Shown: piece after piece, positions 1 through 64,000 of the stretch
Numbering within the stretch: the stretch's first letter is position 1
Layout: each line of letters starts with the position of its first letter
Assembly (NCBI GenBank): GCA_947085505.1
Contig: CAMTWI010000002.1
Coordinates: 8,681-72,680, forward strand
Reading direction: 5' to 3'
DNA: 64,000 nucleotides
DNA from: an uncultured bacterium
GTDB lineage: Bacteria; Patescibacteriota; Minisyncoccia; Phycocordibacterales; Phycocordibacteraceae
Notes under the pieces: model-generated
Told to the model about the DNA's origin: nothing
Database searches by the model: none
What the model saw: only the letters and a program-made list of their open reading frames with translations
Position numbers and translations under genes: made by a program

Positions 1-150
1 GGCGGTACAATTGGAGGCCTTGTCGTGAGTCAGCTTATGGGCACCGCGCCCTCAACCGGATACGCTGGCTCCTGTCGTCCGTGGGGACCGGGACAGAATT
101 GGTGTGATTCATCATCTAATACCTACTACTGTCTCTGTAACCCATACTAG
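1..150 (+). CDS. 3' end of a truncated gene; Cys-rich secreted or pilin-like C-terminus (uncertain)
   Basis: Frame 1 is open from the window edge to TAG at 148-150. It translates to ...GYAGSCRPWGPGQNWCDSSSNTYYCLCNPY. This Gly/Cys/Trp-rich tail resembles the C-terminal parts of the two pilin-like proteins at 3892-4377 and 5419-5940. Confidence 0.25.
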   Translation, partial: GGTIGGLVVSQLMGTAPSTGYAGSCRPWGPGQNWCDSSSNTYYCLCNPY

Positions 151-159
151 GCCTCGTGC

Positions 160-165
160 TAAACT
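160..165 (+). promoter_or_regulatory. -10-like hexamer TAAACT, 7 nt upstream of the ATG at 173
   Basis: Sequence reads TAAACT cttgttc ATG with no Shine-Dalgarno (SD) motif in between. Confidence 0.3.
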
Positions 166-172
166 CTTGTTC

Positions 173-1168
173 ATGAGTATAGATATTCTCGCCATTGGCG
201 ACATCGTTACCGAACCATTTATCCGCCTCACGGACGCCCATGTCGAAGACATGAAAGATTCCGACGCGAAGCAGTTGTGCATGCGCTTCGGCGACAAGAT
301 TCCGTACGAGTATGCCGAGCTTGCGGTTGCGGTAGGCAACGCGAGTAACGCTGCTGTAGCGGCTTCCCGCCTCGGACTTTCGGCATCGCTTCGTTCCTAC
401 GTAGGAGACGATAGGTATGGTCCTGAATGTATTGCGAAACTTGTCGAGGAGGGCGTTGATACCTCTCTTATGGTTACGGAGGCTGGCAAGGCCACGAACT
501 ATCATTACGTCCTCTGGTATGGCAGCGAACGCACCATCCTCGTGAAGCACGAGGAGTTTGCGTACACAGTGCCGGAACTGTCTGAGAGTCCAAAGTGGTT
601 GTACCTCTCCTCACTTTCAGACAACTCACTTCCGTACCACGAAGCAATCCTCGAGCTTCTCAAGAAGCACCCTGAGACGAAACTCGCCTTCCAGCCAGGA
701 ACCTTCCAAATCAAGCTCGGCAAGGACGCCTTGAAAGGTCTCTATGAGCGCAGCGAGCTCTTCTTCTGCAACAAAGAGGAAGCGCAGCGCATCTTGAGTC
801 TTCCAAAGGAAGACGATATGGGTATCCTCCTCGAGCAATTTGCGGCACTCGGCCCAACGATTGTTGTTATCACGGACGGACGTGAAGGCGCGTATGCATA
901 CGACGGCACACGGAAGATGCACGTACCTATGTACCCGGATAGTCGTGCACCCTTCGAGCGCACCGGTGCCGGCGACTCCTTCGCGGCAACCGTAACCGCC
1001 GCACTCTCGCTTGGGAAGCCGCTCGAAGAAGCGCTTCTGTGGGGACCCATTAACTCGATGGCGGTAGTGCAGGAAGTCGGTGCACAAAAAGGCCTGCTCA
1101 CACGCCAGAAGCTCGAAGAATATCTGCGCGTTGCTCCTCCAGAGTACAAGATCTCAGACCTCGTCTAG
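173..1168 (+). CDS. PfkB/ribokinase-family carbohydrate kinase
   Basis: ORF 104-1168. The first ATG at 173 gives MSIDILAIGDIV, a typical family N-terminus. The C-terminal TGAGDSFAA motif is the ribokinase-family anion hole. Confidence 0.8.
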   Translation: MSIDILAIGDIVTEPFIRLTDAHVEDMKDSDAKQLCMRFGDKIPYEYAELAVAVGNASNAAVAASRLGLSASLRSYVGDDRYGPECIAKLVEEGVDTSLMVTEAGKATNYHYVLWYGSERTILVKHEEFAYTVPELSESPKWLYLSSLSDNSLPYHEAILELLKKHPETKLAFQPGTFQIKLGKDALKGLYERSELFFCNKEEAQRILSLPKEDDMGILLEQFAALGPTIVVITDGREGAYAYDGTRKMHVPMYPDSRAPFERTGAGDSFAATVTAALSLGKPLEEALLWGPINSMAVVQEVGAQKGLLTRQKLEEYLRVAPPEYKISDLV

Positions 1169-1169
1169 C

Positions 1170-1198
1170 AAAAACTCCCGCTCGTAGCGGGTTTTTTG
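1170..1198. terminator. bidirectional rho-independent terminator
   Basis: Sequence aaaaactCCCGCtcgtaGCGGGtttttt sits between convergent genes. It has an A-run on one side and a T-run on the other. Confidence 0.7.
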
Positions 1199-1393
1199 CT
1201 ATTCCACGGGACTTGGTGTGGGAACATTGTGTCCTTTCTCAAAATCCGCATCAGCCGCGAACGGATTAAATGGCTCCTGTTCATACGCGCTGTTGCTTGA
1301 GTTAACAGCGTCAACAATGAGCGCGATAGCACCAAGTGCGAGCACAACAATAAGGACTATGGCTGCGTAGGACGTGAGCTTCTTCCCTTTCAT
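1199..1393 (-). CDS. small single-pass membrane protein (hypothetical)
   Basis: 64-aa ORF MKGKKLTSYAAIVLIVVLALGAIALIV... It has a basic N-terminus followed by about 20 hydrophobic residues. It is the last gene of the minus-strand operon, directly before the terminator. Confidence 0.45.
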   Translation of the reverse strand: MKGKKLTSYAAIVLIVVLALGAIALIVDAVNSSNSAYEQEPFNPFAADADFEKGHNVPTPSPVE

Positions 1394-1400
1394 ATAAATA

Positions 1401-2390
1401 TCAGTATATACCCAAGGACGTGCGTACTGCTGCCACTATTCCTGGAGCTGTGAGGCCGTAGTGCTTAAGTAGCTCTTCTGGCTCTCCCGACTGCCCGAAT
1501 ACATCCTTCATCCCAAGACGCGTTACGGGGACTGGATACTGCTCGGAAAGAAACTCCGCAATCGCGCTTCCCAATCCCCCGGCTACCTGGTGCTCTTCTA
1601 TCGTTATGACGCGCCCAGCGCGCCGTGCCGCCTCTTCAACCTTCTCTTTGTCGAGTGGCTTAACCGAAGGCACATGGAGCACGGTAACCTCAATGTTGTC
1701 GGACGCTAAAGCACGTGCGGCAAGCAGCGCTTCGTAGGAAAGAGCGCCAGTACTCATGAGCGCAACCTTGGGTTTCGTACTCTCCCAAAGCTGGAGTGCT
1801 TTGCCGATCTCAAAAGGACTGTCAGTTGTTGTAAATACCGGCGTTGGTGCGCGTCCGAAGCGTAGATAGGTAGGCGTCTTTGATTCAGCAGCAGCGGCAG
1901 TTGCCTTCCTTGCTTCCTCTGCGTCTCCCGGAACTATTACATTCATACCGGGCAGCATACGCATCATGCCAATGTCCTCGAGCATCTGATGGGTTGCGCC
2001 ATCCGGACCTACCGACACACCCGCATGCATACCACAGACAACAACCGGCTGCTGGTTTAAGGCAATCGTTGTCCGGATCTGCTCGTAGTTACGTCCGGGA
2101 CTAAAGGCTGCGTAGCTCGCAATAAACGGACGCTTTCCAACCGCTGCCATACCGGCCGCAACCGTTGCCATATTCTGCTCTGCAACACCAACTTCAATGA
2201 AGCGGTCGGGGAATTCCTTCTCGAACCATTCAGCACGTGTACTCTCTTTAAGATCCGCACAGAGCACCACAACATTCGGGTCCTTCTTGCCGGCTTCAAC
2301 TGCACCCAAACCGAAGCCGTCGCGGGTCGCTTTCTTCTCTACGTCCTTTGAGAAGAGATCAGTATGAAGGTGTGCGTTTTTGTTAAGCAT
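1401..2390 (-). CDS. transketolase, C-terminal (pyrimidine-binding) subunit
   Basis: Motifs FIEVGVAEQNMATVAAGMA and GPDGATHQMLEDIGMMR. Start trimmed to the ATG at 2390 (MLNKNAHL...). Confidence 0.9.
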   Translation of the reverse strand: MLNKNAHLHTDLFSKDVEKKATRDGFGLGAVEAGKKDPNVVVLCADLKESTRAEWFEKEFPDRFIEVGVAEQNMATVAAGMAAVGKRPFIASYAAFSPGRNYEQIRTTIALNQQPVVVCGMHAGVSVGPDGATHQMLEDIGMMRMLPGMNVIVPGDAEEARKATAAAAESKTPTYLRFGRAPTPVFTTTDSPFEIGKALQLWESTKPKVALMSTGALSYEALLAARALASDNIEVTVLHVPSVKPLDKEKVEEAARRAGRVITIEEHQVAGGLGSAIAEFLSEQYPVPVTRLGMKDVFGQSGEPEELLKHYGLTAPGIVAAVRTSLGIY

Positions 2391-2397
2391 ACGAATA

Positions 2398-2676
2398 CTA
2401 TCGCACACTCACCTGCACTCGGAGATCAAGGGCGTCTGAAAGACGCTGAATAAAGGCAAGTGTGGGATTGGAGTTCCCTGCCTCAAACCGAGCAATCGCG
2501 GATTGCTTGGTTCCTATCTTCTTAGCCAGCTGCGCTTGCGTTACTCCTTTTATAGTGCGAGCTCTGATAAGCGCATCGATGAGTGCAAACTCAAGTTCAA
2601 GTTCATCATAGGATTTCTTAAAACCTGGTTTTCGTAGGAGTTTCTTTTGGAGCTCAGTGTGGCGTACAAGTTTCAT
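2398..2676 (-). CDS. XRE-family HTH antitoxin (HigA-like)
   Basis: 92 aa. The segment GVTQAQLAKKIGTKQSAIARFEAGNSNPTLAFIQRLSDAL is a classic XRE/Cro HTH. It lies directly downstream of a RelE/HigB-like toxin gene. Confidence 0.8.
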   Translation of the reverse strand: MKLVRHTELQKKLLRKPGFKKSYDELELEFALIDALIRARTIKGVTQAQLAKKIGTKQSAIARFEAGNSNPTLAFIQRLSDALDLRVQVSVR

Positions 2677-2682
2677 AAAGAG

Positions 2683-2688
2683 AGTATA
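2683..2688 (-). promoter_or_regulatory. -10-like hexamer TATACT, 6 nt upstream of the antitoxin ATG
   Basis: Minus strand reads TATACT ctcttt ATG. A 7-bp inverted repeat gtataac/gttatac (2684-2703) overlaps it. Confidence 0.4.
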
Positions 2689-2697
2689 ACGTATATG

Positions 2698-3012
2698 TTA
2701 TACGTCTGCAAGTACCTCCTTCTGTACTGCACGTGCGTGCGCTATATCCTTTGCCGAAAGAGCATTGCGTTTCTTTATAAGCGCATGCAGTATGATCGCC
2801 TGATTATTATGGAAACAGTAGAGGAGTCTCACCTGTACGGCTCCAAGGACACGTAATTCAAACAGATTGCGTGCTATTGATCGCGAATACGGCATTCGCA
2901 GGGTATGACCAAGCGCCTCAAGCAAATCGAGAGTTTTCTTCGTTCGCGCATCTAACGGATTGGGGAGGTCTTGAATAAACTGTGCTGCTTTGGGAACGTA
3001 GACGACCTCCAT
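2698..3012 (-). CDS. RelE/ParE-superfamily toxin (HigB / Gp49-like)
   Basis: 104 aa with LRMPYSRSIARNLFELRVLGAVQVRLLYCFHNNQAIILHALIKK, typical of Gp49/HigB-type toxins. The toxin-first gene order matches HigBA. Confidence 0.7.
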   Translation of the reverse strand: MEVVYVPKAAQFIQDLPNPLDARTKKTLDLLEALGHTLRMPYSRSIARNLFELRVLGAVQVRLLYCFHNNQAIILHALIKKRNALSAKDIAHARAVQKEVLADV

Positions 3013-3015
3013 ACA

Positions 3016-3873
3016 CTACGCGTATTCGTTTGGTACCCTTCCGGCTCCGTTGCGGAGCTCTTTCATAAAGCGTGCAGCCTCTTCCTTTGTTGGCGGCTTG
3101 CCATGCCATTTGTAATCGTATTCAATCTCAGGAACTCCCTTGCCCGGAATCGTATGCGCAATAATGAGGGTCGGTTTCTCGGGAATCGCACGTGCATGAT
3201 CACAGGCATCAACGAATGCTTCGATATTATGCCCGTCTATTTCCATTACGTGCCAGCCGAACGCTTCGTACTTCTCCTTAAGAGAGTTAAGCGGCATCAC
3301 ATCCTCGGTCATACCATCTATCTGGATGTTGTTGCGATCCATAACGGCAGTTAGGTTGCCAAGCTCGTATTTGGACGCAAACATAACCGCTTCCCAGGTG
3401 TTCCCCTCCTGCTGTTCTCCGTCCGACATCATGACAAACGTACGGTTCTTCTTCCCGTCCATCTTGAGTGCAAGCGCAATACCGGCAGCTTGCGAGAGTC
3501 CGCTCCCAAGAGGCCCCGAGGTTGTCTCAAGTCCCGGAAGACGGTCTCGTTCAGGATGTCCTTGAAGTCTCGAACCGAACTTGCGAAGCGTAAGGCATTC
3601 TTCAACTGGAAAATACCCTGCATGTGCCATAGCGGAGTAGCGAACCGGCACCGTGTGCCCGTTCGAAAGAATCAATCGATCACGCTCTTCCCAGTCCGGA
3701 TTCTTCGGATCATGTTTGAGTATATGAAAATAGAACGCCGCAAAGAGGTCACTCATACCAAGTGGACCCGCAGTGTGTCCACTTCCGGCTTGTACGAGCA
3801 TGTCGAGAATAGTCTCGCGGATTGCTTCTGCACGCGTCTCAATATTCTTAATGTCGGTGTCAGTGAGCGCCAT
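3016..3873 (-). CDS. transketolase, N-terminal (thiamine-diphosphate-binding) subunit
   Basis: Motifs GSGHTAGPLGMSDLFAAFYF, LSNGH and MSDGEQQEGNTWEA. Confidence 0.9.
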   Translation of the reverse strand: MALTDTDIKNIETRAEAIRETILDMLVQAGSGHTAGPLGMSDLFAAFYFHILKHDPKNPDWEERDRLILSNGHTVPVRYSAMAHAGYFPVEECLTLRKFGSRLQGHPERDRLPGLETTSGPLGSGLSQAAGIALALKMDGKKNRTFVMMSDGEQQEGNTWEAVMFASKYELGNLTAVMDRNNIQIDGMTEDVMPLNSLKEKYEAFGWHVMEIDGHNIEAFVDACDHARAIPEKPTLIIAHTIPGKGVPEIEYDYKWHGKPPTKEEAARFMKELRNGAGRVPNEYA

Positions 3874-3891
3874 GCTCCTTACGATATCATG

Positions 3892-4377
3892 CTAGTTGGC
3901 CGAAGACTTTGAGTATAAGTTCCCTCCCCACCAAGAACAGGTGTTCGTGGTGCCATCTAGCCATATTGCAGGAACACCTGAGCCGCACGTACCCTGCGGA
4001 TTCTCCATAGAGGTCCCGAGGAAATATGCTGATCCGGTTGAGTAGTAATGAAATGGAACGAGACCGCTTGAGGCGTACGGAGTGAGATCATGTGGCTGAG
4101 GATTGAGGTACGTCTGTAGCCCTGGTATCCAATTCGCCTGCTGCGTATCCACACACCATCCATCCGATCGACAACCTGCACTTGGTGGATAAGAACCGTT
4201 GGCGTCGTAATAGAATGCGAGCGCAAGAACTATTTGATTCATCGCTGCCTTTCGGCTCGCGTCGCGCGCCTTTGCACGTGCCGTATTCAAAGACGCGAGC
4301 ACTACTGACGAGAGCATACCGATGATCGCAATCACCACGAGGAGCTCAATGAGGGTAAATCCGCGGTCTTTCTTCAT
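3892..4377 (-). CDS. type IV pilin-like protein (prepilin N-terminal cleavage/methylation domain)
   Basis: An internal ATG at 4377 gives MKKDRG|FTLIELLVVIAIIGMLSSVVLASL, a class III signal peptide. The longer ORF to 4566 has an implausible N-terminal extension. Confidence 0.8.
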   Translation of the reverse strand: MKKDRGFTLIELLVVIAIIGMLSSVVLASLNTARAKARDASRKAAMNQIVLALAFYYDANGSYPPSAGCRSDGWCVDTQQANWIPGLQTYLNPQPHDLTPYASSGLVPFHYYSTGSAYFLGTSMENPQGTCGSGVPAIWLDGTTNTCSWWGGNLYSKSSAN

Positions 4378-4381
4378 ACAT

Positions 4382-4645
4382 CTATCGAGGAAGCGGCTCA
4401 ACAAACCCGTTCTTCGCCCGTAGCTCGTCAGGTGTGTACTGCTTGTTCTTGCTGCCCCCAAAGAGTGAGGAAAGTGCGAACACCATAATAAGGAACGCAA
4501 TCCCCGCAACCGCAAGGAGCACATATTCCGCATTCTTCTCATCTTTCGCAAATCCCCAGCGCACAACGAGTCGTACGAGTGCCGGCGACTGCGTAAGAGA
4601 TGGTACTGAAGCTATTGGCTCTTCGTCAAAAGATACGCCTGACAT
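4382..4645 (-). CDS. small membrane protein, paralog of 5943-6197 (hypothetical)
   Basis: 87 aa starting MSGVSFDEE, then GFAKDEKNAEYVLLAVAGIAFLIMVFAL. It shares MxxVSF(D/E)EE and GFAKDEK plus a TM helix with the 84-aa ORF at 5943-6197. Confidence 0.55.
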   Translation of the reverse strand: MSGVSFDEEPIASVPSLTQSPALVRLVVRWGFAKDEKNAEYVLLAVAGIAFLIMVFALSSLFGGSKNKQYTPDELRAKNGFVEPLPR

Positions 4646-4651
4646 AGGTAT

Positions 4652-4657
4652 ATTCTA
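4652..4657 (-). promoter_or_regulatory. -10-like hexamer TAGAAT, 6 nt upstream of the ATG at 4645
   Basis: Minus strand reads TAGAAT atacct ATG. Confidence 0.4.
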
Positions 4658-4666
4658 GCGTACAAA

Positions 4667-5389
4667 CTATTCGTAGAGACCGTGCCGCTGTGTGAGCTCA
4701 TTAAATTCCTGATACCGACTCCCGAGGTCTGGCGCTTTCCAGAGTGCAGACCCAACAACAAGCCGCTTCACGCCAGCATCAAGAAGCTTCGGCGCATTCT
4801 CAAGCGTAACCCCGCCGTCCACTTGTATCTCTATAGTTGGATAGCGCTTCCGAAAGAGCGCAATCTTTGCTAAGACACGCGTATCAAATGGCTCTCCCAT
4901 ATGTCCAATCTTTCGTATGCCCATGAACTGTACGTAATCGATCTTCTTCAGGTGCGGCTCAATAAGCGCAAGATCAGTCTCAATACCTATAGAAAGACCA
5001 AGTGCAAGGAGTCCTGGCGCAAATTCTGCATCGTGTCCATAGGTGCCATAAGTACTTGAAAGGAATCTCGGAATATAGCGCGTGCTCTCGCTATGCACCG
5101 TGAGTCTCGATGCTCCGAGTCCAATCCATGCACCAGCGGCACTTTCTGGATCAGCACTCATTAAATCAATCTCGAATGTAAGCTCCCCTGCGTACGGCAA
5201 CAGCTCGCCATCTGAGAGCATCTGATCAGGTTCTTTAGGGTCAGTACTGTAGGGCCAACTCGGTGGACCCGCAAACACGCCGTCTACAATATCAATCTGC
5301 ACCTCTTCGCATACCCCAGAGAGTTGCGAGAGTTTTTCTTCGAGGTCTTTTCGTGAGGTCGGGATAATAGCTGGAACGATGATTCCCAT
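4667..5389 (-). CDS. ribulose-phosphate 3-epimerase-like TIM-barrel protein
   Basis: Start trimmed to the ATG at 5389 (MGIIVPAIIP...). QIDIVDGVF and QVDGGVTLENAPKLLDAGVKRLVVGSALW match Rpe-family motifs. It carries an insertion relative to canonical Rpe. Confidence 0.6.
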   Translation of the reverse strand: MGIIVPAIIPTSRKDLEEKLSQLSGVCEEVQIDIVDGVFAGPPSWPYSTDPKEPDQMLSDGELLPYAGELTFEIDLMSADPESAAGAWIGLGASRLTVHSESTRYIPRFLSSTYGTYGHDAEFAPGLLALGLSIGIETDLALIEPHLKKIDYVQFMGIRKIGHMGEPFDTRVLAKIALFRKRYPTIEIQVDGGVTLENAPKLLDAGVKRLVVGSALWKAPDLGSRYQEFNELTQRHGLYE

Positions 5390-5395
5390 AGCTCC

Positions 5396-5401
5396 AGTAT
5401 A
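5396..5401 (-). promoter_or_regulatory. -10-like hexamer TATACT, 6 nt upstream of the ATG at 5389
   Basis: Minus strand reads TATACT ggagct ATG. Confidence 0.4.
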
Positions 5402-5418
5402 CCGCCTGAGTGTTGGTA

Positions 5419-5940
5419 CTAATTTTCGAAACGCCCCGTTACCCAACTGAACTCGCTTTGCCAGTTGCGCGTTGGGCACGACCATCCCGGACTTGTTGCA
5501 TGTCGAGCAGTCCCCGCCGTGTCGCTCGTACGGAATCCAAGGACGTAGAATGCTCCTCGCGATACATCACATCCTTCGTAGCCTGCCGGATAGCGATAGT
5601 ACGAAAAGTTTCCGCACGCGCTTTCATAACTCGCGTTCGAATCCTTCACCGCAGGGGTGAGGCCTCCCGAGACTAAGGCGTCAATGAACGTTGAAGAACT
5701 ACCGCTCGAGTGCCATCCTCCACATGATCCTCCTCCTACTGATGGATACACATTGTTTGTGAGTAGATAGAGATCCAGTCCCGTCCCGAGCGAATTAATT
5801 GTTGCCAGCCGAGAGGCGTCGTTTGCTCTGCCTCGTGCACTATTTAAAGAGGCGAGAACAACCGAGGACAAAACGCCAATGATGGCGATTACAACGAGGA
5901 GCTCTATAAGGGTGAATCCTTTTTGTGTAGGTCGCGCCAT
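5419..5940 (-). CDS. type IV pilin-like protein (second copy)
   Basis: An internal ATG at 5940 gives MARPTQKG|FTLIELLVVIAIIGVLSSVVLASLNSAR. The C-terminal part is Cys-containing and globular. Confidence 0.8.
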   Translation of the reverse strand: MARPTQKGFTLIELLVVIAIIGVLSSVVLASLNSARGRANDASRLATINSLGTGLDLYLLTNNVYPSVGGGSCGGWHSSGSSSTFIDALVSGGLTPAVKDSNASYESACGNFSYYRYPAGYEGCDVSRGAFYVLGFRTSDTAGTARHATSPGWSCPTRNWQSEFSWVTGRFEN

Positions 5941-5942
5941 AC

Positions 5943-6197
5943 CTATTGCTGCTGGAGCTGGATGATCCGTTGTATATCGTTGTCGTCGAGTCCTTGTGGC
6001 CGATTCATGTACATCCATGCAAAGAGTCCCGCAGCCAGTACGCACCCGATAATCGCGCTCCACAACAGAAACGTACTCGCTCCCTTCTCATCTTTAGCGA
6101 ATCCCATCGCCATAACAACACCCAAAAGTCCGCTTCCTTTCGTGGAGAGGCTCTGAGGTGCCTGATATGATTCTTCTTCAAAGGAAACGTTTGCCAT
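5943..6197 (-). CDS. small membrane protein, paralog of 4382-4645 (hypothetical)
   Basis: 84 aa starting MANVSFEEE, then GFAKDEKGASTFLLWSAIIGCVLAAGLFAW. Confidence 0.55.
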   Translation of the reverse strand: MANVSFEEESYQAPQSLSTKGSGLLGVVMAMGFAKDEKGASTFLLWSAIIGCVLAAGLFAWMYMNRPQGLDDNDIQRIIQLQQQ

Positions 6198-6200
6198 ACA

Positions 6201-6689
6201 TTATCCAAGCTTCTTAATGCGACGCTGGTGTCGCTCCTCGCCCGTAAATGGTGCTTCGAGGAAAATGCGCACCGCTTCCTTTGCATCGTCTTCAGTAAGG
6301 AAGCGAGCGGCAAGCGACAGCACATTCGCATCGTTATGCTCGCGCGAAAGACGCACGATATCGTATCCATCCAGCGCTGGCGCGCCTGCTGCGTCAATGG
6401 CACCTGTTGCATGCGCCTGCCCGTAATAAAGGGCACACCGCACACCCGGTACGCGATTCGCGGCCATTGCTTCTCCCTGTCCCGAGCCCCCAATAACAAT
6501 ACCGAGTGTGCCGGGAGTAGCTACCACTTTCTTCGCACACGGCGTGACGTAGTCTGGATAATCGTCGTCCCCGTCGAGGGTTGTTGCCCCGAGATCCTCC
6601 ACCTCATACATGAGTGCATCGCGCAGGTATTCGATGAGTACGCCTTTGAGGATGAATCCGGTGTGGTCTGCAGCGATGAATATCTTCAT
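6201..6689 (-). CDS. rpiB: ribose-5-phosphate isomerase B (RpiB/LacAB family)
   Basis: MKIFIAADHTGF N-terminus, GIVIGGSGQGEAMAANR motif, 162 aa. Confidence 0.85.
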   Translation of the reverse strand: MKIFIAADHTGFILKGVLIEYLRDALMYEVEDLGATTLDGDDDYPDYVTPCAKKVVATPGTLGIVIGGSGQGEAMAANRVPGVRCALYYGQAHATGAIDAAGAPALDGYDIVRLSREHNDANVLSLAARFLTEDDAKEAVRIFLEAPFTGEERHQRRIKKLG

Positions 6690-6692
6690 AGA

Positions 6693-7739
6693 TTAAATGG
6701 TTAGCTCAGGTTCTGGGGCTACGGAATTAATCTGCATATTCCCTGCTTTGAGTACGTGCTGGACCAGGGTTGCGGTATATCCGGCTTCGTTGTCGTACCA
6801 GGCGAGGACCTTAACGAGAGTCCCATCAACGACACGCGTCATACCAAGATCTGCAATACTTGCCGCCCGCTCCCCGACAATGTCACTTGAAACGAATTCC
6901 ATATCAGACGCTTCAAAGATTCCCTGCCAGCGAGGCAAGGCAGCAGCCTTCCGGAGCACATCGTTCACTTCTTCAACGGTTGTTGCGCGTTTTGCAATGA
7001 AGGTTATGTCGGCAATAGATCCAGCAGGTACGGGAACTCGAAGCGAGATGCCATCAAACTTGCCCGTGAGTGCCGGGTACGCCTTCGTAACCGCGATAGC
7101 GGAGCCCGTTGAGGTTGGGATAATGTTCTGCGCCGCTGCCCGTCCTTCTTTCATATCTTTGGACGGTCCGTCCACAATGGACTGCGTACCGGTGTAAGCA
7201 TGCGTGGTTGAGAGAATTGCTTTCTCAATACCAATAACTTCGTCGAGAATTGCGATAACCGGGGATGCCGAGTTTGTCGTGCACGATGCGTTACTCGTTA
7301 TGGGGCAGGTCTGAAGTTTTGATTCGTCGAGTCCCATAAGCACGGTTGCGCCGAGTGGGTGCTCGTCTTTTACCGGGCCCGTGATAACCACGCGCTTTGC
7401 GCCCGCAATAACGTGCGCGTTCGCTTTCTCGTAGTTGGTGAAGAATCCGGTTGACTCAACAACAACATCAACACCAATCTCTTTCCACGGAAGCAGTGCC
7501 GGATCTCGTTCAGAAACAAATCGAACTTCCTTCCCGTTTATTGAAAGTGCGCCTTCTTTCCAGGCAACTGGAAACGGTGCACGGCCATAGACCGTATCGA
7601 ACTGCAGCAGGTATGCCAGGTTCTCCGCGGAACCGAGATCATTCACCGCAACGATCTCAATCTCTGGGTTATCCCAGGTCTGCCTAACAAATGCCCTCCC
7701 TATTCTCCCGAACCCGTTTATTGCTACCCTGATGGCCAT
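6693..7739 (-). CDS. gap: type I glyceraldehyde-3-phosphate dehydrogenase
   Basis: INGFGRIGR Rossmann motif and the SNASCTTN catalytic-Cys motif, 348 aa. Confidence 0.95.
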   Translation of the reverse strand: MAIRVAINGFGRIGRAFVRQTWDNPEIEIVAVNDLGSAENLAYLLQFDTVYGRAPFPVAWKEGALSINGKEVRFVSERDPALLPWKEIGVDVVVESTGFFTNYEKANAHVIAGAKRVVITGPVKDEHPLGATVLMGLDESKLQTCPITSNASCTTNSASPVIAILDEVIGIEKAILSTTHAYTGTQSIVDGPSKDMKEGRAAAQNIIPTSTGSAIAVTKAYPALTGKFDGISLRVPVPAGSIADITFIAKRATTVEEVNDVLRKAAALPRWQGIFEASDMEFVSSDIVGERAASIADLGMTRVVDGTLVKVLAWYDNEAGYTATLVQHVLKAGNMQINSVAPEPELTI

Positions 7740-7753
7740 GAATGAAGTGCGCT

Positions 7754-7767
7754 ACCTATATAGGTAT
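7754..7767 (-). promoter_or_regulatory. palindromic ACCTATATAGGT / shared 12-mer CTATATAGGTAT upstream of gap (candidate -10 region or operator)
   Basis: A perfect 12-bp palindrome lies 16 nt upstream of the gap ATG. A possible -35 TTGGAG sits 16 nt upstream of TATATA on the minus strand. The same 12-mer recurs upstream of secA. Confidence 0.35.
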
Positions 7768-7890
7768 AAGTTTAGCATCTCCAAAGGGCTAGGGATTTCC
7801 CTCACCCATGAGCTCTACTTAGAGAAGTGGCTCGGATTGAACTTGCCCTGTACGTAGAGAATCATGGCCTGATTGGGTAGTGAATTCGTG

Positions 7891-10800
7891 CTAGGGGGCA
7901 GGGACTGGTGCTGGTGGCTCAGGCTCAGGCGTTGTTTCAGGAGCAGGTTCAGGTGTTGGCTCTGGTTCAACAGGAGTCTCGCCTGGTGTTGGTTCTTCCG
8001 CGGCAGGTGTTGGCTCAGGTGCCAGTGTAGGTGCCGGAGCTACAGGATCAGGCTGTGTACGATCTATTACCTGGCACTCCCCTTCGCGAATTATCTGTGC
8101 ACCATTGCGGATAGAGAGACAGTACGGCTCTCCGGTAACTTCGTCATAGAACGTAATACCGGTTGGCTTCTCCCTGCTTCCAACCGTGAGGCGATCAACA
8201 ACTAGTTCAACGGCAGCAAGCATACCGTTACGAATGCTGAATTTGTTGAGGATCTCGGTGAACGCTGCGAAGTCTGGGAATGGTTGAGCCTCAGGACGCG
8301 CTGCAAGGATCGCAAGCTGTTCTTCGATAGAGGAGAGGCGCTCCATGATAAGGTCGGTGCGACGAAGCGATTCTTCTCCAGCACGAATGGCAAAGCTCGC
8401 CATCTTGTACAGGTCAGCCTTGCCACCTGTGTAGACTTCTTCAGACAAGGTCTCCGTTGTTTGTGCAAGGAACGATTCTGCGGTCACTGAGCCTGTCGAA
8501 AGGATACTCGCCGCAGTAAGGGCGTCACTGAGTGTTACTGCACCAGAAACAGTGAGCTTCCCGGCAACCGCAGCGTCACTCGACACTTTAAGAGAGTATG
8601 CTAGAGCATTCTCTGCTACTGGCGCAAGAGCGAGTGTACGGGTGTCGAGCTCCTTGATAGCGTTCACGGATGCAGCAAGGATGGCCGTGGTGCTGATCTG
8701 CTTGTAGCCGTTCGCTCCTTCGTTCATCGCCTCAGGGATGTTCGCGCCTACGTTCTGAGCGATGAATCCAGAGTACTGAATGCCGCCGTCAAAGTATGGG
8801 GTGCCCTCCTTCCAAATGTAGGTCTGAGGATTGATACCGCGAAGTCCACTGAGTCCTGTGGTGAAAGCGCCTTGGGTGTTCTTGAGGTTCTCGTCCGAGG
8901 TACAGCTCATGAGACCTGAACCGTTGGTCTGGACACCGGCACAGGAGACGAGGTTTGCGACTGAGATGTTACCATCAGCAGCAACGCGCATACGTTCCGC
9001 GTTGTTGGTTATGACAGACAAGTTGGTGTTGCTTACTGTACCAAAAGAACTCGTACTTCCACCGCTATACAGCGTTAAGTGTCTCGTTCCATTGGTGAGC
9101 AAGTCTATAACACCACCATTTGTGGCGTGATTAATCGCCAACGTTGTGTAGCCAGAATACGCAGCAGGACTTGCAGTGCCAATACCAACGTTACCCGAAG
9201 CACCCAAGAATATTGCGTCTGCATTACTTGTATTGCCGATACTTAGGCTACCACTGCCAGTTGTGATACCAATGTAACCGTTACCATTCGATGAGGCCTC
9301 GAGACGAAGTTTATTGGTGTCGTTGTAGTTAGCATAGATGCCCGCACTGCTTGCCGTACGCTTCACCTCAAGCGCACTGCCTGGATTCGTCGTGCCGATA
9401 CCGACGTTTCCAGAAGAAGGCGGCATGATAATGAGGTTGTTTGATGACGTAGTGAACAGTTTTGTTGCCTGTGTCTGATTATCAAGATTAGTAGAATCAA
9501 AATTGTTTCCAACAAAGAGCGGTCCGTTGTTAACTCTCTTCAGAGTCACATGATCCATTTGTGTTACGGCGTCACTTGACGCAGTGTAGTTCATGAGTAC
9601 GAGCACCCGAACATACTTCGTACCAACCGGGAAATTAGGAAAGCTTGTTCCTTCGCCATGGGTGGTTGCCGAGTACTTATGCCACTGACCGTCAGCAGGT
9701 AATGTCATCCCTGCCGCGGCAAAGTAACAGTACGTGCCGCACGGTGCCGAAGTAATAGCAACCTTGTTAGCATCGTAGGCGATGTACCCGAAATAAATGA
9801 TTCCAGGACTTGCGCCCGCAACACTCTTCTTAAACCATCCTTCGAGCTGTAGTACATCGGTCACAGGGTTAACCGGGATATAGTCAGCACTTTCTACCTG
9901 TGAGTAACCTGTTGTTTGTGATGTGTAGTTCCCTGAATACCCGCCCGTTGTAACCGTAGTTAGTCCGGTCCACCCAGTAGTGCTATTGGTTTCAAAGTCT
10001 CCGTTCACGAGCAGATTGTCATTCGTGATGTCGTGGTATCCATTGATGTTAATCGCAGTGTTTGTGTATACCGTACGGAACCGGTTATCTGCACTACCCA
10101 AGTCATACGTATTATTTGTCTCAGGTCCAACATTCCCGGCAACTTGGAGTTTAAATACTGCAGGGTTTGTGGTGCCAATACCAATCCTGCCATCAGCCAG
10201 CACTGTCAGATGCGGAACGAATGTGGTTGAGCCGTTAAGGCTACTGTCGCTTGCGCTACCGATCTGATATTTGCGACCAGGATCACCAGTAAAACCAAAC
10301 GATACAACGTGATGTGGGTAACTGTTAATAAGATAAGAACCTTCAATCACATCATTATGAAGAAAGCCCGTATAATTCAGCGCAGTTGCGGAACCTGAGC
10401 CGCGTACCTTCATAAAGCCGCCACTAGAACCGAGATCGAGCCTAGCCTTTGGTTCTGAAGTACCAATACCAACATTACCTGATGTATCAAAAGTCATACG
10501 TACCGTTCCATTTGAAGCGAGCTGCAGTGCTGTTGCGTTTGATGAACCTAGTAGCGAGGAATAGGCTAGACTTCCAGCGAATATCTGTCCCGCGCTTGAT
10601 CCTTCAACTCCCCACCAGAGAGACCCGGTGGTATTTGATATAGACGCGTAATTGAATCCTGTCGTTGAGCCGCCTATATCAAGCGAGCGCGTGGGTGTAG
10701 CTGCAGCATTCGCTATGGTTAGTTTGTGTGTGGGATTCGTAGTGCCGATACCGACGTTGCCGTTTGAGTTAAGAATCGTCATCCTATCTGAGAATGAGAT

Positions 10801-13800
10801 TGTATTTCCTGCGCTTCCAGCTACAGCAGTCCTGAATTTTATGTTTCCACCAGCAAAATCCATAGCTGCAGCCGTATCGTTCCTGTCGTACAGATAGCTA
10901 TCGCCTGTTGAGGTAAAGCGGATGCCGTCTCCAATCAGCGGGTATCCAGACCCTGAACTACCAAGAGTAGCCAAACCTATCCTAGCGCCTCCCCAGCCAG
11001 CGCTAGGGGCACTCACTTGAAGATTGTAGTTGGCAGTATCCGTGGTACCAATACTCACGTTGCCGTTAGAGGCAAACGTGGTCGATGTGGTTGTGCCACC
11101 AACCTTAATAGTTAAAGCGCCATTTCCACCAACAATCTGTGATTGCCAGCCTTGGTCAACGAAGTCGATTGTGTTGGTTGTACCGACGCTATTATACAGA
11201 CGCAACTTATCAGTAGAGTCGCTTTCGATGCGCAGACGATACGAGCCAGGATCAGCCGTACCAATACCGACATTACCTGCATTTGTTATCTTCAATCGAG
11301 TTGTAGGTAGGTAATTAACTCCAACTGTTAATCCAGTGTCGGTGAGCAATTCTATTGATCCATCCTGTTTTAATTGAATACCTGAAGCCGAAGCTTGTGA
11401 CGGCGTATAATAATGGCTTGTGGCATAGAATGCATTATTGTAAACATATGAGCCCACAGAACTTTCTACGCTTCCTAAATTCAGAGTTTGAGAGCCAGTA
11501 GCACCTCCTTGAAGAGCCATTTGCCTGTAGCCAGAATTTACTACTGAAAGTGATGTTGCGGGAGTCGTCGTACCAATACCGACGTTGCCGCTGGCGTTTA
11601 AGAGTAGTCCCGGATTACCTCCTACCGCTAATACAGCCCCAGCATGGCCCCTTAATACTGCATATTGCTCATTATTATCCGGAGCAAACAATAAAGCGCT
11701 TCCGCTACCAAGGTAAAGCGGAGTACTCGGATTGCCAAATGCTAGATAGCTAGCGGATGTCGAAAGCTTTATGTTTCCAGAAACCTCTAGCTTTTCCCCG
11801 GGACTCGCAGTACCAATACCGACGTTGCCTCCATTCGGATTAAGTGCCAGATTACCAACGGTCGTACCTCCAACCGTGAGGTTCTCAATTATTCCATATG
11901 TATCTCCGCTCGTGGCCCCATGGCGAAGACGAATTGCTGAACCCGCAGAACCTGCAGAATATGTATTCGTAGTTACATTCAAACCACCCAGAGACACGTC
12001 ACCGGTAACTTGCAATGGGACTGAAGGGTTTGTCGTACCAATACCAATATTCCCTGAGTTCGCTACATACAGTGCATTATTTACCCCACCCGTTGAGATA
12101 CTGAGGACTCCAGATGCGGGGCTCTCTATCCTTGAGAAGTTGCTGTTGTCAGCATTATAGAACCTGAACGAACCACCATTGAGTACGGAACCGTTGCCAG
12201 CAATACTAAATGTGGTGAGAGGGTTCGTCGTCCCAATACCAACAGTTCCTTCTCCACCAGAATTGAGGGTTATGGGAGCACCCTGAAGACGGAGCTCCGT
12301 GAATGAGGAAGCGCTACGGTTTATCGCTATTATCCGGCCAGCACCTGAGCCAGAAGGATCGTAAGCGACCTCTAAGCCCGTACCTGAAGACGGGATGGTG
12401 TAGTTGAGGAAACGTGCTGCGCCATTCACATCCAATCTCGTCTCAGGGGTGGTTGTACCAATACCAACGTTACCTGTTTCGGTAATACTCATACGCTCAA
12501 GAAGACTGCCCGACTGCGCCCGCGTACTGAAATGAAGTGTTCCGTCTTCTGAGCTAGCTCCTCGCTTAAATGCGATCTTAGCGGCGAGCTGTGACGGCGT
12601 ATACCCATTTACGAAACCAATGTAGTTCGTCTCTCCATATGCAGCACCATCCTTTCCGTAGAAGATAAGATTGTTATTGTTGAGGAAATTAGTATCACCG
12701 ATGTGTACATCACCTCCCATGACCGTAAGTCTCGCTGTTGGTGTTATTGTGCCAATACCGACGTTGCCACCAAAGTATGACTGTGCTGTTCCACCAGAAT
12801 AAATGGCCCAGGTATTCGAAGCAGCGTTCATTCCAATCTGAACACCCATGTTGTACGTTGCGTTACTGCCTCCAAAATAACCACCGACGCTATAGTCACC
12901 GGCACCAATTGCAGTTGCGTAGACACCGAAGTTGCTACTAGTAGCTCTATAGTTATTGAACCGTCCAGCGATTTGAGTGGAACCGTCATCAACCGTGAAC
13001 TTGTAGCCAGGATTCGTGTTACCAATACCGACGTTGCCACTATTGTCTACGACAAAAGCTTTATTCGTGAAGATAGACCCCCCTGCGACTGTTGACGGAG
13101 TAATTTCGAAAAGGTTTGCAGAACTCTGACCAATACGGAAGTTCACCCCACCTGAGTATCCAAGGAAGTCCATGTACGCCCCATTATTATTCGACGCGTC
13201 ACCGAGACGAATATTTCCACCCACAACATGGAGCCTTTCAGCAGGGGTTGTAGTACCAATACCGACATTACCACCACTCGGATTAAGGAGAAGAGATTTC
13301 ACACCCACACCTGCCTGGGAGGACTGGAGGTAACTTGCGTCTATAGCTGAATCATAGCCAACGAAGAGTGACTTAGTAGGTGTTGTTGCATTACTTACCA
13401 TAAGTCCTGCACCGACGTCACTTGAGTATGTAGCGTTGTGTGCAACCTGCAGTTTCGCATTCGGGGTGGTTGTACCAATACCGACGTTGCCTGCATTAGT
13501 AATTGTAAGACGGTTAGTACCTGCCGTTTGAAGATTTATACCGTACCCCTCATTGTTTAGGGTCGTAAATCCTGTTGATCCATCATAGAGCTGAAGAGTG
13601 CTAAATGAGGCTGAAGTACCGCCTCCCGCATACCCAAGACCAGAGCCAATTAATGACGTTGGTGAGATACCGATACTGCCCATAACATCGAGCTTGCTAG
13701 TTGGGGTGGTCGTACCAATACCGACGTTACCACCCAAGAAATTGAACCTCGTTGATACGAATTCGAGAGGGATGTTCTCACTTACCGCGTCATTGAATGC

Positions 13801-16800
13801 TTCGATGCGAGCTCCCGAAGTTGCATCAGATCTCAATGAAATATTTTGATCAGTATTAACACGAACCTGAAGCGCACCTGAGTATGCTACCGGCACTGCC
13901 CCGATACCAACCTGGCCATTAGTATTAACAAGAAGAACGCGCTGATTCGTGCTCGTCGCTATCTGGAATAGATTCTGTCCTGTTGTACCGTTCACAACCA
14001 AGTTGGCAGCTGGAGTGGTGGTACCAATTCCCACGTTACCCGTAGAGGTGATGATCATGCGCTCATTAGCTGCAGCGACACCTCCTGTAAAGAAACGGAG
14101 ATTTGCTGCTGCATTCACTGCTGCGAGATCAAGACCCCCAGAACTACTGCCCCAGACGTAATTCCTGTTTGCAACATCAGCACCGCCTGACCCAACATAG
14201 TTCGCTCCCGTAGCACCAAGCCAGGTGTTTCCCGCGCTTGTCTTTACCGAGTATTCTGCGTATGCTCCCGAGCCTGTATTTTCGTTTGTGAGCAATGCTT
14301 GAGCGATGCCGTTGTTATTCTTATCTATATGGAGGGCACCAAGCGGGGTGCTGGTACCAACACCAACGTTGCCGTTTGAAGAAAGGAACAGGTGCGGAGC
14401 GCTGTCATACAGTGAGAAGGCTACTCCACCTGCAGTACTTCCTCCCTGACGGAATCGAAGCACGTTTGAAACTCCTTCATAGAGAGCATCGTGTCGGAGA
14501 TCAAGTCCATAGAGCATATTCGAAGTACCGCCATAGAATGCATGAACGCCTCTCGTAATTACGTTACCAGCAACATCGAGAGTCGACTGTGGCGTAGAGG
14601 TACCAATACCGACATTATTTCCGAGCGGATTAAGTGCTAGCGGCCGTGAGCCAAAACTCTGTAACTGTGCAAAAGTGCTTTCCTGACTAAGCACAACTGA
14701 CGCACCAATGGGACTCGTGTACGCTCCTGAAACTTCCAGCGCTCCCCCACTTACATGAAGTTTGTTGTTAGGCGCTGTAATGCCAATACCGACGTTGCCA
14801 CTCGTATCAATCGTAAGACGAGTTGCACCTCCTGTCTCAAACGCAAGATTGTTGCTGTCGTTGGTACCAAGTACCGCTGTTGCACCAAAGGAGTTCCCTC
14901 CTTGGCGGAAGAAGGTATCGTCCAGTGTATTGAGATCTGCCAAAAGTGTATTGGCACTCCAGGAGAGTCCAGAGCCAGCCGTAATACGAGTAGAAGGAGT
15001 GTCGTAGAAGGTGTTCCAGTTGGTAGTGGAGGCCGTAAGGGGGATGGTGTAGCCAGCGGTGAGGCTGAAGGCGCCCGTACCAGAAGTGTACGTGAGACCC
15101 GTTGCACTTGAGGAGAAGAGACCGCGGGCGGTTGTAGCGAAGTCTGAGATGGTATTCGCGAGTTGGGTACCTGAATGGTTGTCGCGGCTCTGGTACCAGG
15201 TGCCTTCTTGGCCGTCGAAGGTGCCGGTCCACGCACCGGTGCGGTCTAGCGTGAGAGCGCCTGCGGTATTGAGGAGTCCTGAGCCAAGAAGTGAGGTGAA
15301 GGTGTTGCTGCCAAGGCCGAAGTTTGTGGTTGTTGCGTTGGTTGCGATAAGGTCGCCGAAGGTCTGCAGCGGACCCCACGTGTTTGCGGTTGTGGTACCA
15401 AACGCAAGAGAGATGGCGTTTGTGGAGCGTACGAGCGGATAGTCAAAAGTGAGGGGGTTTTCGTAATCGATACCGGCAGTTGCTGCAGAGAGAACACCGG
15501 AGGTTGCTTTAACTAATCCGTTTGAAAGACCAGAGAACGTGATGGTGCCAGCAGACGTTAGGGACGAAAGCGTACCAACGCTCGTAAGTGAAGACGCAAG
15601 GATGTTAGAGGCGAGTGTTACTCCGGTTAGGGTGCCCGCAGGAGCGATAACCGGTACGGTGCCGGCTGCCGTAACAAGACCCTTGCCGTTAACGGTGAAC
15701 GTTGGAATGGCTGTCGAGGAACCGAACGAGCCGGTGTTTGCGTTAACGGTTGCAAGTGTTGCGGAAGCAGAACCAGGACCTGAGGCGGTTATGTCTCCGG
15801 TGAGGGCGGTTATGTAATTCCCTGCTGCTTGGTAGTCGGTACCGGCAACCGCTGACGTAACAACACCTGCCGTTGCCTTCAGAAGTCCGGTGAGTGAGGC
15901 AACGCGGGTCTCTCCTGAGATGTAGAGGTTGGTGGTTGTTGCGTTGGTTGCAACAAGGTCGCCGAAGGTTTGGAGCGGACCCCACGTGTTTGCGGTTGTG
16001 GTACCGAAGGCTAGAGAGAGGACGTTGGACGAGAACTGGAGCGGATACGATACGGACGCTATGCGCGAGGTGTACGCAGTATTCCATTCAGTTGTTGAAG
16101 CCGTTAACGGGATGGTGTATCCAGCAGTAAGGCTGAGAGCGCCGGTGCCTGAGGTGTATGTGAGCCCGGTTGCGGAACTAGAGAAGAGACCGCGAGCGCT
16201 TGCAGCGAAGTCTGAGATGGTTGAGGCGAGCTGGGTGCCGGTGTGGTTTGCGCGGGCGAGGTAGTATGTGCCTTCCTGTCCGTCGAACAAGCCTGTCCAG
16301 TTGCCGGTTACGTCTTGGACATAGTCGGTCCCCGCAAGCGCAGCAACAATAGTCCCTGCTGCGTTTGTTTTGAGGAGCGAGGACGCAATGCTTGAGATTG
16401 CGAAGTTTGTGGTTGTTGCGTTGCTGGCAGTTAGGTTCGCGAAGATGCTCGTTCCGGTGAAGGTTGGTGATGCATTGAATACCAGCGAACCAGTGCCAGT
16501 CTCGTCCGTAACAATGGCTGCGAGCTCGCTTGAAGTATCTATAGATGCATTCGTGAGATAGCCGGCTGATGCATGGTTGCCCCAATCAAAGGCGGTGTTC
16601 CAGTTTGTTGTTGAGGCCGTTAACGGGATGGTGTAGCCAGCAGTAAGGCTGAGGGCGCCGGTGCCTGAGGTGTATGTGAGGCCGGTTGCGGAACTTGAGA
16701 AGAGGCCGCGAGCTGTTGTGGTGAAGTCTGAAATGGTTGAAGCAAGTTGTGTGCCGGTGTGGTTTGCGCGGGCGAGGTATGCAGATCCTTCGATGCCGTC

Positions 16801-18861
16801 GAACAAGCCTGTCCAGTCTCCGGTTGTGTTGAGTGCAAACTGTCCGCTTGAGTATGTGAGACCAGAACCTGCTGAGAACATGCTGCGGATGGTTGTTGTT
16901 GCTGCAGCAACTCGCGCATCAGCTCGAGCGTTTGTGTAGTAGAGGTTGGTTGTGCCTTCAGCAAGAGCGTCGGTTGAGGTGCCCGCAAGTGCTGAAGCGA
17001 AGCGTGCAAGCGTGTAGTACTGGTTGGTACCTTCTGCAAGATCGGTTGTGCTCTTAGTTCCGAGCCAGCTGTTTGCAGACGTTGTTGAGAATGAGTTGGC
17101 GAGATAGTACGCACCTTCCTGTCCGTCGAACAAGCCTGCCCAATCTCCTGCAGTTGAAAGCGAGAGGACGTTGTTTGTAATAGAGAGAGGAGATGTGGCG
17201 GACGTGATGCGGTTCAAGTACGCCGTGTTCCATTCAGTTGTTGAAGCCGTGAGCGGGATGGTGTATCCGCTCGTGAGGGAGAAGGCGCCGGTTCCGCTTG
17301 TGTACGTAAGGCCGGTTGCTGTGCTTGAGAAGAGGCCGCGAGCTGTTGTGGTGAAGTCTGAAATGGTTGAAGCAAGTTGTGTGCCGGTGTGGTTTGCGCG
17401 GGCGAGGTAGAAACTTCCCTCTTGCCCGTCGAAGGTACCGGTCCAGTCTCCGGTTGTGTTGAGGGTTAAGACACCAGAGAGGTTCTGGAGACCGGCACCG
17501 GTGAGGTCGGTGAAGGTCTCGTTGTTAACGTTGATGCCAGACGTAAAGGTCTGAAGCTGGCTCCAGGTGTTTGCGGTTGTTGTCGATACTCCTCCGCCGC
17601 CGCCACCCGTGACGTTGAGGGTGTTGCCGCTCCAGGAGAGCCCAGTACCTGCCGTTATGCGGGAAGAAGGCGTGTCGTAGAAAGTGTTCCAGGCGGTGGT
17701 TGAAGCCGTTAACGGGATGGTGTATCCAGCAGTAAGGGAGAGAGCGCCGGTTCCGCTTGTGTACGTAAGGCCGGTTGCTGTGCTGGAGAAAGCGCTTCGT
17801 GCTCGCGCATTCGTGAAGTATAGATTCGTTGATCCTTCAGCTAGATCGTCAGTGTCTTTTGAGGTAAACCAGCTGTCTGCAGTACTGGTTGCAAAGGGAC
17901 TTGCCGCAAGTGTAACAACCAGCTGTCCGTTCTGAATATCGAGTCCATATCCCGTTATGTCTGTGAGGTAATCGAGTCCAATGCCGAAACCAGTGGTGTA
18001 GAGGTTGGTGGTGGTTGCGTTTGTCGCCGTAAGTGTGTTGGTGGTAACTGAGGTACCGCTGAAGGTTGCGTTTGTAATAGTGCTTCCATCAAGATTGCCG
18101 CTTGAAGTACTTGAGTCGCCTGCAGTTGAATAGTTCCGATCATTGATCTTTTTGAGAATGTCTTCGGTTGTCTGGTTTCGCGTCGTTAGAAGCCTCTCGT
18201 TGAGAATTGCTTCGGTTATTCCATTGATTGTGACTGATTCTGTAACGTACCTCGTCATGTGTACGGGTGTACGTTCAATAACACGTTCGGTTATTCGCTC
18301 GATGATTGTTTTTGTTTCTAGGGTAGGTGTTGCTATCGCCTCAGCAATTCCTGGTGTGCGCGTAGGGACGACACGTTGCACGAATCGATATACCGGATGC
18401 AGGAACCACTCTTTGAGTGTGTCGTACACACCTAGCACATTGAGCTCGAGTGAAGGAGCGGAAGCGAGTGCGCTTGCTACAGTGGTCTGCTTCTGTACAG
18501 GAGGTGTAACCAGTGTTCCTTCTGCCCATACTGCTCCTGCTACAAGAAAGAGCGTCGCAAACGACACCGCCATCGTTCGAGAAAGTGTTGGAGATCTCCG
18601 AGAACTCTTCTTTGGAACATTTGCGTAGTACTCTGCTGCGCGCTCCTGAGCCAACTTCTCCGCGCGCACTTTTTTCTCTGCAGCAACTTTTACGAGATAT
18701 ATTTCAAGCTCTGCTCTTTCAACAAACCATGATGCGTCTCTACGCACGCCTTTTAGTTTTCCTTCGCGACAAACACGCGTAATGTATCCACTCGTGACGC
18801 CAGCAATCTCTGCTGCCTCAGTAGACGAGAGAAGAATATTTTTATCAGAAGGAGCAGACAT
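7891..18861 (-). CDS. giant membrane-anchored fibre protein (3,656 aa): HTH, TM, repeat modules, CBM-like domain, S74 chaperone domain, Pro-rich tail
   Basis: One uninterrupted ORF of 10,971 nt with an ATG start at 18861. Domain calls are listed as separate features. About 22 GNVGIGTxxP-type modules by hand count. Confidence 0.85.
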   Translation of the reverse strand: MSAPSDKNILLSSTEAAEIAGVTSGYITRVCREGKLKGVRRDASWFVERAELEIYLVKVAAEKKVRAEKLAQERAAEYYANVPKKSSRRSPTLSRTMAVSFATLFLVAGAVWAEGTLVTPPVQKQTTVASALASAPSLELNVLGVYDTLKEWFLHPVYRFVQRVVPTRTPGIAEAIATPTLETKTIIERITERVIERTPVHMTRYVTESVTINGITEAILNERLLTTRNQTTEDILKKINDRNYSTAGDSSTSSGNLDGSTITNATFSGTSVTTNTLTATNATTTNLYTTGFGIGLDYLTDITGYGLDIQNGQLVVTLAASPFATSTADSWFTSKDTDDLAEGSTNLYFTNARARSAFSSTATGLTYTSGTGALSLTAGYTIPLTASTTAWNTFYDTPSSRITAGTGLSWSGNTLNVTGGGGGGVSTTTANTWSQLQTFTSGINVNNETFTDLTGAGLQNLSGVLTLNTTGDWTGTFDGQEGSFYLARANHTGTQLASTISDFTTTARGLFSSTATGLTYTSGTGAFSLTSGYTIPLTASTTEWNTAYLNRITSATSPLSITNNVLSLSTAGDWAGLFDGQEGAYYLANSFSTTSANSWLGTKSTTDLAEGTNQYYTLARFASALAGTSTDALAEGTTNLYYTNARADARVAAATTTIRSMFSAGSGLTYSSGQFALNTTGDWTGLFDGIEGSAYLARANHTGTQLASTISDFTTTARGLFSSSATGLTYTSGTGALSLTAGYTIPLTASTTNWNTAFDWGNHASAGYLTNASIDTSSELAAIVTDETGTGSLVFNASPTFTGTSIFANLTASNATTTNFAISSIASSLLKTNAAGTIVAALAGTDYVQDVTGNWTGLFDGQEGTYYLARANHTGTQLASTISDFAASARGLFSSSATGLTYTSGTGALSLTAGYTIPLTASTTEWNTAYTSRIASVSYPLQFSSNVLSLAFGTTTANTWGPLQTFGDLVATNATTTNLYISGETRVASLTGLLKATAGVVTSAVAGTDYQAAGNYITALTGDITASGPGSASATLATVNANTGSFGSSTAIPTFTVNGKGLVTAAGTVPVIAPAGTLTGVTLASNILASSLTSVGTLSSLTSAGTITFSGLSNGLVKATSGVLSAATAGIDYENPLTFDYPLVRSTNAISLAFGTTTANTWGPLQTFGDLIATNATTTNFGLGSNTFTSLLGSGLLNTAGALTLDRTGAWTGTFDGQEGTWYQSRDNHSGTQLANTISDFATTARGLFSSSATGLTYTSGTGAFSLTAGYTIPLTASTTNWNTFYDTPSTRITAGSGLSWSANTLLADLNTLDDTFFRQGGNSFGATAVLGTNDSNNLAFETGGATRLTIDTSGNVGIGITAPNNKLHVSGGALEVSGAYTSPIGASVVLSQESTFAQLQSFGSRPLALNPLGNNVGIGTSTPQSTLDVAGNVITRGVHAFYGGTSNMLYGLDLRHDALYEGVSNVLRFRQGGSTAGGVAFSLYDSAPHLFLSSNGNVGVGTSTPLGALHIDKNNNGIAQALLTNENTGSGAYAEYSVKTSAGNTWLGATGANYVGSGGADVANRNYVWGSSSGGLDLAAVNAAANLRFFTGGVAAANERMIITSTGNVGIGTTTPAANLVVNGTTGQNLFQIATSTNQRVLLVNTNGQVGIGAVPVAYSGALQVRVNTDQNISLRSDATSGARIEAFNDAVSENIPLEFVSTRFNFLGGNVGIGTTTPTSKLDVMGSIGISPTSLIGSGLGYAGGGTSASFSTLQLYDGSTGFTTLNNEGYGINLQTAGTNRLTITNAGNVGIGTTTPNAKLQVAHNATYSSDVGAGLMVSNATTPTKSLFVGYDSAIDASYLQSSQAGVGVKSLLLNPSGGNVGIGTTTPAERLHVVGGNIRLGDASNNNGAYMDFLGYSGGVNFRIGQSSANLFEITPSTVAGGSIFTNKAFVVDNSGNVGIGNTNPGYKFTVDDGSTQIAGRFNNYRATSSNFGVYATAIGAGDYSVGGYFGGSNATYNMGVQIGMNAASNTWAIYSGGTAQSYFGGNVGIGTITPTARLTVMGGDVHIGDTNFLNNNNLIFYGKDGAAYGETNYIGFVNGYTPSQLAAKIAFKRGASSEDGTLHFSTRAQSGSLLERMSITETGNVGIGTTTPETRLDVNGAARFLNYTIPSSGTGLEVAYDPSGSGAGRIIAINRSASSFTELRLQGAPITLNSGGEGTVGIGTTNPLTTFSIAGNGSVLNGGSFRFYNADNSNFSRIESPASGVLSISTGGVNNALYVANSGNIGIGTTNPSVPLQVTGDVSLGGLNVTTNTYSAGSAGSAIRLRHGATSGDTYGIIENLTVGGTTVGNLALNPNGGNVGIGTASPGEKLEVSGNIKLSTSASYLAFGNPSTPLYLGSGSALLFAPDNNEQYAVLRGHAGAVLAVGGNPGLLLNASGNVGIGTTTPATSLSVVNSGYRQMALQGGATGSQTLNLGSVESSVGSYVYNNAFYATSHYYTPSQASASGIQLKQDGSIELLTDTGLTVGVNYLPTTRLKITNAGNVGIGTADPGSYRLRIESDSTDKLRLYNSVGTTNTIDFVDQGWQSQIVGGNGALTIKVGGTTTSTTFASNGNVSIGTTDTANYNLQVSAPSAGWGGARIGLATLGSSGSGYPLIGDGIRFTSTGDSYLYDRNDTAAAMDFAGGNIKFRTAVAGSAGNTISFSDRMTILNSNGNVGIGTTNPTHKLTIANAAATPTRSLDIGGSTTGFNYASISNTTGSLWWGVEGSSAGQIFAGSLAYSSLLGSSNATALQLASNGTVRMTFDTSGNVGIGTSEPKARLDLGSSGGFMKVRGSGSATALNYTGFLHNDVIEGSYLINSYPHHVVSFGFTGDPGRKYQIGSASDSSLNGSTTFVPHLTVLADGRIGIGTTNPAVFKLQVAGNVGPETNNTYDLGSADNRFRTVYTNTAININGYHDITNDNLLVNGDFETNSTTGWTGLTTVTTGGYSGNYTSQTTGYSQVESADYIPVNPVTDVLQLEGWFKKSVAGASPGIIYFGYIAYDANKVAITSAPCGTYCYFAAAGMTLPADGQWHKYSATTHGEGTSFPNFPVGTKYVRVLVLMNYTASSDAVTQMDHVTLKRVNNGPLFVGNNFDSTNLDNQTQATKLFTTSSNNLIIMPPSSGNVGIGTTNPGSALEVKRTASSAGIYANYNDTNKLRLEASSNGNGYIGITTGSGSLSIGNTSNADAIFLGASGNVGIGTASPAAYSGYTTLAINHATNGGVIDLLTNGTRHLTLYSGGSTSSFGTVSNTNLSVITNNAERMRVAADGNISVANLVSCAGVQTNGSGLMSCTSDENLKNTQGAFTTGLSGLRGINPQTYIWKEGTPYFDGGIQYSGFIAQNVGANIPEAMNEGANGYKQISTTAILAASVNAIKELDTRTLALAPVAENALAYSLKVSSDAAVAGKLTVSGAVTLSDALTAASILSTGSVTAESFLAQTTETLSEEVYTGGKADLYKMASFAIRAGEESLRRTDLIMERLSSIEEQLAILAARPEAQPFPDFAAFTEILNKFSIRNGMLAAVELVVDRLTVGSREKPTGITFYDEVTGEPYCLSIRNGAQIIREGECQVIDRTQPDPVAPAPTLAPEPTPAAEEPTPGETPVEPEPTPEPAPETTPEPEPPAPVPAP
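7894..8055 (-). other. Pro/Glu/Thr/Ala-rich low-complexity C-terminal tail of giant protein 1 (aa 3603-3656)
   Basis: PDPVAPAPTLAPEPTPAAEEPTPGETPVEPEPTPEPAPETTPEPEPPAPVPAP. Confidence 0.8.
8632..8901 (-). other. peptidase S74-like intramolecular chaperone (tail-fibre/endosialidase type) domain of giant protein 1 (aa 3321-3410)
   Basis: C-T-SDENLKNTQG...GLRGINPQTYIWKE...YSGFIAQNV...IPEAM...ISTTAILAASVNAIKELD matches the S-D-x-x-x-K autoproteolysis signature. The Ser3322 codon is at 8896-8898. Confidence 0.75.
9142..14919 (-). repeat. array of about 22 degenerate 60-110-aa modules, each starting with a GNVGIGTTxP..(K)L.V motif (giant protein 1, aa 1315-3240)
   Basis: On the plus strand the motif appears as the recurring string accaataccgacgtt(g/a)cc, for example at 11570-11589, 11810-11829 and 13472-13491. 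Confidence 0.85.
9526..10029 (-). other. CBM4/9-like carbohydrate-binding jelly-roll domain inserted in giant protein 1 (aa 2945-3112)
   Basis: LVNGDFETNSTTGWTG opening motif followed by about 160 aa of non-repeat sequence (…GWFKKS…YFGYIAYD…KYVRVLVLMNY…VTLKRV). No counterpart in giant protein 2. Confidence 0.5.
15007..17844 (-). repeat. five dispersed copies of a roughly 77-aa module (GDWTGxFDGQEGxYYLARANHTGTQLASTISDF..ARGLFSSxATGLTYTSGTGALSLTAGYTIPLTASTTxWNT) in giant protein 1
   Basis: Copies lie at about 17683-17844 (partial), 17221-17451, 16591-16821, 16075-16305 and 15007-15237. Copies are about 90% identical at DNA level by eye. Confidence 0.8.
18523..18576 (-). other. predicted TM anchor of giant protein 1 (aa 96-113)
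   Basis: MAVSFATLFLVAGAVWA is preceded by the basic stretch PKKSSRRSPTLSR, which follows the positive-inside rule. Confidence 0.65.
18676..18861 (-). other. N-terminal excisionase/MerR-type HTH domain of giant protein 1 (aa 1-62)
   Basis: LLSSTEAAEIAGVTSGYITRVCREGKLKGVRRDASWFVERAELEIYL fits the HTH_17/excisionase pattern (..T..EAA...GV......L...G.L.....G..W.....L..). Confidence 0.65.
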
Positions 18862-18997
18862 GAAAGAGCGTGGAATATCTATATATTATCTAGAGATTCC
18901 ATTCACTCCTACACTATGACTGTTGACAAGAAACTCACTCGATAAGCAGTCAAACTTCCGCGAGTTGCTTCACTCACACTCTCTTCTCAAGCAGGTC

Positions 18998-19037
18998 TCT
19001 TGCACAGAATGGTCCCACACAAACAAGTAGTGCAAGA
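18998..19037. promoter_or_regulatory. inverted repeat TCTTGCAC-N24-GTGCAAGA upstream of giant gene 1
   Basis: Perfect 8-bp arms at 18998-19005 and 19030-19037. A related TCTTGC/GCAAGA repeat lies upstream of giant gene 2. Confidence 0.3.
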
Positions 19038-19364
19038 AGCAATCAATCGTGCCGTCACGCCTTAATTATTGGCACCAATGACTCTCTAGTCTGCCGAATT
19101 AGAACAAACACACATAGACACAGGATGTTGGATTTATTAGACATATCGCCTGCTATGTCTCGTATTGTTGAGCTGAAGGCATTAAAAGCTGCTCCTATGT
19201 ACCTAAAATCCCTCTTTGCTGTGGCAATGGTGATCTATTTACCTGTGATATACACTGTTTAACTTTGGAAAGGCCGCATATTAGCCCGGCAACACCTTGT
19301 TTAGAGGACTATTCAGTACACATTTCATGACAAATTAAGCTAAAAACTCGGCTATCCGAGATGG

Positions 19365-19389
19365 AAAAGCTTTTATATAAAAGGCTTTT
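19365..19389 (-). terminator. AT-rich hairpin just downstream of giant gene 2 (possible terminator)
   Basis: aaaagctttta-tat-aaaaggctttt, 5 nt after the stop codon. The stem is AU-rich, so it is weak. Confidence 0.3.
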
Positions 19390-19393
19390 GCGT

Positions 19394-22300
19394 TTATGGG
19401 GCGGGTGCAGGCTCAGGAGTTGATGTTGGCTCTGGTGCAGGTGCAGCTACTGCCTTTACAGACACAATTCTGGATACGTGTGCCTGGTTCCCTGCTGCAT
19501 CTGATACCGAATATGTGACTGTATACGTGCCTGGTGTGCTCGTATCAACTGTCCCTTGCACTTGTATAGAGGCTGTAAGGTCTCCGTCGGTCTCATCTGA
19601 TGCTGTAGCGCCCAGATCGATCCATGTAGCACCCTGGTCAATTTCGCGGGCTGCAGGGCCGTTTAGGGTTATTGAAGGCGGTGTGGTGTCTCCAGAGCTC
19701 ACAACAGGGGTAGTGGTACTCGTTCCCTCGCCCGGGAAGACTGGCGGAAGTGGCTCAGTTGACGGGCTTGGTGTCGGTTCGCTCTGTGTTTGTGTTTTGC
19801 CAGCAGCGCCTGGGGATGCAAGCTGTCCTTCGGTCTGGAGTATGAAGTAGTCGAAGGAGACGTCTGCTGATTGACCTTGCGCAAGCGTTACGCGGAACTT
19901 CCCGGCTTCCTTATTGCTTAGGTACCAGGCGCCCTGTATAGGGCCCGTGAAGGTAACGAAGATCTTTGAGGTTGGGAGCACATATGGGTTTTGAACTTCA
20001 ACAACGGTGTTCCCTGCAAGTATGGTCTGGCTACCTGCAGATGAGTCACCATTGGTGTCTTTAGCAACCGCAAGTTGGCGGAATACCAAGGTCTCAAACT
20101 GCGCGATACCATTCTCAAGATAGATACCGAGAGTTTGAAGCATGCTCTTGAGTGTTGCAAGCGTAAGGCCAACCGCTCCTGAGACTTGTTCAGTAGCTGA
20201 GCTTGCCTCAAGTAGAGCGAGACGAGTCTCAACCTCATCGATACGTACGGCAAGAAGATCTGTTCGCTCGGACAGTGCCTGCATGCTCGTTATGGCGTAA
20301 CTCGCCATCTTAAAGAGGTCTGCACTGCCATTTGTAAGAACCTCACTTGGGAGAGTTACTGCACTGTTAGTGAGGAATGCTACTGCAGTTACAGAGCCTT
20401 GTGTAAAGACACTCGCTGCCGTGAGAGAGTTGCTAAAGGTTCCGATGCCGGTAACCGTGAGTTTTCCGGCAATACTTGCATCAGTTGATACCGCAAGCGA
20501 ATGCGCTGCCTGGTTTTGTGCTGCTGGTGCGAGAGCGAGTGTACGGATGTCGAGCTCCTTGATAGCGTTCACGGACGCAGCGAGAATAGCCGTTGTACTG
20601 ATTTGTTTTATGCCATTTACACCTTCGTTCATTGCCTCTGGAATGTTTGCGCCTACGTTCTGAGCGATGAATCCAGAGTACTGAATGCCGCCATCGAAGT
20701 AGTCGGTGCCCTCCTTCCAGGTGTAGGTCTGAGGATTGATACCGCGAAGTCCACTGAGTCCTGTTGTAAACACACCTTGTATATCCTTGAGGTTCTCGTC
20801 CGACGCACAACTAATGACACCAGAACCATTTGTTTGGAGACCAGTACAGGAAACTGTTCCTGGGAGCGCAACACTTCCGCCATCCGGGTTGAGCAGAAGA
20901 GTTGCTGAGCTCCCGTATGCATTTGTATATGCCTGGATTCTGCCCTGAGTTGCATCTGCTCCGACCGTAGTTATCGCGCCACTTGCACCGAACTGGAAGG
21001 AACTGACGAGGTTGGTTGATCCATCATTAACCACGGTAAGTCTGCGCGATGCGTCTGCGGTTCCGATACCGACGTTGCCACCATTAAGAATCACCATATT
21101 TGCAGTACTGAGAGCCGCATTGAGAAACACTGCTCCAGCTGTGTTGTACCCGAAACCTCCACGACTAACAGTTGAACCCGTGAAGAACCGCACATACGAA
21201 GCATTGGCATCAGAAGTTGCCACATACACAGGAAGAGTGTCGGAGCCTAAGACATGTAATCTTGCACCTGGAGATGCCGTACCAATACCGACGTTGCCAC
21301 TAGCATTACCTCCAGTAATAGTCATCTTTACAGCACCATTAGTAACGAAATTTATGTTTCCATAGGGACCAGATGCATCCGTGAAATTATTGACGATATT
21401 TGTATCGACAAAAGTTCCATAAGTGAACGGGCCCGTGCCGCCGCTGTTCGTTTGGATATCTGTGGAATAACCATCTGAAGTCAGTCTAATTGATGCGCTA
21501 CCTCCCCCATTAGTTGTTGCCTTGGTGAATGAGCCAACAATCGTGTTTGTTCCTACAGCGCCCGTCACGTTTACAACCTCCAACCTATGAGTTGGATTTG
21601 TGGTACCGATACCAACGTTACCATCCCTATCTATGAATATCCTGTCTTGAAGCACGTCGGAACTATCTGCAGTCTGCAACTTCATCCATCCTCCTAAAAA
21701 GTTCCCGGTACGATCTTGCACACTAATGGCGCCCTTTACCACATCACCATAGCCAAGGAAATTAAGTGTTGCCGGCAGAGGAGAGGCATTGGATCCAGCA
21801 TTTCCAGCTGTGGAAATAGCGATAACTCCTCCTGTTGTTTTTCCAACCTCGAGTTGGTATGCAGGATCTGTCATACCAATACCTACGTTGCCAGTGCCAG
21901 CAATAAACATTGCCGTTGAACCACCCGGACGGAAGCCGATAGTGGAACCGTCGAAGTTCAGAGACGCATAAGCACCACCTGTGCGGTTGTATGCTTGAGC
22001 CACAATGCCCGAACCAGGGACAATCTCAAAACCCGCATTACCGGCCTGTGTGCCGCCAACAGCAAGTTGAGCAAGTGGGTTTGTAGTACCGATACCGACG
22101 TTACCGTTCTCAAGTATCGTCATCCGGTTACTCCTATTTGAGGTCTGGAAGGTGATCTTGCCGGTATAACTGCTGAGCACAAGCCCCCCAGTTGAGGCCG
22201 GCACCGCCTCAAGCACTGTGGAATTCGCCCAGTTACTAATACTGTGACCCGTTGAACCCATAACAAAAAGCGAAACGTACGACGAGTTACTTGCGTTAGT

Positions 22301-25300
22301 AACGTTAATACCATCTCCATCCCCTGTATTGACTACTACGGTAAGCTTGCTGCCGGGATTTGTCTCACCGATACCGACCCTACCACCATAAGGCTGCAGA
22401 GTGATGTTGCCGCTATTAGAGGAGCCGGACTCGTGTGTCTGGAGTGTAAATGTTCGATTCGCTTGACTGGCAGCACCTATACCGCGAATCTTGAGACCGA
22501 ACCAACCTGAACCATCATTGGAGCTAATCTCGAGTCCGGCACGCTCTGTCGTGTCTGTTTTTGCAAACGGATAAACAACATGGAGAGGGGCAGTCGGACT
22601 TACCGTTCCAATACCTACATTACTGCTGTTGGTTATAAAGAATGCAGATGAACCTCCACCCGGGTTAAAAGCAAACGTAGATGCTTGTATGGCAAGAGGA
22701 TCCCAGGCAACTCCCGGACGAATAGAACTTATGTATGCACTTCCTGCCGTTCCCTTAGAGAACGCCAGGCCGTCTGAAGTGGTGGGACCAAAGACTGTGT
22801 GTCGTGCATCAAATGCAGATATCGAATTAGGCGCAGTCTCTGCTGTAGTTAATACATGGAGTTTGCCCAGAGGTGCGGTGCTGCCAATACCGACGTTGCC
22901 ATCAACATATAATCTTCCGAAAACTCGAGCATAGCCGTTGGTGAATCCACCAGCTGCTATCTCCATAAGGTCACCAGCTCCCGCAGAGTTGAATATCCAT
23001 TTCTCTATACTTCCCCCTCCAGATGTACGGAAGAAGAATTTAGTTGTGCCTTCGGTATTTGAGTTATATGTACTGTTACCTCCTGCATAGAGATTGAACG
23101 TAGTTGCTGCATTGTCGCTAAAACTAAGACCGCGACGTTTTGTTGCAGACATATCAACAGAATCGATATACGCATCGCCCGTACCACTTAAGCGGATGTT
23201 TCCATTAGCTACTTCGAGCTTAGCGCCTGGATTTACTGTGCCGATACCAACGAAGCCTCCTGTAGTGATACGCATTCTTTCGGTCGGTGTCCCTGATACA
23301 TCAACAATAAAGGCAAGTGCGTTGCTGTTATTTGCAGCTGACCCCATTCCAACCTGCCAACTATTACCAGATGCATTGAAGACGATACCTGCAGTGGCAG
23401 ACGAACCAGCATCTTCATTCCTCATCCATAATCGCAGAGGGCCATTTGTGTTTTGGAGAATGGTAAGTTTTCCAAAACCAGTGTCGCTGGTACCAATACC
23501 GACGTTGCCCGTACTACTAATTGTCAGGTGAGTCGTTCCCCCAGCACCGCCAAGAGCAAGATTTGAACCCTCGATACGCAGTCCTGCGAGAGATCCTGCA
23601 TCATTAAGACCGGCAAGTGTCGTCTGGCCGCCGTTGTTGTACATAGCAACATGCTGATTTGTGGCCAGCTTCACACCAAACTTAATCACAGTACTTATGG
23701 CAGAACCGGCACCGACAGTGACATTGCCGTTGTCTTGGATAGTGAAGAGCGGACTGTTCGAGGAATTAGCTGTCTGAAAATTGATGCCAGTACCTGTTCC
23801 TCCTCCAGTCACGGAGAGCTTACCCACGGGTGTTGTTGTACCAATACCGACGTTCCCTGCAGCGCTGAGCGTAAAACCAACCTGTCCCTGATCGTAAATT
23901 AGCTGCGTAATACCACCAGCGGTATCAGAACCCGCACCAATTCGCATGGTCTTCGTAGACTGTTGATACTGAATTAATCCACCTATGTTATCAGCGGGGC
24001 TCCCAAATTGGATCTTGCTTAGACTTCCGTTAGGAACCAGTATCGATATACCGTTGGAACCATTACCCTCGAATACTCCGAGATTGGCATTACCGTGTGC
24101 CGTAACAGTTCCTGCCGTCCCTCCTAGAACATGGAATTTTCCTTCGGGCTCTGTAGTACCGATACCGACGTTACCATTTGAAAGCAAACTAAGCGGCGTA
24201 CCGAAAGTAGAAGCACCCGTGTCTAACAGACGGAAATCCAGCCGTGTGCTTGCCTGAATGCCAGTTGTTGTCTTTGCAATCCGCAGTTCTGCAACGCTCG
24301 GGTATACGTCCCCGGTTACACCAGGACGGACAAGAGTTAGGACATTTTCTGCGGCATTTGGTGCTGTTCCAGAGTTTGTCGCATTAACGGTTGGCGAAAC
24401 GAACACCGCTGCTCCGGCACGTGTATAGGCGTCGTATGCAGGAACCACACCACTTACCACTTCTAACTTAAGCCCTGGCGAGAGACTGCCAATACCGAGA
24501 TTTCCATTGGTATCCAATGTCATCTTCGGTGTATTGGTAATGGTGCCTTGAATGAACTGTAGGTTTGATCCCCCTGAGTAATCACCAATCATCCATTTTG
24601 GTGTACTTGCTGCACGCAGCTGCAGACCATAAAAACCTGTTGTTGCAGAATCAGCAACAAAGTACGCTCCTGCGACAGATGCACTTACCTTAATCACGGC
24701 GTCACTCCCAGTTTTACCGACATGAAGCAACTCATCGGGTCCTGTTGTACCAATACCGACCCTGCCCGAAGAAGTTAAGAATATTGCATCTGCGTTATTA
24801 GTATTGCCGATACTTAAGCTGCCACTGCCAGTTGTGATACCGAAATAACTGTTACCGTTTGATGCAGCCTCGAAGCGAATTTTATTAGTGTCGTTGTAGT
24901 TAGCATAGATACCTGCATTACTTGCCGTACGCTTCACCTCAAGCGCACTACCTGGGTCTGTTGTACCAATACCAACATTGCCCCCACTAAGAATCGTTAT
25001 CCTCTGATTTGCGTAAGTACCAACATAGTAGCTAGAGAGTGTATTGTTGTCGCCAAATGCCTGGAATCCACCTAATGCCGCTCCTGCATTACCTTCGAAA
25101 TTATAGCCGTACGCCCAGCCTCCCGTATCTCCAGCAAGTGCAACGCCATAAGGAGAATTATTACCGTACACCCTGAAACCTCGAGCGGCAGCACTTCCAA
25201 CCTGCAGAAGAGCGCCCGGGCTTGTGGTGCCAATACCAACATTACCCTCACCCGTAACAGCAACCCGAACTGTGCCTGGACTCGTACCACTTGAGATCAT

Positions 25301-28300
25301 CAAAGGAAAATCGGTTGAGGCGACTCCCTCACTATGTAGGCGCAATCCATATGCGCCACCTGCTGCTGCGCGGTTGCTAATAACTGCTGCCCAGTCATTT
25401 TGGGTGGTGCTCCAATAAAATGCGTCTGTCGCGGCACCCGAGGGTGCAGTACCGGAAACGTTTGTGAGGAGATAGCTTGGACTAGTGGTGCCAATACCAA
25501 CGTTCCCTCCCATGAACGTGAACGCTCCACCTGTGTTGAGACTGAGATTGCTCCCAACTTTTGCAACGTAATACGCATTATCAACTCCATAGTTAAAGCT
25601 CATCAAATTGCCCGAGGCGACATACACACCCCCACTTTCGACCGCCAAGTGGCCACCGGTAACGGTAAGCTTGTGCGCTGGTGTGGCAGTTCCAATACCA
25701 ACATTACCAGTTTGGGTAATGCGCATCTTTTCCGTTAGGCCTCCACCATAGGTATAGAACGCCAAGTGATAGTTATCCGGACCTACGATTAGATTACTAA
25801 TCTTTCCCGTAAGGAGACTGTTTGTGCTGTGGGCATTAAATCCAAGACTTACTGAGGTACCTGTTGTGTTAGCTGAGTTACTTAGATAGAGAGGTATGGA
25901 TTCTGCACCATCATTGAGCGTGGAAGCATGGAGTCTTCCTGCTGGATTTGTCGTGCCAACACCGACATTGCCAGCAAAATACGCACTACCATCTCTACCG
26001 ATGGCAGCAACGTCCCCGGCGAATGCGGTATTGAATATGAGTGGATCGCTCAACGAACCGAGACCTGCAGCCATATAAAGTCGCGTGTAGTCTGTATCGT
26101 TTGAACGAGTGATTTGCAGACCTTGTGCTGAAGTGTCGCTACCCTGAAGGATTTCTAGTTTTGCATCGGGAGTAGTGTCACCAAGACCGACGTTTCCTGC
26201 AGCATTTACGAATATTCCCTCGCTACCTCCATCTCCAGAGAGCCAGTTTCCATTCAACTGAATGTTCTGTGTAGCGATGTGGTTTCCGAGGTTATCACCT
26301 GTTGCAGATGCAAGACCACAATCTCCTGAAGATACACGAAGTACACCATTTAGATCTGCGTACACGCAGCGATTACCTGAACCAGCAAGATTTGAGGAAA
26401 GAATATTTCCGGTTACGGAGAGCTTCTCTGCAGCCGATGTGCCACCGATACTGACGTTACCTGCAGGTGTGATTACCAGACGCTGTGTCCCAGCAAGCGT
26501 GATTTCAAAACCGCCATTGTCTGCACCCGTGATGAAGGGGTTCAGGGCGACAGCATTCCCTCCAGAGAAGGTCGTCGTGAGTCGGAGGGCGTCTGCACCA
26601 CCGATCGTTCTCTCGATAATAAGATTAGGCGTAACACTACCAGCATCAGCGACGGTTAATTTTCCGGTTGGTGCGCTGTTCCCAATACCGACGTTACCCG
26701 AAGACAATATGTGGATTGCGCTAGTTCCAGCCCCGCCGCCAATAGTTGCTCCGACATTAATCTCAAATCCCCCCGTAGTAATGAACTGAGTTCTTGGCAC
26801 TGCCGCTCCCTGCGTTGCGACAAGAAGAAATCCTTCTGTTGCACTATTTTCCATCTGAATTGCTCCTGTTGTAGAGCCAGAATATGGCCTCCAGTCTGTT
26901 GGGCTGGCAACAGAGCCGAGATTAATGTGTCTACCAATAGACGTTCCAACGCCACCAACAGTATTGACGATCATTCCACCACCGCTCACGTGAAGCCTGG
27001 ACCCAGGAGCGGTAGTACCAATACCCACGTTACCGTTCGGATAACTGATATGAAAACGTACCTTTGCAGCGTCCCCAGCCTCAAGAATCTGGAAATGATC
27101 TCCTGCGGCTCGAAGTTCGTAGTTATAGTTTGTTGAAGAACGTAGTATTAAACTTCGATCGGCACCATTCGTAGTTTCTATATTCCCAGCAACAGTAAGT
27201 CTTGAAGGTGCGTTTGCAGTACCAATACCCACGTTACCGTCTTGGAGCACCGTTAGTGCAGCAATCGGATTGGCTGCGTTGTAAACATCGATGTTAAAGG
27301 AGTTGTCGGTACCGGCACGCATTCCCCACCACCCGTTCACATCAAAGAACGCAGTTGTGGCTCCCAGTGCGGCTGCAGAGCGAGTCGCCGAACCACCTTG
27401 AATAGGTCCAAGGACCGAGAGCACTGGATTGGTATTAACTCCGAGACCCACATAGATTGGATTCGTGTTACCAATACCGACGTTGCCGTTATCACGGAAT
27501 GTCACGTACTCCGTTGTTCCAGAGCCCCCACCCCAGAAATGAAGTCCGGTATTAGCAGATACGATGTAATTCTCATCTGCTATTGTCCCGCCCGTACCAT
27601 CTCCCACGAACATACGGAACCGCTGTGCCGCAGGGCTCGCTGTCCTATCGAGCGTAAGGCTAGTATTGTTTCCGCCTATAATATGCATCCTTGCTAATGG
27701 GCTTGTGGTATTTATACCGACATAACCAGTTGTATCGATTGTGAAAGGATACGTATCACCCGTGTCATTTAAAGCGATGCTTCGTACGCGAAATTGATTA
27801 CTACTGTTGAAGTCAACATAGTTTGGACCTGTCGTTCTCTGGAGGCGAAGGCGCGCATCGTTTCCAGTAATCAATACGCCACCAAATACATCTAATTTAT
27901 CGGCTGGCGTTGTTGTACCAATACCGACGTTGCCTGAAGAATTTATCGTAAGTACCGCTGCTGCAAGTGAGTCCTTATAGATTTGGAAATTGTCCGTATT
28001 GTTGTTTGTACTTACATCACTACCGATACGCCAGCCAGTACCTCCGTTATCTGTAAAGAGGAGTTGGGCATTCTTCGTTGTCCCTGATGTGTTCTGTATC
28101 TGGGCTTGTGCTACGCCGTTTGTTGCAACATGCAGTTTCGTGGTTGGTCCTGTTGTACCAATACCGACGTTGCCTGTAGCACGCTGGAAGTACATCACAT
28201 CGCTGTCGACACTCGACAATCGCCGTTTCAAAAACAGGTCGCCTGTGGTCAACTCGTCCTGCATGAGTTTCCAACCGAAGGTGCCATTGCCACCCGTTAC

Positions 28301-31300
28301 CCCTGTTTGCAGAATTATATTGTTAGCTACGCCTGCAAGCTCCGCATATATCGCTGGAGTGGACGCGCTTCCAACAACCTGTAACTTTCCAAGAGAAGGT
28401 GTTGCTGTACCAATACCAACGTTGCCCGCAGAGGTGATGGTGAGAGAGGTAGCAGCGTTACCAAGACCAGCAGCTCCGTAATCGTTGGTGAGGTATAGGT
28501 TTGAATCATTTGGCTTGCTTCCAAGTATCACTGACGCGACACCGGCTTGATGTAACAGGAGTGAAGCCGTGGTACCTGTTGGTTCTGCACCATAGAACGT
28601 CGCCCCACCTACGTTGAAGCCCTGGAAGGTGCCCGCACGGATACGGCCATTTACATTGAGTCTTTCGTCGCCCACAAAGACCGTGGTGCCAATGCCGATA
28701 TTGCCTGCGCTGTTTATATACAATGCGGACGTAAAGGTGCGAGAACCTGAACCAGCAGATGCCTGCACATAGTTCAGGGAACCGCTTGCTCCAAGAATAA
28801 GCGCGGAACCTGTTTGTGCTGTGTTATCAAGTGTTCCCGCTGTAGCTGAGGTAAGAAGTGCGTTATTGGAAAGCACTGGGGTGTCACCTGAATACTGAAC
28901 GCCAAACCGGTGCTTCATTCCTGACCAACCGGACGGCTCAAGAATGTAATTAAGTGTTGAGCCTGTTGCTCCTGCAACATGCAGCAAACTTGAAGGAGAG
29001 GTGGTGCCAATACCGACGTTTCCTGAACCAAGAATCGTCACTTGAGCAACGTTGTTTGTGCCAAACGTTAAGGGGCCATTCTGAACGTTAACAATATGGG
29101 CACCATTCACCGCATGGTATCCACTAGGGGTTATTCCAGAACCGTTGAAGCCGACAACAAGACCGTATCCTGTAGTATTCGTTATGTTGAGCTGGTTCAT
29201 AACGGTGCTTCCTGAACCTATATTTGAATTGAACTCCGCGGTGTTCCCACGAATTCCGCCGTTACCTACAATATTCAAAGGAGATGAGGGGGATGTTGTA
29301 CCAATACCGACATTACCTAATGAATTTATAATCATCCGATCTCCACCGCTTGTAGAGAACAAGTACTCGCCACCGGCCGAACCTATGGCGAACTTAAATC
29401 TGTTACCGTTTACGGCATCGGAATTCGTTTCAGACGTGATATCAAGGTTGTAGTTATTATTGCCAACGAGCCTCTGAATCACACTTGATAGAGTGCTGTT
29501 AACCACTTCTAACTTCGCTCCTGGATTCGTAGTACCAATACCGATATTTCCTGATGTATCGATGGTCATGCGCGTAGCATTGTTGGTCTCAAACGCGAGG
29601 TTGTTACTGTCGTTAGTACCAAGCACCGCAGTTGCACCAAACGAGTTCCCTCCTTGGCGGAAGAAGTCAGTAGCGAGATCGCTGTAGTTAACTGTGAGGG
29701 CGCCACCAATATTTGAGAGGCCGGTACCAAGAAGACTTGTGAAGAGGTTGCTGTTGAGGGTGAAGTTCGTGGTTGTGAAATTTGTTGTTGTCGCGCTCGT
29801 GAAGACACTATTCGCAGAGAAGACCGGCATATTGAACTCGAAGCGGTCCAGGGTGCTGTTCCAGGTCAAGAGCGCGTGTGGCGAAGCACTTCCACGATTG
29901 AAGATAAGGGTACTGTCTTCAGTGTCTGCGGTTGCGTTGTCTGCGTTTAGCGTGAACGAGCTTGAGACTGTGCCTGCAATTGAGGTTGAAGCAGCTGAGA
30001 GATTGTTAACCGTGAGCTCGTCTATATACCCGCGGCGCCAATAGCTTCCTGTTGATCCAAAGTCGTAGGTGTTGTTCGTGGTTGGAATCAGGCTTGAGCT
30101 AATCGTGCTGTTAACCGTAAGGAGATCAGCGGCACTGGTTCCCAACGTTGTGTTTCTGCCAACCGCGATGTTCCCTGAGAACGCAGAGGTAGCGGTTGTT
30201 GAAGTGGCGAGAATGTACGGGCCTGCGACGTACTGACCGCCCTCGATAAAGGTTGCTTGAATACCACCTCCAAACGTGGACGTAGCGCCGTTACTTGCGA
30301 TGGTGGTTGGCTGCGAGCTTCCAATCACGATTGTTGAAGGGAGCGACAGCGTTACACCCCCTATGCCGTTATCCGTTACCGTGAGCTGATTCAACGTTCC
30401 GGTAACCCATGAGGAGAGACTAGTTGAGGTTGCAACCCCATTTGCACCTACTGACAGGAGTCGGGACGGGGTGACATAGGTGAGAGCGAATGCGTTCGTT
30501 GAGGTTGCGTTGGTAAGCGTTGAGTTCGTTGCCGTGAGGTTTGTGATAATTGCGGTCGTTATGTTCGCAAGCGGTGAGGTAAGCGCATCAATGACGGCGG
30601 TCGTGAACCGTGCACCCGTGGCAAAGAGATTTGTTGATGTTGCGTTTGTAGCTGTAAGGTTGGTTGCAAAGAGATTCGTTGATGTAGCATTTGTCGATGT
30701 CGCGTTCGTAAATACCGCGTCAGTAGCCGTAAGGTTCGCAATCACTGCCGTTGTGATGTTCGCAAGTGTCGCCGTGAGGTTTGTGAAGAATCCGTCAAAG
30801 ATGGTGGCTAGTGTTGCGTAGAACGTTGTTGACGTTGCGTTCGTAATTGTCGCGTTCGTCCCAAGAAGATTCTCAACAGTGCCGTTCGTCGTGAACAGGT
30901 TAGTCGAAGTTGCATTCGTACTGGTTGCGTTTGTGAACACCGCGTCAGTTGCCGTGAGGTTTGTGATAACCGCATTCGTAATGGTTGCAAGTGTCGCCGT
31001 GAGGTTTGTGAAGAATCCGTCGACAACACTCGCAACTGCCGCATAGAAGTTTGTCGTGGTTGCGTTTGTAATTGTCGCGTTCTCGCCGAGAAGGTTGGTG
31101 AAGGATGCGTTCGTAGCAAAAAGATTTGTTGACGTTGCGTTCGTGCTCGTTGAGCTTGTTGAGACAATGCCATTCGCTACGATATCTCCGTTAACAGTTA
31201 GCGAACCTGTGATAGTCGTAGATGCGACATTGAGAGAAGAGCCGGTAATCGATCCCCCAGTGAAAGTTGAGTTGGTAATCGCACCGTCCTCAAATGTTGA

Positions 31301-33181
31301 ATCACTAATTCTGGTGTCGACGATACTACTGTTCATTATCTCGCCAGAGAACGTGTAGTTATTTGAAACATCTTCAATTCGGTTATAAAGCGTGCGACGA
31401 AGGAAATCGAAGCGCTCGTCGACATAGGACTGTGGTACCCCACCGTATGTCACCGTTGGGTATTCGTTACGCACGATGGTCACCGGTCCGGTATAGACTG
31501 TCGTGTTTCCTTTCACTGCCTCTTCCGTACCAGTAGTGCCACTCGGTACAGGGAATGAACTTGGATCGTTTGGAATAACGGCAAGTCCAACTTCTTCTGA
31601 TGCACCGAAGAAGCCAGCGAGCGGACCGAAGATTCCATGGAAGGCGCTTCCCACTGCGTGCGCAAAAACCGCTGTTACGTTTCGTAGGAACTCGGGAACG
31701 AATCGATCAATATCAAAAGAAGCCAGTGGCGACGCTGAGAGCATGCTGGTATCAACCGACTCGATACGAAGTGCAATACCTCCTACAACCCCGAGAGTCT
31801 TGTCAGTAGCGACTAAAGGCACTGATTCGATAGCAAGCACTGCATGTGCTACCCCGTTCTCAATACTTCTAACAGCCAACCTTGCTCGCTCTACTGACTG
31901 GACTACGGCTCGGTCTTGGGCTTCTAGAAGACCCCAAACAGTTCTGTCAGCTTCTTTTCCAAAGGCAAATGAGCCCTCAGAGATCATCAATCCTGCAGAT
32001 ACTGACTCTTCTACGAAGGCTAGTACGCTCTCTTCATAGACAACCGGTGCAGACTGTACGCCCATAGCCACCGTGCCGCCAATATAGTTCCCAATCCCAT
32101 ATACCGTACCGGTAATGGCACCCGGTATCACATCAATATTCTCGACATATGCATAGACCGCACGCTCATACGAAGACAGTACTGCAGAAGACGCTGTCAC
32201 AAATACGTTTCCAATAGCCAATGGTGTCCGTACTGCGATATCTCTCGTATTCAAGCTAACTGACACCAAGCCGTTCGCTGCCGCTTCAACTCCACGCAGG
32301 TGAAGAGCAAGGACTGTTTGAATATCGTTGAGTGCGTTCACACCAAGTCGGTTGTATGCGAGCATCGCCTCACGTGCAGTTGTTGCAAGTATTTCTTCGG
32401 GGTGAGTTGCAGCATGAGTGATTCCTGCAACGATTTGTGTAAACGTGAGAGGCTCAGGATACGTTTCAAAAATTTCTCTTGCGTGTACGTTCGCGAGCTT
32501 AGTCATCTCTACTGGCTCATGCGAATTCTTCATAGCTTCACCCAAGGTCAGGGGTAGCGTTGCCACTCGTGTGTCTGTCGCACGAACAAGTGCTATCTCT
32601 ATCTTTTTTATTTCATCTTCAGCAATTCTAGAAAATTCCGCAGTCTTCTCTACTGCGAGTGAATTCGAGGTATAGACAGCAGCAATAGCGAGTGCACGAA
32701 CTTCAAATGCTGAAGCGAGGATCATCTCACCTGCGCGTGCCACAACTCCACTGCCTGCGAGTGTTACACTCGCGCCAAGTACGAATGCAGTAAGTCCTGC
32801 GGCAAATGCGCGACCACTCATAACCGGCATAGAACGTGGTATGCGTACGGAAGAAAATGCTCCGAGCATCGACTGTGTTGCTACACGCATCCTATTTTCA
32901 AGATCATTCGCTACTCCAGAAACCTGGGTAACAGGACTATTTGCTTTACGATACTCAAGCTCTCTCTCGCGAGCAAGATTCTCAGCAAGTTCAATTTTTC
33001 TATCTAATTGAGTCTCCATGAAAACCTCAAGTGAGGCTCTCTCAATCAGCCACGTGCGGCCAACTTGTGAGCTTGCAATTTTCTTCTCACGACAAAGTCG
33101 CGACAAGTAGTCAGCGTTGTATCCGGAAAGTGCAGAGGCCTCTTTCGTTGAGATTAAATTTTTCTGGAGGAGAGAGTTCAA
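19394..33181 (-). CDS. giant membrane-anchored fibre protein (4,595 aa): HTH, TM, helical region, pentapeptide-like N/T array, about 33 GNVGIG modules, S74 chaperone domain, Ig-like domain
   Basis: One uninterrupted ORF of 13,788 nt. The only start-like codon after the upstream in-frame TAA that keeps the HTH domain is TTG at 33179-33181. The next Met is residue 55. Confidence 0.85.
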   Translation of the reverse strand: MNSLLQKNLISTKEASALSGYNADYLSRLCREKKIASSQVGRTWLIERASLEVFMETQLDRKIELAENLARERELEYRKANSPVTQVSGVANDLENRMRVATQSMLGAFSSVRIPRSMPVMSGRAFAAGLTAFVLGASVTLAGSGVVARAGEMILASAFEVRALAIAAVYTSNSLAVEKTAEFSRIAEDEIKKIEIALVRATDTRVATLPLTLGEAMKNSHEPVEMTKLANVHAREIFETYPEPLTFTQIVAGITHAATHPEEILATTAREAMLAYNRLGVNALNDIQTVLALHLRGVEAAANGLVSVSLNTRDIAVRTPLAIGNVFVTASSAVLSSYERAVYAYVENIDVIPGAITGTVYGIGNYIGGTVAMGVQSAPVVYEESVLAFVEESVSAGLMISEGSFAFGKEADRTVWGLLEAQDRAVVQSVERARLAVRSIENGVAHAVLAIESVPLVATDKTLGVVGGIALRIESVDTSMLSASPLASFDIDRFVPEFLRNVTAVFAHAVGSAFHGIFGPLAGFFGASEEVGLAVIPNDPSSFPVPSGTTGTEEAVKGNTTVYTGPVTIVRNEYPTVTYGGVPQSYVDERFDFLRRTLYNRIEDVSNNYTFSGEIMNSSIVDTRISDSTFEDGAITNSTFTGGSITGSSLNVASTTITGSLTVNGDIVANGIVSTSSTSTNATSTNLFATNASFTNLLGENATITNATTTNFYAAVASVVDGFFTNLTATLATITNAVITNLTATDAVFTNATSTNATSTNLFTTNGTVENLLGTNATITNATSTTFYATLATIFDGFFTNLTATLANITTAVIANLTATDAVFTNATSTNATSTNLFATNLTATNATSTNLFATGARFTTAVIDALTSPLANITTAIITNLTATNSTLTNATSTNAFALTYVTPSRLLSVGANGVATSTSLSSWVTGTLNQLTVTDNGIGGVTLSLPSTIVIGSSQPTTIASNGATSTFGGGIQATFIEGGQYVAGPYILATSTTATSAFSGNIAVGRNTTLGTSAADLLTVNSTISSSLIPTTNNTYDFGSTGSYWRRGYIDELTVNNLSAASTSIAGTVSSSFTLNADNATADTEDSTLIFNRGSASPHALLTWNSTLDRFEFNMPVFSANSVFTSATTTNFTTTNFTLNSNLFTSLLGTGLSNIGGALTVNYSDLATDFFRQGGNSFGATAVLGTNDSNNLAFETNNATRMTIDTSGNIGIGTTNPGAKLEVVNSTLSSVIQRLVGNNNYNLDITSETNSDAVNGNRFKFAIGSAGGEYLFSTSGGDRMIINSLGNVGIGTTSPSSPLNIVGNGGIRGNTAEFNSNIGSGSTVMNQLNITNTTGYGLVVGFNGSGITPSGYHAVNGAHIVNVQNGPLTFGTNNVAQVTILGSGNVGIGTTSPSSLLHVAGATGSTLNYILEPSGWSGMKHRFGVQYSGDTPVLSNNALLTSATAGTLDNTAQTGSALILGASGSLNYVQASAGSGSRTFTSALYINSAGNIGIGTTVFVGDERLNVNGRIRAGTFQGFNVGGATFYGAEPTGTTASLLLHQAGVASVILGSKPNDSNLYLTNDYGAAGLGNAATSLTITSAGNVGIGTATPSLGKLQVVGSASTPAIYAELAGVANNIILQTGVTGGNGTFGWKLMQDELTTGDLFLKRRLSSVDSDVMYFQRATGNVGIGTTGPTTKLHVATNGVAQAQIQNTSGTTKNAQLLFTDNGGTGWRIGSDVSTNNNTDNFQIYKDSLAAAVLTINSSGNVGIGTTTPADKLDVFGGVLITGNDARLRLQRTTGPNYVDFNSSNQFRVRSIALNDTGDTYPFTIDTTGYVGINTTSPLARMHIIGGNNTSLTLDRTASPAAQRFRMFVGDGTGGTIADENYIVSANTGLHFWGGGSGTTEYVTFRDNGNVGIGNTNPIYVGLGVNTNPVLSVLGPIQGGSATRSAAALGATTAFFDVNGWWGMRAGTDNSFNIDVYNAANPIAALTVLQDGNVGIGTANAPSRLTVAGNIETTNGADRSLILRSSTNYNYELRAAGDHFQILEAGDAAKVRFHISYPNGNVGIGTTAPGSRLHVSGGGMIVNTVGGVGTSIGRHINLGSVASPTDWRPYSGSTTGAIQMENSATEGFLLVATQGAAVPRTQFITTGGFEINVGATIGGGAGTSAIHILSSGNVGIGNSAPTGKLTVADAGSVTPNLIIERTIGGADALRLTTTFSGGNAVALNPFITGADNGGFEITLAGTQRLVITPAGNVSIGGTSAAEKLSVTGNILSSNLAGSGNRCVYADLNGVLRVSSGDCGLASATGDNLGNHIATQNIQLNGNWLSGDGGSEGIFVNAAGNVGLGDTTPDAKLEILQGSDTSAQGLQITRSNDTDYTRLYMAAGLGSLSDPLIFNTAFAGDVAAIGRDGSAYFAGNVGVGTTNPAGRLHASTLNDGAESIPLYLSNSANTTGTSVSLGFNAHSTNSLLTGKISNLIVGPDNYHLAFYTYGGGLTEKMRITQTGNVGIGTATPAHKLTVTGGHLAVESGGVYVASGNLMSFNYGVDNAYYVAKVGSNLSLNTGGAFTFMGGNVGIGTTSPSYLLTNVSGTAPSGAATDAFYWSTTQNDWAAVISNRAAAGGAYGLRLHSEGVASTDFPLMISSGTSPGTVRVAVTGEGNVGIGTTSPGALLQVGSAAARGFRVYGNNSPYGVALAGDTGGWAYGYNFEGNAGAALGGFQAFGDNNTLSSYYVGTYANQRITILSGGNVGIGTTDPGSALEVKRTASNAGIYANYNDTNKIRFEAASNGNSYFGITTGSGSLSIGNTNNADAIFLTSSGRVGIGTTGPDELLHVGKTGSDAVIKVSASVAGAYFVADSATTGFYGLQLRAASTPKWMIGDYSGGSNLQFIQGTITNTPKMTLDTNGNLGIGSLSPGLKLEVVSGVVPAYDAYTRAGAAVFVSPTVNATNSGTAPNAAENVLTLVRPGVTGDVYPSVAELRIAKTTTGIQASTRLDFRLLDTGASTFGTPLSLLSNGNVGIGTTEPEGKFHVLGGTAGTVTAHGNANLGVFEGNGSNGISILVPNGSLSKIQFGSPADNIGGLIQYQQSTKTMRIGAGSDTAGGITQLIYDQGQVGFTLSAAGNVGIGTTTPVGKLSVTGGGTGTGINFQTANSSNSPLFTIQDNGNVTVGAGSAISTVIKFGVKLATNQHVAMYNNGGQTTLAGLNDAGSLAGLRIEGSNLALGGAGGTTHLTISSTGNVGIGTSDTGFGKLTILQNTNGPLRLWMRNEDAGSSATAGIVFNASGNSWQVGMGSAANNSNALAFIVDVSGTPTERMRITTGGFVGIGTVNPGAKLEVANGNIRLSGTGDAYIDSVDMSATKRRGLSFSDNAATTFNLYAGGNSTYNSNTEGTTKFFFRTSGGGSIEKWIFNSAGAGDLMEIAAGGFTNGYARVFGRLYVDGNVGIGSTAPLGKLHVLTTAETAPNSISAFDARHTVFGPTTSDGLAFSKGTAGSAYISSIRPGVAWDPLAIQASTFAFNPGGGSSAFFITNSSNVGIGTVSPTAPLHVVYPFAKTDTTERAGLEISSNDGSGWFGLKIRGIGAASQANRTFTLQTHESGSSNSGNITLQPYGGRVGIGETNPGSKLTVVVNTGDGDGINVTNASNSSYVSLFVMGSTGHSISNWANSTVLEAVPASTGGLVLSSYTGKITFQTSNRSNRMTILENGNVGIGTTNPLAQLAVGGTQAGNAGFEIVPGSGIVAQAYNRTGGAYASLNFDGSTIGFRPGGSTAMFIAGTGNVGIGMTDPAYQLEVGKTTGGVIAISTAGNAGSNASPLPATLNFLGYGDVVKGAISVQDRTGNFLGGWMKLQTADSSDVLQDRIFIDRDGNVGIGTTNPTHRLEVVNVTGAVGTNTIVGSFTKATTNGGGSASIRLTSDGYSTDIQTNSGGTGPFTYGTFVDTNIVNNFTDASGPYGNINFVTNGAVKMTITGGNASGNVGIGTASPGARLHVLGSDTLPVYVATSDANASYVRFFTGSTVSRGGFGYNTAGAVFLNAALSTANMVILNGGNVGIGTADASRRLTVVNDGSTNLVSSFQFGASGAITTVGADATQGRIQAYTNAYGSSATLLLNPDGGSVALPGTVSCTGLQTNGSGVISCASDENLKDIQGVFTTGLSGLRGINPQTYTWKEGTDYFDGGIQYSGFIAQNVGANIPEAMNEGVNGIKQISTTAILAASVNAIKELDIRTLALAPAAQNQAAHSLAVSTDASIAGKLTVTGIGTFSNSLTAASVFTQGSVTAVAFLTNSAVTLPSEVLTNGSADLFKMASYAITSMQALSERTDLLAVRIDEVETRLALLEASSATEQVSGAVGLTLATLKSMLQTLGIYLENGIAQFETLVFRQLAVAKDTNGDSSAGSQTILAGNTVVEVQNPYVLPTSKIFVTFTGPIQGAWYLSNKEAGKFRVTLAQGQSADVSFDYFILQTEGQLASPGAAGKTQTQSEPTPSPSTEPLPPVFPGEGTSTTTPVVSSGDTTPPSITLNGPAAREIDQGATWIDLGATASDETDGDLTASIQVQGTVDTSTPGTYTVTYSVSDAAGNQAHVSRIVSVKAVAAPAPEPTSTPEPAPAP
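19454..19687 (-). other. DUF5011-type bacterial Ig-like domain near the C-terminus of giant protein 2 (aa 4499-4576)
   Basis: DTTPPSITLNGPAAREIDQGATWIDLGATASDETDGDLTASIQVQGTVDTSTPGTYTVTYSVSDAAGNQAHVSRIVSV matches the D.t.P.i.l.G...G..y.d.G..A.D..DGdlt...v.g.vd...pGtYtvtY.v.D.aGN pattern. Confidence 0.7.
20534..20806 (-). other. peptidase S74-like intramolecular chaperone domain of giant protein 2 (aa 4126-4216)
   Basis: C-A-SDENLKDIQG...GLRGINPQTYTWKE...YSGFIAQNVGANIPEAMNEG...ISTTAILAASVNAIKELD. The Ser4127 codon is at 20801-20803. Confidence 0.75.
20852..29668 (-). repeat. array of about 33 degenerate GNVGIGTTxP-initiated modules (giant protein 2, aa 1172-4110)
   Basis: The 20-mer gtaccaataccgacgttgcc recurs exactly at 21279-21298 and 23490-23509, and on the 27911-27940 and 28151-28180 lines. 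Many one- or two-mismatch copies also occur. Confidence 0.85.
30482..31156 (-). repeat. Asn/Thr-rich 5-residue-periodic array (pentapeptide-repeat-like) with two copies of a roughly 75-aa unit (giant protein 2, aa 676-900)
   Basis: STNAT STNLF ATNAS FTNLL GENAT ITNAT TTNFY... has Asn every fifth residue over long stretches. About 22 N-x-S/T sequons by hand count. Confidence 0.7.
32738..32812 (-). other. predicted TM anchor of giant protein 2 (aa 124-148)
   Basis: AFAAGLTAFVLGASVTLAGSGVVA is preceded by RIPRSMPVMSGR. Confidence 0.6.
33008..33181 (-). other. N-terminal excisionase/MerR-type HTH domain of giant protein 2 (aa 1-58)
   Basis: LISTKEASALSGYNADYLSRLCREKKIASSQVGRTWLIERASLEVFM aligns with the N-termini of the proteins starting at 18861 and 34703. 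Confidence 0.65.
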
Positions 33182-33260
33182 GGTGCAGTAGGTCGGATAT
33201 CCGAATTAACTACATTTTAGCTTGTTATTTAGCATTTACTGCATACTCATTTGTGGATAG

Positions 33261-33303
33261 TCTTGCACACACGTTTAGCAATTTATCGATCGCAATCGCA
33301 AGA
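33261..33303. promoter_or_regulatory. inverted repeat TCTTGC-N31-GCAAGA upstream of giant gene 2
   Basis: Arms at 33261-33266 and 33298-33303. It shares the 9-mer tcttgcaca with the repeat at 18998. Confidence 0.25.
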
Positions 33304-33665
33304 ATTTATTTAAAACAAAAAAATCAAAAAAACTTAGATAGAATTTTGATGTGACCGCAAATATTTCATGTCCAAGGTGTCTTAGTTAGCCCGCAAGGAA
33401 CCACACCTCAACAAAAAGCTTAAACCTTACTGAATCTATACATTAATTAAGAACATAGGGTCGGCAATCCGTAATAGTTAATACTTACCTATTAAGTCGG
33501 ATCGAAAGTGCGACAGTCTACGGCCTTAACGTATCCTATATATAGGTATAGTTGAGAATAATTGCAGATAAAGAGGTATTTTCACCAGTTAAATGCATTT
33601 ACAACCTAAATAAAGTAAATACTGCTTTATTCCTCTCTGTAGTAGTAATGCTCCTTAATATAGTC

Positions 33666-33691
33666 ATAAAGCCCTCATTTGAGGGCTTTAT
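33666..33691 (-). terminator. perfect 11-bp hairpin downstream of the 301-aa HTH-TM gene
   Basis: ataaagccctc-attt-gagggctttat lies about 105 nt after the stop at 33798. Only a weak T-tract follows on the minus strand. Confidence 0.45.
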
Positions 33692-33797
33692 CTTAAACAT
33701 TGTGTCTAAAGTAAGTAGTTTTGTTTGATGTCAGCGAGTCAGACTATCTCAGATCTTATAATTGTATCTTGTATATACGAGACGAGATATTGTTATT

Positions 33798-34703
33798 TTA
33801 TAAGCTACTTTTATAGGTACTCTTTCCTCCGAGAAAGTCTATTATGGACTTTTGAACTCCGTAGTCCAGACTCGTTCCAGAAAGAAGTCGTTCTGCATTC
33901 CCTGTTCCTATCAGAGCTACGAGCATTGCAGCAACGGATACGACGATGAGAATTGCACGAACAACGACACTGCTCGATGACTTCGTCTCAGCTACTACTG
34001 CTTTAGTTAATGGCTTTTGTGCTCGTTGGATAACCGGCTGCTCTGGGTAGACTTCCTCATATTCCTTGCGAGGAGTATTCGCTGTTGCATACGATCGATG
34101 TAGCTCAACTCTTTCTTCTTTTGGGATTGTCTCTTCTGCGGCTTTTGCTAGTTCTGGCTCAGGATTCCGAATTCGTGAGATAGCGACTACTTCTTCTTGG
34201 TCAGGGCTGTGGGTCACCGATACCTCCTGAGCCTCTAAAACAGCCTCAGGAGCGGTTTCGGGCACGATTACAGGTAGATACTCATCCTTAAAATCATCTG
34301 TGCCGTCAGGTAACGTTGCCTGTGGAGTCTTTTTTTCATCAAACCACTCTCTCCACGCAGACTGCATGTCAGCGATTGCCGGAGATCCAACGGTTTCTGC
34401 TGGCTTCCTGCTGAATTCAGGCACTAAAACAGGCGTTTCAGCCACATATTGAGGTTTCTGCCATGTAGAGACCCTATCAGTAGCTGGTTCTGCCTGTTCA
34501 ACTACTGGTTCGACATCATCTTCTTTTCCAAATCTATGCTCTCTGATAGCTGAGTCTAGTACGTACCAATTACGACCAACTAGACGAGCCTCCACCCTCC
34601 CTTCTCGACAAAGCTGACCGACATAGTCTTTCGCATAACCAGTAATTTTTGCCGCCTGCTTTGACGAGATGTAAGTCTTGTCACCAATAGTTATCTCATC
34701 CAT
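33798..34703 (-). CDS. HTH-domain protein with acidic linker and C-terminal TM anchor (short paralog of the giant-protein N-terminal module)
   Basis: 301 aa. The N-terminus YISSKQAAKITGYAKDYVGQLCREGRVEARLVGRNWYVLDSAI aligns with both giant proteins. A TM helix VVVRAILIVVSVAAMLVALIGTG spans aa 246-268 (33900-33968). Confidence 0.75.
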   Translation of the reverse strand: MDEITIGDKTYISSKQAAKITGYAKDYVGQLCREGRVEARLVGRNWYVLDSAIREHRFGKEDDVEPVVEQAEPATDRVSTWQKPQYVAETPVLVPEFSRKPAETVGSPAIADMQSAWREWFDEKKTPQATLPDGTDDFKDEYLPVIVPETAPEAVLEAQEVSVTHSPDQEEVVAISRIRNPEPELAKAAEETIPKEERVELHRSYATANTPRKEYEEVYPEQPVIQRAQKPLTKAVVAETKSSSSVVVRAILIVVSVAAMLVALIGTGNAERLLSGTSLDYGVQKSIIDFLGGKSTYKSSL

Positions 34704-34709
34704 GCATGG

Positions 34710-34715
34710 ATTATA
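34710..34715 (-). promoter_or_regulatory. consensus -10 TATAAT, 6 nt upstream of the ATG at 34703 (leaderless-type promoter)
   Basis: Minus strand reads TATAAT ccatgc ATG. A possible -35 CTGAAA lies 17 nt upstream. The site follows the gatB terminator. Confidence 0.5.
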
Positions 34716-34777
34716 ATACTTTCTTGCCTCGTTTCAGATAGGTTATGAACACCTGTATGTCGAGCTCGATTTTCAGA

Positions 34778-34820
34778 TAAAAGAAACTCCTCAGGAGAGA
34801 TCCTGAGGAGTTTCTTTTTT
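34778..34820. terminator. rho-independent terminator after gatB
   Basis: A perfect 15-bp stem agaaactcctcagga-gaga-tcctgaggagtttct is flanked by A- and T-runs. Confidence 0.8.
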
Positions 34821-34830
34821 ACCTGCTTGG

Positions 34831-36258
34831 CTAGAACGCCTTATGAAGCTCCTCCAGAAGAAGCTTCTTGAGTGTTCCAGGATTACCAGCTCCCTGGGTT
34901 GCCTTCATGCTCATGCCTATCAGGAACTGGAGCGACGACTCCTTGCCTGATCGGTATTCAGCTGCAGGACCTTCGTGGTCCTTGAGGACTCTGAGCACCG
35001 CCTCACGAAGAGCTCCTTCATCACTAACCTGGATTAGTCCTCGCTCCTTGGCGATAGACGCTGGATCACCTCCCTCCTCTAGGAGAACCACAAGGACATC
35101 CTTTGCTCCGCGAGAAGATAGGTCTCCCTTGGACACGAGACGGATTAGCGAGACAAATGAAGCAGGAGCGAGTCCTTCAAATTCTGACTTGCCACTCTTT
35201 GCATACCACCCAGCCACATCTGAGATGAGGTAGTTCGCACACGCAAGAAGGAGTGCAGAGTCGCCTTCAACTTCAGTAATGACTGTATCGAAAAATTCTC
35301 CCCGCTCCTTAGAGCCGGCGAGGACCGCTACGTCACTTTCCTTGAGGCCAAGCTCTCGGTATCGCGCCCTCCGTTCCCACGGAAGTTCTGGGAGCGACGC
35401 ACGCAAGGCTTCAGGAGCGAACTCAGGGATCTCAGAGAGAGCGAGTTTAGGTAAATCAGGTTCTGGGAAGTAGCGGTAGTCTGCACTGCCCTCCTTGAGG
35501 CGCTGTGAGAATGTCTTCTGTCCTCCTTCGTCCCATCCCCTCGTCTCCTGCAAAACGACGCCTCCCTCATCAAGGAGTTTGGACTGTCGCGCCACTTCAA
35601 ATGCGATTGCTCGCTCTACCGAACGAAACGAGTTTAAGTTTTTAACTTCAACTTTTGTTCCGAACGTATCATCTTTCGAGACAGAGATATTTGCCTCAAC
35701 ACGCATCTCTCCCTTCTCGAGGTTTGCATGGGACGCACCAATGGTGCGAAGGAGTAGCTGGAGTTCACGTGCAAATACTCCTGCGGTCTCTGCGTCATGG
35801 ATAACCGGTTCGGTTACAAGTTCCATGAGCGGCACACCTGCTCGATTGAAATCAACGAGACTGACTCCTTCGCTCGTCGTGTGAGACGAACGTGCAGTGT
35901 CCTCTTCAAGATGTACTCGCGTGATAGCAACGCCCGCGAGTTCACCCCCGGACACGAGCGGATGTTCGTACTGACTAATCTGATACCCCTTCGGGATGTC
36001 TGGATAGAAATAACTCTTGCGATCGAACTCAGTGAAGTCGGCAAGTGTGCTGCCAAGAGCGGTTCCAACCTGGAGCACCTTTCGCACTGCCTCCTTGTTC
36101 GCAACCGGGAGTGCTCCGGGGTGCGCCATGCAGACCGGGCAGACATGCACGTTTGGCTCAGAGCCCTCAGGCTCGTTCTTACACGAGCAGAACATCTTCG
36201 TTGAGGTGTTCAGCTCTACATGGATCTCAAGGCCAATGGTCGGCCGATAGTCGCTCAT
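34831..36258 (-). CDS. gatB: Asp-tRNA(Asn)/Glu-tRNA(Gln) amidotransferase subunit B
   Basis: The N-terminus MSDYRPTIGLEIHVELNTSTKMFCSC is the GatB hallmark. 475 aa. Confidence 0.95.
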   Translation of the reverse strand: MSDYRPTIGLEIHVELNTSTKMFCSCKNEPEGSEPNVHVCPVCMAHPGALPVANKEAVRKVLQVGTALGSTLADFTEFDRKSYFYPDIPKGYQISQYEHPLVSGGELAGVAITRVHLEEDTARSSHTTSEGVSLVDFNRAGVPLMELVTEPVIHDAETAGVFARELQLLLRTIGASHANLEKGEMRVEANISVSKDDTFGTKVEVKNLNSFRSVERAIAFEVARQSKLLDEGGVVLQETRGWDEGGQKTFSQRLKEGSADYRYFPEPDLPKLALSEIPEFAPEALRASLPELPWERRARYRELGLKESDVAVLAGSKERGEFFDTVITEVEGDSALLLACANYLISDVAGWYAKSGKSEFEGLAPASFVSLIRLVSKGDLSSRGAKDVLVVLLEEGGDPASIAKERGLIQVSDEGALREAVLRVLKDHEGPAAEYRSGKESSLQFLIGMSMKATQGAGNPGTLKKLLLEELHKAF

Positions 36259-36296
36259 AGAAGTGATGCTAGCACAGGCGCAAGTTCCCCCGCCAC

Positions 36297-37277
36297 CTAG
36301 GCGTCCTCCCTGGCAAGCTCCTTCGTAAGGGTATCGGAAAATGCCTTGAGGAGATTCTCGTCTGCAATGGAGAGCGCGAGCACCCTCTTCCCTGCTGCCT
36401 TCTCAAGGTCAATTCGTAGCTTTTCAGCCTCTTCTGGCGACAAAAGGTCCACTTTCGAGAGCACCACGAGTTCTTCTTTCTCGTCGAGTCCGTTACCAAA
36501 TGCCGTTAGCTCGTCCCGTATGGCCCTATAGGCTGCAACAACGTCTTCTTGCTCAACCGAGACGAGATGTACAAGAAACTTCGTACGTTCTATATGCTTG
36601 AGGAACCGAGAACCAAGACCTCGTCCCTCCGAGGCACCTTCGATAAGTCCTGGAATATCAGCCAGGATGCGTCCATAAAAGTCCCCGAGATGGGGGTCGA
36701 GTGTCGTGAAGGGGTATGCCCCGACTCGTGAGCGGGCGCGGGTCAGCTCATTCAAGAGAGAGGACTTTCCGGCATTCGGAAAGCCGATAAGGCCCGCGTC
36801 CGCGATGAGCTTTAGGGTGATATGGATATCCCCAGTCTGGCCGTTTCGCCCCGGCATGGAGTTCATAGGATTCTGGTTTGTGGGGCCTTTGTAGTGGGCA
36901 TTCCCATAGCCTCCAGGGCCTCCCTTGAGCACAACGATGCGCTCCCCTTCCTTAAGAAGATCGAACACGTCACCTGTTGAAGAAACCGCTACGGTGCTAC
37001 CAACCGGAAGCTTAAGCACCACTGGCTCCCCGTCCTTTCCATGACGGTCGTTCCCTTCCCCTGGTCCTCCGTTCTCTGCCTTAATGCGCTTCGTGTAGCG
37101 ATACGCTGCAAGCGCTCCGAGATCACGGACCGTCTCGACAATAATGTCGCCACCACGTCCCCCATCGCCTCCCGCAGGACCACCCTTATCCTTTCCTTTC
37201 ATGTGTAGCCATCGCACAACACCCGGACCTCCGTGTCCGGCTACTGCGTGTACGTGCATCTCATCGACGAAAGCCAT
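36297..37277 (-). CDS. obg: GTPase Obg
   Basis: MAFVDEMHVHAVAGHGGPG, the Gly-rich Obg fold, and the G-domain motifs GFPNAGKSSLL and DIPGLIEGA. Start trimmed from the GTG at 37286 to the ATG at 37277. Confidence 0.9.
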   Translation of the reverse strand: MAFVDEMHVHAVAGHGGPGVVRWLHMKGKDKGGPAGGDGGRGGDIIVETVRDLGALAAYRYTKRIKAENGGPGEGNDRHGKDGEPVVLKLPVGSTVAVSSTGDVFDLLKEGERIVVLKGGPGGYGNAHYKGPTNQNPMNSMPGRNGQTGDIHITLKLIADAGLIGFPNAGKSSLLNELTRARSRVGAYPFTTLDPHLGDFYGRILADIPGLIEGASEGRGLGSRFLKHIERTKFLVHLVSVEQEDVVAAYRAIRDELTAFGNGLDEKEELVVLSKVDLLSPEEAEKLRIDLEKAAGKRVLALSIADENLLKAFSDTLTKELAREDA

Positions 37278-37300
37278 TTTATGCACGATACCACAGAACG

Positions 37301-37329
37301 TTGACTTTACCTAGTATTATAGGCATGAT
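37301..37329 (+). promoter_or_regulatory. candidate sigma70-type promoter for the aspartate-kinase-like gene
   Basis: TTGACT (37301-37306), a 17-nt spacer, then CATGAT (37324-37329). Confidence 0.3.
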
Positions 37330-37372
37330 GCGAACAGGCGTTCCTTGAGAATGTATTCACTCACATCAGAAA

Positions 37373-37378
37373 AGGAGG
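37373..37378 (+). promoter_or_regulatory. Shine-Dalgarno AGGAGG for the GTG start at 37385
   Basis: aaAGGAGGtgcgccGTG, 6-nt spacing. Confidence 0.7.
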
Positions 37379-37384
37379 TGCGCC

Positions 37385-38725
37385 GTGGGCGACACCGTAC
37401 TCGAAATTGGCGACTCCTGTCTGACATCTGCTGAAGGGTTCAGGCAGGCTGTCAAAGTCATTCGCGGCGATCCGAAGCGTCGATACATTGTTGTGTCGGC
37501 CCCCGGAAAGCGTCTTGAACACGACACGAGTGTTACCGAGCTTCTGCAAAGCTTGCGTCACACAGAGCATCCGATTGAAACGATGCGCGCCGTGAAGGAG
37601 CGCTTCTTCGAAATCGCAAAGGATCTTGAACCCGAACAGGGTTTCGTGGATGCGCTTATCGCAAGCCTTGATGAGGCCGAAGATCGCTTCAAGAAGCTTC
37701 GGTGCGAGAATCGATTCGACTACATCGAAAGCCGTGGTGCATATCTAAACGCACTCAGGTTCACACAAATGCTCGGACCTGGTTGGCAGTGTATCGACGC
37801 AACGAAACTGATTCGATTCAGTATTTCAGGGCGGTATGACGCTGTTATGACTAGACGTGCAATTCGTCGCGCTAAACTTTCTGGCAATGTGGTTATCCCT
37901 GCAAACTACGCAGGCGATTCGCGCGGAAAGATTCACACTTTCTCGCGAGACGGTTCCGCTACCACCGGGGCGATTATTGCCGCAATGGTTGAAGCTGAAC
38001 TCTACGAGTATGCAACAAACATGCCCGCTGTGTATGTGGCCAATCCGCATATGCTTGCTATGACGCCGACCCTCATTGGTCGTATGTCGTACTCACAGAT
38101 GGAGGGAATGGCCTATCGCGACACAAACGTGCCCGGACATGAAGCAATCGGCCCGGTTCGAGAATCTGGGATTCCCACGAGACTCTTCGGTCTCGAGACA
38201 CCAAACAACCCCGGGACGTATGTGTACCCTGATGGCGACAAGCGAGCCGCCAGCAACCACTGCTTTACGGGTGTTACTGAGAAGTCAGGATTCACGATGT
38301 TTACCATCACGAATCCTGGCATGAACACAAACTACCAAGACACCCTCGGCGCGCTCTCAGCGCTTTCTGGGTTCGACCTCGGAGACTGTCATATAACAAC
38401 CGGGTTCGGCTCATTAGACGTCATCGTTCCGGACAAAAAAATCGGCGACCAGCGTGAGGCGATTGTGCGCGCAATCCGTGACACGTGCGGCGCTGAGGTC
38501 AGCCTAACGTCGGAGATCGGCATTGTCTGCGTTGTGGGCCAAGATCTCGGAAAAAGCTTTGTGCGAGTAACGCACATCCTGAATGAACTTGCGGTACGAG
38601 GCATAGAACCCATATTCTATGAACTCGGAGGAAGCCGCACGAACCTTGTCATTGGCGTTGCGCAGGTCCGACTACGTGACGCAGTCGGCACCATCTATGA
38701 GTACATGTTCCGAAATCACTTGTGA
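37385..38725 (+). CDS. aspartate kinase-like amino-acid kinase with C-terminal ACT-like region
   Basis: YIVVSAPGKRL amino-acid-kinase motif. The C-terminus IGIVCVVGQDL...NLVIGV is ACT-like. GTG start with a strong SD motif. Confidence 0.6.
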   Translation: MGDTVLEIGDSCLTSAEGFRQAVKVIRGDPKRRYIVVSAPGKRLEHDTSVTELLQSLRHTEHPIETMRAVKERFFEIAKDLEPEQGFVDALIASLDEAEDRFKKLRCENRFDYIESRGAYLNALRFTQMLGPGWQCIDATKLIRFSISGRYDAVMTRRAIRRAKLSGNVVIPANYAGDSRGKIHTFSRDGSATTGAIIAAMVEAELYEYATNMPAVYVANPHMLAMTPTLIGRMSYSQMEGMAYRDTNVPGHEAIGPVRESGIPTRLFGLETPNNPGTYVYPDGDKRAASNHCFTGVTEKSGFTMFTITNPGMNTNYQDTLGALSALSGFDLGDCHITTGFGSLDVIVPDKKIGDQREAIVRAIRDTCGAEVSLTSEIGIVCVVGQDLGKSFVRVTHILNELAVRGIEPIFYELGGSRTNLVIGVAQVRLRDAVGTIYEYMFRNHL

Positions 38726-38767
38726 CAAAAAAGAGCCGCCCCGGAAACGGGACGGCTCTTCTTCTTT
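38726..38767. terminator. bidirectional terminator between convergent genes
   Basis: aaaaAAGAGCCGcCCCGgaaaCGGGaCGGCTCTTcttcttt. Confidence 0.75.
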
Positions 38768-38775
38768 GCCGGGAA

Positions 38776-41307
38776 CTATTTCGAGACGATAACCCAACCC
38801 TCTGCAAGAAGCGGTTCTGCCTTCTTATACTTCAGGGTCTGCGTCTCCTCGCCCTTCTGTATTGTTACCTCGTCATTCCTGTTGTAGGTATTCTCGTTTC
38901 GGACCGGCTCCGGAGCCTCAGCACTTGTGTCGCTTCCTGCCGACGCTGCAACCAGTCTCGCACGAGTCTTCTCTTCTTCCGCACGAATGCGAGCGTCGTC
39001 GGCCGGCCGTATACGAGGAATGGCTTCCGCCACCGCTGTTGCGATGCTTTCCTGCATCGTCTTGAAACGCGCAAGACCTTCCTTTCGATACTCAATCAAC
39101 GGATCACGCTGTCCGTACGCACGAAGGGATACCGAGCGACGGAGATAATCCATGGTCTCGAGGTGCTCAAGCCAGAAGGTATCCGTAACCTGAAGGAGCA
39201 AACGGCGCATGAGCATCGCCACGGCCTCAGGTCCAAACTCCTCACGCTTCTGTTCGAACGCAACAAGCGCATCAGGGCTTCCGCTAATAAGCATGCGTAT
39301 CAAGTCTTCAATCTCCTCGTTCGTACCCTTAAGGGCGGTCATGCGCTCGCGGTATACCGACAAACGCTGGGTGTTAAGCACATCGTCGTAGGAGAGCACC
39401 TGCTTGCGTGAGTCAAAGTTGAAGCCTTCAATGCGCTTCTGTGCAGTCTCGAGAGCCTTGGTGATAAGCGAGCTCTGTATCGGCTCGTCTTCAGGGATCT
39501 TAAAGGATCCCATAACGTTCTTAACCATATCCGACGCGAAGACGCGCATGAGTTTGTCATCAAGCGAGACAAAGAATCGCGTCTCACCCGGATCGCCCTG
39601 GCGGCCAGAACGGCCACGTAACTGATCATCAATGCGCCGTGCCTCGTGACGCTCGGTACCAATAACCGCAAGACCACCGAAGGTCCTCACTTCTTCGCGC
39701 ATCTCTTCAGACGCCCCAATACCTCCAAGCTTGATGTCGACGCCGCGTCCTGCAAGGTTTGTTGCAACGGTAACCCCTCCCTTCCTGCCGGCACTCGCGA
39801 TAATCTCTCCTTCGCGCTCATGGTTCTTTGCGTTTAATACTTCGTGTGGAATACCCACCTCCCGCAACGCTTCGCTCACTACTTCATTGTCCTCAATAGA
39901 CACTGTACCGATGAGAACCGGCTGTCCCTTCTCATGCACCTCCTTTACGTGGGCCGCGAGTGCCTTGTACTTCCCGCGGGCATTCTGGAAGATAAGATCG
40001 TCATAGTCCTTACGGGCAATCGGACGATGGGTTGGTACCTGAACCACCTCAAGGCCGTAGACAGTAAAGAATTCCTCTTCTGAGGAGAGGCCGGTACCGG
40101 TCATACCTGCAACAGCCTCATACATACGGAAATAGTTCTGGAACGTAACCGACGCATACGTGCGCGTCTCTTTCTGAATCGGCACACCTTCCTTCGCCTC
40201 GATGGCCTGATGCAAGCCCTCGCTCCAACGACGTCCCGGCTGCAAACGCCCCGTAAACTCGTCAACAATAACGATTTCACCTTCCTTCACGACGTATTCC
40301 TTGTCACCTCTGAAGAGTGCTTTTGCGCGCACTGCCGTATCAAGGTGATGGGCATACTTCATACCCCCTTCTGCATAGAGGTTTTCAATTCCCAGCGCTT
40401 TCTCTGCCTTATTGATTCCTTGCTCCGTTATCTGTACGGCTCGCTGCTTCTCGTCAACGGTGTAGTCCTCTTCCTGTACATAGTTCTGCACAATGGATGC
40501 AAAGCGCTCGTAGAGCCCCTCTGCGTCGCCTGCAGGGCCCGAGATAATAAGCGGGGTACGTGCCTCGTCGATAAGGATGGAGTCGATCTCGTCGACAATC
40601 GCGTAATGGTGTCCGCGCTGTACGATCTGTGAGGCGTCGTAGGCGGTGTTGTCACGCAGATAATCGAACCCGAGTTCGTTGTTGGTGGCATACGTAATAT
40701 CAGCGGCATACGCCTCTTGTTTGGTTGCCGGACGCAGGAAGTCATAAAAGACCCGGAACGATCCTTCCTCGTCACGTGCCTTGTCTTCTTCAGACTCAAC
40801 GTGCGATGCGTCATAGACATATGCGCCTGCGCTGGTGACAACACCAACCGAAAGCCCGAGCGCTGCGTACACCTGGCCCATCCACGCCGCGTCACGACGC
40901 GCGAGATAATCGTTCACGGTCACGACATGCACCCCTTTCCCTGCGAGAGCAAAAAGCGTAACCGGAAGCGTCGCCACAAGCGTCTTTCCTTCTCCGGTAC
41001 GCATCTCGGCAATCTTTCCCTTTCCGAGAGCCAAGCCTCCAACGAGCTGTACATCGTAGTGTCGTTCGTTAAGGGTACGACGCGCAACCTCACGCACGAG
41101 TGCGAATACTTCGCCTATGTCTGCGGTCTCAGTTGGCACGCCCTTTGTGCGGTTCCGTACACCCGCAAGACGGGATCTAAGCTCTTCCTCTGAAAGACCT
41201 TCAAAAGTCTCTGAAAGGCTGTTTGCATGAGTAACGACAGGCTGTGCCTGCTTTACGAAGCCTTGCGACTGGTTTTTGGAGAAAATCTTGCTGAGGATAT
41301 TAGCCAT
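38776..41307 (-). CDS. secA: preprotein translocase ATPase SecA
   Basis: 843 aa with MRTGEGKTLVATLP (Walker A), DEIDSILIDEARTPLIISG and TNLAGRGVDIKLGG. Confidence 0.95.
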   Translation of the reverse strand: MANILSKIFSKNQSQGFVKQAQPVVTHANSLSETFEGLSEEELRSRLAGVRNRTKGVPTETADIGEVFALVREVARRTLNERHYDVQLVGGLALGKGKIAEMRTGEGKTLVATLPVTLFALAGKGVHVVTVNDYLARRDAAWMGQVYAALGLSVGVVTSAGAYVYDASHVESEEDKARDEEGSFRVFYDFLRPATKQEAYAADITYATNNELGFDYLRDNTAYDASQIVQRGHHYAIVDEIDSILIDEARTPLIISGPAGDAEGLYERFASIVQNYVQEEDYTVDEKQRAVQITEQGINKAEKALGIENLYAEGGMKYAHHLDTAVRAKALFRGDKEYVVKEGEIVIVDEFTGRLQPGRRWSEGLHQAIEAKEGVPIQKETRTYASVTFQNYFRMYEAVAGMTGTGLSSEEEFFTVYGLEVVQVPTHRPIARKDYDDLIFQNARGKYKALAAHVKEVHEKGQPVLIGTVSIEDNEVVSEALREVGIPHEVLNAKNHEREGEIIASAGRKGGVTVATNLAGRGVDIKLGGIGASEEMREEVRTFGGLAVIGTERHEARRIDDQLRGRSGRQGDPGETRFFVSLDDKLMRVFASDMVKNVMGSFKIPEDEPIQSSLITKALETAQKRIEGFNFDSRKQVLSYDDVLNTQRLSVYRERMTALKGTNEEIEDLIRMLISGSPDALVAFEQKREEFGPEAVAMLMRRLLLQVTDTFWLEHLETMDYLRRSVSLRAYGQRDPLIEYRKEGLARFKTMQESIATAVAEAIPRIRPADDARIRAEEEKTRARLVAASAGSDTSAEAPEPVRNENTYNRNDEVTIQKGEETQTLKYKKAEPLLAEGWVIVSK

Positions 41308-41314
41308 ACGTACT

Positions 41315-41326
41315 CTATATAGGTAT
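41315..41326 (-). promoter_or_regulatory. 12-mer CTATATAGGTAT; minus-strand TATATA lies 8 nt upstream of the secA ATG
   Basis: Minus strand reads gataccTATATAgagtacgtATG. The 12-mer is identical to the one upstream of gap. It follows the terminator at 41377-41402. Confidence 0.4.
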
Positions 41327-41376
41327 CGGCACTATACCGCATTCGGCCTCTCTGTAACAGTCGCGTGCTTAAACGT

Positions 41377-41402
41377 AAAAGTCTCCCGTACGGGAGACTT
41401 TT
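41377..41402 (-). terminator. rho-independent terminator after the histone-like gene
   Basis: aaaagtctcccg-ta-cgggagactttt. Confidence 0.75.
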
Positions 41403-41422
41403 ACTACAAGAGGTCCTAAGGA

Positions 41423-41614
41423 CTACTTGCGCTTCTTTGCAGCCTTGCGCTTCTTTGCAGGAGCCTTCTTTGCTGCTTTCTTGACGGACTTCTTCGCAGC
41501 CTTCTTAGCTGGCTTCCTCTTTGGTGCAGCCTTCTTAGCTGCCTTCCTCTTTGGAGCTGCCTTCTTAGCTGGCTTGCGAACTGCCTTCTTTGCAGACTTC
41601 TTCTTTGCGGCCAT
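41423..41614 (-). CDS. histone H1-like Lys/Ala-rich basic protein (63 aa)
   Basis: MAAKKKSAKKAVRKPAKKAAPKRKAAKKAAPKRK... By count it has 28 K, 5 R, 20 A and 5 P. It has its own terminator. Confidence 0.65.
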   Translation of the reverse strand: MAAKKKSAKKAVRKPAKKAAPKRKAAKKAAPKRKPAKKAAKKSVKKAAKKAPAKKRKAAKKRK

Positions 41615-41691
41615 AGGTCAATGAAAATTTTCTATGACTAGTATTGTCGACCCGCATAGAAGAAGTTTTTCTTACGAAAAATTTCTGTCGT

Positions 41692-41730
41692 ATGCGCGCT
41701 ATAAAATATTATGCGCGCATATAAAATATT
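41692..41730. repeat. tandem 19/20-bp direct repeat ATGCGCGC(T/AT)ATAAAATATT, two copies, in the AT-rich region upstream of the histone-like gene
   Basis: 41692-41710 reads atgcgcgctataaaatatt and 41711-41730 reads atgcgcgcatataaaatatt. The second copy holds the 10-bp palindrome atgcgcgcat. Confidence 0.7.
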
Positions 41731-41794
41731 TTGTAACAAAAAAACTTTTATGTGTGGATAAGTTTTAAAAAACTTTTTCCAAAAAATATTTTCT

Positions 41795-42808
41795 CTACGA
41801 CGGAAAATTTCTTACTTCGCGTTCAATCTCGATTCCTGTTGCGCTCCGGACACGTTCCGCAACATTGTTTGCAAAAGCATCGACCTCATCGGCGGTTGCA
41901 CCATCCCGCGTAACAAGTACGAGTGGCTGACGCTCAAACAAAGATACATTCCCTTCTGCATATCCGCGAAGATCAAGAACATGGTCGAGAATGAAGGCGA
42001 GCGGTACTTTCACGCCTTGCTCGTTCGGAAATCCTGGAAGATCTGGGTAGTGTTTTTTTAATGATGTGTACGTCTCCTCGGAGATTGTCGGATTCTTAAA
42101 GAACGAGCCGGCAGTACCCACCTGTGTAAGGTCTGGGAACTTGCGGGCGCGTATGGCACGAACTGCGTCACCAATAGATTCTGGTGAGGATAGGTCTACT
42201 CCCTCTGCGAAAGCGTTCGCAAGATCTTTATACCCAACCTGGGGTGCTCCATCCTTGGAAAGCAAAAACGACACCGACGTAATAATGAGGTTCGGTTCTT
42301 TCTTGAACCGGCTGTCGCGATACCCAAATGCGCACTCGGTATTTGTAAAGATACGTTCCTTTCCAGTACTCGCATCTATGGCGTGTACTTCATGCAATGT
42401 GTCCTTCACCTCCGCCCCATACGCCCCTATGTTCTGGACAGGTGCCGCACCCACGGTCCCTGGAATCCCTGCGAGGTTCTCAAGCCCCCACAGCGTGCGT
42501 GCTGCAGCATCTCCAACGAGCGTGTCCCAGTTCACACCCGCACCAACAGAAAGCAATACCGCACCATTGTGTGCGGTTTCAGTTATGCCCGGAATTCTTA
42601 CAAGGAGAATAATGCCTTCGTACCCGCTGTCACCGGCAAGTACGTTACTCCCTTCCCCAAGGACACTCCAGGGAAGATTATGTTCTCGCGCATGGAGGAG
42701 TGCTTCCTGTACGTCCTCTTTGGTTCTGCACTCTGCAACTAAGCGCGCGCGTCCTCCAACGCGCAGCGTTGTTAAGGAGGAGAGCGAAACGTTCTCTTGG
42801 ATACTCAT
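41795..42808 (-). CDS. murB: UDP-N-acetylmuramate dehydrogenase
   Basis: SLTTLRVGGRARL...LGEGSNVL FAD-binding motifs, 337 aa. Confidence 0.9.
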   Translation of the reverse strand: MSIQENVSLSSLTTLRVGGRARLVAECRTKEDVQEALLHAREHNLPWSVLGEGSNVLAGDSGYEGIILLVRIPGITETAHNGAVLLSVGAGVNWDTLVGDAAARTLWGLENLAGIPGTVGAAPVQNIGAYGAEVKDTLHEVHAIDASTGKERIFTNTECAFGYRDSRFKKEPNLIITSVSFLLSKDGAPQVGYKDLANAFAEGVDLSSPESIGDAVRAIRARKFPDLTQVGTAGSFFKNPTISEETYTSLKKHYPDLPGFPNEQGVKVPLAFILDHVLDLRGYAEGNVSLFERQPLVLVTRDGATADEVDAFANNVAERVRSATGIEIEREVRNFPS

Positions 42809-44982
42809 TGGGTCGCAAACATCCGGGCGAGGAGTTCTTCCGCGCTGGCGCGTACTTCCGGATGTGCCTTGATGGTTGCGAGTATTTCTGCCCGTGCTTC
42901 ATTGAAGCGTCCCGCTGCAGCGTACGCTTGAGCAAGCTGGAGTCTTGGTGCTGGTTCTTTAGGCCGAACAAGAACTGCTGCTTGCGCAACCGCAATAAGG
43001 TCATTCCATTGCTTGGTCATGTAGTACGCGTAGAAGAGAGACTCGCTGTGTGGCGTTGTGGTACCGAGTGCCTCCATGAGGATAGCCTTCCCTGCCGCAA
43101 GGTCGCCAGAAAGGATGATCCCAGCTGCGGTAGCTATCGCTACCCTCTGAAAGGACGGATCGAGCTCATACGCGTACTGGTATGTTGCTACCGCGTCTTC
43201 ACGTCTGCCAAGGTCGTAGAGACGGTATGCCCGGTTCAGGTGGAGAACCTGCTTCTGGGGAGACAATTCAATCCCGCGCTCTATTTGTGCAAGACTCTCC
43301 TCAGGAAATCCTGCAGTATCAAACGCAGCAGCATACTGTGTACGTAAGCGTGCATCGTTTGGCGAGGCAGCTACCTCTTTCTCCATTTCTTCAAGCGCGA
43401 ACATGGCAATCTCTTTTCGAAGAGGCGCGGGAATCTCTTCCTCTGCCGCTATCTTTGCGGCGAACATAACAAGCTGTTCGCGTATTTCTTGAGTTGCAAA
43501 TGATCCATCCGCAACCGCTTTCTTGAAGAAGCCTAGATTCTGATCAACGCCTTCCTGGTTCGGGGATATCGCATAAATCAGATGGTGTGCGGCACGCATA
43601 CTCGGCACGTTCACGGTCCAGATAATGACAATGGTGCAAGCAACAAGTGTCAGTCCCGCAACGGCGATTCCTGTCTGGGACCGGAGCTCCGACAGATTCT
43701 CAAGGCGCGTAATCTGCTTTCCTGACGCTGCATGGGCCATAGCGATGAGCATCACGAGTGGCACGTAGCTAAAGAGATTATCAAATACCACGAGCGCCTG
43801 GACCGCATACGCAACGAGCGCACTAATAAGCAGCACGCGCTCTGCCCGTGTCATGTCCGACGCGCGCAGGATTGCAAGCATTGCAAGAAGTAACAGCGCT
43901 ACAAAGAGCACGAACGCAGGAATGCCTCCGGCAACGAGCCAGTCTATGTACATATTGTGGGCCCGATCAAACCATGTCTCCTGCTCGTACAGGGACGGCT
44001 TGTAGTACTTGTTGAAGACTTGATTGAAGCCTTCTTGGCCCCACCCAGTTAATGGGTCTTCTTTCACACCCTCAAGGGCCATGCCCCAAATGGTCGAGCG
44101 CACGCGCAGCTCTTGGTTTAACGAAAAGACCGAAGCGGCACGTGAGAGAAATGGATTGCTCTGAACAACAGCACTCCCGCGCACCAGGAAGAGTGTGCCG
44201 GTGAGCACTATAATTGCTACAAGTCCGCCTGCTGTAAGCTTCAAACCAAGGGCGGTATTCCCTCCTTTCCATTCTTTGCGTGAGAGAAAGAGCCAAAGTA
44301 CTGCCGCGAATCCTATTCCCGCAACGAGTCCCAAGAGTGGTCCGCGAGATCCTGTATAGAAGAGGATGAGTCCCGCGAGCGGAATGAATGCAAGAAGGGC
44401 GTATCGTGCCCATCCCTCGCTACGGATAGCCAGCCAGCCAGCGGCAAAAATCCCAAACATAAGATACACCGCAAGGTATATGGCGTTTCCCAAGGAAGCG
44501 GTAAGACGGAGGCTACCCTGATGAATTTCGGCACCGCCGCCCAGCTGGATGAGTCCGTACGCACATACTGCTGTTGCAACCGACACGAAGAACAGCCACC
44601 ATCGGCGCCAGAGCTTTTCAACGGTAAGCACGGCTCCCGCAACGATAAAGAGCGCGAAGATGTGCACGAGTGTTACCCACCCGTCCATACGCTCGAAGTT
44701 GCTCCAGAATGCCTTATGCGGGTTCACGCCAAGCAGGTTCGCGATAGCCATCCATGCAACAAGTCCTGCGAACGTGACAAACATCCATGAGAATCGCGGA
44801 CGGTATCGCTTGTCCAGAAGCGTGAGCAACACGTAACTGGCGAGTGCTATCTCCACAAGAATACGGAATGCGAAGTTCTTGCCAGTTATGAACGGGAAGA
44901 ACAGCTCGTTCGATACATATAAAGGAAGGAACGGGATGGTGAAGAGCGCAATAATGGCGGTCCAGCGGGCGGCTTGTTTCAT
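42805..44982 (-). CDS. O-antigen ligase (Wzy_C)-like polytopic membrane protein with C-terminal TPR repeats
   Basis: About 12 hydrophobic segments with YTGSRGPLLGLVAGIGF (ligase-like loop). The C-terminal 250 aa carry TPR-like A..Y..A...P repeats. Confidence 0.6.
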   Translation of the reverse strand: MKQAARWTAIIALFTIPFLPLYVSNELFFPFITGKNFAFRILVEIALASYVLLTLLDKRYRPRFSWMFVTFAGLVAWMAIANLLGVNPHKAFWSNFERMDGWVTLVHIFALFIVAGAVLTVEKLWRRWWLFFVSVATAVCAYGLIQLGGGAEIHQGSLRLTASLGNAIYLAVYLMFGIFAAGWLAIRSEGWARYALLAFIPLAGLILFYTGSRGPLLGLVAGIGFAAVLWLFLSRKEWKGGNTALGLKLTAGGLVAIIVLTGTLFLVRGSAVVQSNPFLSRAASVFSLNQELRVRSTIWGMALEGVKEDPLTGWGQEGFNQVFNKYYKPSLYEQETWFDRAHNMYIDWLVAGGIPAFVLFVALLLLAMLAILRASDMTRAERVLLISALVAYAVQALVVFDNLFSYVPLVMLIAMAHAASGKQITRLENLSELRSQTGIAVAGLTLVACTIVIIWTVNVPSMRAAHHLIYAISPNQEGVDQNLGFFKKAVADGSFATQEIREQLVMFAAKIAAEEEIPAPLRKEIAMFALEEMEKEVAASPNDARLRTQYAAAFDTAGFPEESLAQIERGIELSPQKQVLHLNRAYRLYDLGRREDAVATYQYAYELDPSFQRVAIATAAGIILSGDLAAGKAILMEALGTTTPHSESLFYAYYMTKQWNDLIAVAQAAVLVRPKEPAPRLQLAQAYAAAGRFNEARAEILATIKAHPEVRASAEELLARMFATQ

Positions 44983-45093
44983 AGTATGGCCAGTATACTA
45001 CCCGCCGGGCAGGGTACCAGAATCTGCGACCTTAGAGGCTACCTGGTACGTTATAGACAATACGGCACCTATTGGTGCTACGATTCATCTCAT

Positions 45094-46371
45094 ATGAAAG
45101 TGCTCAGATTCCGCCTCATGTCCCTTCTGCGCTGGAGCGAGCAGTATACCAAGACGGATATGGTGTACCTGGCGTCAGGCGGCTCATGGCTTGGTATTGC
45201 TCAGATAGCAGCTTCTCTGGTCGGATTCCTCACAACAGTGGCCTTCGCTAACCTTCTCACCCAAGACACGCTGGGCGAGTACCGCTTCCTCCTTTCAGCG
45301 GTACTCATACTTTCTGTCTTCGCGCTTCCAGGAATGCGTTCGGCGATTCTTGAGTCGACTCCAAAGGGGTTTCGAGGAAATCTTCATGCCGCGTACATAG
45401 CGATGATGCGCTGGGCAACGATTGGTTCAGCGATTGCGCTCGCTACGGCGATGTACTACCTGTGGCAAGGAAATGCGATTCTCTCAATCGGATTCGCCAT
45501 CATTGCACTCCTACTTCCCTTGCTTGATGCGAGTGCGGTGCATCTTGAATATTTAAAGGCGCTTAGAGAGTTTAAGAAGGTTGCGATTTATACTCTCGTG
45601 ACGCGAAGTGTCCTTCTTGTTGCGTCTCTCACTGTCGCATTTATCTACCCTGAGTACGCGTGGGCAGTGCTTGCGGCATTTCTGGTTGGCAGCATTCTTC
45701 CAAATCTTCTCTTCCATAAAAAGACTGTACGTCAGTTCATGCACGCTGGTGATCCGTCTGACCCACAGCTCATGCCCTACGCGCGCCATCTCTCGATTAT
45801 GGTTGCTTTTAGTCTAATTGCTCTTCAACTCGACAAGGTGTTTGTGTGGCACTTCCTTGGCGCTGAAGAACTTGCCCTGTTCTTCATTGCCTATGCGATT
45901 CCTCAAGAAGCTTCGCGCTTCCTTCAAATTATACCGACGCTTGCCTTCCCTAAGTTTGCAGTCAGTACGCCCCAGACCATACGTCGGACACTGATGCCAA
46001 AAATGCTTGTACAGTTTGTAATTACAGCTGTACTTGTAACGGTATATATTCTGCTAGCCCCATTCATATTCAGCATACTGTTCCCTCAGTACATGGCAGC
46101 AGTGCCCTACTCGCAGGTACTCATGCTCTGCGCACTAGGATCGGTATTCCTTCCTATCAGTACGTACTTTACTGCACGTAAAGCAGTTCGAACATTGTAT
46201 TTCCTTTCGGTATTCCTCCCCTTCGTGCGCGTTAGTACTGCGCTCGTGCTCATAGCACTCTTTGGGCTGTGGGGTGCCGTGTATGCGCTTCTTGTAGAAG
46301 CATTTGTTTCCACACTCACTTTTATTCTATTGTTTCTGCGTGAGCCAAAACATTCGAACACGGCAGGTTAA
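45094..46371 (+). CDS. polysaccharide/oligosaccharide flippase (MOP/Wzx-like) membrane protein
   Basis: About 12 TM segments and its glycan-cluster context. Start trimmed to the ATG at 45094 (MKVLRFRL...). Confidence 0.5.
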   Translation: MKVLRFRLMSLLRWSEQYTKTDMVYLASGGSWLGIAQIAASLVGFLTTVAFANLLTQDTLGEYRFLLSAVLILSVFALPGMRSAILESTPKGFRGNLHAAYIAMMRWATIGSAIALATAMYYLWQGNAILSIGFAIIALLLPLLDASAVHLEYLKALREFKKVAIYTLVTRSVLLVASLTVAFIYPEYAWAVLAAFLVGSILPNLLFHKKTVRQFMHAGDPSDPQLMPYARHLSIMVAFSLIALQLDKVFVWHFLGAEELALFFIAYAIPQEASRFLQIIPTLAFPKFAVSTPQTIRRTLMPKMLVQFVITAVLVTVYILLAPFIFSILFPQYMAAVPYSQVLMLCALGSVFLPISTYFTARKAVRTLYFLSVFLPFVRVSTALVLIALFGLWGAVYALLVEAFVSTLTFILLFLREPKHSNTAG

Positions 46372-47504
46372 TCTTCTAGCTGATCTAGAATTGATACGAA
46401 TGAGCTTGCAATTACCCCCACTGAGAAATAGGTCTCGATGCGCTTGCGTGCGGCGAGACCGTACTCTTTTCGAAGGGCGGGGTCCGCGAGCTTCTCGATA
46501 CATCTAGCTAAGTGCTCCGCGTTTCCAGTCTTAAAAATAAGACCTGTTTCTCCTTCCTCCACGTACACATTGCCGCCCACAGTATCACTGGTTATCGTTG
46601 GGAGGCCGCATGCCATTGCCTCTGGAACCACCATGCCAATAGCCTCGCCATGTGTTGGAAGCACCAGTATGTCGTGATCCGCATAGACTTTAGGCATTTC
46701 GCGAGTTGGTACGCACGGAAGAAATATCACCTTATCTTCAACCCCGAGAGACCGTGCCTCTGCGGCAATAGCATCCTTAAGATGGCCTCCGCTTCCTATG
46801 AGTGAGAGCCTGAGATTGATCGATTCGTCAGCAAGCAGACGAAGCGCCCTGAGCATGTCCGTATGCCGCTTGTATGGCACGAACCGAGCATTCATTAGTA
46901 TGCGCACACCATCGTTTAGCGCACTCTTCGATTCAAGGCGTGGTTGAAATAGGACACTATCAACTGGTGCTGGAAGAACCGTTATCCGACACCCTGGCAG
47001 AAGATTCTTAAGGAACGCTTGTTCCTCGGGAGTATAGACAAGGATCGCATCGATATATGCTGCACTCCCTTTCAAAAATCCTATGAAGAACCGTAGCGCC
47101 AGACGAGAAAGAGGATTCTCTGGCCAGCGTCGTGTCTCACTATAGAGTACGAATTTTGTTTCTGGGTGTCTCTTCTTATGTGCCAGGGCTTGAAGCGTGT
47201 ACCAGTGATATACATCGAAAACAACAACGACCGCCGGCATCTCCTTTTCAAGAAAGCGCCGAAGTCCTGATACATACAGTGGAGCTTGTGTTTCGCGTCG
47301 AAGAAACTGCATCAGGCCATGTAGGCCGAAGGTGTGTAATGGCGTGCGCCATATGCGCATGAAGCGCTCTTCTGGAAGCTGAGGCGTGGCCCTTGCAGCA
47401 ATACCTATTAGCCCGTATGTCTCCGAGAGTTGCCCATACAAGGAAACGAGATGTGTCTTGTGGACTACGAGACACACGCTTTTCGTACTTCCTCGCTGTA
47501 CCAT
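46368..47504 (-). CDS. glycosyltransferase family 4 (GT-B)
   Basis: The C-terminal half has LPTHGEAIGMVVPEAMACGLPTITSDTVGG, the E-x7-E GT4 signature. Confidence 0.8.
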   Translation of the reverse strand: MVQRGSTKSVCLVVHKTHLVSLYGQLSETYGLIGIAARATPQLPEERFMRIWRTPLHTFGLHGLMQFLRRETQAPLYVSGLRRFLEKEMPAVVVVFDVYHWYTLQALAHKKRHPETKFVLYSETRRWPENPLSRLALRFFIGFLKGSAAYIDAILVYTPEEQAFLKNLLPGCRITVLPAPVDSVLFQPRLESKSALNDGVRILMNARFVPYKRHTDMLRALRLLADESINLRLSLIGSGGHLKDAIAAEARSLGVEDKVIFLPCVPTREMPKVYADHDILVLPTHGEAIGMVVPEAMACGLPTITSDTVGGNVYVEEGETGLIFKTGNAEHLARCIEKLADPALRKEYGLAARKRIETYFSVGVIASSFVSILDQLED

Positions 47505-47510
47505 ATGCCA

Positions 47511-47519
47511 ATTATATCA
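47511..47519 (-). promoter_or_regulatory. extended -10 TGaTATAAT, 6 nt upstream of the ATG at 47504
   Basis: Minus strand reads TGATATAAT tggcat ATG. Confidence 0.5.
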
Positions 47520-47555
47520 ATCACGCCTCGTTTAACCTTGAACCGGGGTATTCTC

Positions 47556-48377
47556 TCAATCGTTCTTGTACATAAAAGAATTATTGCCGAGATTGTTAGT
47601 TGTTTTAATATTTGTGAGTTGGAATGCCGGATACTCCTTCTTGATAAATCCAAACACTTCCTCAACCGTTGCATACTCATACGGATACCCGCCCACCCAG
47701 TCCACGATATCGCACCAGTAATCCATACCGCGATTCCCTCGATATTCACGCATCATACGTAATGGATTCTGAAACCGCATGAGCGGCGCGAGAATGTAGT
47801 ACACAAAGAGATATGCATACTCAATGCATCTCTTTGTTAGAGTTGATCCTTGTACATAACGCCGTTTTACACCAAGCCAGAAGTTCGAACCTCGACCTCC
47901 ATCTACACGGTTATAGAGCGCAATGTAAAAAAGTCCTCGAGGGGCGACGAGCCGGGCGGCATTTCGTATTGCCTCCCACATGGATCCTGTGTGATGAAGC
48001 ACTCCCCACGAATAGACAATATCGAAGGTCCCGAGACTTTCAATGTACTCAATATCAAGCACCGACCCCTGTTCAATCTTCCAGTGCGAAGGCTTCCCTG
48101 CCTTCTCCCAAAGTGCACGTGTCGCTTCAACAGAATCCTTGTCGAAATCAAAACTAACTATACGCTCGGCACCAAGAAGAAAAGCGGAATATGAGAAGAG
48201 GCCACTGCCGCAGCCAACATCTATGAGGGACTTGTCTTTTAGGTTCTCGAATCCTGTGAATTCAACGATTGATTCTTTGGCAAGATTGACACGTCCTTCG
48301 TCTAAATCAGAAAGAAATGTCTTCCAATTCTTACCGAATCCAAACCGGGCACTTTTTTCACTTGGGCGTATATTCAT
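47556..48377 (-). CDS. class I SAM-dependent methyltransferase
   Basis: LIDVGCGSGLFS motif I. Confidence 0.75.
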   Translation of the reverse strand: MNIRPSEKSARFGFGKNWKTFLSDLDEGRVNLAKESIVEFTGFENLKDKSLIDVGCGSGLFSYSAFLLGAERIVSFDFDKDSVEATRALWEKAGKPSHWKIEQGSVLDIEYIESLGTFDIVYSWGVLHHTGSMWEAIRNAARLVAPRGLFYIALYNRVDGGRGSNFWLGVKRRYVQGSTLTKRCIEYAYLFVYYILAPLMRFQNPLRMMREYRGNRGMDYWCDIVDWVGGYPYEYATVEEVFGFIKKEYPAFQLTNIKTTNNLGNNSFMYKND

Positions 48378-48383
48378 GGAAGC

Positions 48384-48389
48384 ATTATA
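48384..48389 (-). promoter_or_regulatory. consensus -10 TATAAT, 6 nt upstream of the ATG at 48377
   Basis: Minus strand reads TATAAT gcttcc ATG. Confidence 0.5.
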
Positions 48390-48659
48390 GATTGGGCTTT
48401 TTCATTCCGCTAGCAACGACTGTAATGAGTGTGCCACCCGTTATTAAAGACTACATTCGACCTAAGTGCCTTATATGCTTCTCTGGGGCTTGCTCTGTCT
48501 GGTCTTTGAGAACAATCTCAAACATTGGTAAATCGAGCTGTCCTTCCTCGGACCAAAGTGGTACATACTCTGCGAATTCCCAAAGCACTTCTGGAGTTAG
48601 AAGTATCGTGAGAATAACAATCGGTGTCTTGTGGTGGTGAGTTATGGATCTGTCGATAT

Positions 48660-50540
48660 CTATCGAGCAACCCACTTCTCATACCACTTCTGGAACAAAA
48701 ACAGGCGCACGAGGTACGTCTTATCATCCGCACTCCGCGTCGTGAGTCGTTCCTGATACCACGACGCAATTTCAGGAACAATTTTTTCAAGATTCCTCAC
48801 GCCATCAGAAAGTGTCGCGTCGTACGTCCCGTCCAGCATCCAGTCTGCAATCGGTGGCTCAAAGCCCTGCTTGTTACGGTATACGATACCTGCTGGGAGC
48901 ATATCTGTAATGATGTCCCGCATGAGTATCTTGGTGTTTTTGATGCCCGCCTTCCATTTAGATGGAATGCGCTGCGCATATTCGAAGAAACGATAGTCAA
49001 GAAATGGACTCCGGACTTCAAGTGCATGGAACATGGAGGCCCGATCCACCTTTACCAAGAAGGCGTTCGGTAGTGTGTTGAACAACGCATCGTAGATACG
49101 CATTGCCTCGGCATGTGAGTTTCCTCCCCTTTCAAGCGCGTACGCGTACTCTTTACGCATCCGTGCGCGGGCCGATTCCGTTCGTATACCCTTTCCGAGA
49201 GTTGCGCCTGCGAGAAAATTTCCTGGGTCACTAAGACTTGCTCGACAGGCAGCAACAAGCGTACCAAGCTTGGTACGCTTGAGCCTTGATGGCAAGGACA
49301 GCTTCGCAACAACTGCACGCACGAAACGAGGTAGTCTCACGAGAAGATCGAGCTGATAACCCATTACATGTGCTGGGTACCCTCCAAACACCTCATCTCC
49401 GCCATCTCCGGAAAGTGAGACAGTGACGTGCTTCCTCGCATGCTCGCTCACCAGTCGTGTTGGAAAACCAGAATAATCTGCCATGGGCTCGTCATACATT
49501 GTAACGAAGTCATCAACATGCTCCTCAAAGTCTTCCCGCTTGAAGTATGCGTGGTGATGGTTAGTTCCGAGATATGCACGCACGATATCGATATAGGAAG
49601 TTTCGTCGTACCGTCCCTCAAAGCCAATAGAGAACGTGTGTAGCATGGGTGCGTCTATCTGCTTCTTCATTTCTGCAACAATCGCAGAACTGTCGAGACC
49701 TCCTGAGAGAAACGCGCCGACCGGTACGTCTGCATGGAGACGTAGCTTCACTGCATCAGTGAGAAGTTCAGCTCCTTCTTGAATCAGGTCTTTCTTTCGC
49801 CCATGTGGTGCATACCGGGGCAGTTCCCAGTACCGAGCGACACTAACCTCATGAGTAGTGAGGTTGAAGGAAAGATTATGTGCTGCCTCCAGCTTTCGCA
49901 CATTCTTATATATGGTGAGCGGTGCAGGAATGTAACCGAATGAGAAATAAAGCTCTACAGCCTCAGTATCTATATTCGTCGGTTCGTTTATCCTGAGATT
50001 CTCATGGGCAAGGAGTCCTTTTATTTCTGAAGAGAAGAGGAACGTGCTCGCCTCATGATAGTAGTAGAGTGGTTTTACTCCCATTCTGTCACGACTGCAG
50101 AATAGTACGCGCCTCTTTCGGTCATATATACAAAAGGCCCACATGCCGTTAAAGCGGGTGACGCATGACTCCCCCCAGGCCGCATAGCTAGCCAAGATTA
50201 CCTCACTATCTGTTTGGGTCGTGAAGACGTAACCTTCTTTCGATAATTGGTCACGGATATAAGCGTAGTTGTATATCTCACCATTAAATACCAGTCCGTA
50301 GTCGCCAGTCGCCATTCTTTCTGGATGGAATTGCTCCGAAGAGGCTCCTTGGTCCCTTCGATACCACATCGGTTGAGAGCCTGCCGGAGACAAGTCTATG
50401 ACAGAGAGACGGAGATGACCCAGCGAAATCTGTTCATCGGTAAATAATCCGCGAGCATCGGGTCCACGATGACCAATCGCATTATTCATCTTTTCGACTA
50501 CCGTTTTGTTCGAAAAGGTGCCTCCGTTAATTCCACACAT
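48660..50540 (-). CDS. asnB: asparagine synthase (glutamine-hydrolysing) family amidotransferase
   Basis: MCGI N-terminal nucleophile Cys and the SGGLDSS PP-loop, 626 aa. Confidence 0.9.
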   Translation of the reverse strand: MCGINGGTFSNKTVVEKMNNAIGHRGPDARGLFTDEQISLGHLRLSVIDLSPAGSQPMWYRRDQGASSEQFHPERMATGDYGLVFNGEIYNYAYIRDQLSKEGYVFTTQTDSEVILASYAAWGESCVTRFNGMWAFCIYDRKRRVLFCSRDRMGVKPLYYYHEASTFLFSSEIKGLLAHENLRINEPTNIDTEAVELYFSFGYIPAPLTIYKNVRKLEAAHNLSFNLTTHEVSVARYWELPRYAPHGRKKDLIQEGAELLTDAVKLRLHADVPVGAFLSGGLDSSAIVAEMKKQIDAPMLHTFSIGFEGRYDETSYIDIVRAYLGTNHHHAYFKREDFEEHVDDFVTMYDEPMADYSGFPTRLVSEHARKHVTVSLSGDGGDEVFGGYPAHVMGYQLDLLVRLPRFVRAVVAKLSLPSRLKRTKLGTLVAACRASLSDPGNFLAGATLGKGIRTESARARMRKEYAYALERGGNSHAEAMRIYDALFNTLPNAFLVKVDRASMFHALEVRSPFLDYRFFEYAQRIPSKWKAGIKNTKILMRDIITDMLPAGIVYRNKQGFEPPIADWMLDGTYDATLSDGVRNLEKIVPEIASWYQERLTTRSADDKTYLVRLFLFQKWYEKWVAR

Positions 50541-50548
50541 AAATATTT

Positions 50549-51325
50549 TTATAGCGTCTTGATGCCACTATCATGATAGCTGCTTTTCTGGAGAAGAAAA
50601 ATATGTATCGAGGATCCGAGGAGGCGAGCCAACAAGCGTCGCACTGACCACGGGAGATTCTGACCGAACCTGAGCCGACCAGTATAGAACAATCCTCCAC
50701 CGTGCGCTTTAATCACTTGCCATTTCAGACGCAGAAAATGTTTAACCCAGACGTGTGGCATGAAGTGATAGACCTCCATTACAGTATTACCAAATTCGCC
50801 ATGGCGATCACCCACCAGAAAGTCCAGTAGCCCGTTATACCTCCTAAAGCGCGATTGTCCTCCAAGAGCTTTATAGAAAAGTAGCGCAGCTCTCACCGGA
50901 AAGATAATAAAATTTTCGAGCATGTCTCGTAGCTTCCACCAGTGGGTTGGCATGCTGTGAATAGCATGGCCACCTGGTTTCAACACCCGTGCGAGCTCCT
51001 CTTGAAAAGAGTCACGGTGCGCGATATGTTCGAGCACATTCGAGCTGTACACCACATCAAACGACGCATCGGGGAATGGAATATGATGACCATCATAGAG
51101 CGCAACACGGTGATTAGCACTTTCGCGATAATTACTTTCTGCGATTTCCAAGCTTACAACCTCGCCAGCGAGACTTGCAAGAAACTCAGCTTGCACGCCA
51201 GTGCCACCGCCTATCTCTAAAACACGCTTTCCTCGAAAAAGATCACCGTATAGCTCGATGATATCTTGAATCTCCCGTTCGCGGAGTGAATTCAAAAACG
51301 AGATGTTCATATAAGTTTTTGCCAT
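50549..51325 (-). CDS. class I SAM-dependent methyltransferase
   Basis: VLEIGGGTGVQAEFLA motif I. Confidence 0.75.
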   Translation of the reverse strand: MAKTYMNISFLNSLREREIQDIIELYGDLFRGKRVLEIGGGTGVQAEFLASLAGEVVSLEIAESNYRESANHRVALYDGHHIPFPDASFDVVYSSNVLEHIAHRDSFQEELARVLKPGGHAIHSMPTHWWKLRDMLENFIIFPVRAALLFYKALGGQSRFRRYNGLLDFLVGDRHGEFGNTVMEVYHFMPHVWVKHFLRLKWQVIKAHGGGLFYTGRLRFGQNLPWSVRRLLARLLGSSIHIFLLQKSSYHDSGIKTL

Positions 51326-52560
51326 TCAGCAATGATTCTCTCCGGAGAAAAATCAGCAGCAACGAGATCTGCCGTAGCGGCATTGTCTGGCATAGTTCTC
51401 AGTACCTTGGCCAATTCGGTATATGCACCATCCTTCACTTCAAAGAGTGTCGGCTCATCCTCATCTGGAAATGGTGTAACTAGTACACCGCGCGATGCCT
51501 GATACGGGTAGGTAACAGTATCTGACAGCGACAACTCAGGCGCAATAAGTTCCCGCATGCCGCTCGTAGAGTCAACTGAAACTACTGGTACTTCCATAGC
51601 AAGCGCCTCAAGGACAACGTTTGGTAAACCCTCCCAAAGCGAGGTGAGTACGAAACAGCGAGCGTGCCGTAGGAATGGATAAACATTATCCTGTTGTCCA
51701 ATAAAGTGCACCGAGTCTGCAATACCAAGCCGAGCAGCTAGTTGCGGAAGCGCTTCGCGATAGTCTCCATCACCCAAAATGACCAGTGTCGCATCTGGCT
51801 GCTGCTCAAGTAGACGCGCAAAAGCACGTAAGAGATGCCACTGTCCTTTCTGGTACGTAAGGCGACCTATATTGAGATAATATCCACCTTCATCAGCCAG
51901 AAATGCCCATTGCTTTGGTAATGATTCCTTGGCACGTTCTTCAATCAGCACACGATTTATAGGATTATAAATCGTGTGCACGTTTTCCAGACCGAACTCC
52001 GTACGAAGCGTCTCTTCCACACCTCTCGTGACTGCGACTACTGAATCTGCGTGTCGGTAAAGTCTCCGCATCAAGAATTTATAGAAAGGACCGTACCGTC
52101 GCGGATCCATCCGAACAGATACAATTACTTTCAATGGCAGACGGAACAGCAACTTTGCACAAACAACATAGAAGTTTGACTCCTCCAAGAACGAGATGAC
52201 GCTCGTAATTTTGTGTTCTCGGCACACTCGTGCAGTACCGAACATTCTGGCTGTGGCGCGTACGAGTTTTGTGAGACGCCTGCGCCACCGTGGCATTAAT
52301 TGGTAGTCCTTGAGAGCAATACTTAGATTCACGTGCGGCACTATCACATGGTGCTCATTGGTATCTGCATACTGCGTAAGTAACATTGTATTAAGGCCTT
52401 TTTCTTGAAGACCGTTTGCAACCATCGCCGCGACCTTTTCTGCACCACCTCCAACTGCAATAGTCGTGACCGCAACCAAGACTCTCCTAGAGTCTTCACT
52501 TGATCTTGAGGAAGCCATGAGCGTGTTGGCACTCTCCTGCAAAATCGAATTCTCAATCAT
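51307..52560 (-). CDS. glycosyltransferase family 4 (GT-B)
   Basis: GGAEKV N-terminal motif and C-terminal TSLWEGLPNVVLEALAMEVPVVS. Confidence 0.8.
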   Translation of the reverse strand: MIENSILQESANTLMASSRSSEDSRRVLVAVTTIAVGGGAEKVAAMVANGLQEKGLNTMLLTQYADTNEHHVIVPHVNLSIALKDYQLMPRWRRRLTKLVRATARMFGTARVCREHKITSVISFLEESNFYVVCAKLLFRLPLKVIVSVRMDPRRYGPFYKFLMRRLYRHADSVVAVTRGVEETLRTEFGLENVHTIYNPINRVLIEERAKESLPKQWAFLADEGGYYLNIGRLTYQKGQWHLLRAFARLLEQQPDATLVILGDGDYREALPQLAARLGIADSVHFIGQQDNVYPFLRHARCFVLTSLWEGLPNVVLEALAMEVPVVSVDSTSGMRELIAPELSLSDTVTYPYQASRGVLVTPFPDEDEPTLFEVKDGAYTELAKVLRTMPDNAATADLVAADFSPERIIAEWQKLI

Positions 52561-52566
52561 GCGTGC

Positions 52567-52572
52567 ATAGTA
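52567..52572 (-). promoter_or_regulatory. -10-like hexamer TACTAT, 6 nt upstream of the ATG at 52560
   Basis: Minus strand reads TACTAT gcacgc ATG. Confidence 0.35.
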
Positions 52573-52597
52573 CTCTTCTCCATAATTTGTGTCAGCA

Positions 52598-53116
52598 TTA
52601 GGGAAGCTCCGAAAGCACCCCTATAACCGGCCACCTCCCATCCCCCTCTTCCCCATCCCGCCGCATCTCAAACAGCTGCAAAGACGGACACCGTGCCCCA
52701 AGTATCTCAAGCTCCACCGGAGAATCGTCGACCAGCACCGCATCGTTATGAAGGTGCGTATGAGGAGCTAGAAACTCTCCTTTGCGGACCTCCCCCGTAT
52801 ACATAACCGACATTCTCGGAATACCCTGCAACGCACTCTTCACCTTTATCTCCTGAAACTCCTTATTCCCAAAGGTAATGATAGTTACGGCATTCTCTTT
52901 CTCACGCAGGAAGCTTGCGGCATCAGGATACAGAAACCGCGAGAGCTCACCTGGTTCGAACGTCAACGACCCGTCCTTAGCGAGATCGTTAATCGCTCGA
53001 TAAAACTCAACAAGCGGTAGCTCGTTTATGGCTTGCCCTTCGAAGCGCTCTCGCAGGTACGGCGTAAACGTATCGGTATCAAACAACGTCCTATCGAAAT
53101 CAAGATAGTACCTCAT
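52598..53116 (-). CDS. HAD-superfamily hydrolase-like protein
   Basis: The N-terminal YLDFDRTLFDT fits HAD motif I (DxDxT). 172 aa. Confidence 0.5.
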   Translation of the reverse strand: MRYYLDFDRTLFDTDTFTPYLRERFEGQAINELPLVEFYRAINDLAKDGSLTFEPGELSRFLYPDAASFLREKENAVTIITFGNKEFQEIKVKSALQGIPRMSVMYTGEVRKGEFLAPHTHLHNDAVLVDDSPVELEILGARCPSLQLFEMRRDGEEGDGRWPVIGVLSELP

Positions 53117-54081
53117 ACAAATAGTGTTGCTATGGCTGCCGCAAGCTTAGCTGGATCGTGACGTACTAGCGATCGAGGGAGCGGGTCGCCCGGTATCGCG
53201 GGTACCGCGTACACCGATACGAGCGGCAATCTGCGCACGCGGGCATCGGACGAAAGATAGTCATCCTTGGGTGGATACTCTCCCTCTTCCGCATACTTTT
53301 GAAGCACATCCTTGGTAAGGTCGCCTTGGTTTATAAAAATAATATCCGGTTCCCTACCGGCATACCGTGCGATTTCCTCTACATGCTCCCGCACCGTATA
53401 GTCTTCAGTCTGACCCATCTTAGTAAAAAGGTTCGAGACATACACCAACCGCGCTTTCGACCCCGCAATGGTCTCCTTTATTCCTTCAGGAAGGAGCGCT
53501 GCGATACTCGACGTGTAGAGATCGCCCGGTCCTATAACGATGAGATCCGCATTCTCTAACGCACTACGCGCTCCCGGCGACATAGGAACAGGATTCTCAA
53601 AGGAAAGCGACGCAATGCGCGAGCGCCCTCCTATGCGCTCATCTATCGCACGCTCGTTTCGCACCGTAACACCGTCTGCGAGCCTTGCAACAAGCGTACT
53701 TGGTGTCTCGGTAGCTGGGATAACGGTTCCGCTCACCCTAAGAATACGTGAGGCTTCTTCAAGTGCTGCCGCATCAGACCCAAGAAGATCGGTAAGCGCA
53801 GTAAGAAAGAGGTTGCCAAGGTTATGCCCCGCAACCGCACCCTTCTCGAACCGATACGCAAAAAGGTCTCGAAGTACGTTCCCGTCCTCAGCTAACGCAA
53901 CCAGGGCCTGGCGTGCATCTCCTGCCGGCAGAAACCCATAGGCGTCCCTCAAATGCCCCGTTGAGCCCCCATCGTCAGCTGAGGTAACTATGGCAGAAAG
54001 AGAGACGTCCGGTAGCCTCCGAAGGCCCGTGAGGACAACGAACGTACCCGTCCCTCCACCAATAGTAACTATGTTCGTCAT
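53113..54081 (-). CDS. YvcK/CofD-family (UPF0052, gluconeogenesis factor-like) protein
   Basis: The N-terminus IVTIGGGTGTFVVLTGL and the size of 322 aa. Confidence 0.7.
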   Translation of the reverse strand: MTNIVTIGGGTGTFVVLTGLRRLPDVSLSAIVTSADDGGSTGHLRDAYGFLPAGDARQALVALAEDGNVLRDLFAYRFEKGAVAGHNLGNLFLTALTDLLGSDAAALEEASRILRVSGTVIPATETPSTLVARLADGVTVRNERAIDERIGGRSRIASLSFENPVPMSPGARSALENADLIVIGPGDLYTSSIAALLPEGIKETIAGSKARLVYVSNLFTKMGQTEDYTVREHVEEIARYAGREPDIIFINQGDLTKDVLQKYAEEGEYPPKDDYLSSDARVRRLPLVSVYAVPAIPGDPLPRSLVRHDPAKLAAAIATLFV

Positions 54082-54087
54082 ACACCG

Positions 54088-54093
54088 ATATTA
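54088..54093 (-). promoter_or_regulatory. -10-like hexamer TAATAT, 6 nt upstream of the ATG at 54081
   Basis: Minus strand reads TAATAT cggtgt ATG. The hexamer overlaps the upstream stop codon. Confidence 0.3.
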
Positions 54094-55227
54094 CTTGGAA
54101 GGTGCGGTATTGTCGCCAGGCTGAATAAAGGCCGCTATGCGCTCCGCTATATCCCCCGCTGCCTGAATATGCCGCTTGGCTGCAGCCTCAGCGTTCATCG
54201 CAAGAAGTTGTCTTGCCTGCCCATCCTCGGTTAGTCCCATAATATGAACTGAAATCGCTGCAGGGTCTCCCGGCGGCATGGCAAGCACGTCATCGTATCC
54301 CTTGAACACTTCCCCAACAATTCCTACGTCAGTTGTAATAATTGGTATACGCGCAAGTGCCGCCTGCAGAAGCCGGCGACCATACCCTTCATACGCACTT
54401 GCCTGAACAAACACATGGGCACTGCGCATGAGGCCCCACGTATCGCGCCGGTCTCCAAGAAATATCACTCGATCCTTCAGCTTCAGCCGTTTTGCATGCC
54501 GCTCAAGCGACTCGCGCTCAGGACCGTCCCCAACCACAAACAGTCCGGTGCCAGGATACCGATCTTTTATACGCGCGAGCGCATCGAGAACGTCAACAAC
54601 TCGTCGCGACGCATCGAGCCTTCCTGCAACCATAAGCCGGAAGGTGAACGGGTGCGGCGGGAACTCAACCGCCTCTGGTATGTGCGCTATAGCAACAGGA
54701 ATAACAACAGGCTCTGGTATCTGGTCTCCATACTTTTTCAGAAGCGACTCCTTCACGCGCTCAGACATAACCCGAATGCCCGTAGCTTCTGGAAGAACCT
54801 TGTCCGCAATCCTGAGTCGTTTCCGGTTCACCCGCGGAACACGTACCTGTGTAGAACGAAACATCCCCGTCATTGAATACCAGGGCGACAAGAAATCAGT
54901 ATCGACATTCACATATAGCGGCAACTTTTCTTTCTTAGCAACCCTCGCACCGAGGGTACCGCGCTCAAACGCATCTTGTGTCCACACCGCATCAATACCA
55001 TGTTCTGCAACAAGAGTATGTGCCTTCGCTAAAAGCGAGGGCTTGAGGAAACCCTCTGTGTTAACGGTATGAATACGCAGACTGCCCTCGTCCCGATCCT
55101 CTGATACGGGAGCCCCAAGGAGAACATGTAGTTCGCCAATAGCGAGTGCATTGTCCCGAACATTCTTGTGTCCAGAACTCCCTTGATCGAGTATGGAAAT
55201 GTCACTTGAAATCAGGAGTACTTTCAT
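54091..55227 (-). CDS. glycosyltransferase (GT-B, family 1/4-like)
   Basis: C-terminal FVQASAYEGYGRRLLQAALARIPIITTDVG. Confidence 0.7.
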   Translation of the reverse strand: MKVLLISSDISILDQGSSGHKNVRDNALAIGELHVLLGAPVSEDRDEGSLRIHTVNTEGFLKPSLLAKAHTLVAEHGIDAVWTQDAFERGTLGARVAKKEKLPLYVNVDTDFLSPWYSMTGMFRSTQVRVPRVNRKRLRIADKVLPEATGIRVMSERVKESLLKKYGDQIPEPVVIPVAIAHIPEAVEFPPHPFTFRLMVAGRLDASRRVVDVLDALARIKDRYPGTGLFVVGDGPERESLERHAKRLKLKDRVIFLGDRRDTWGLMRSAHVFVQASAYEGYGRRLLQAALARIPIITTDVGIVGEVFKGYDDVLAMPPGDPAAISVHIMGLTEDGQARQLLAMNAEAAAKRHIQAAGDIAERIAAFIQPGDNTAPSK

Positions 55228-56522
55228 AAGGAAGCGAGACGCAAGAAGGGCGCAAACAGCGCCTGAAACGCAGAACGCGTCCCTGCCCTGACAGGTTCAA
55301 CTGTCTGGGCAGGGACTACTATCGTTGGAGCATGGATGGGAACTTCCTTACGAACTGGTATCTCGACCGCTCTCAATATAGTAGAACCAGTACCCGGCTC
55401 CACAGGTAGCAGCGTTGGTGTCGATATTGCCGGAGGATACACAAAAGCCACTTCCCCACTCGGATAGCGAAGCTCCATGGAGAGCGTACTTGTTGAAAGA
55501 CCTGTTACCTCAGGCGGAAATATAACGGTACGTCCTGGAAGAATCTGGGTATCCTCAGGAATCTTAAACCGCTCCCTTCCTGAAACTAACTGGTACCGAG
55601 AAAGATCAAGAATTCTTGTGTCGCTATTCTTAAGCGTAACGCCTTTCTCTGAGAGATGAGTGATGCTGATATCAGCGGGATCCGCGATAACAACGAACGA
55701 GGCAGTGCCGTGACTGTAGCTCTCCTGCGCCCGCACCACGACAAGATACTCTCCCGGCTCACGATACACATGCTCAACATCGGTTCCTATATGCCGTCCA
55801 CCATCCCCGAACGCCCACGTGACATACGGATACTTCACATGGCGACCCGTGCTGTCGTACACAATTGGCTGATACTTCGTATGAGTTTTCGTCGACACAA
55901 TACGATCGCCACCAGTCTCTATATAGAGTGTGGGGACGGGGTTCCCGATAACCTTCTTTGTGCTAGGCGTACTCCCCGAAGAGGTCGTACTCGGCGTTAT
56001 AACAGACTCCGTCGCATTCACTGCACGTGGCGTTGCCACGGCCGTAACCCACGACGAGCCATTTCTTTGCGCCGTATACTTGAGTGCACTATCGCCCCCT
56101 ACAACACCTTCCCATCCTCCAGACGCATCAATACGATCCACTTCAGTGGTGCCGTCCATAAGCACGAGTATCTCGCCTGCGTTTGAAAGGCCTCCTCCAA
56201 ACGAGCGAGCGAGATCGGCATCAATACCAGGAACCGGATCAGGACACGCTGTTGGTGTTGAGCGCTCGATAAGATAGAAACCACCCGCATCAATGGAACC
56301 CGAAAGCGTCACCGTCATACCGCCGTCAAGAGTCTTTAAGGTCCAGCCAGACAAAGATACTGATTCAAGACCATCATTTGCAAGCTCTACCCATTCGCAA
56401 AAACTTCCGTTATCAACAGAAGTTCCCATCCAGGCAATCTCGTTTATCACCACCGCAGCACTGGTTGTCATTGGGGCGAATGCTCCAGCAACAACGAGCC
56501 CCATGGCGAGAATTTTATACAT
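55224..56522 (-). CDS. secreted lamin-tail-domain (LTD) protein with PKD-like domain
   Basis: Start trimmed to the ATG at 56522 (MYKILAMGLVVAGAFAPMTTSAA, a signal peptide). VVINEIAWMG...CEWVELANDG...LSGWTL is LTD. WAFGDGG...HVYREPGEYLVVV is PKD-like. Confidence 0.7.
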   Translation of the reverse strand: MYKILAMGLVVAGAFAPMTTSAAVVINEIAWMGTSVDNGSFCEWVELANDGLESVSLSGWTLKTLDGGMTVTLSGSIDAGGFYLIERSTPTACPDPVPGIDADLARSFGGGLSNAGEILVLMDGTTEVDRIDASGGWEGVVGGDSALKYTAQRNGSSWVTAVATPRAVNATESVITPSTTSSGSTPSTKKVIGNPVPTLYIETGGDRIVSTKTHTKYQPIVYDSTGRHVKYPYVTWAFGDGGRHIGTDVEHVYREPGEYLVVVRAQESYSHGTASFVVIADPADISITHLSEKGVTLKNSDTRILDLSRYQLVSGRERFKIPEDTQILPGRTVIFPPEVTGLSTSTLSMELRYPSGEVAFVYPPAISTPTLLPVEPGTGSTILRAVEIPVRKEVPIHAPTIVVPAQTVEPVRAGTRSAFQALFAPFLRLASL

Positions 56523-58212
56523 CTTTAAATAGAGACCGGAGTGTCTCCTCTGGTACCTCAAACACGGGCTTCGGTTCTTTGGGTGCAGACTTTGGAGGAG
56601 GTGGCGCTTCTGGCTTCGGCACAGTCCCAATAGTTGAACGGAGCGCGTCCTTGAGTGACTCTTGCTTCCCTCCCTGCTTCTTCTGCTTGTCCTTCTCGAC
56701 GTTTGCAACGGTTGCTCGCAGAATCGCTTTCAAATCGTCTGCAGTCTTTGCAGCTGCCGGAGGCGCTGGGCGCTCGGTACGCTCCGGTCTTGATGTAGCT
56801 CGCACTTCCTGACGCGAATCTCGAGATAGAGGACGCTCTTCTCTACGCGGCGCGGACATGCCCGGCTTCTTGTTTGATGGACCTGCTGACGCTGCCTTGT
56901 GATTTTGCGCTGCTTCTTCCGCTGCCTGAGAGAGCTCCGTAAGAATAGCGTTCTCAATACCGGCACGCTTAGTTGCGAACTGCTGGCGAGAATTCTCAAG
57001 CACCTCCTGGCGATAGGAACGCGGGGGTGGCTCGATACCCGGAATTGTAACCGCAGAGAATGGCTGGGAACCCACACCGTCAATCATGAGAGACAGATAG
57101 ATCTGTGTGAACCCAAGATTAACTAAATCCTCCTGCAGGAACTTCGGCATGAATACTTTCTCAAGAAGCTCCGCATCAAGCGGTCCCACACGGAAGGACA
57201 CCGTACTGCCCACGTTGCCAAACACGGCAGCCTGCACCTCTTCTTCCATCTGCGCCACGTACTGATGCGCGATAATAAGGCTCAACTGATACTTGCGAGC
57301 TTCAGAGAGAATTTCTGAGAAGCTCTCGTTCGCGAAGTTCTGGAACTCATCGACATAGAAGTAGAAGCTCGGTACTTTCGCGAGCTCATGCGAAGGCAAA
57401 TCTGCACGACTCATGGCACCGAGGAAAATGCGGGTCGTTAACATGGAACCCAAAAGCTGCATGTTCGTGTCGCCAACAAGTCCCTTTGAAAGGTTCACAA
57501 GAAGAATCTTCTTGCTATCCATGAGATCGCGGATATCAAACGACGAATGCGGCTGCCCGATGATGTTTCGGATGAGCGGATTACTCGTAAACTGGCCGAT
57601 CTTGTTCTGAATGGCAGGCGTCGCTTCCTGTGTGTAGCGATCACCGTAGTTCGCGAACTCACTTATCCAGAAATCCTTAACAACCGGGTCCTTAATGTTC
57701 TCCACCACCTTCTTGCGATAATTCTTATCTGTATACATTCGGTTCACACCAAGCAGAGTTGCGCCAGGGTACTCCAGAAGCGCGAGCAAGGTGTTCGTAA
57801 GGATGTACTCCATACGAGCGGACCACGCATCCACCCAAATCTTCTTGAAAGTGGCCATGAGGCCCGACACCACAAGGTGACGCTTGTCGTATCCCACGTC
57901 CTCCATCACGTTAAACGCAATCGGGTTATCAAGATCGAACGGTGCAAAATAAACCACATCCTTCACCCGATCGGCTGGTATGAAATCAAGCAGCTTATCA
58001 ACCGCACTGCCGTGCGGATCAATAAAGGCCATGCCTTCCCCATTCCGGATATCTTGAATGGCCATGTTCTCAAGCATCGTTGACTTACCCATGCCAGTCT
58101 TCCCAATGACATACATGTGCTTCGAACGATCCTTTGCCTTTATCCCAAACGGTACGCGCTTGCCGCGCGCATCCGTCGCGGCAAAATACGTGACGCGGTC
58201 CGGATTCTCCAT
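56515..58212 (-). CDS. TraD/TraG/VirD4-like (type IV secretion coupling protein family) P-loop ATPase with disordered basic C-terminus
   Basis: Walker A is GKTGMGKST and Walker B-like is FYFYVDEFQNF. It also has IDPHG and no TM segment. The last roughly 150 aa are K/P/A/E-rich. Confidence 0.55.
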   Translation of the reverse strand: MENPDRVTYFAATDARGKRVPFGIKAKDRSKHMYVIGKTGMGKSTMLENMAIQDIRNGEGMAFIDPHGSAVDKLLDFIPADRVKDVVYFAPFDLDNPIAFNVMEDVGYDKRHLVVSGLMATFKKIWVDAWSARMEYILTNTLLALLEYPGATLLGVNRMYTDKNYRKKVVENIKDPVVKDFWISEFANYGDRYTQEATPAIQNKIGQFTSNPLIRNIIGQPHSSFDIRDLMDSKKILLVNLSKGLVGDTNMQLLGSMLTTRIFLGAMSRADLPSHELAKVPSFYFYVDEFQNFANESFSEILSEARKYQLSLIIAHQYVAQMEEEVQAAVFGNVGSTVSFRVGPLDAELLEKVFMPKFLQEDLVNLGFTQIYLSLMIDGVGSQPFSAVTIPGIEPPPRSYRQEVLENSRQQFATKRAGIENAILTELSQAAEEAAQNHKAASAGPSNKKPGMSAPRREERPLSRDSRQEVRATSRPERTERPAPPAAAKTADDLKAILRATVANVEKDKQKKQGGKQESLKDALRSTIGTVPKPEAPPPPKSAPKEPKPVFEVPEETLRSLFKDV

Positions 58213-58218
58213 ACAGGA

Positions 58219-58224
58219 AGTATA
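58219..58224 (-). promoter_or_regulatory. -10-like hexamer TATACT, 6 nt upstream of the ATG at 58212
   Basis: Minus strand reads TATACT tcctgt ATG. Confidence 0.4.
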
Positions 58225-58230
58225 CCGCGC

Positions 58231-59622
58231 CTAGATCAGGCAGCGCTGGTCCACAGGGTCGAATATGGAACGTTCTGGTGTCTCTCCTGAAAGGATGCGC
58301 GCAATGCGCTTGGCACCATAGATAGACGGCAAGATACCCACGCCGTTGCAGCCGAGGTTGTAGAGCAACACGGGATTGCACGGCTCAGCACCAATGCGAC
58401 GCAATCCTCCCGGGGTATACCCCATAAGCCCGTGCCAGCAGAATGCGTATTCTGCGTCTGGTCCCGGGTGATGGTGATACGTAGTTCGAAGAAACTCGTC
58501 CAAGGACTCACGCACGTCCTCGCGACAGTGTTCCTCGCGGGTGTAGTGTGCCTGGTTGGGCAGCACCTGCTCAGGACCTCCAGCACACACCAAATTCTTC
58601 GCGACCCCCTCGTCTTCTCCATGCGGCCGGCGCGTCAAATAGAAATACGTCTCCCCTGTTGGATCCCCGGTCTCAGGTATACCCTTTGGGAAGTAGCTTA
58701 TGGCCGTAGGTGCTGCGTTCAGCGATTCAAGATATCCCGCCATATAGCCAATGCGTCCTTGCACGAGGTGATGGAACTTCGTGTCAATATCACTTCCCGA
58801 CTCATTCTCAATATGGAACTGCTCGAACCCGTTTGTACACAGAACAACACGCAGGGCTTCAACAGTGTGCTCCTGCTTGGTCAGAAGAAGTGCACGATCT
58901 TCTGAGAGCGTCACCTTCGTAACCATGGTCTCTTCAAAAAGACTGAAGCGCCCTGGGTACGAAGCCATGAGATATCCCACGAGCTCCTCCGTGAAGACTG
59001 CGCTGTTCATGCAGCCCTTCTGACTTGCGATACAGGCCAGGTACCGACGATCATCCGTCTCAAGAAGCGCAAGTAGATCGTCTTGCGGCACTATGGAGTA
59101 CAGATCTTTATAGAAAAGCGGGAGTGCCTCTTCCCAGTTAGATTCCTTCGCTATGAGGACGCTTTCTGGTGCCAGGCCCGCAGCCGCACGGTCCTTGTTC
59201 TCCTCAAGGTGTTCAACTAGTTGCTCGAACTCAGAACAGCCCGCATAGCCCGTAAATCGGTATACGGGGGTACGGAGTGCCGCATCAGCCATAATCTCGT
59301 CCAGGAGACCCCATGCAGACTCAATGGAGCGTTGTCCCGCACTCGCGAGCTCGAGACCAAACTCCTGCACAATAGACTCGAAGGGCCGCTCGAAGTACGA
59401 GGTAATCTGGCCAGCATTATGTCCGGTTGCGCCATGAGCGACCCGGTCCGCTTCAAGAATAACAACGCTACTCTCTGTGTTCTTGAGTGTGAAGTATGCC
59501 GTTACGGCACCTGCAATGCCACCACCCACAATAACCACGTCCGTGGCCATATCTTGGGCAAGTGGTATCGCGGGACGGGAACGGTTTAGCTGTGAGAGCC
59601 ACGGGGAACGGTTTGGAATCAT
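58231..59622 (-). CDS. FAD-dependent oxidoreductase (DAO family-like)
   Basis: DVVIVGGGIAGAVTAYF dinucleotide-binding motif. Confidence 0.7.
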   Translation of the reverse strand: MIPNRSPWLSQLNRSRPAIPLAQDMATDVVIVGGGIAGAVTAYFTLKNTESSVVILEADRVAHGATGHNAGQITSYFERPFESIVQEFGLELASAGQRSIESAWGLLDEIMADAALRTPVYRFTGYAGCSEFEQLVEHLEENKDRAAAGLAPESVLIAKESNWEEALPLFYKDLYSIVPQDDLLALLETDDRRYLACIASQKGCMNSAVFTEELVGYLMASYPGRFSLFEETMVTKVTLSEDRALLLTKQEHTVEALRVVLCTNGFEQFHIENESGSDIDTKFHHLVQGRIGYMAGYLESLNAAPTAISYFPKGIPETGDPTGETYFYLTRRPHGEDEGVAKNLVCAGGPEQVLPNQAHYTREEHCREDVRESLDEFLRTTYHHHPGPDAEYAFCWHGLMGYTPGGLRRIGAEPCNPVLLYNLGCNGVGILPSIYGAKRIARILSGETPERSIFDPVDQRCLI

Positions 59623-59624
59623 AG

Positions 59625-60707
59625 TTACTGATACTGAATAAACATTGGCTGAGGCGTGAGCTTCAAGAGGTCGCCCGGGGTAAGTAATCGCTCAGAGGGA
59701 GGCTTCAGATCATTCTTATAGAAGATCTTGAATCCCGTGAACTGTACCGGCTCTGGTGCAACGAATTGTCGATAGGTCCCGAGCTTTAAGGTCGGCGGAC
59801 CCCACCCGTCCATATCCATGACAATCTGCACCTCAGGGAGTGGGCGTATGTTCTGATAGTTCGTCACCATCTTCTGCGTGAAGCGATGCACGATGAGCAC
59901 TTTCGGTGGCAAGTCATGCTTCTGTACCAGCTCCGCCATGTACTCAGCCGCATAGTTAATGTCACGTGCATCAAACGAACCGATAACATCTCCGGGTACG
60001 TCGCCATTTGGCATATGGAACTCTGGGTCGAGTCCAAGGTGCACGTTCGGCATAGAGAGGTACTTCTCAAGGAGCGGTAGCTCGTACTCAAGCGTTGAGT
60101 GACCAATCTGAATATCGAGAATAACAATGCCGTCAATCTTCTTGGCAATCTCAACTGCCTTGTCTATCTCAGTGTCCGGCATACGGAGCATGTACCGGTT
60201 CTCCCTTCCCGGTAACGACTGTGCCGTTATCGCGATGTAGTTTATAGCCGGAACGGTTGGCGTTTCCGGGTCCGCCGTCTCCCACTTCTTTTGTTCGCTG
60301 GCTAACATCTGGAGCATCTGAGCTTCCGGGTATTCGCCAAGAACACCCATACGGGTTGAGTAGAAGTTCCCGTAATACGCAATGATGCGATTAAACGGGA
60401 GGAGTGCACCAGCCTTAGGGTACGGTGTTCCCTTCGCAGGCCAGATGCGCTCAGTAGTAGTGGAGGTCGTTGACGCGTAGTTCGCCATCGACAGCATCTT
60501 TGCGTTATACGCCGCAGTATCAAAGACCGGCTTCTCTGGCTCTTTTTTAAAAAGCGTATCGAGTGTTGAGGTACTCGTCTCGCTACCGCGATCGAATCGT
60601 GTTGCGGCTGCGTGCGGAATAACAAGAAGACCGAGAAGGAGTATGACAAGACCGAGCCCAATGATCAAAACGAGCGGATTACGAAGATGTGGAAAGAGAT
60701 GCTTCAT
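59625..60707 (-). CDS. membrane-anchored hypothetical protein (possible TIM-barrel glycoside-hydrolase-like fold)
   Basis: Start trimmed to the ATG at 60707 (MKHLFPHLRNPLVLIIGLGLVILLLGLLVI). No motif was recognised with confidence. Confidence 0.5.
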   Translation of the reverse strand: MKHLFPHLRNPLVLIIGLGLVILLLGLLVIPHAAATRFDRGSETSTSTLDTLFKKEPEKPVFDTAAYNAKMLSMANYASTTSTTTERIWPAKGTPYPKAGALLPFNRIIAYYGNFYSTRMGVLGEYPEAQMLQMLASEQKKWETADPETPTVPAINYIAITAQSLPGRENRYMLRMPDTEIDKAVEIAKKIDGIVILDIQIGHSTLEYELPLLEKYLSMPNVHLGLDPEFHMPNGDVPGDVIGSFDARDINYAAEYMAELVQKHDLPPKVLIVHRFTQKMVTNYQNIRPLPEVQIVMDMDGWGPPTLKLGTYRQFVAPEPVQFTGFKIFYKNDLKPPSERLLTPGDLLKLTPQPMFIQYQ

Positions 60708-60897
60708 GAGAAACGCGGGCAGCTGGCTTTCTGCGGTATGACACGCCAACCGCAACAACACCAAGACCAAAGAATGGCAGTATCCAGGTAAGGATACTCA
60801 TAGGAAGTCCTGAAAACGGCGCCAAGAGCGTGAGAGCGCCGAGCACAATGAGCATAAGACTTCGAGACATTGAGGACAGTATACCCTGCCCCTGCAT
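60679..60897 (-). CDS. small two-TM membrane protein (hypothetical)
   Basis: 72 aa with two hydrophobic helices. The ATG is 5 nt after the rsmI stop. It overlaps the next gene start by 29 nt. Confidence 0.35.
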   Translation of the reverse strand: MQGQGILSSMSRSLMLIVLGALTLLAPFSGLPMSILTWILPFFGLGVVAVGVSYRRKPAARVSHEASLSTSS

Positions 60898-60902
60898 GAG
60901 CG

Positions 60903-61589
60903 CTACGCGGGGGTGACAACAACGACAAACTCGCCCCGTACCTGGTCCTGCTTTTCTCTAAAATGGGCTGCAACCTCAGCAGCCGTACCTTCAACAAAGG
61001 ACTCGAACATCTTCGTGAGCTCGCGAAGCACAATAACCTTCCGATCCTCCTCAAGAACTTCTGTTAATGAGGCCAGCGCCTTCTCGATCCGGTGTGGAGA
61101 CTCGTAAAAGACCATGGTTCGCGTTGAGTCTGCGATTTCCTTGAACATGGTCTGTCTGCCCTTCTTATGCGGAAGGAATCCGAGGAAGGTGAATTCGTCG
61201 GTTGGTACACCGGCAATAGAGAGTGCGGCCGTTACCGCGGCAGGCCCTGGGATAACCTCAATACGAGCATCGTCTCGGAGCGTATTGCGAACCTCACACA
61301 CTAAGGCACTTCCGGGGTCTGAGATACCTGGAGTCCCCGCGTCTGTCACAAGCGCAATGTGCTTCCCTTCCGCAAGCATTTGTAGGATACGGGTCGATGC
61401 ATGGCGGCCGCTTTGTGCATGAAAGATAAGGAGAGGCTTCTGTATATCGTATCGCGCGAGGAGCTTGGCTGTTACGCGCGTATCCTCGCAGGCGATAGCG
61501 TCAGCCGCTTTCAAGGTATCGAGCGCACGGAGCGTGATATCGGCGAGATTGCCGATAGGGGTGGCGACAACGGAGAGAGTGCCCTGCAT
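60903..61589 (-). CDS. rsmI: 16S rRNA (cytidine1402-2'-O)-methyltransferase
   Basis: GTLSVVATPIGNLADITLRALDTLKAADAIACEDTR is the hallmark N-terminus. Start trimmed to the ATG at 61589. Confidence 0.9.
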   Translation of the reverse strand: MQGTLSVVATPIGNLADITLRALDTLKAADAIACEDTRVTAKLLARYDIQKPLLIFHAQSGRHASTRILQMLAEGKHIALVTDAGTPGISDPGSALVCEVRNTLRDDARIEVIPGPAAVTAALSIAGVPTDEFTFLGFLPHKKGRQTMFKEIADSTRTMVFYESPHRIEKALASLTEVLEEDRKVIVLRELTKMFESFVEGTAAEVAAHFREKQDQVRGEFVVVVTPA

Positions 61590-61595
61590 GGAAAG

Positions 61596-61601
61596 ACTGT
61601 A
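61596..61601 (-). promoter_or_regulatory. -10-like hexamer TACAGT, 6 nt upstream of the rsmI ATG
   Basis: Minus strand reads TACAGT ctttcc ATG, directly after a terminator hairpin. Confidence 0.35.
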
Positions 61602-61602
61602 C

Positions 61603-61646
61603 CAGAATAAAAGGAATCTGCCCGTCTGCATGGTGCAGGCGGGCAG
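61603..61646 (-). terminator. rho-independent terminator (13-bp stem) after the small ORF and murC
   Basis: The hairpin ctgcccgtctgca-tgg-tgcaggcgggcag (61618-61646) is followed on the minus strand by attccttttatt. Confidence 0.7.
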
Positions 61647-61656
61647 ACTGGGGCCC

Positions 61657-61800
61657 TTACTCGTACACGTCCTTCATGGGACGCATGTTCGGATGCTCGT
61701 TGTAGAAGTCTTCGCGGTCTTGCCGAAGCTGGGCAAGTTGCCGGAAAAACGCCTTCACCCTGATACACATCCGGTGCAGAAAAGTCTTACGCTTTTTCAT
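61657..61800 (-). CDS. small basic protein, 47 aa (below the ORF-track length cutoff)
   Basis: MKKRKTFLHRMCIRVKAFFRQLAQLRQDREDFYNEHPNMRPMKDVYE. It is preceded by a strong SD motif (aaaGGAGGagtgctATG) and followed by a terminator. Confidence 0.5.
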   Translation of the reverse strand: MKKRKTFLHRMCIRVKAFFRQLAQLRQDREDFYNEHPNMRPMKDVYE

Positions 61801-61852
61801 AGCACTCCTCCTTTCTGAGGAAAAGAATGCCTCGAAACGGCAGGCGTGTCAA

Positions 61853-63154
61853 TTAGGCCTGTGGCACAACGAGCCTGTCAGCGACGGTATAGATATCTCC
61901 TGCTCCCATGGTCATAACAATGTCACCCTCCTCAGACTCTCGATTGAGTATCTCCTCAATCTCATCGAACGTAGCCGCCTCGGCATGCACCCCAGTCTTT
62001 CTGATATGTTCAGCAAGTTTCTCGCTTGATGTAACCCCATCATCAGGTTCACGCGCTGCAAAGATTGGCGCAATGAGAACTTTGTCAGCACCTTGAAACG
62101 CAGTAGTGAACTCTTCGAACAGGTCGCGTGTTCGGCTGTAAGTATGAGGATGGAATGCAACGAGAAGTTTTTCGTATCCTTTCTCCCGAGCTGCTGCAAT
62201 AGTCTTTTGTATCGCAGTTGGGTGATGCGCGTAGTCGTCATACACATCAGCACCAGTCTTGGTCTTCCCTTTATATTCAAATCGTCGCCACGTGCCTTCG
62301 AACGCAGCAAGGGATTCCTGTATCACGTCCTCAGAGATGTGCAGAAATGCTGCTCTCGCGGCAGCGGCAGCGGCACGTGCGTTCATACGATTAAACTCTC
62401 CCGGCATACGGAGTACCGGAACTTCTTCACGAGTGTAATCAATAATCGGAGCAGCAAGTCCCCTAAGGAGCGGCGCAATATTAGGATCGTTCGGATTAGT
62501 AACAATAGCTCCCTCTTCCGGGACCTTTTCCATAAAGGAACGGAACGCAGCCTGCACGTCGGCCAGATCCTTGAAGTAGTCAGAGTGATCGAACTCTATG
62601 TTCGTCACGACGAGTACGGTCGGTGTAAGGTTCAGAAAATGCCGACGGTACTCACACGACTCAACAACAAACAAATCTGACGTGCCCGCCAAATAGTTCG
62701 AATCAAACTCGCGAACAACCGAGCCAACAATCGCCGTTGGCGACGCCTCGGCATCGCGAAGAACACGTGCGAGCATTGCAGTTGTCGTTGTCTTGCCATG
62801 GGTACCAGCAACCGCGATAGTGGTCTTCCCGAGCGAAACATCGCCAAGCATCTGGAAGTATGACTTCATTGGTATGCCGCGTGCAGCGATTGCTTCCATG
62901 AACTCCGGTGCACGTGTCTCCCATGCCGCGCTATACACGACAAGGTCCGTATCCGGATCGATATTCTCTATATCAGCGCCTATGTGTATGAGGACACCGA
63001 GCGCACGGATGCGATCCAGTGTTTCCGGGCTTTCGCTATCGTTCGTACCGGAAATTGTATATCCATCGTGATGCAGGAGCTGCGCGAGCGCGCTAATCCC
63101 AATCCCGCCAACACCGACGAGATGGATTTTTTGTATACCGGTAATGCGAGTCAT
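61853..63154 (-). CDS. murC: UDP-N-acetylmuramate--L-alanine ligase
   Basis: IHLVGVGGIGISALAQLL and the GTHGKTTTTAM P-loop, 433 aa. Confidence 0.9.
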   Translation of the reverse strand: MTRITGIQKIHLVGVGGIGISALAQLLHHDGYTISGTNDSESPETLDRIRALGVLIHIGADIENIDPDTDLVVYSAAWETRAPEFMEAIAARGIPMKSYFQMLGDVSLGKTTIAVAGTHGKTTTTAMLARVLRDAEASPTAIVGSVVREFDSNYLAGTSDLFVVESCEYRRHFLNLTPTVLVVTNIEFDHSDYFKDLADVQAAFRSFMEKVPEEGAIVTNPNDPNIAPLLRGLAAPIIDYTREEVPVLRMPGEFNRMNARAAAAAARAAFLHISEDVIQESLAAFEGTWRRFEYKGKTKTGADVYDDYAHHPTAIQKTIAAAREKGYEKLLVAFHPHTYSRTRDLFEEFTTAFQGADKVLIAPIFAAREPDDGVTSSEKLAEHIRKTGVHAEAATFDEIEEILNRESEEGDIVMTMGAGDIYTVADRLVVPQA

Positions 63155-64000
63155 AGACCCTTAACGATAGCAGTAAACTGGTCGCCCCGGTCGTACTCGT
63201 TCGTAAACATACCGAAGGACGCGAAGGCCGGAGAAAGGAGTATGGTATCTCCAGGCTCTGCATGATTCCTGGCATCGGTAACAGCCTCTTCGAGAGAATC
63301 AAAGATAGGCGCGTCCGGAAGAAACTCCTTCACGCGGTCAGTACCAGTACCCGCAAGCAACGACACATGCTTCGTGCTCTCGCCGATAAGCTCGAGAAGA
63401 TTCTTCATTTCAAGTCCTTTGTCGTGCCCGCCCATGATGAGATTGATGCGTGCACCTCCCTCTTGAGCGAGTGCATGCAGGGCTACAATCGTTGCTTCAG
63501 GTGTCGTTGAGTTTGAGTCGTTATAGAACGAAACCCCGTCCTTGAGCGCAACGAGTTCTAATCTTCCAGGAATCCCGAGGAATGCTTCGAGCGCCTTTAC
63601 GCTTATGGCGTCGTCTACCCCAAGCGCTCGAGCGGCTGCAAGCGCGAGAGCGGCATCATAGCGATTATGCTCGCCTGGCACCAAGAGCTCGAGTCCTTCA
63701 GGAAGGACCTTCTCTCCAGCAACCACGACCTTCGATGCAATCTGGCTCTCATACTTATCAATAACCGTAAGTGCCATCTGCTCGCCAAGAATTAAGGTGT
63801 CCTCCGGCTTCTGGTACAGGAAGATGTTTGCCTTGTCTGCGAGGTACGCGTCAATGTCGTCCTTGTAATACGAAAGATGGTCTGGATAGAACGTTGTGAA
63901 GAGAGCAAGCTCCGGGCTCATACGGTCTTCGCCAAATCCTTGAAGCTGCCAGGAGTCGAGTTCAAAGAGTGCGGTGTGCTCCGGTGTCGCTTCTTCAAGA
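63151..64000 (-). CDS. murD: UDP-N-acetylmuramoylalanine--D-glutamate ligase (C-terminal part; the 5' end lies beyond the window)
   Basis: The frame stays open to the window edge (…FELDSWQLQGFGEDRMSPELALFTTFYPDHL…). It has Mur-ligase central and C-terminal motifs. The ATGA overlap links it to the murC start. Confidence 0.8.
   Translation of the reverse strand, partial: LEEATPEHTALFELDSWQLQGFGEDRMSPELALFTTFYPDHLSYYKDDIDAYLADKANIFLYQKPEDTLILGEQMALTVIDKYESQIASKVVVAGEKVLPEGLELLVPGEHNRYDAALALAAARALGVDDAISVKALEAFLGIPGRLELVALKDGVSFYNDSNSTTPEATIVALHALAQEGGARINLIMGGHDKGLEMKNLLELIGESTKHVSLLAGTGTDRVKEFLPDAPIFDSLEEAVTDARNHAEPGDTILLSPAFASFGMFTNEYDRGDQFTAIVKGL

Follow-up and report, generated by a model that had tools for sequence, protein, structure and literature searches.

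What does a short, membrane-anchored HTH protein do at the head of a locus that encodes two giant surface proteins? This question was raised by a contig of an uncultured bacterium of the Patescibacteriota, from which a stretch of 64,000 nucleotides (hereafter the window) was analysed. Paceibacteria/Parcubacteria are abundant, ultra-small, almost wholly uncultivated and thought to be host-attached, and they carry huge surface fibres. A sequence-only reading of the window had offered the short protein as a dedicated regulator, a competitor or an assembly partner of the two giants. In the limited library that was searched, neither the short-protein family nor any giant HTH-anchored proteins of Patescibacteria were found to be described.

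The short protein and its family

The gene and the parts of its product were located at the following positions:

33798..34703, minus strand: coding sequence of the 301-aa HTH-linker-TM protein (ATG start; stop codon at 33798-33800)
34527..34703, minus strand: winged HTH, aa 1-59, Xis/BldC/MerR-like, HTH_17 (Pfam, AF2, Foldseek)
33969..34526, minus strand: acidic Pro/Glu-rich linker, aa 60-245 (186 aa), mostly disordered, with conserved short motifs
34332..34382, minus strand: conserved amphipathic helix, aa 108-124 (PAIADMQSAWxEWF; AF2 pLDDT ~82; DSSP helix 108-124)
33900..33968, minus strand: sole TM helix, aa 246-268, with the invariant end G266-T267-G268
33801..33899, minus strand: 33-aa C-terminal tail, probably extracytoplasmic, conserved as ..DFG.QK.I.DFLGG.STY.SSL

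An identical protein (P0001), encoded on a 1.5-kb read assembly, was found in public data. The family to which it belongs consists of proteins of 260-370 aa from Paceibacteria/Parcubacteria, annotated as 'hypothetical', and comprises 1335 clusters at 90% identity (755 cluster representatives at E<=1e-30). It was found in at least 230 species genomes, where its behaviour is that of a core gene. The family hallmarks, namely a near-invariant HTH, the W-P-Y and MQxAWxxWF motifs and a C-terminal TM helix ending in GTG, are all present in the short protein, and its gene likewise lies between gatB and the gene of an HTH-TM surface protein. The short gene is real, previously unnamed and spread across the whole class of these ultra-small Patescibacteria.

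The N-terminal domain (aa 1-59) was modelled by AF2 with a pLDDT of ~90 and the order beta-beta-alpha-alpha-beta-beta-alpha. Using Foldseek, the top PDB matches to this model were Xis (4j2n), BldC (6ama), RdfS (8dgl) and RacA. Probabilities for the first three were 0.9-1.0, with E-values of only 0.05-0.5 because the domain is small; these four and TraN, all of them DNA-binding proteins, gave TMt 0.55-0.77 and rmsd 1.6-2.3 A. CbpM was also among the fold matches. The predicted fold is thus a winged helix of the Xis/BldC type. Pfam HTH_17 aligned to aa 11-55 with an E-value of 7e-4 and 20.2 bits (cut-off 27 bits) and TIGR01764 scored 13.4 bits; the N-terminus of giant 1 reached 30.7 bits against HTH_17, and PF12728 is assigned in precomputed Pfam to seven members of the short family. 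Searching the PDB by sequence, whether the query was the family profile or the isolated HTH, gave nothing useful. MerR regulators combine a MerR HTH with a long C-terminal dimerisation helix, an effector-binding region and an operator within a promoter spacer of 19-20 bp. In the short protein no MerR or MerR_1 Pfam match was found and an effector domain is absent, and the spacer of its promoter measures 16-17 bp instead.

The linker had been read as acidic, Pro/Glu-rich and probably disordered. Its composition (pI 4.5, Pro 10.8%, Glu 15.1%, Asp+Glu 20.4%) and an AF2 pLDDT of <60 for the most part agree with this. It is not featureless, however: it contains the conserved motifs W81-P84-Y86, M113-Q-x-A-W-x-x-W-F121, LPDGS-DF-EYLP and VELHRSY and a predicted helix at aa 108-124. 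Within this helix, which could serve dimerisation, M113, Q114, A116, W117, W120 and F121 are invariant and mean identity in the family is 79%. The lone hydrophobic helix followed by 33 aa was found as described, and mean identity in the tail is 51%. An N-in, C-out topology with the tail outside would fit both the charge distribution (K/R on the N-side) and the cytoplasmic location of HTH domains.

The giants and the gene order

The two giants and the conserved region upstream of the first are:

19394..33181, minus strand: giant 1, 4595 aa (HTH_17, TM helix at ~aa 125, fibre repeats, Peptidase_S74, Ig-like domain)
7891..18861, minus strand: giant 2, 3656 aa (HTH_17, TM helix, Peptidase_S74)
33192..33260, minus strand: conserved region upstream of giant 1, with CTATCCACA at 33260-33252, a -35/-10-like region and TAGTTAATTCGGATATCCGAC at 33212-33192

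That the short protein and the giants have an N-terminal module in common was upheld under proper statistics, by which their HTH domains are homologous. BLASTP gave 43% identity over 40 aa with giant 1 (E 5e-11) and 35% over 37 aa with giant 2 (E 1e-6), and profile-profile alignment with hhalign covered 48 columns (aa 8-55) at a probability of 98.9% and an E-value of 3.9e-17. Outside the HTH, neither BLASTP nor profile-profile comparison detected any similarity. The short protein can therefore no longer be called a minimal version of the anchor module: only these 48 residues are common, the TM helix begins at aa 246 in the short protein vs ~50-90 aa after the HTH in the giants, and the short proteins form, as judged by their own conserved linker motifs, TM end and tail, an independent orthologous family. 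Querying a word index with the N-terminal 160 aa of giant 1 returned two fragments only.

The neighbours of the short gene are secA, obg, gatB and GAPDH. The order secA-obg-gatB-short, followed by the gene of an HTH-TM surface protein of 450 to >3000 aa that starts ~0.3-0.7 kb downstream of the short gene, was found in 74/74 informative loci (related species loci extending far enough downstream). The HTH-TM neighbour persists even in loci where the short protein has diverged to 30% identity. Linkage of short and giant forms in related genomes, which the sequence-only reading had proposed as a check on its claim, thus holds in every informative locus. Part of this synteny may reflect a conserved core-genome block, secA-obg-gatB.

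Such a block invites the reading that the short protein has no functional link to the giants and that it is an HTH protein with housekeeping duties at the membrane, such as a RodZ-analogous role in division or the envelope, its adjacency being core synteny. The entire secA-obg-gatB-short block is syntenic, obg and gatB are unrelated to fibres, and the family's core-gene-like distribution and a giant promoter that lacks the DNA motif described below are in keeping with this. Against it, the downstream gene is the sole other carrier of the HTH subtype in each locus and is always there despite a hugely varying length and extracellular part, and the domain content of the short protein is not RodZ-like. 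We regard this reading as improbable.

A prophage remnant, in which an excisionase gene would stand beside tail-fibre genes, was suggested by the HTH_17/excisionase-type matches and by the Peptidase_S74 and T4 gp36-like segments of the giants. This explanation is effectively refuted: no match was found among 50,697 phage records, the neighbourhood contains no integrase or other phage genes, the short gene keeps a fixed place in the housekeeping block across 80 species, all three proteins carry TM anchors, and GC content is like that of the surroundings except in the AT-rich spacer. An excisionase in a mobile element was likewise rejected, given the housekeeping neighbours, the fixed position and the absence of a phage match.

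A profile search of the window found the HTH in just three genes (short, giant 1 and giant 2), which would also suit a scaffold or assembly partner. Here the HTH would be a protein-protein module docking on the cytoplasmic HTH/juxtamembrane region of the giants or on a conserved machine of the cytoplasm such as the Sec system, the short protein would help to insert, cluster or position the fibres, and the DNA motif would serve another regulator. The strict adjacency of the short gene to an HTH-TM gene with secA close by, the resemblance of the linker motifs and the amphipathic helix to docking motifs, the conserved TM end and outer tail and the modest charge of the HTH all speak for such a partner, and CbpM and MamR-type HTH domains work via protein contacts. 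Mean pairwise identity of the HTH is 88% in the short family vs 56% in the giants, though, and a near-invariant domain facing a variable one is unlike a co-evolving HTH-HTH interface; the two kinds of protein have no similarity beyond the HTH, and four motif copies around the short gene would be left unexplained. A scaffold is in our view rather unlikely.

Expression signals and a conserved DNA motif

The signals that flank the short gene, together with four conserved sites of an 8-11-nt motif (ATCTCGTCTCG/CGAGACGAGAT) in the promoter spacer, at codons 12-14, past the stop codon and inside obg, are:

34701..34737, minus strand: leaderless promoter (-35-like CTGAAA at 34737-34732, TATAAT at 34715-34710, then 6 nt and the ATG at 34703)
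34731-34720, minus strand: promoter-spacer motif CGAGGCAAGAAA, within this leaderless promoter
34663..34670, minus strand: coding copy ATCTCGTC, codons 12-14 of the short coding sequence
33766..33788, minus strand: palindromic element ATCTCGTCTCG-N5-ACAAGAT, 10 nt past the stop codon, which joins the promoter-spacer motif, in reverse complement, to a partner arm
36558..36569, plus strand: obg copy CGAGACGAGATG, codons CAT CTC GTC TCG (H-L-V-S) on the minus strand
33666..33691, minus strand: terminator-type hairpin of the short gene, a perfect 12-bp stem followed by TTTAT, 107 nt past the stop codon
34779..34818, minus strand: gatB terminator, a perfect 18-bp stem that insulates the promoter of the short gene

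The leaderless promoter, TATAAT N6 ATG, is present as first read from the sequence. A -10-like hexamer stands 5-7 nt upstream of the start codon in 80/81 loci, and a Shine-Dalgarno-like sequence in 0/81. The leaderless promoter does not distinguish the short gene, since such promoters are used genome-wide. The hairpin ascribed to the gene was also confirmed; it had been missed by a strict terminator scan because its T-run is short, and GC-rich hairpins followed by T-runs occupy the equivalent place in many loci.

The promoter-spacer copy of the motif (-27 to -29) is exact in 49/81 loci and fits a looser pattern in 73/81. Being downstream of the gatB terminator and upstream of the putative transcription start, this copy cannot belong to the leaderless mRNA, which favours an element acting at the level of DNA. 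Within the coding sequence, Ser codon 13 is TCG in 73/81 loci, whereas TCG makes up 32% of the Ser codons in obg genes and is not preferred at the homologous Ser of the giants. In obg, CAT-CTY-GTC-TCG is kept in 71 of 72 loci vs the 3.7% predicted by codon usage, and neighbouring codons vary synonymously. Both coding copies are held at synonymous sites, the sequence signature of nucleotide-level selection. Beyond the stop codon, the motif occurs 15-28 nt downstream in 59/81 loci. Elsewhere, across 1.25 Mb of related loci, its frequency is close to that expected by chance, and exact matches to the 12-nt pattern in the window are three only (obg, promoter-spacer and post-stop).

The post-stop element could alternatively form a hairpin with a role in RNA. 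In a hand-drawn helix 82% of cells are paired, with Y/R covariation at one position; on the sense strand, C.A mismatches (G.U in the antisense) occur in 11/44 sequences and U.G in 4, and RNAalifold found no consensus hairpin on that strand. A terminator was rejected as the role of the element, which lacks a T-run and is followed by a canonical terminator 30-100 nt further on. A replication origin (TTATCCACA-like box) was also rejected, there being no box cluster, change of gene strand or turn in skew. Searches with Rfam (at E-value and gathering thresholds) and ARAGORN detected no known RNAs in the window, the long spacer included.

Copies of a motif embedded in coding sequence at synonymous positions recall centromere-like sites, which can sit in coding sequence and be held in this way, and could mark a RacA/ram- or parS-like tether of the locus to the membrane. 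The short protein would then pin the secA, obg, gatB, short and giant genes to the membrane, favouring either export of the 3.6-4.6-kaa fibres during transcription and translation or anchoring of the chromosome, and not classical transcription control. RacA, a MerR-like HTH protein that anchors DNA via few sites, is among the fold matches, a long flexible linker and a membrane anchor are the needed parts, and secA is next door. On the other side, only four sites are known, all within ~2.8 kb, one of them sits exactly in the promoter spacer and points to transcription control, and there is no evidence that transertion requires a dedicated tether. Little probability is therefore attached to such pinning.

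The proposed regulator and known systems

With the short gene ringed by a conserved DNA motif, a membrane-bound regulator of the locus is proposed. Our preferred but tentative reading makes the short protein a DNA-binding regulator that is tethered to the membrane, controls its own gene and is linked to the fibre locus; that it is the binder of the motif, like the sign of the regulation, its topology and any control of the giant genes, is something we infer. It would be a bitopic protein inserted through its C-terminal anchor, N-in/C-out, with a cytoplasmic winged-HTH head on a flexible acidic tether of ~185 residues bearing a few conserved short motifs. The HTH would recognise ATCTCGTCTCG/CGAGACGAGAT in its own promoter spacer, at +34 in the coding sequence, in the post-stop palindrome and at one obg site. 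With its promoter-proximal sites occupied, the short gene would be repressed, and the distal sites would act as auxiliary operators comparable to lac O2 and gal OI, both of which are located within coding sequence. Through the conserved TM end and outer tail, this activity may be linked with the envelope or with the HTH-anchored surface fibre encoded next door.

The earlier option of a dedicated regulator gains support from the placement of this conserved cis motif around the short gene. The motif is conserved over the same genome range as the short family, and an HTH at 88% identity vs a linker at 34% fits an invariant ligand. The DNA-binding proteins nearest to the HTH in fold, the synonymous-site constraint, the near-chance frequency of the motif elsewhere and the constant HTH-TM neighbour also count in favour. 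Several observations count against a tethered regulator. The motif might be the target of some other factor, and the HTH, at pI 8.9 and a net charge of ~+2, is only mildly basic; MerR-like folds can mediate protein-protein contacts too. The proximal promoter of the giant contains no copy of ATCTCGTCTCG/CGAGACGAGAT and has other conserved elements, so control of the giant gene is not directly indicated. The post-stop element can be drawn as a hairpin, and the conserved core block may explain part of the synteny.

A broader idea, to which we give very little credence, is that the short protein and the giants are one system whose membrane-anchored HTH heads bind specific DNA and keep it at the membrane's inner face. 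If so, the surface fibres of these episymbionts would themselves be DNA-binding, host contact could be relayed straight to the chromosome, or the secA-to-giant locus could be docked at the translocon for co-transcriptional export, and the short invariant paralog would be the organising tether through the four-site motif cluster. What is now defined is a class-wide gene pair (a tethered HTH protein and an HTH-anchored fibre) with a precise leaderless promoter and a selected 8-11-nt motif. These offer a candidate protein-DNA pair amenable to in vitro work without cultivation and may open a way to study how host attachment is regulated in the Candidate Phyla Radiation (CPR, Patescibacteria).

Among known proteins, Xis, BldC and RdfS have the fold class that is predicted for aa 1-59 (TMt up to 0.77, with a weak HTH_17 signal), and the tandem CGAGA-CGAGA within the motif resembles the direct repeats that BldC and Xis use as sites, which is a lead only. 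Those proteins are soluble, 50-70 aa long and act in recombination or development; the short protein differs in its 186-aa disordered linker, its membrane anchor, the lack of a recombinase partner and its housekeeping block. RacA of Bacillus subtilis, with its MerR-like winged HTH, is a possible parallel for tethering DNA to the envelope by few sites. It is soluble, however, reaches the membrane via a coiled coil and DivIVA, and binds ram sites, GC-rich palindromes of 14 bp that are scattered across hundreds of kb; PDB sequence searches detected no sequence relationship between the two proteins.

RodZ is also a bitopic, widely conserved housekeeping membrane protein with a cytoplasmic N-terminal HTH, which it uses for protein contacts (binding MreB). 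Its HTH is of the XRE type (HTH_25) and is joined to a periplasmic DUF4115, whereas Pfam searches of the short protein at E<=1 found neither HTH_25/HTH_19 nor DUF4115, and only 33 aa follow its TM helix. In architecture the short protein resembles ToxR, CadC and TcpP, in which an N-terminal cytoplasmic DNA-binding domain, one TM helix and an extracytoplasmic C-terminus let envelope signals act directly on transcription. The short protein likewise has a single TM helix after its HTH and is probably oriented N-in. The DNA-binding domain of ToxR, CadC and TcpP is an OmpR-type winged helix (Trans_reg_C), and their periplasmic sensor is a folded domain; the short protein has no Pfam match to Trans_reg_C, its predicted fold being Xis/MerR-like, and combines an HTH_17-type domain and a long disordered linker with an outer part of just 33 aa. 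With it, the small set of bitopic membrane-bound HTH proteins would gain a new HTH class.

A constrained family of short HTH-TM proteins

HTH-profile matches in the 64-kb window were confined to three genes:

33798..34703 (-), short gene, 301 aa: HTH, acidic linker, C-terminal TM helix and tail
19394..33181 (-), giant 1, 4595 aa: N-terminal HTH_17, then TM at about aa 100-130
7891..18861 (-), giant 2, 3656 aa: N-terminal HTH_17, then TM at about aa 100-130

The short gene is a real ORF. The sequence-only reading had described its product as an HTH, an acidic Pro/Glu-rich linker, a single C-terminal TM helix and a 33-aa tail, and the ORF, structural model and composition all agree with that description. 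HTH_17 was matched at aa 11-55 below threshold (Pfam; 20.2 bits where the cut-off is 27; E 7e-4). In an AlphaFold2 model using 113 homologues as input, aa 1-59 were folded as beta-beta-alpha-alpha-beta-beta-alpha (pLDDT about 90). Helices were also predicted for aa 108-124, for the TM and, as two short ones, for the tail, the remainder being low-confidence. The sole hydrophobic helix, the TM, spans aa 246-268 (33900..33968; aa 245-266 in the model), with 33 residues beyond it; the linker (aa 60-245) has a pI of 4.5, 10.8% Pro and 15.1% Glu. The closest solved folds to the HTH were Pukovnik Xis, BldC, RdfS, RacA and TraN (TM-score to target 0.55-0.77, rmsd 1.6-2.3 A), with weak E-values because the domain is small.

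Searching 5.8 billion proteins with the short protein returned 1335 clusters. The best 120 were all 261-330 aa long, most aligned full-length down to about 40% identity, and all named ones among them were listed as "hypothetical protein", with Patescibacteria, Paceibacterota or Parcubacteria as source. Against 1.84 billion representatives, a profile search yielded 755 matches with E<=1e-30 and 5073 with E<=1e-3; the 150 best are 144-375 aa long. In the family alignments, invariant or near-invariant residues run all along the HTH, the linker keeps W81-P84-Y86, M113-Q114-x-A116-W117-x-x-W120-F121, LPDGS-DF-EYLP, R177 and VELHRSY, G266-T267-G268 is kept at the outer TM end, and the tail is conserved. 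By region, mean pairwise identity falls from 88% in the HTH and 79% in the aa 108-121 motif to 51% in the tail, 47% in the TM and 34% in the linker; the HTH domains of the giants share only 56% among themselves versus the 88% of the short family. Judged from these alignments, the short gene is a long-established orthologue, strongly constrained. Recent origin as a truncated paralog of a giant was rejected, since the family has its own conserved linker motifs, TM end and tail. A prophage origin was excluded as well. No description of the short family or of HTH-anchored giant proteins in Patescibacteria was found in the literature searched.

Linkage and kinship with the giant genes

One genome per species was scanned, yielding a relative in 230 stretches, of which 80 loci were taken for comparison. 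Locus order is secA, sometimes an amino-acid kinase, obg, gatB, the short gene and a large ORF carrying an N-terminal HTH of the same subtype as the short gene's and a TM at about aa 95-190. Linkage of short and giant forms, whose absence would have counted against the sequence-only reading, held in every locus with sufficient downstream sequence (73 by profile, plus L043). At L043:3952-5032 a frameshift breaks the downstream HTH gene right after the recognition helix, reflecting either a pseudogene or an assembly error. The partner ORF ranges from about 450 aa to >3000 aa, and in four loci (L033, L054, L056, L076) the large protein has two tandem HTH domains. Because the whole block is syntenic, adjacency alone is no proof of a functional tie; a housekeeping role unrelated to the giants, which the synteny would accommodate, is nevertheless considered unlikely.

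The N-terminal module said to be common to the short protein and the giants was upheld for the HTH, where similarity was significant by BLASTP (E 5e-11 at 43% identity over 40 aa for giant 1, E 1e-6 at 35% over 37 aa for giant 2) and by profile-profile comparison (80 short-family sequences, 73 giant N-termini; probability 98.9%, E 3.9e-17, over only 48 columns, aa 8-55); beyond it, TM position and all else differ.

Both giants carry a Peptidase_S74 intramolecular-chaperone domain near the C-terminus; giant 1 shows, in addition, an Ig-like domain and a segment weakly like T4 gp36. Their domains suggest that the giants are membrane-anchored, probably trimeric, fibres. GNVGIGTT-type repeats and Peptidase_S74, features of phage tail fibres, are joined here to an N-terminal cytoplasmic HTH and TM anchor, and giant 1 continues for about 400 residues beyond Peptidase_S74, the Ig-like domain among them. 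A short protein acting as a protein-protein scaffold for such fibres is a lesser possibility.

Expression signals and a recurrent motif

The 3' end of gatB has a perfect 18-bp hairpin (34779..34818). The leaderless promoter proposed for the short gene was borne out: a -35-like hexamer, a 16-nt spacer, TATAAT (34715..34710), six bases and ATG, with a TAnnnT hexamer 5-7 nt upstream of the ATG in 80/81 loci and a Shine-Dalgarno-like sequence in 0/81. TATAMT-N6-ATG occurs seven times in the window (0.67 expected), four times at other annotated gene starts (2676, 47504, 48377 and 58212, all -), so leaderless expression is a genome habit rather than something particular to the short gene. An obvious Shine-Dalgarno sequence is missing from most genes in the window. 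The gene's own hairpin was also recovered, as a perfect 12-bp stem at 33666..33691 that is likely its terminator; GC-rich hairpins with T-runs lie at the matching relative position in related loci.

The set of motifs around the short gene is, as a sequence pattern, a new result of this analysis. The promoter spacer contains CGAG[A/G/C]C[G/A]AGA(T/A) at -27 to -29 from the ATG, exact in 49/81 loci and present in 73/81 under a looser pattern. In 59/81 loci its reverse complement, TCTCGTCTCG, occurs 15-28 nt past the stop codon (33778-33788 in the window), and a partner arm, (G)AC(G/A)AGAT, comes 5-9 nt after it. A third copy, within obg (36297..37286, -), is read as CAT CTC GTC TCG (H-L-V-S; window 36558-36569, motif on +); CAT-CTY-GTC-TCG is kept at 71/72 loci versus 3.7% predicted by codon usage, while adjoining codons vary freely. 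The codons GCT GAA CAA GAA right after it supply a partner arm, ACAAGA. A fourth copy, ATCTCGTC, forms codons 12-14 of the short gene, where Ser13 is TCG in 73/81 loci; for the giants' homologous Ser all four TCN codons are used. Exact matches to the 12-nt pattern in the window number three (obg, promoter and post-stop), the codon 12-14 copy being a shorter, 8-nt match from a separate search. Outside these places, the frequency of the motif across 1.25 Mb of loci is close to chance.

The promoter copy is positioned between the gatB terminator and the predicted transcription start, and is therefore outside the leaderless mRNA, making a DNA-level function the economical reading. In the post-stop element 82% of cells are paired, with Y/R covariation at one position and both C.A and U.G exceptions. 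A degenerate DNA palindrome would be expected to show such exceptions; an RNA hairpin is the alternative.

No copy of the motif was found in the giant's proximal promoter, which has different elements of its own: TTATCC[A/C]CA, which matches the DnaA-box consensus exactly and in 44/73 loci sits about 71 nt upstream of the start, then CCGAAAT, a -10-like TATTAT/TAGAAT and, immediately adjacent to the start codon, TAGTTAATTCGGATATCCGAC. In the window itself and in its closest relatives, a TTG 10 nt further along serves as the start. The sequence thus gives no support for direct control of the giant gene. This upstream region (33192-33260, -) is conserved across the clade. A replication origin there was rejected: the boxes do not cluster, and neither strand nor skew switches.

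Several further observations were made. The intergenic stretch separating the short gene from giant 1 (33182-33797) and its counterparts in related loci measure about 260-760 bp (median about 590 bp), longer than is usual in a compact genome. The stretch gave no Rfam match; it holds other conserved blocks (TTTAACTGGTGAAAA; a 12-bp palindrome, CCTATATATAGG, at 33535-33547) and a second ATCCGAC...TTAACTATTACGGATTGCCGAC block resembling the giant's leader. At about 19340-19362 (-), 32 nt past the giant 1 stop, CCATCTCGGATAGCCGAGTTTTT forms a short hairpin with a T-run and begins with an ATCTCGG core also found past the short-gene stop in L023, L026, L038, L048, L068 and L070. The 487-bp spacer upstream of secA has an unlisted 63-aa ORF (41423-41614, -), nearly all Lys/Ala/Pro repeats (MAAKKKSAKKAVRKPAKKAAPKRK...) and resembling a histone-H1-type nucleoid protein. 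A hairpin terminator comes after it, and about 140 nt upstream of it (41753-41761) is an exact TTATCCACA. The spacer of the leaderless promoter of gene 46368..47504 (47470-47530, -) contains ACGAGGCGTGA; this differs from the short gene's ACGAGGCAAGA by one base and is spaced differently from the -10, and may be chance or a second target.

Proposed role and known systems

The short gene is real, widespread and unannotated, with an unusually well defined set of cis elements; it is its function that we infer. The sequence-only description of it was confirmed, and the interpretation given with that description was upheld in part. A near-invariant DNA-binding-type domain, an equally invariant motif at its own promoter and a membrane anchor suggest, as a tentative but most parsimonious model, a membrane-tethered, autoregulated DNA-binding protein. 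Its predicted HTH would act on the motif on and around its own promoter while the protein is held at the membrane. Transcription would be repressed through the spacer site, since a site inside a 16-17-bp spacer would hinder RNA polymerase, and the intragenic and distal copies could be auxiliary operators, of which lac O2 and gal OI are examples. Conservation of G-T-G at the TM end and of the 33-aa tail suggests that the protein is modulated from outside or from within the membrane, possibly by the adjacent fibre. The same DNA-binding-type domain and anchor could instead tether the locus to the membrane, an improbable role.

By fold, the head of the short protein groups with Xis/BldC/MerR-like winged helices. 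In predicted topology the protein is like ToxR/CadC-type bitopic regulators, but their OmpR-type domain and periplasmic sensor are absent. It is unlike RodZ, as no XRE-type HTH and no DUF4115 were found (Pfam), and the analogy with RacA is purely functional. The short protein is a variant among membrane-bound HTH proteins.
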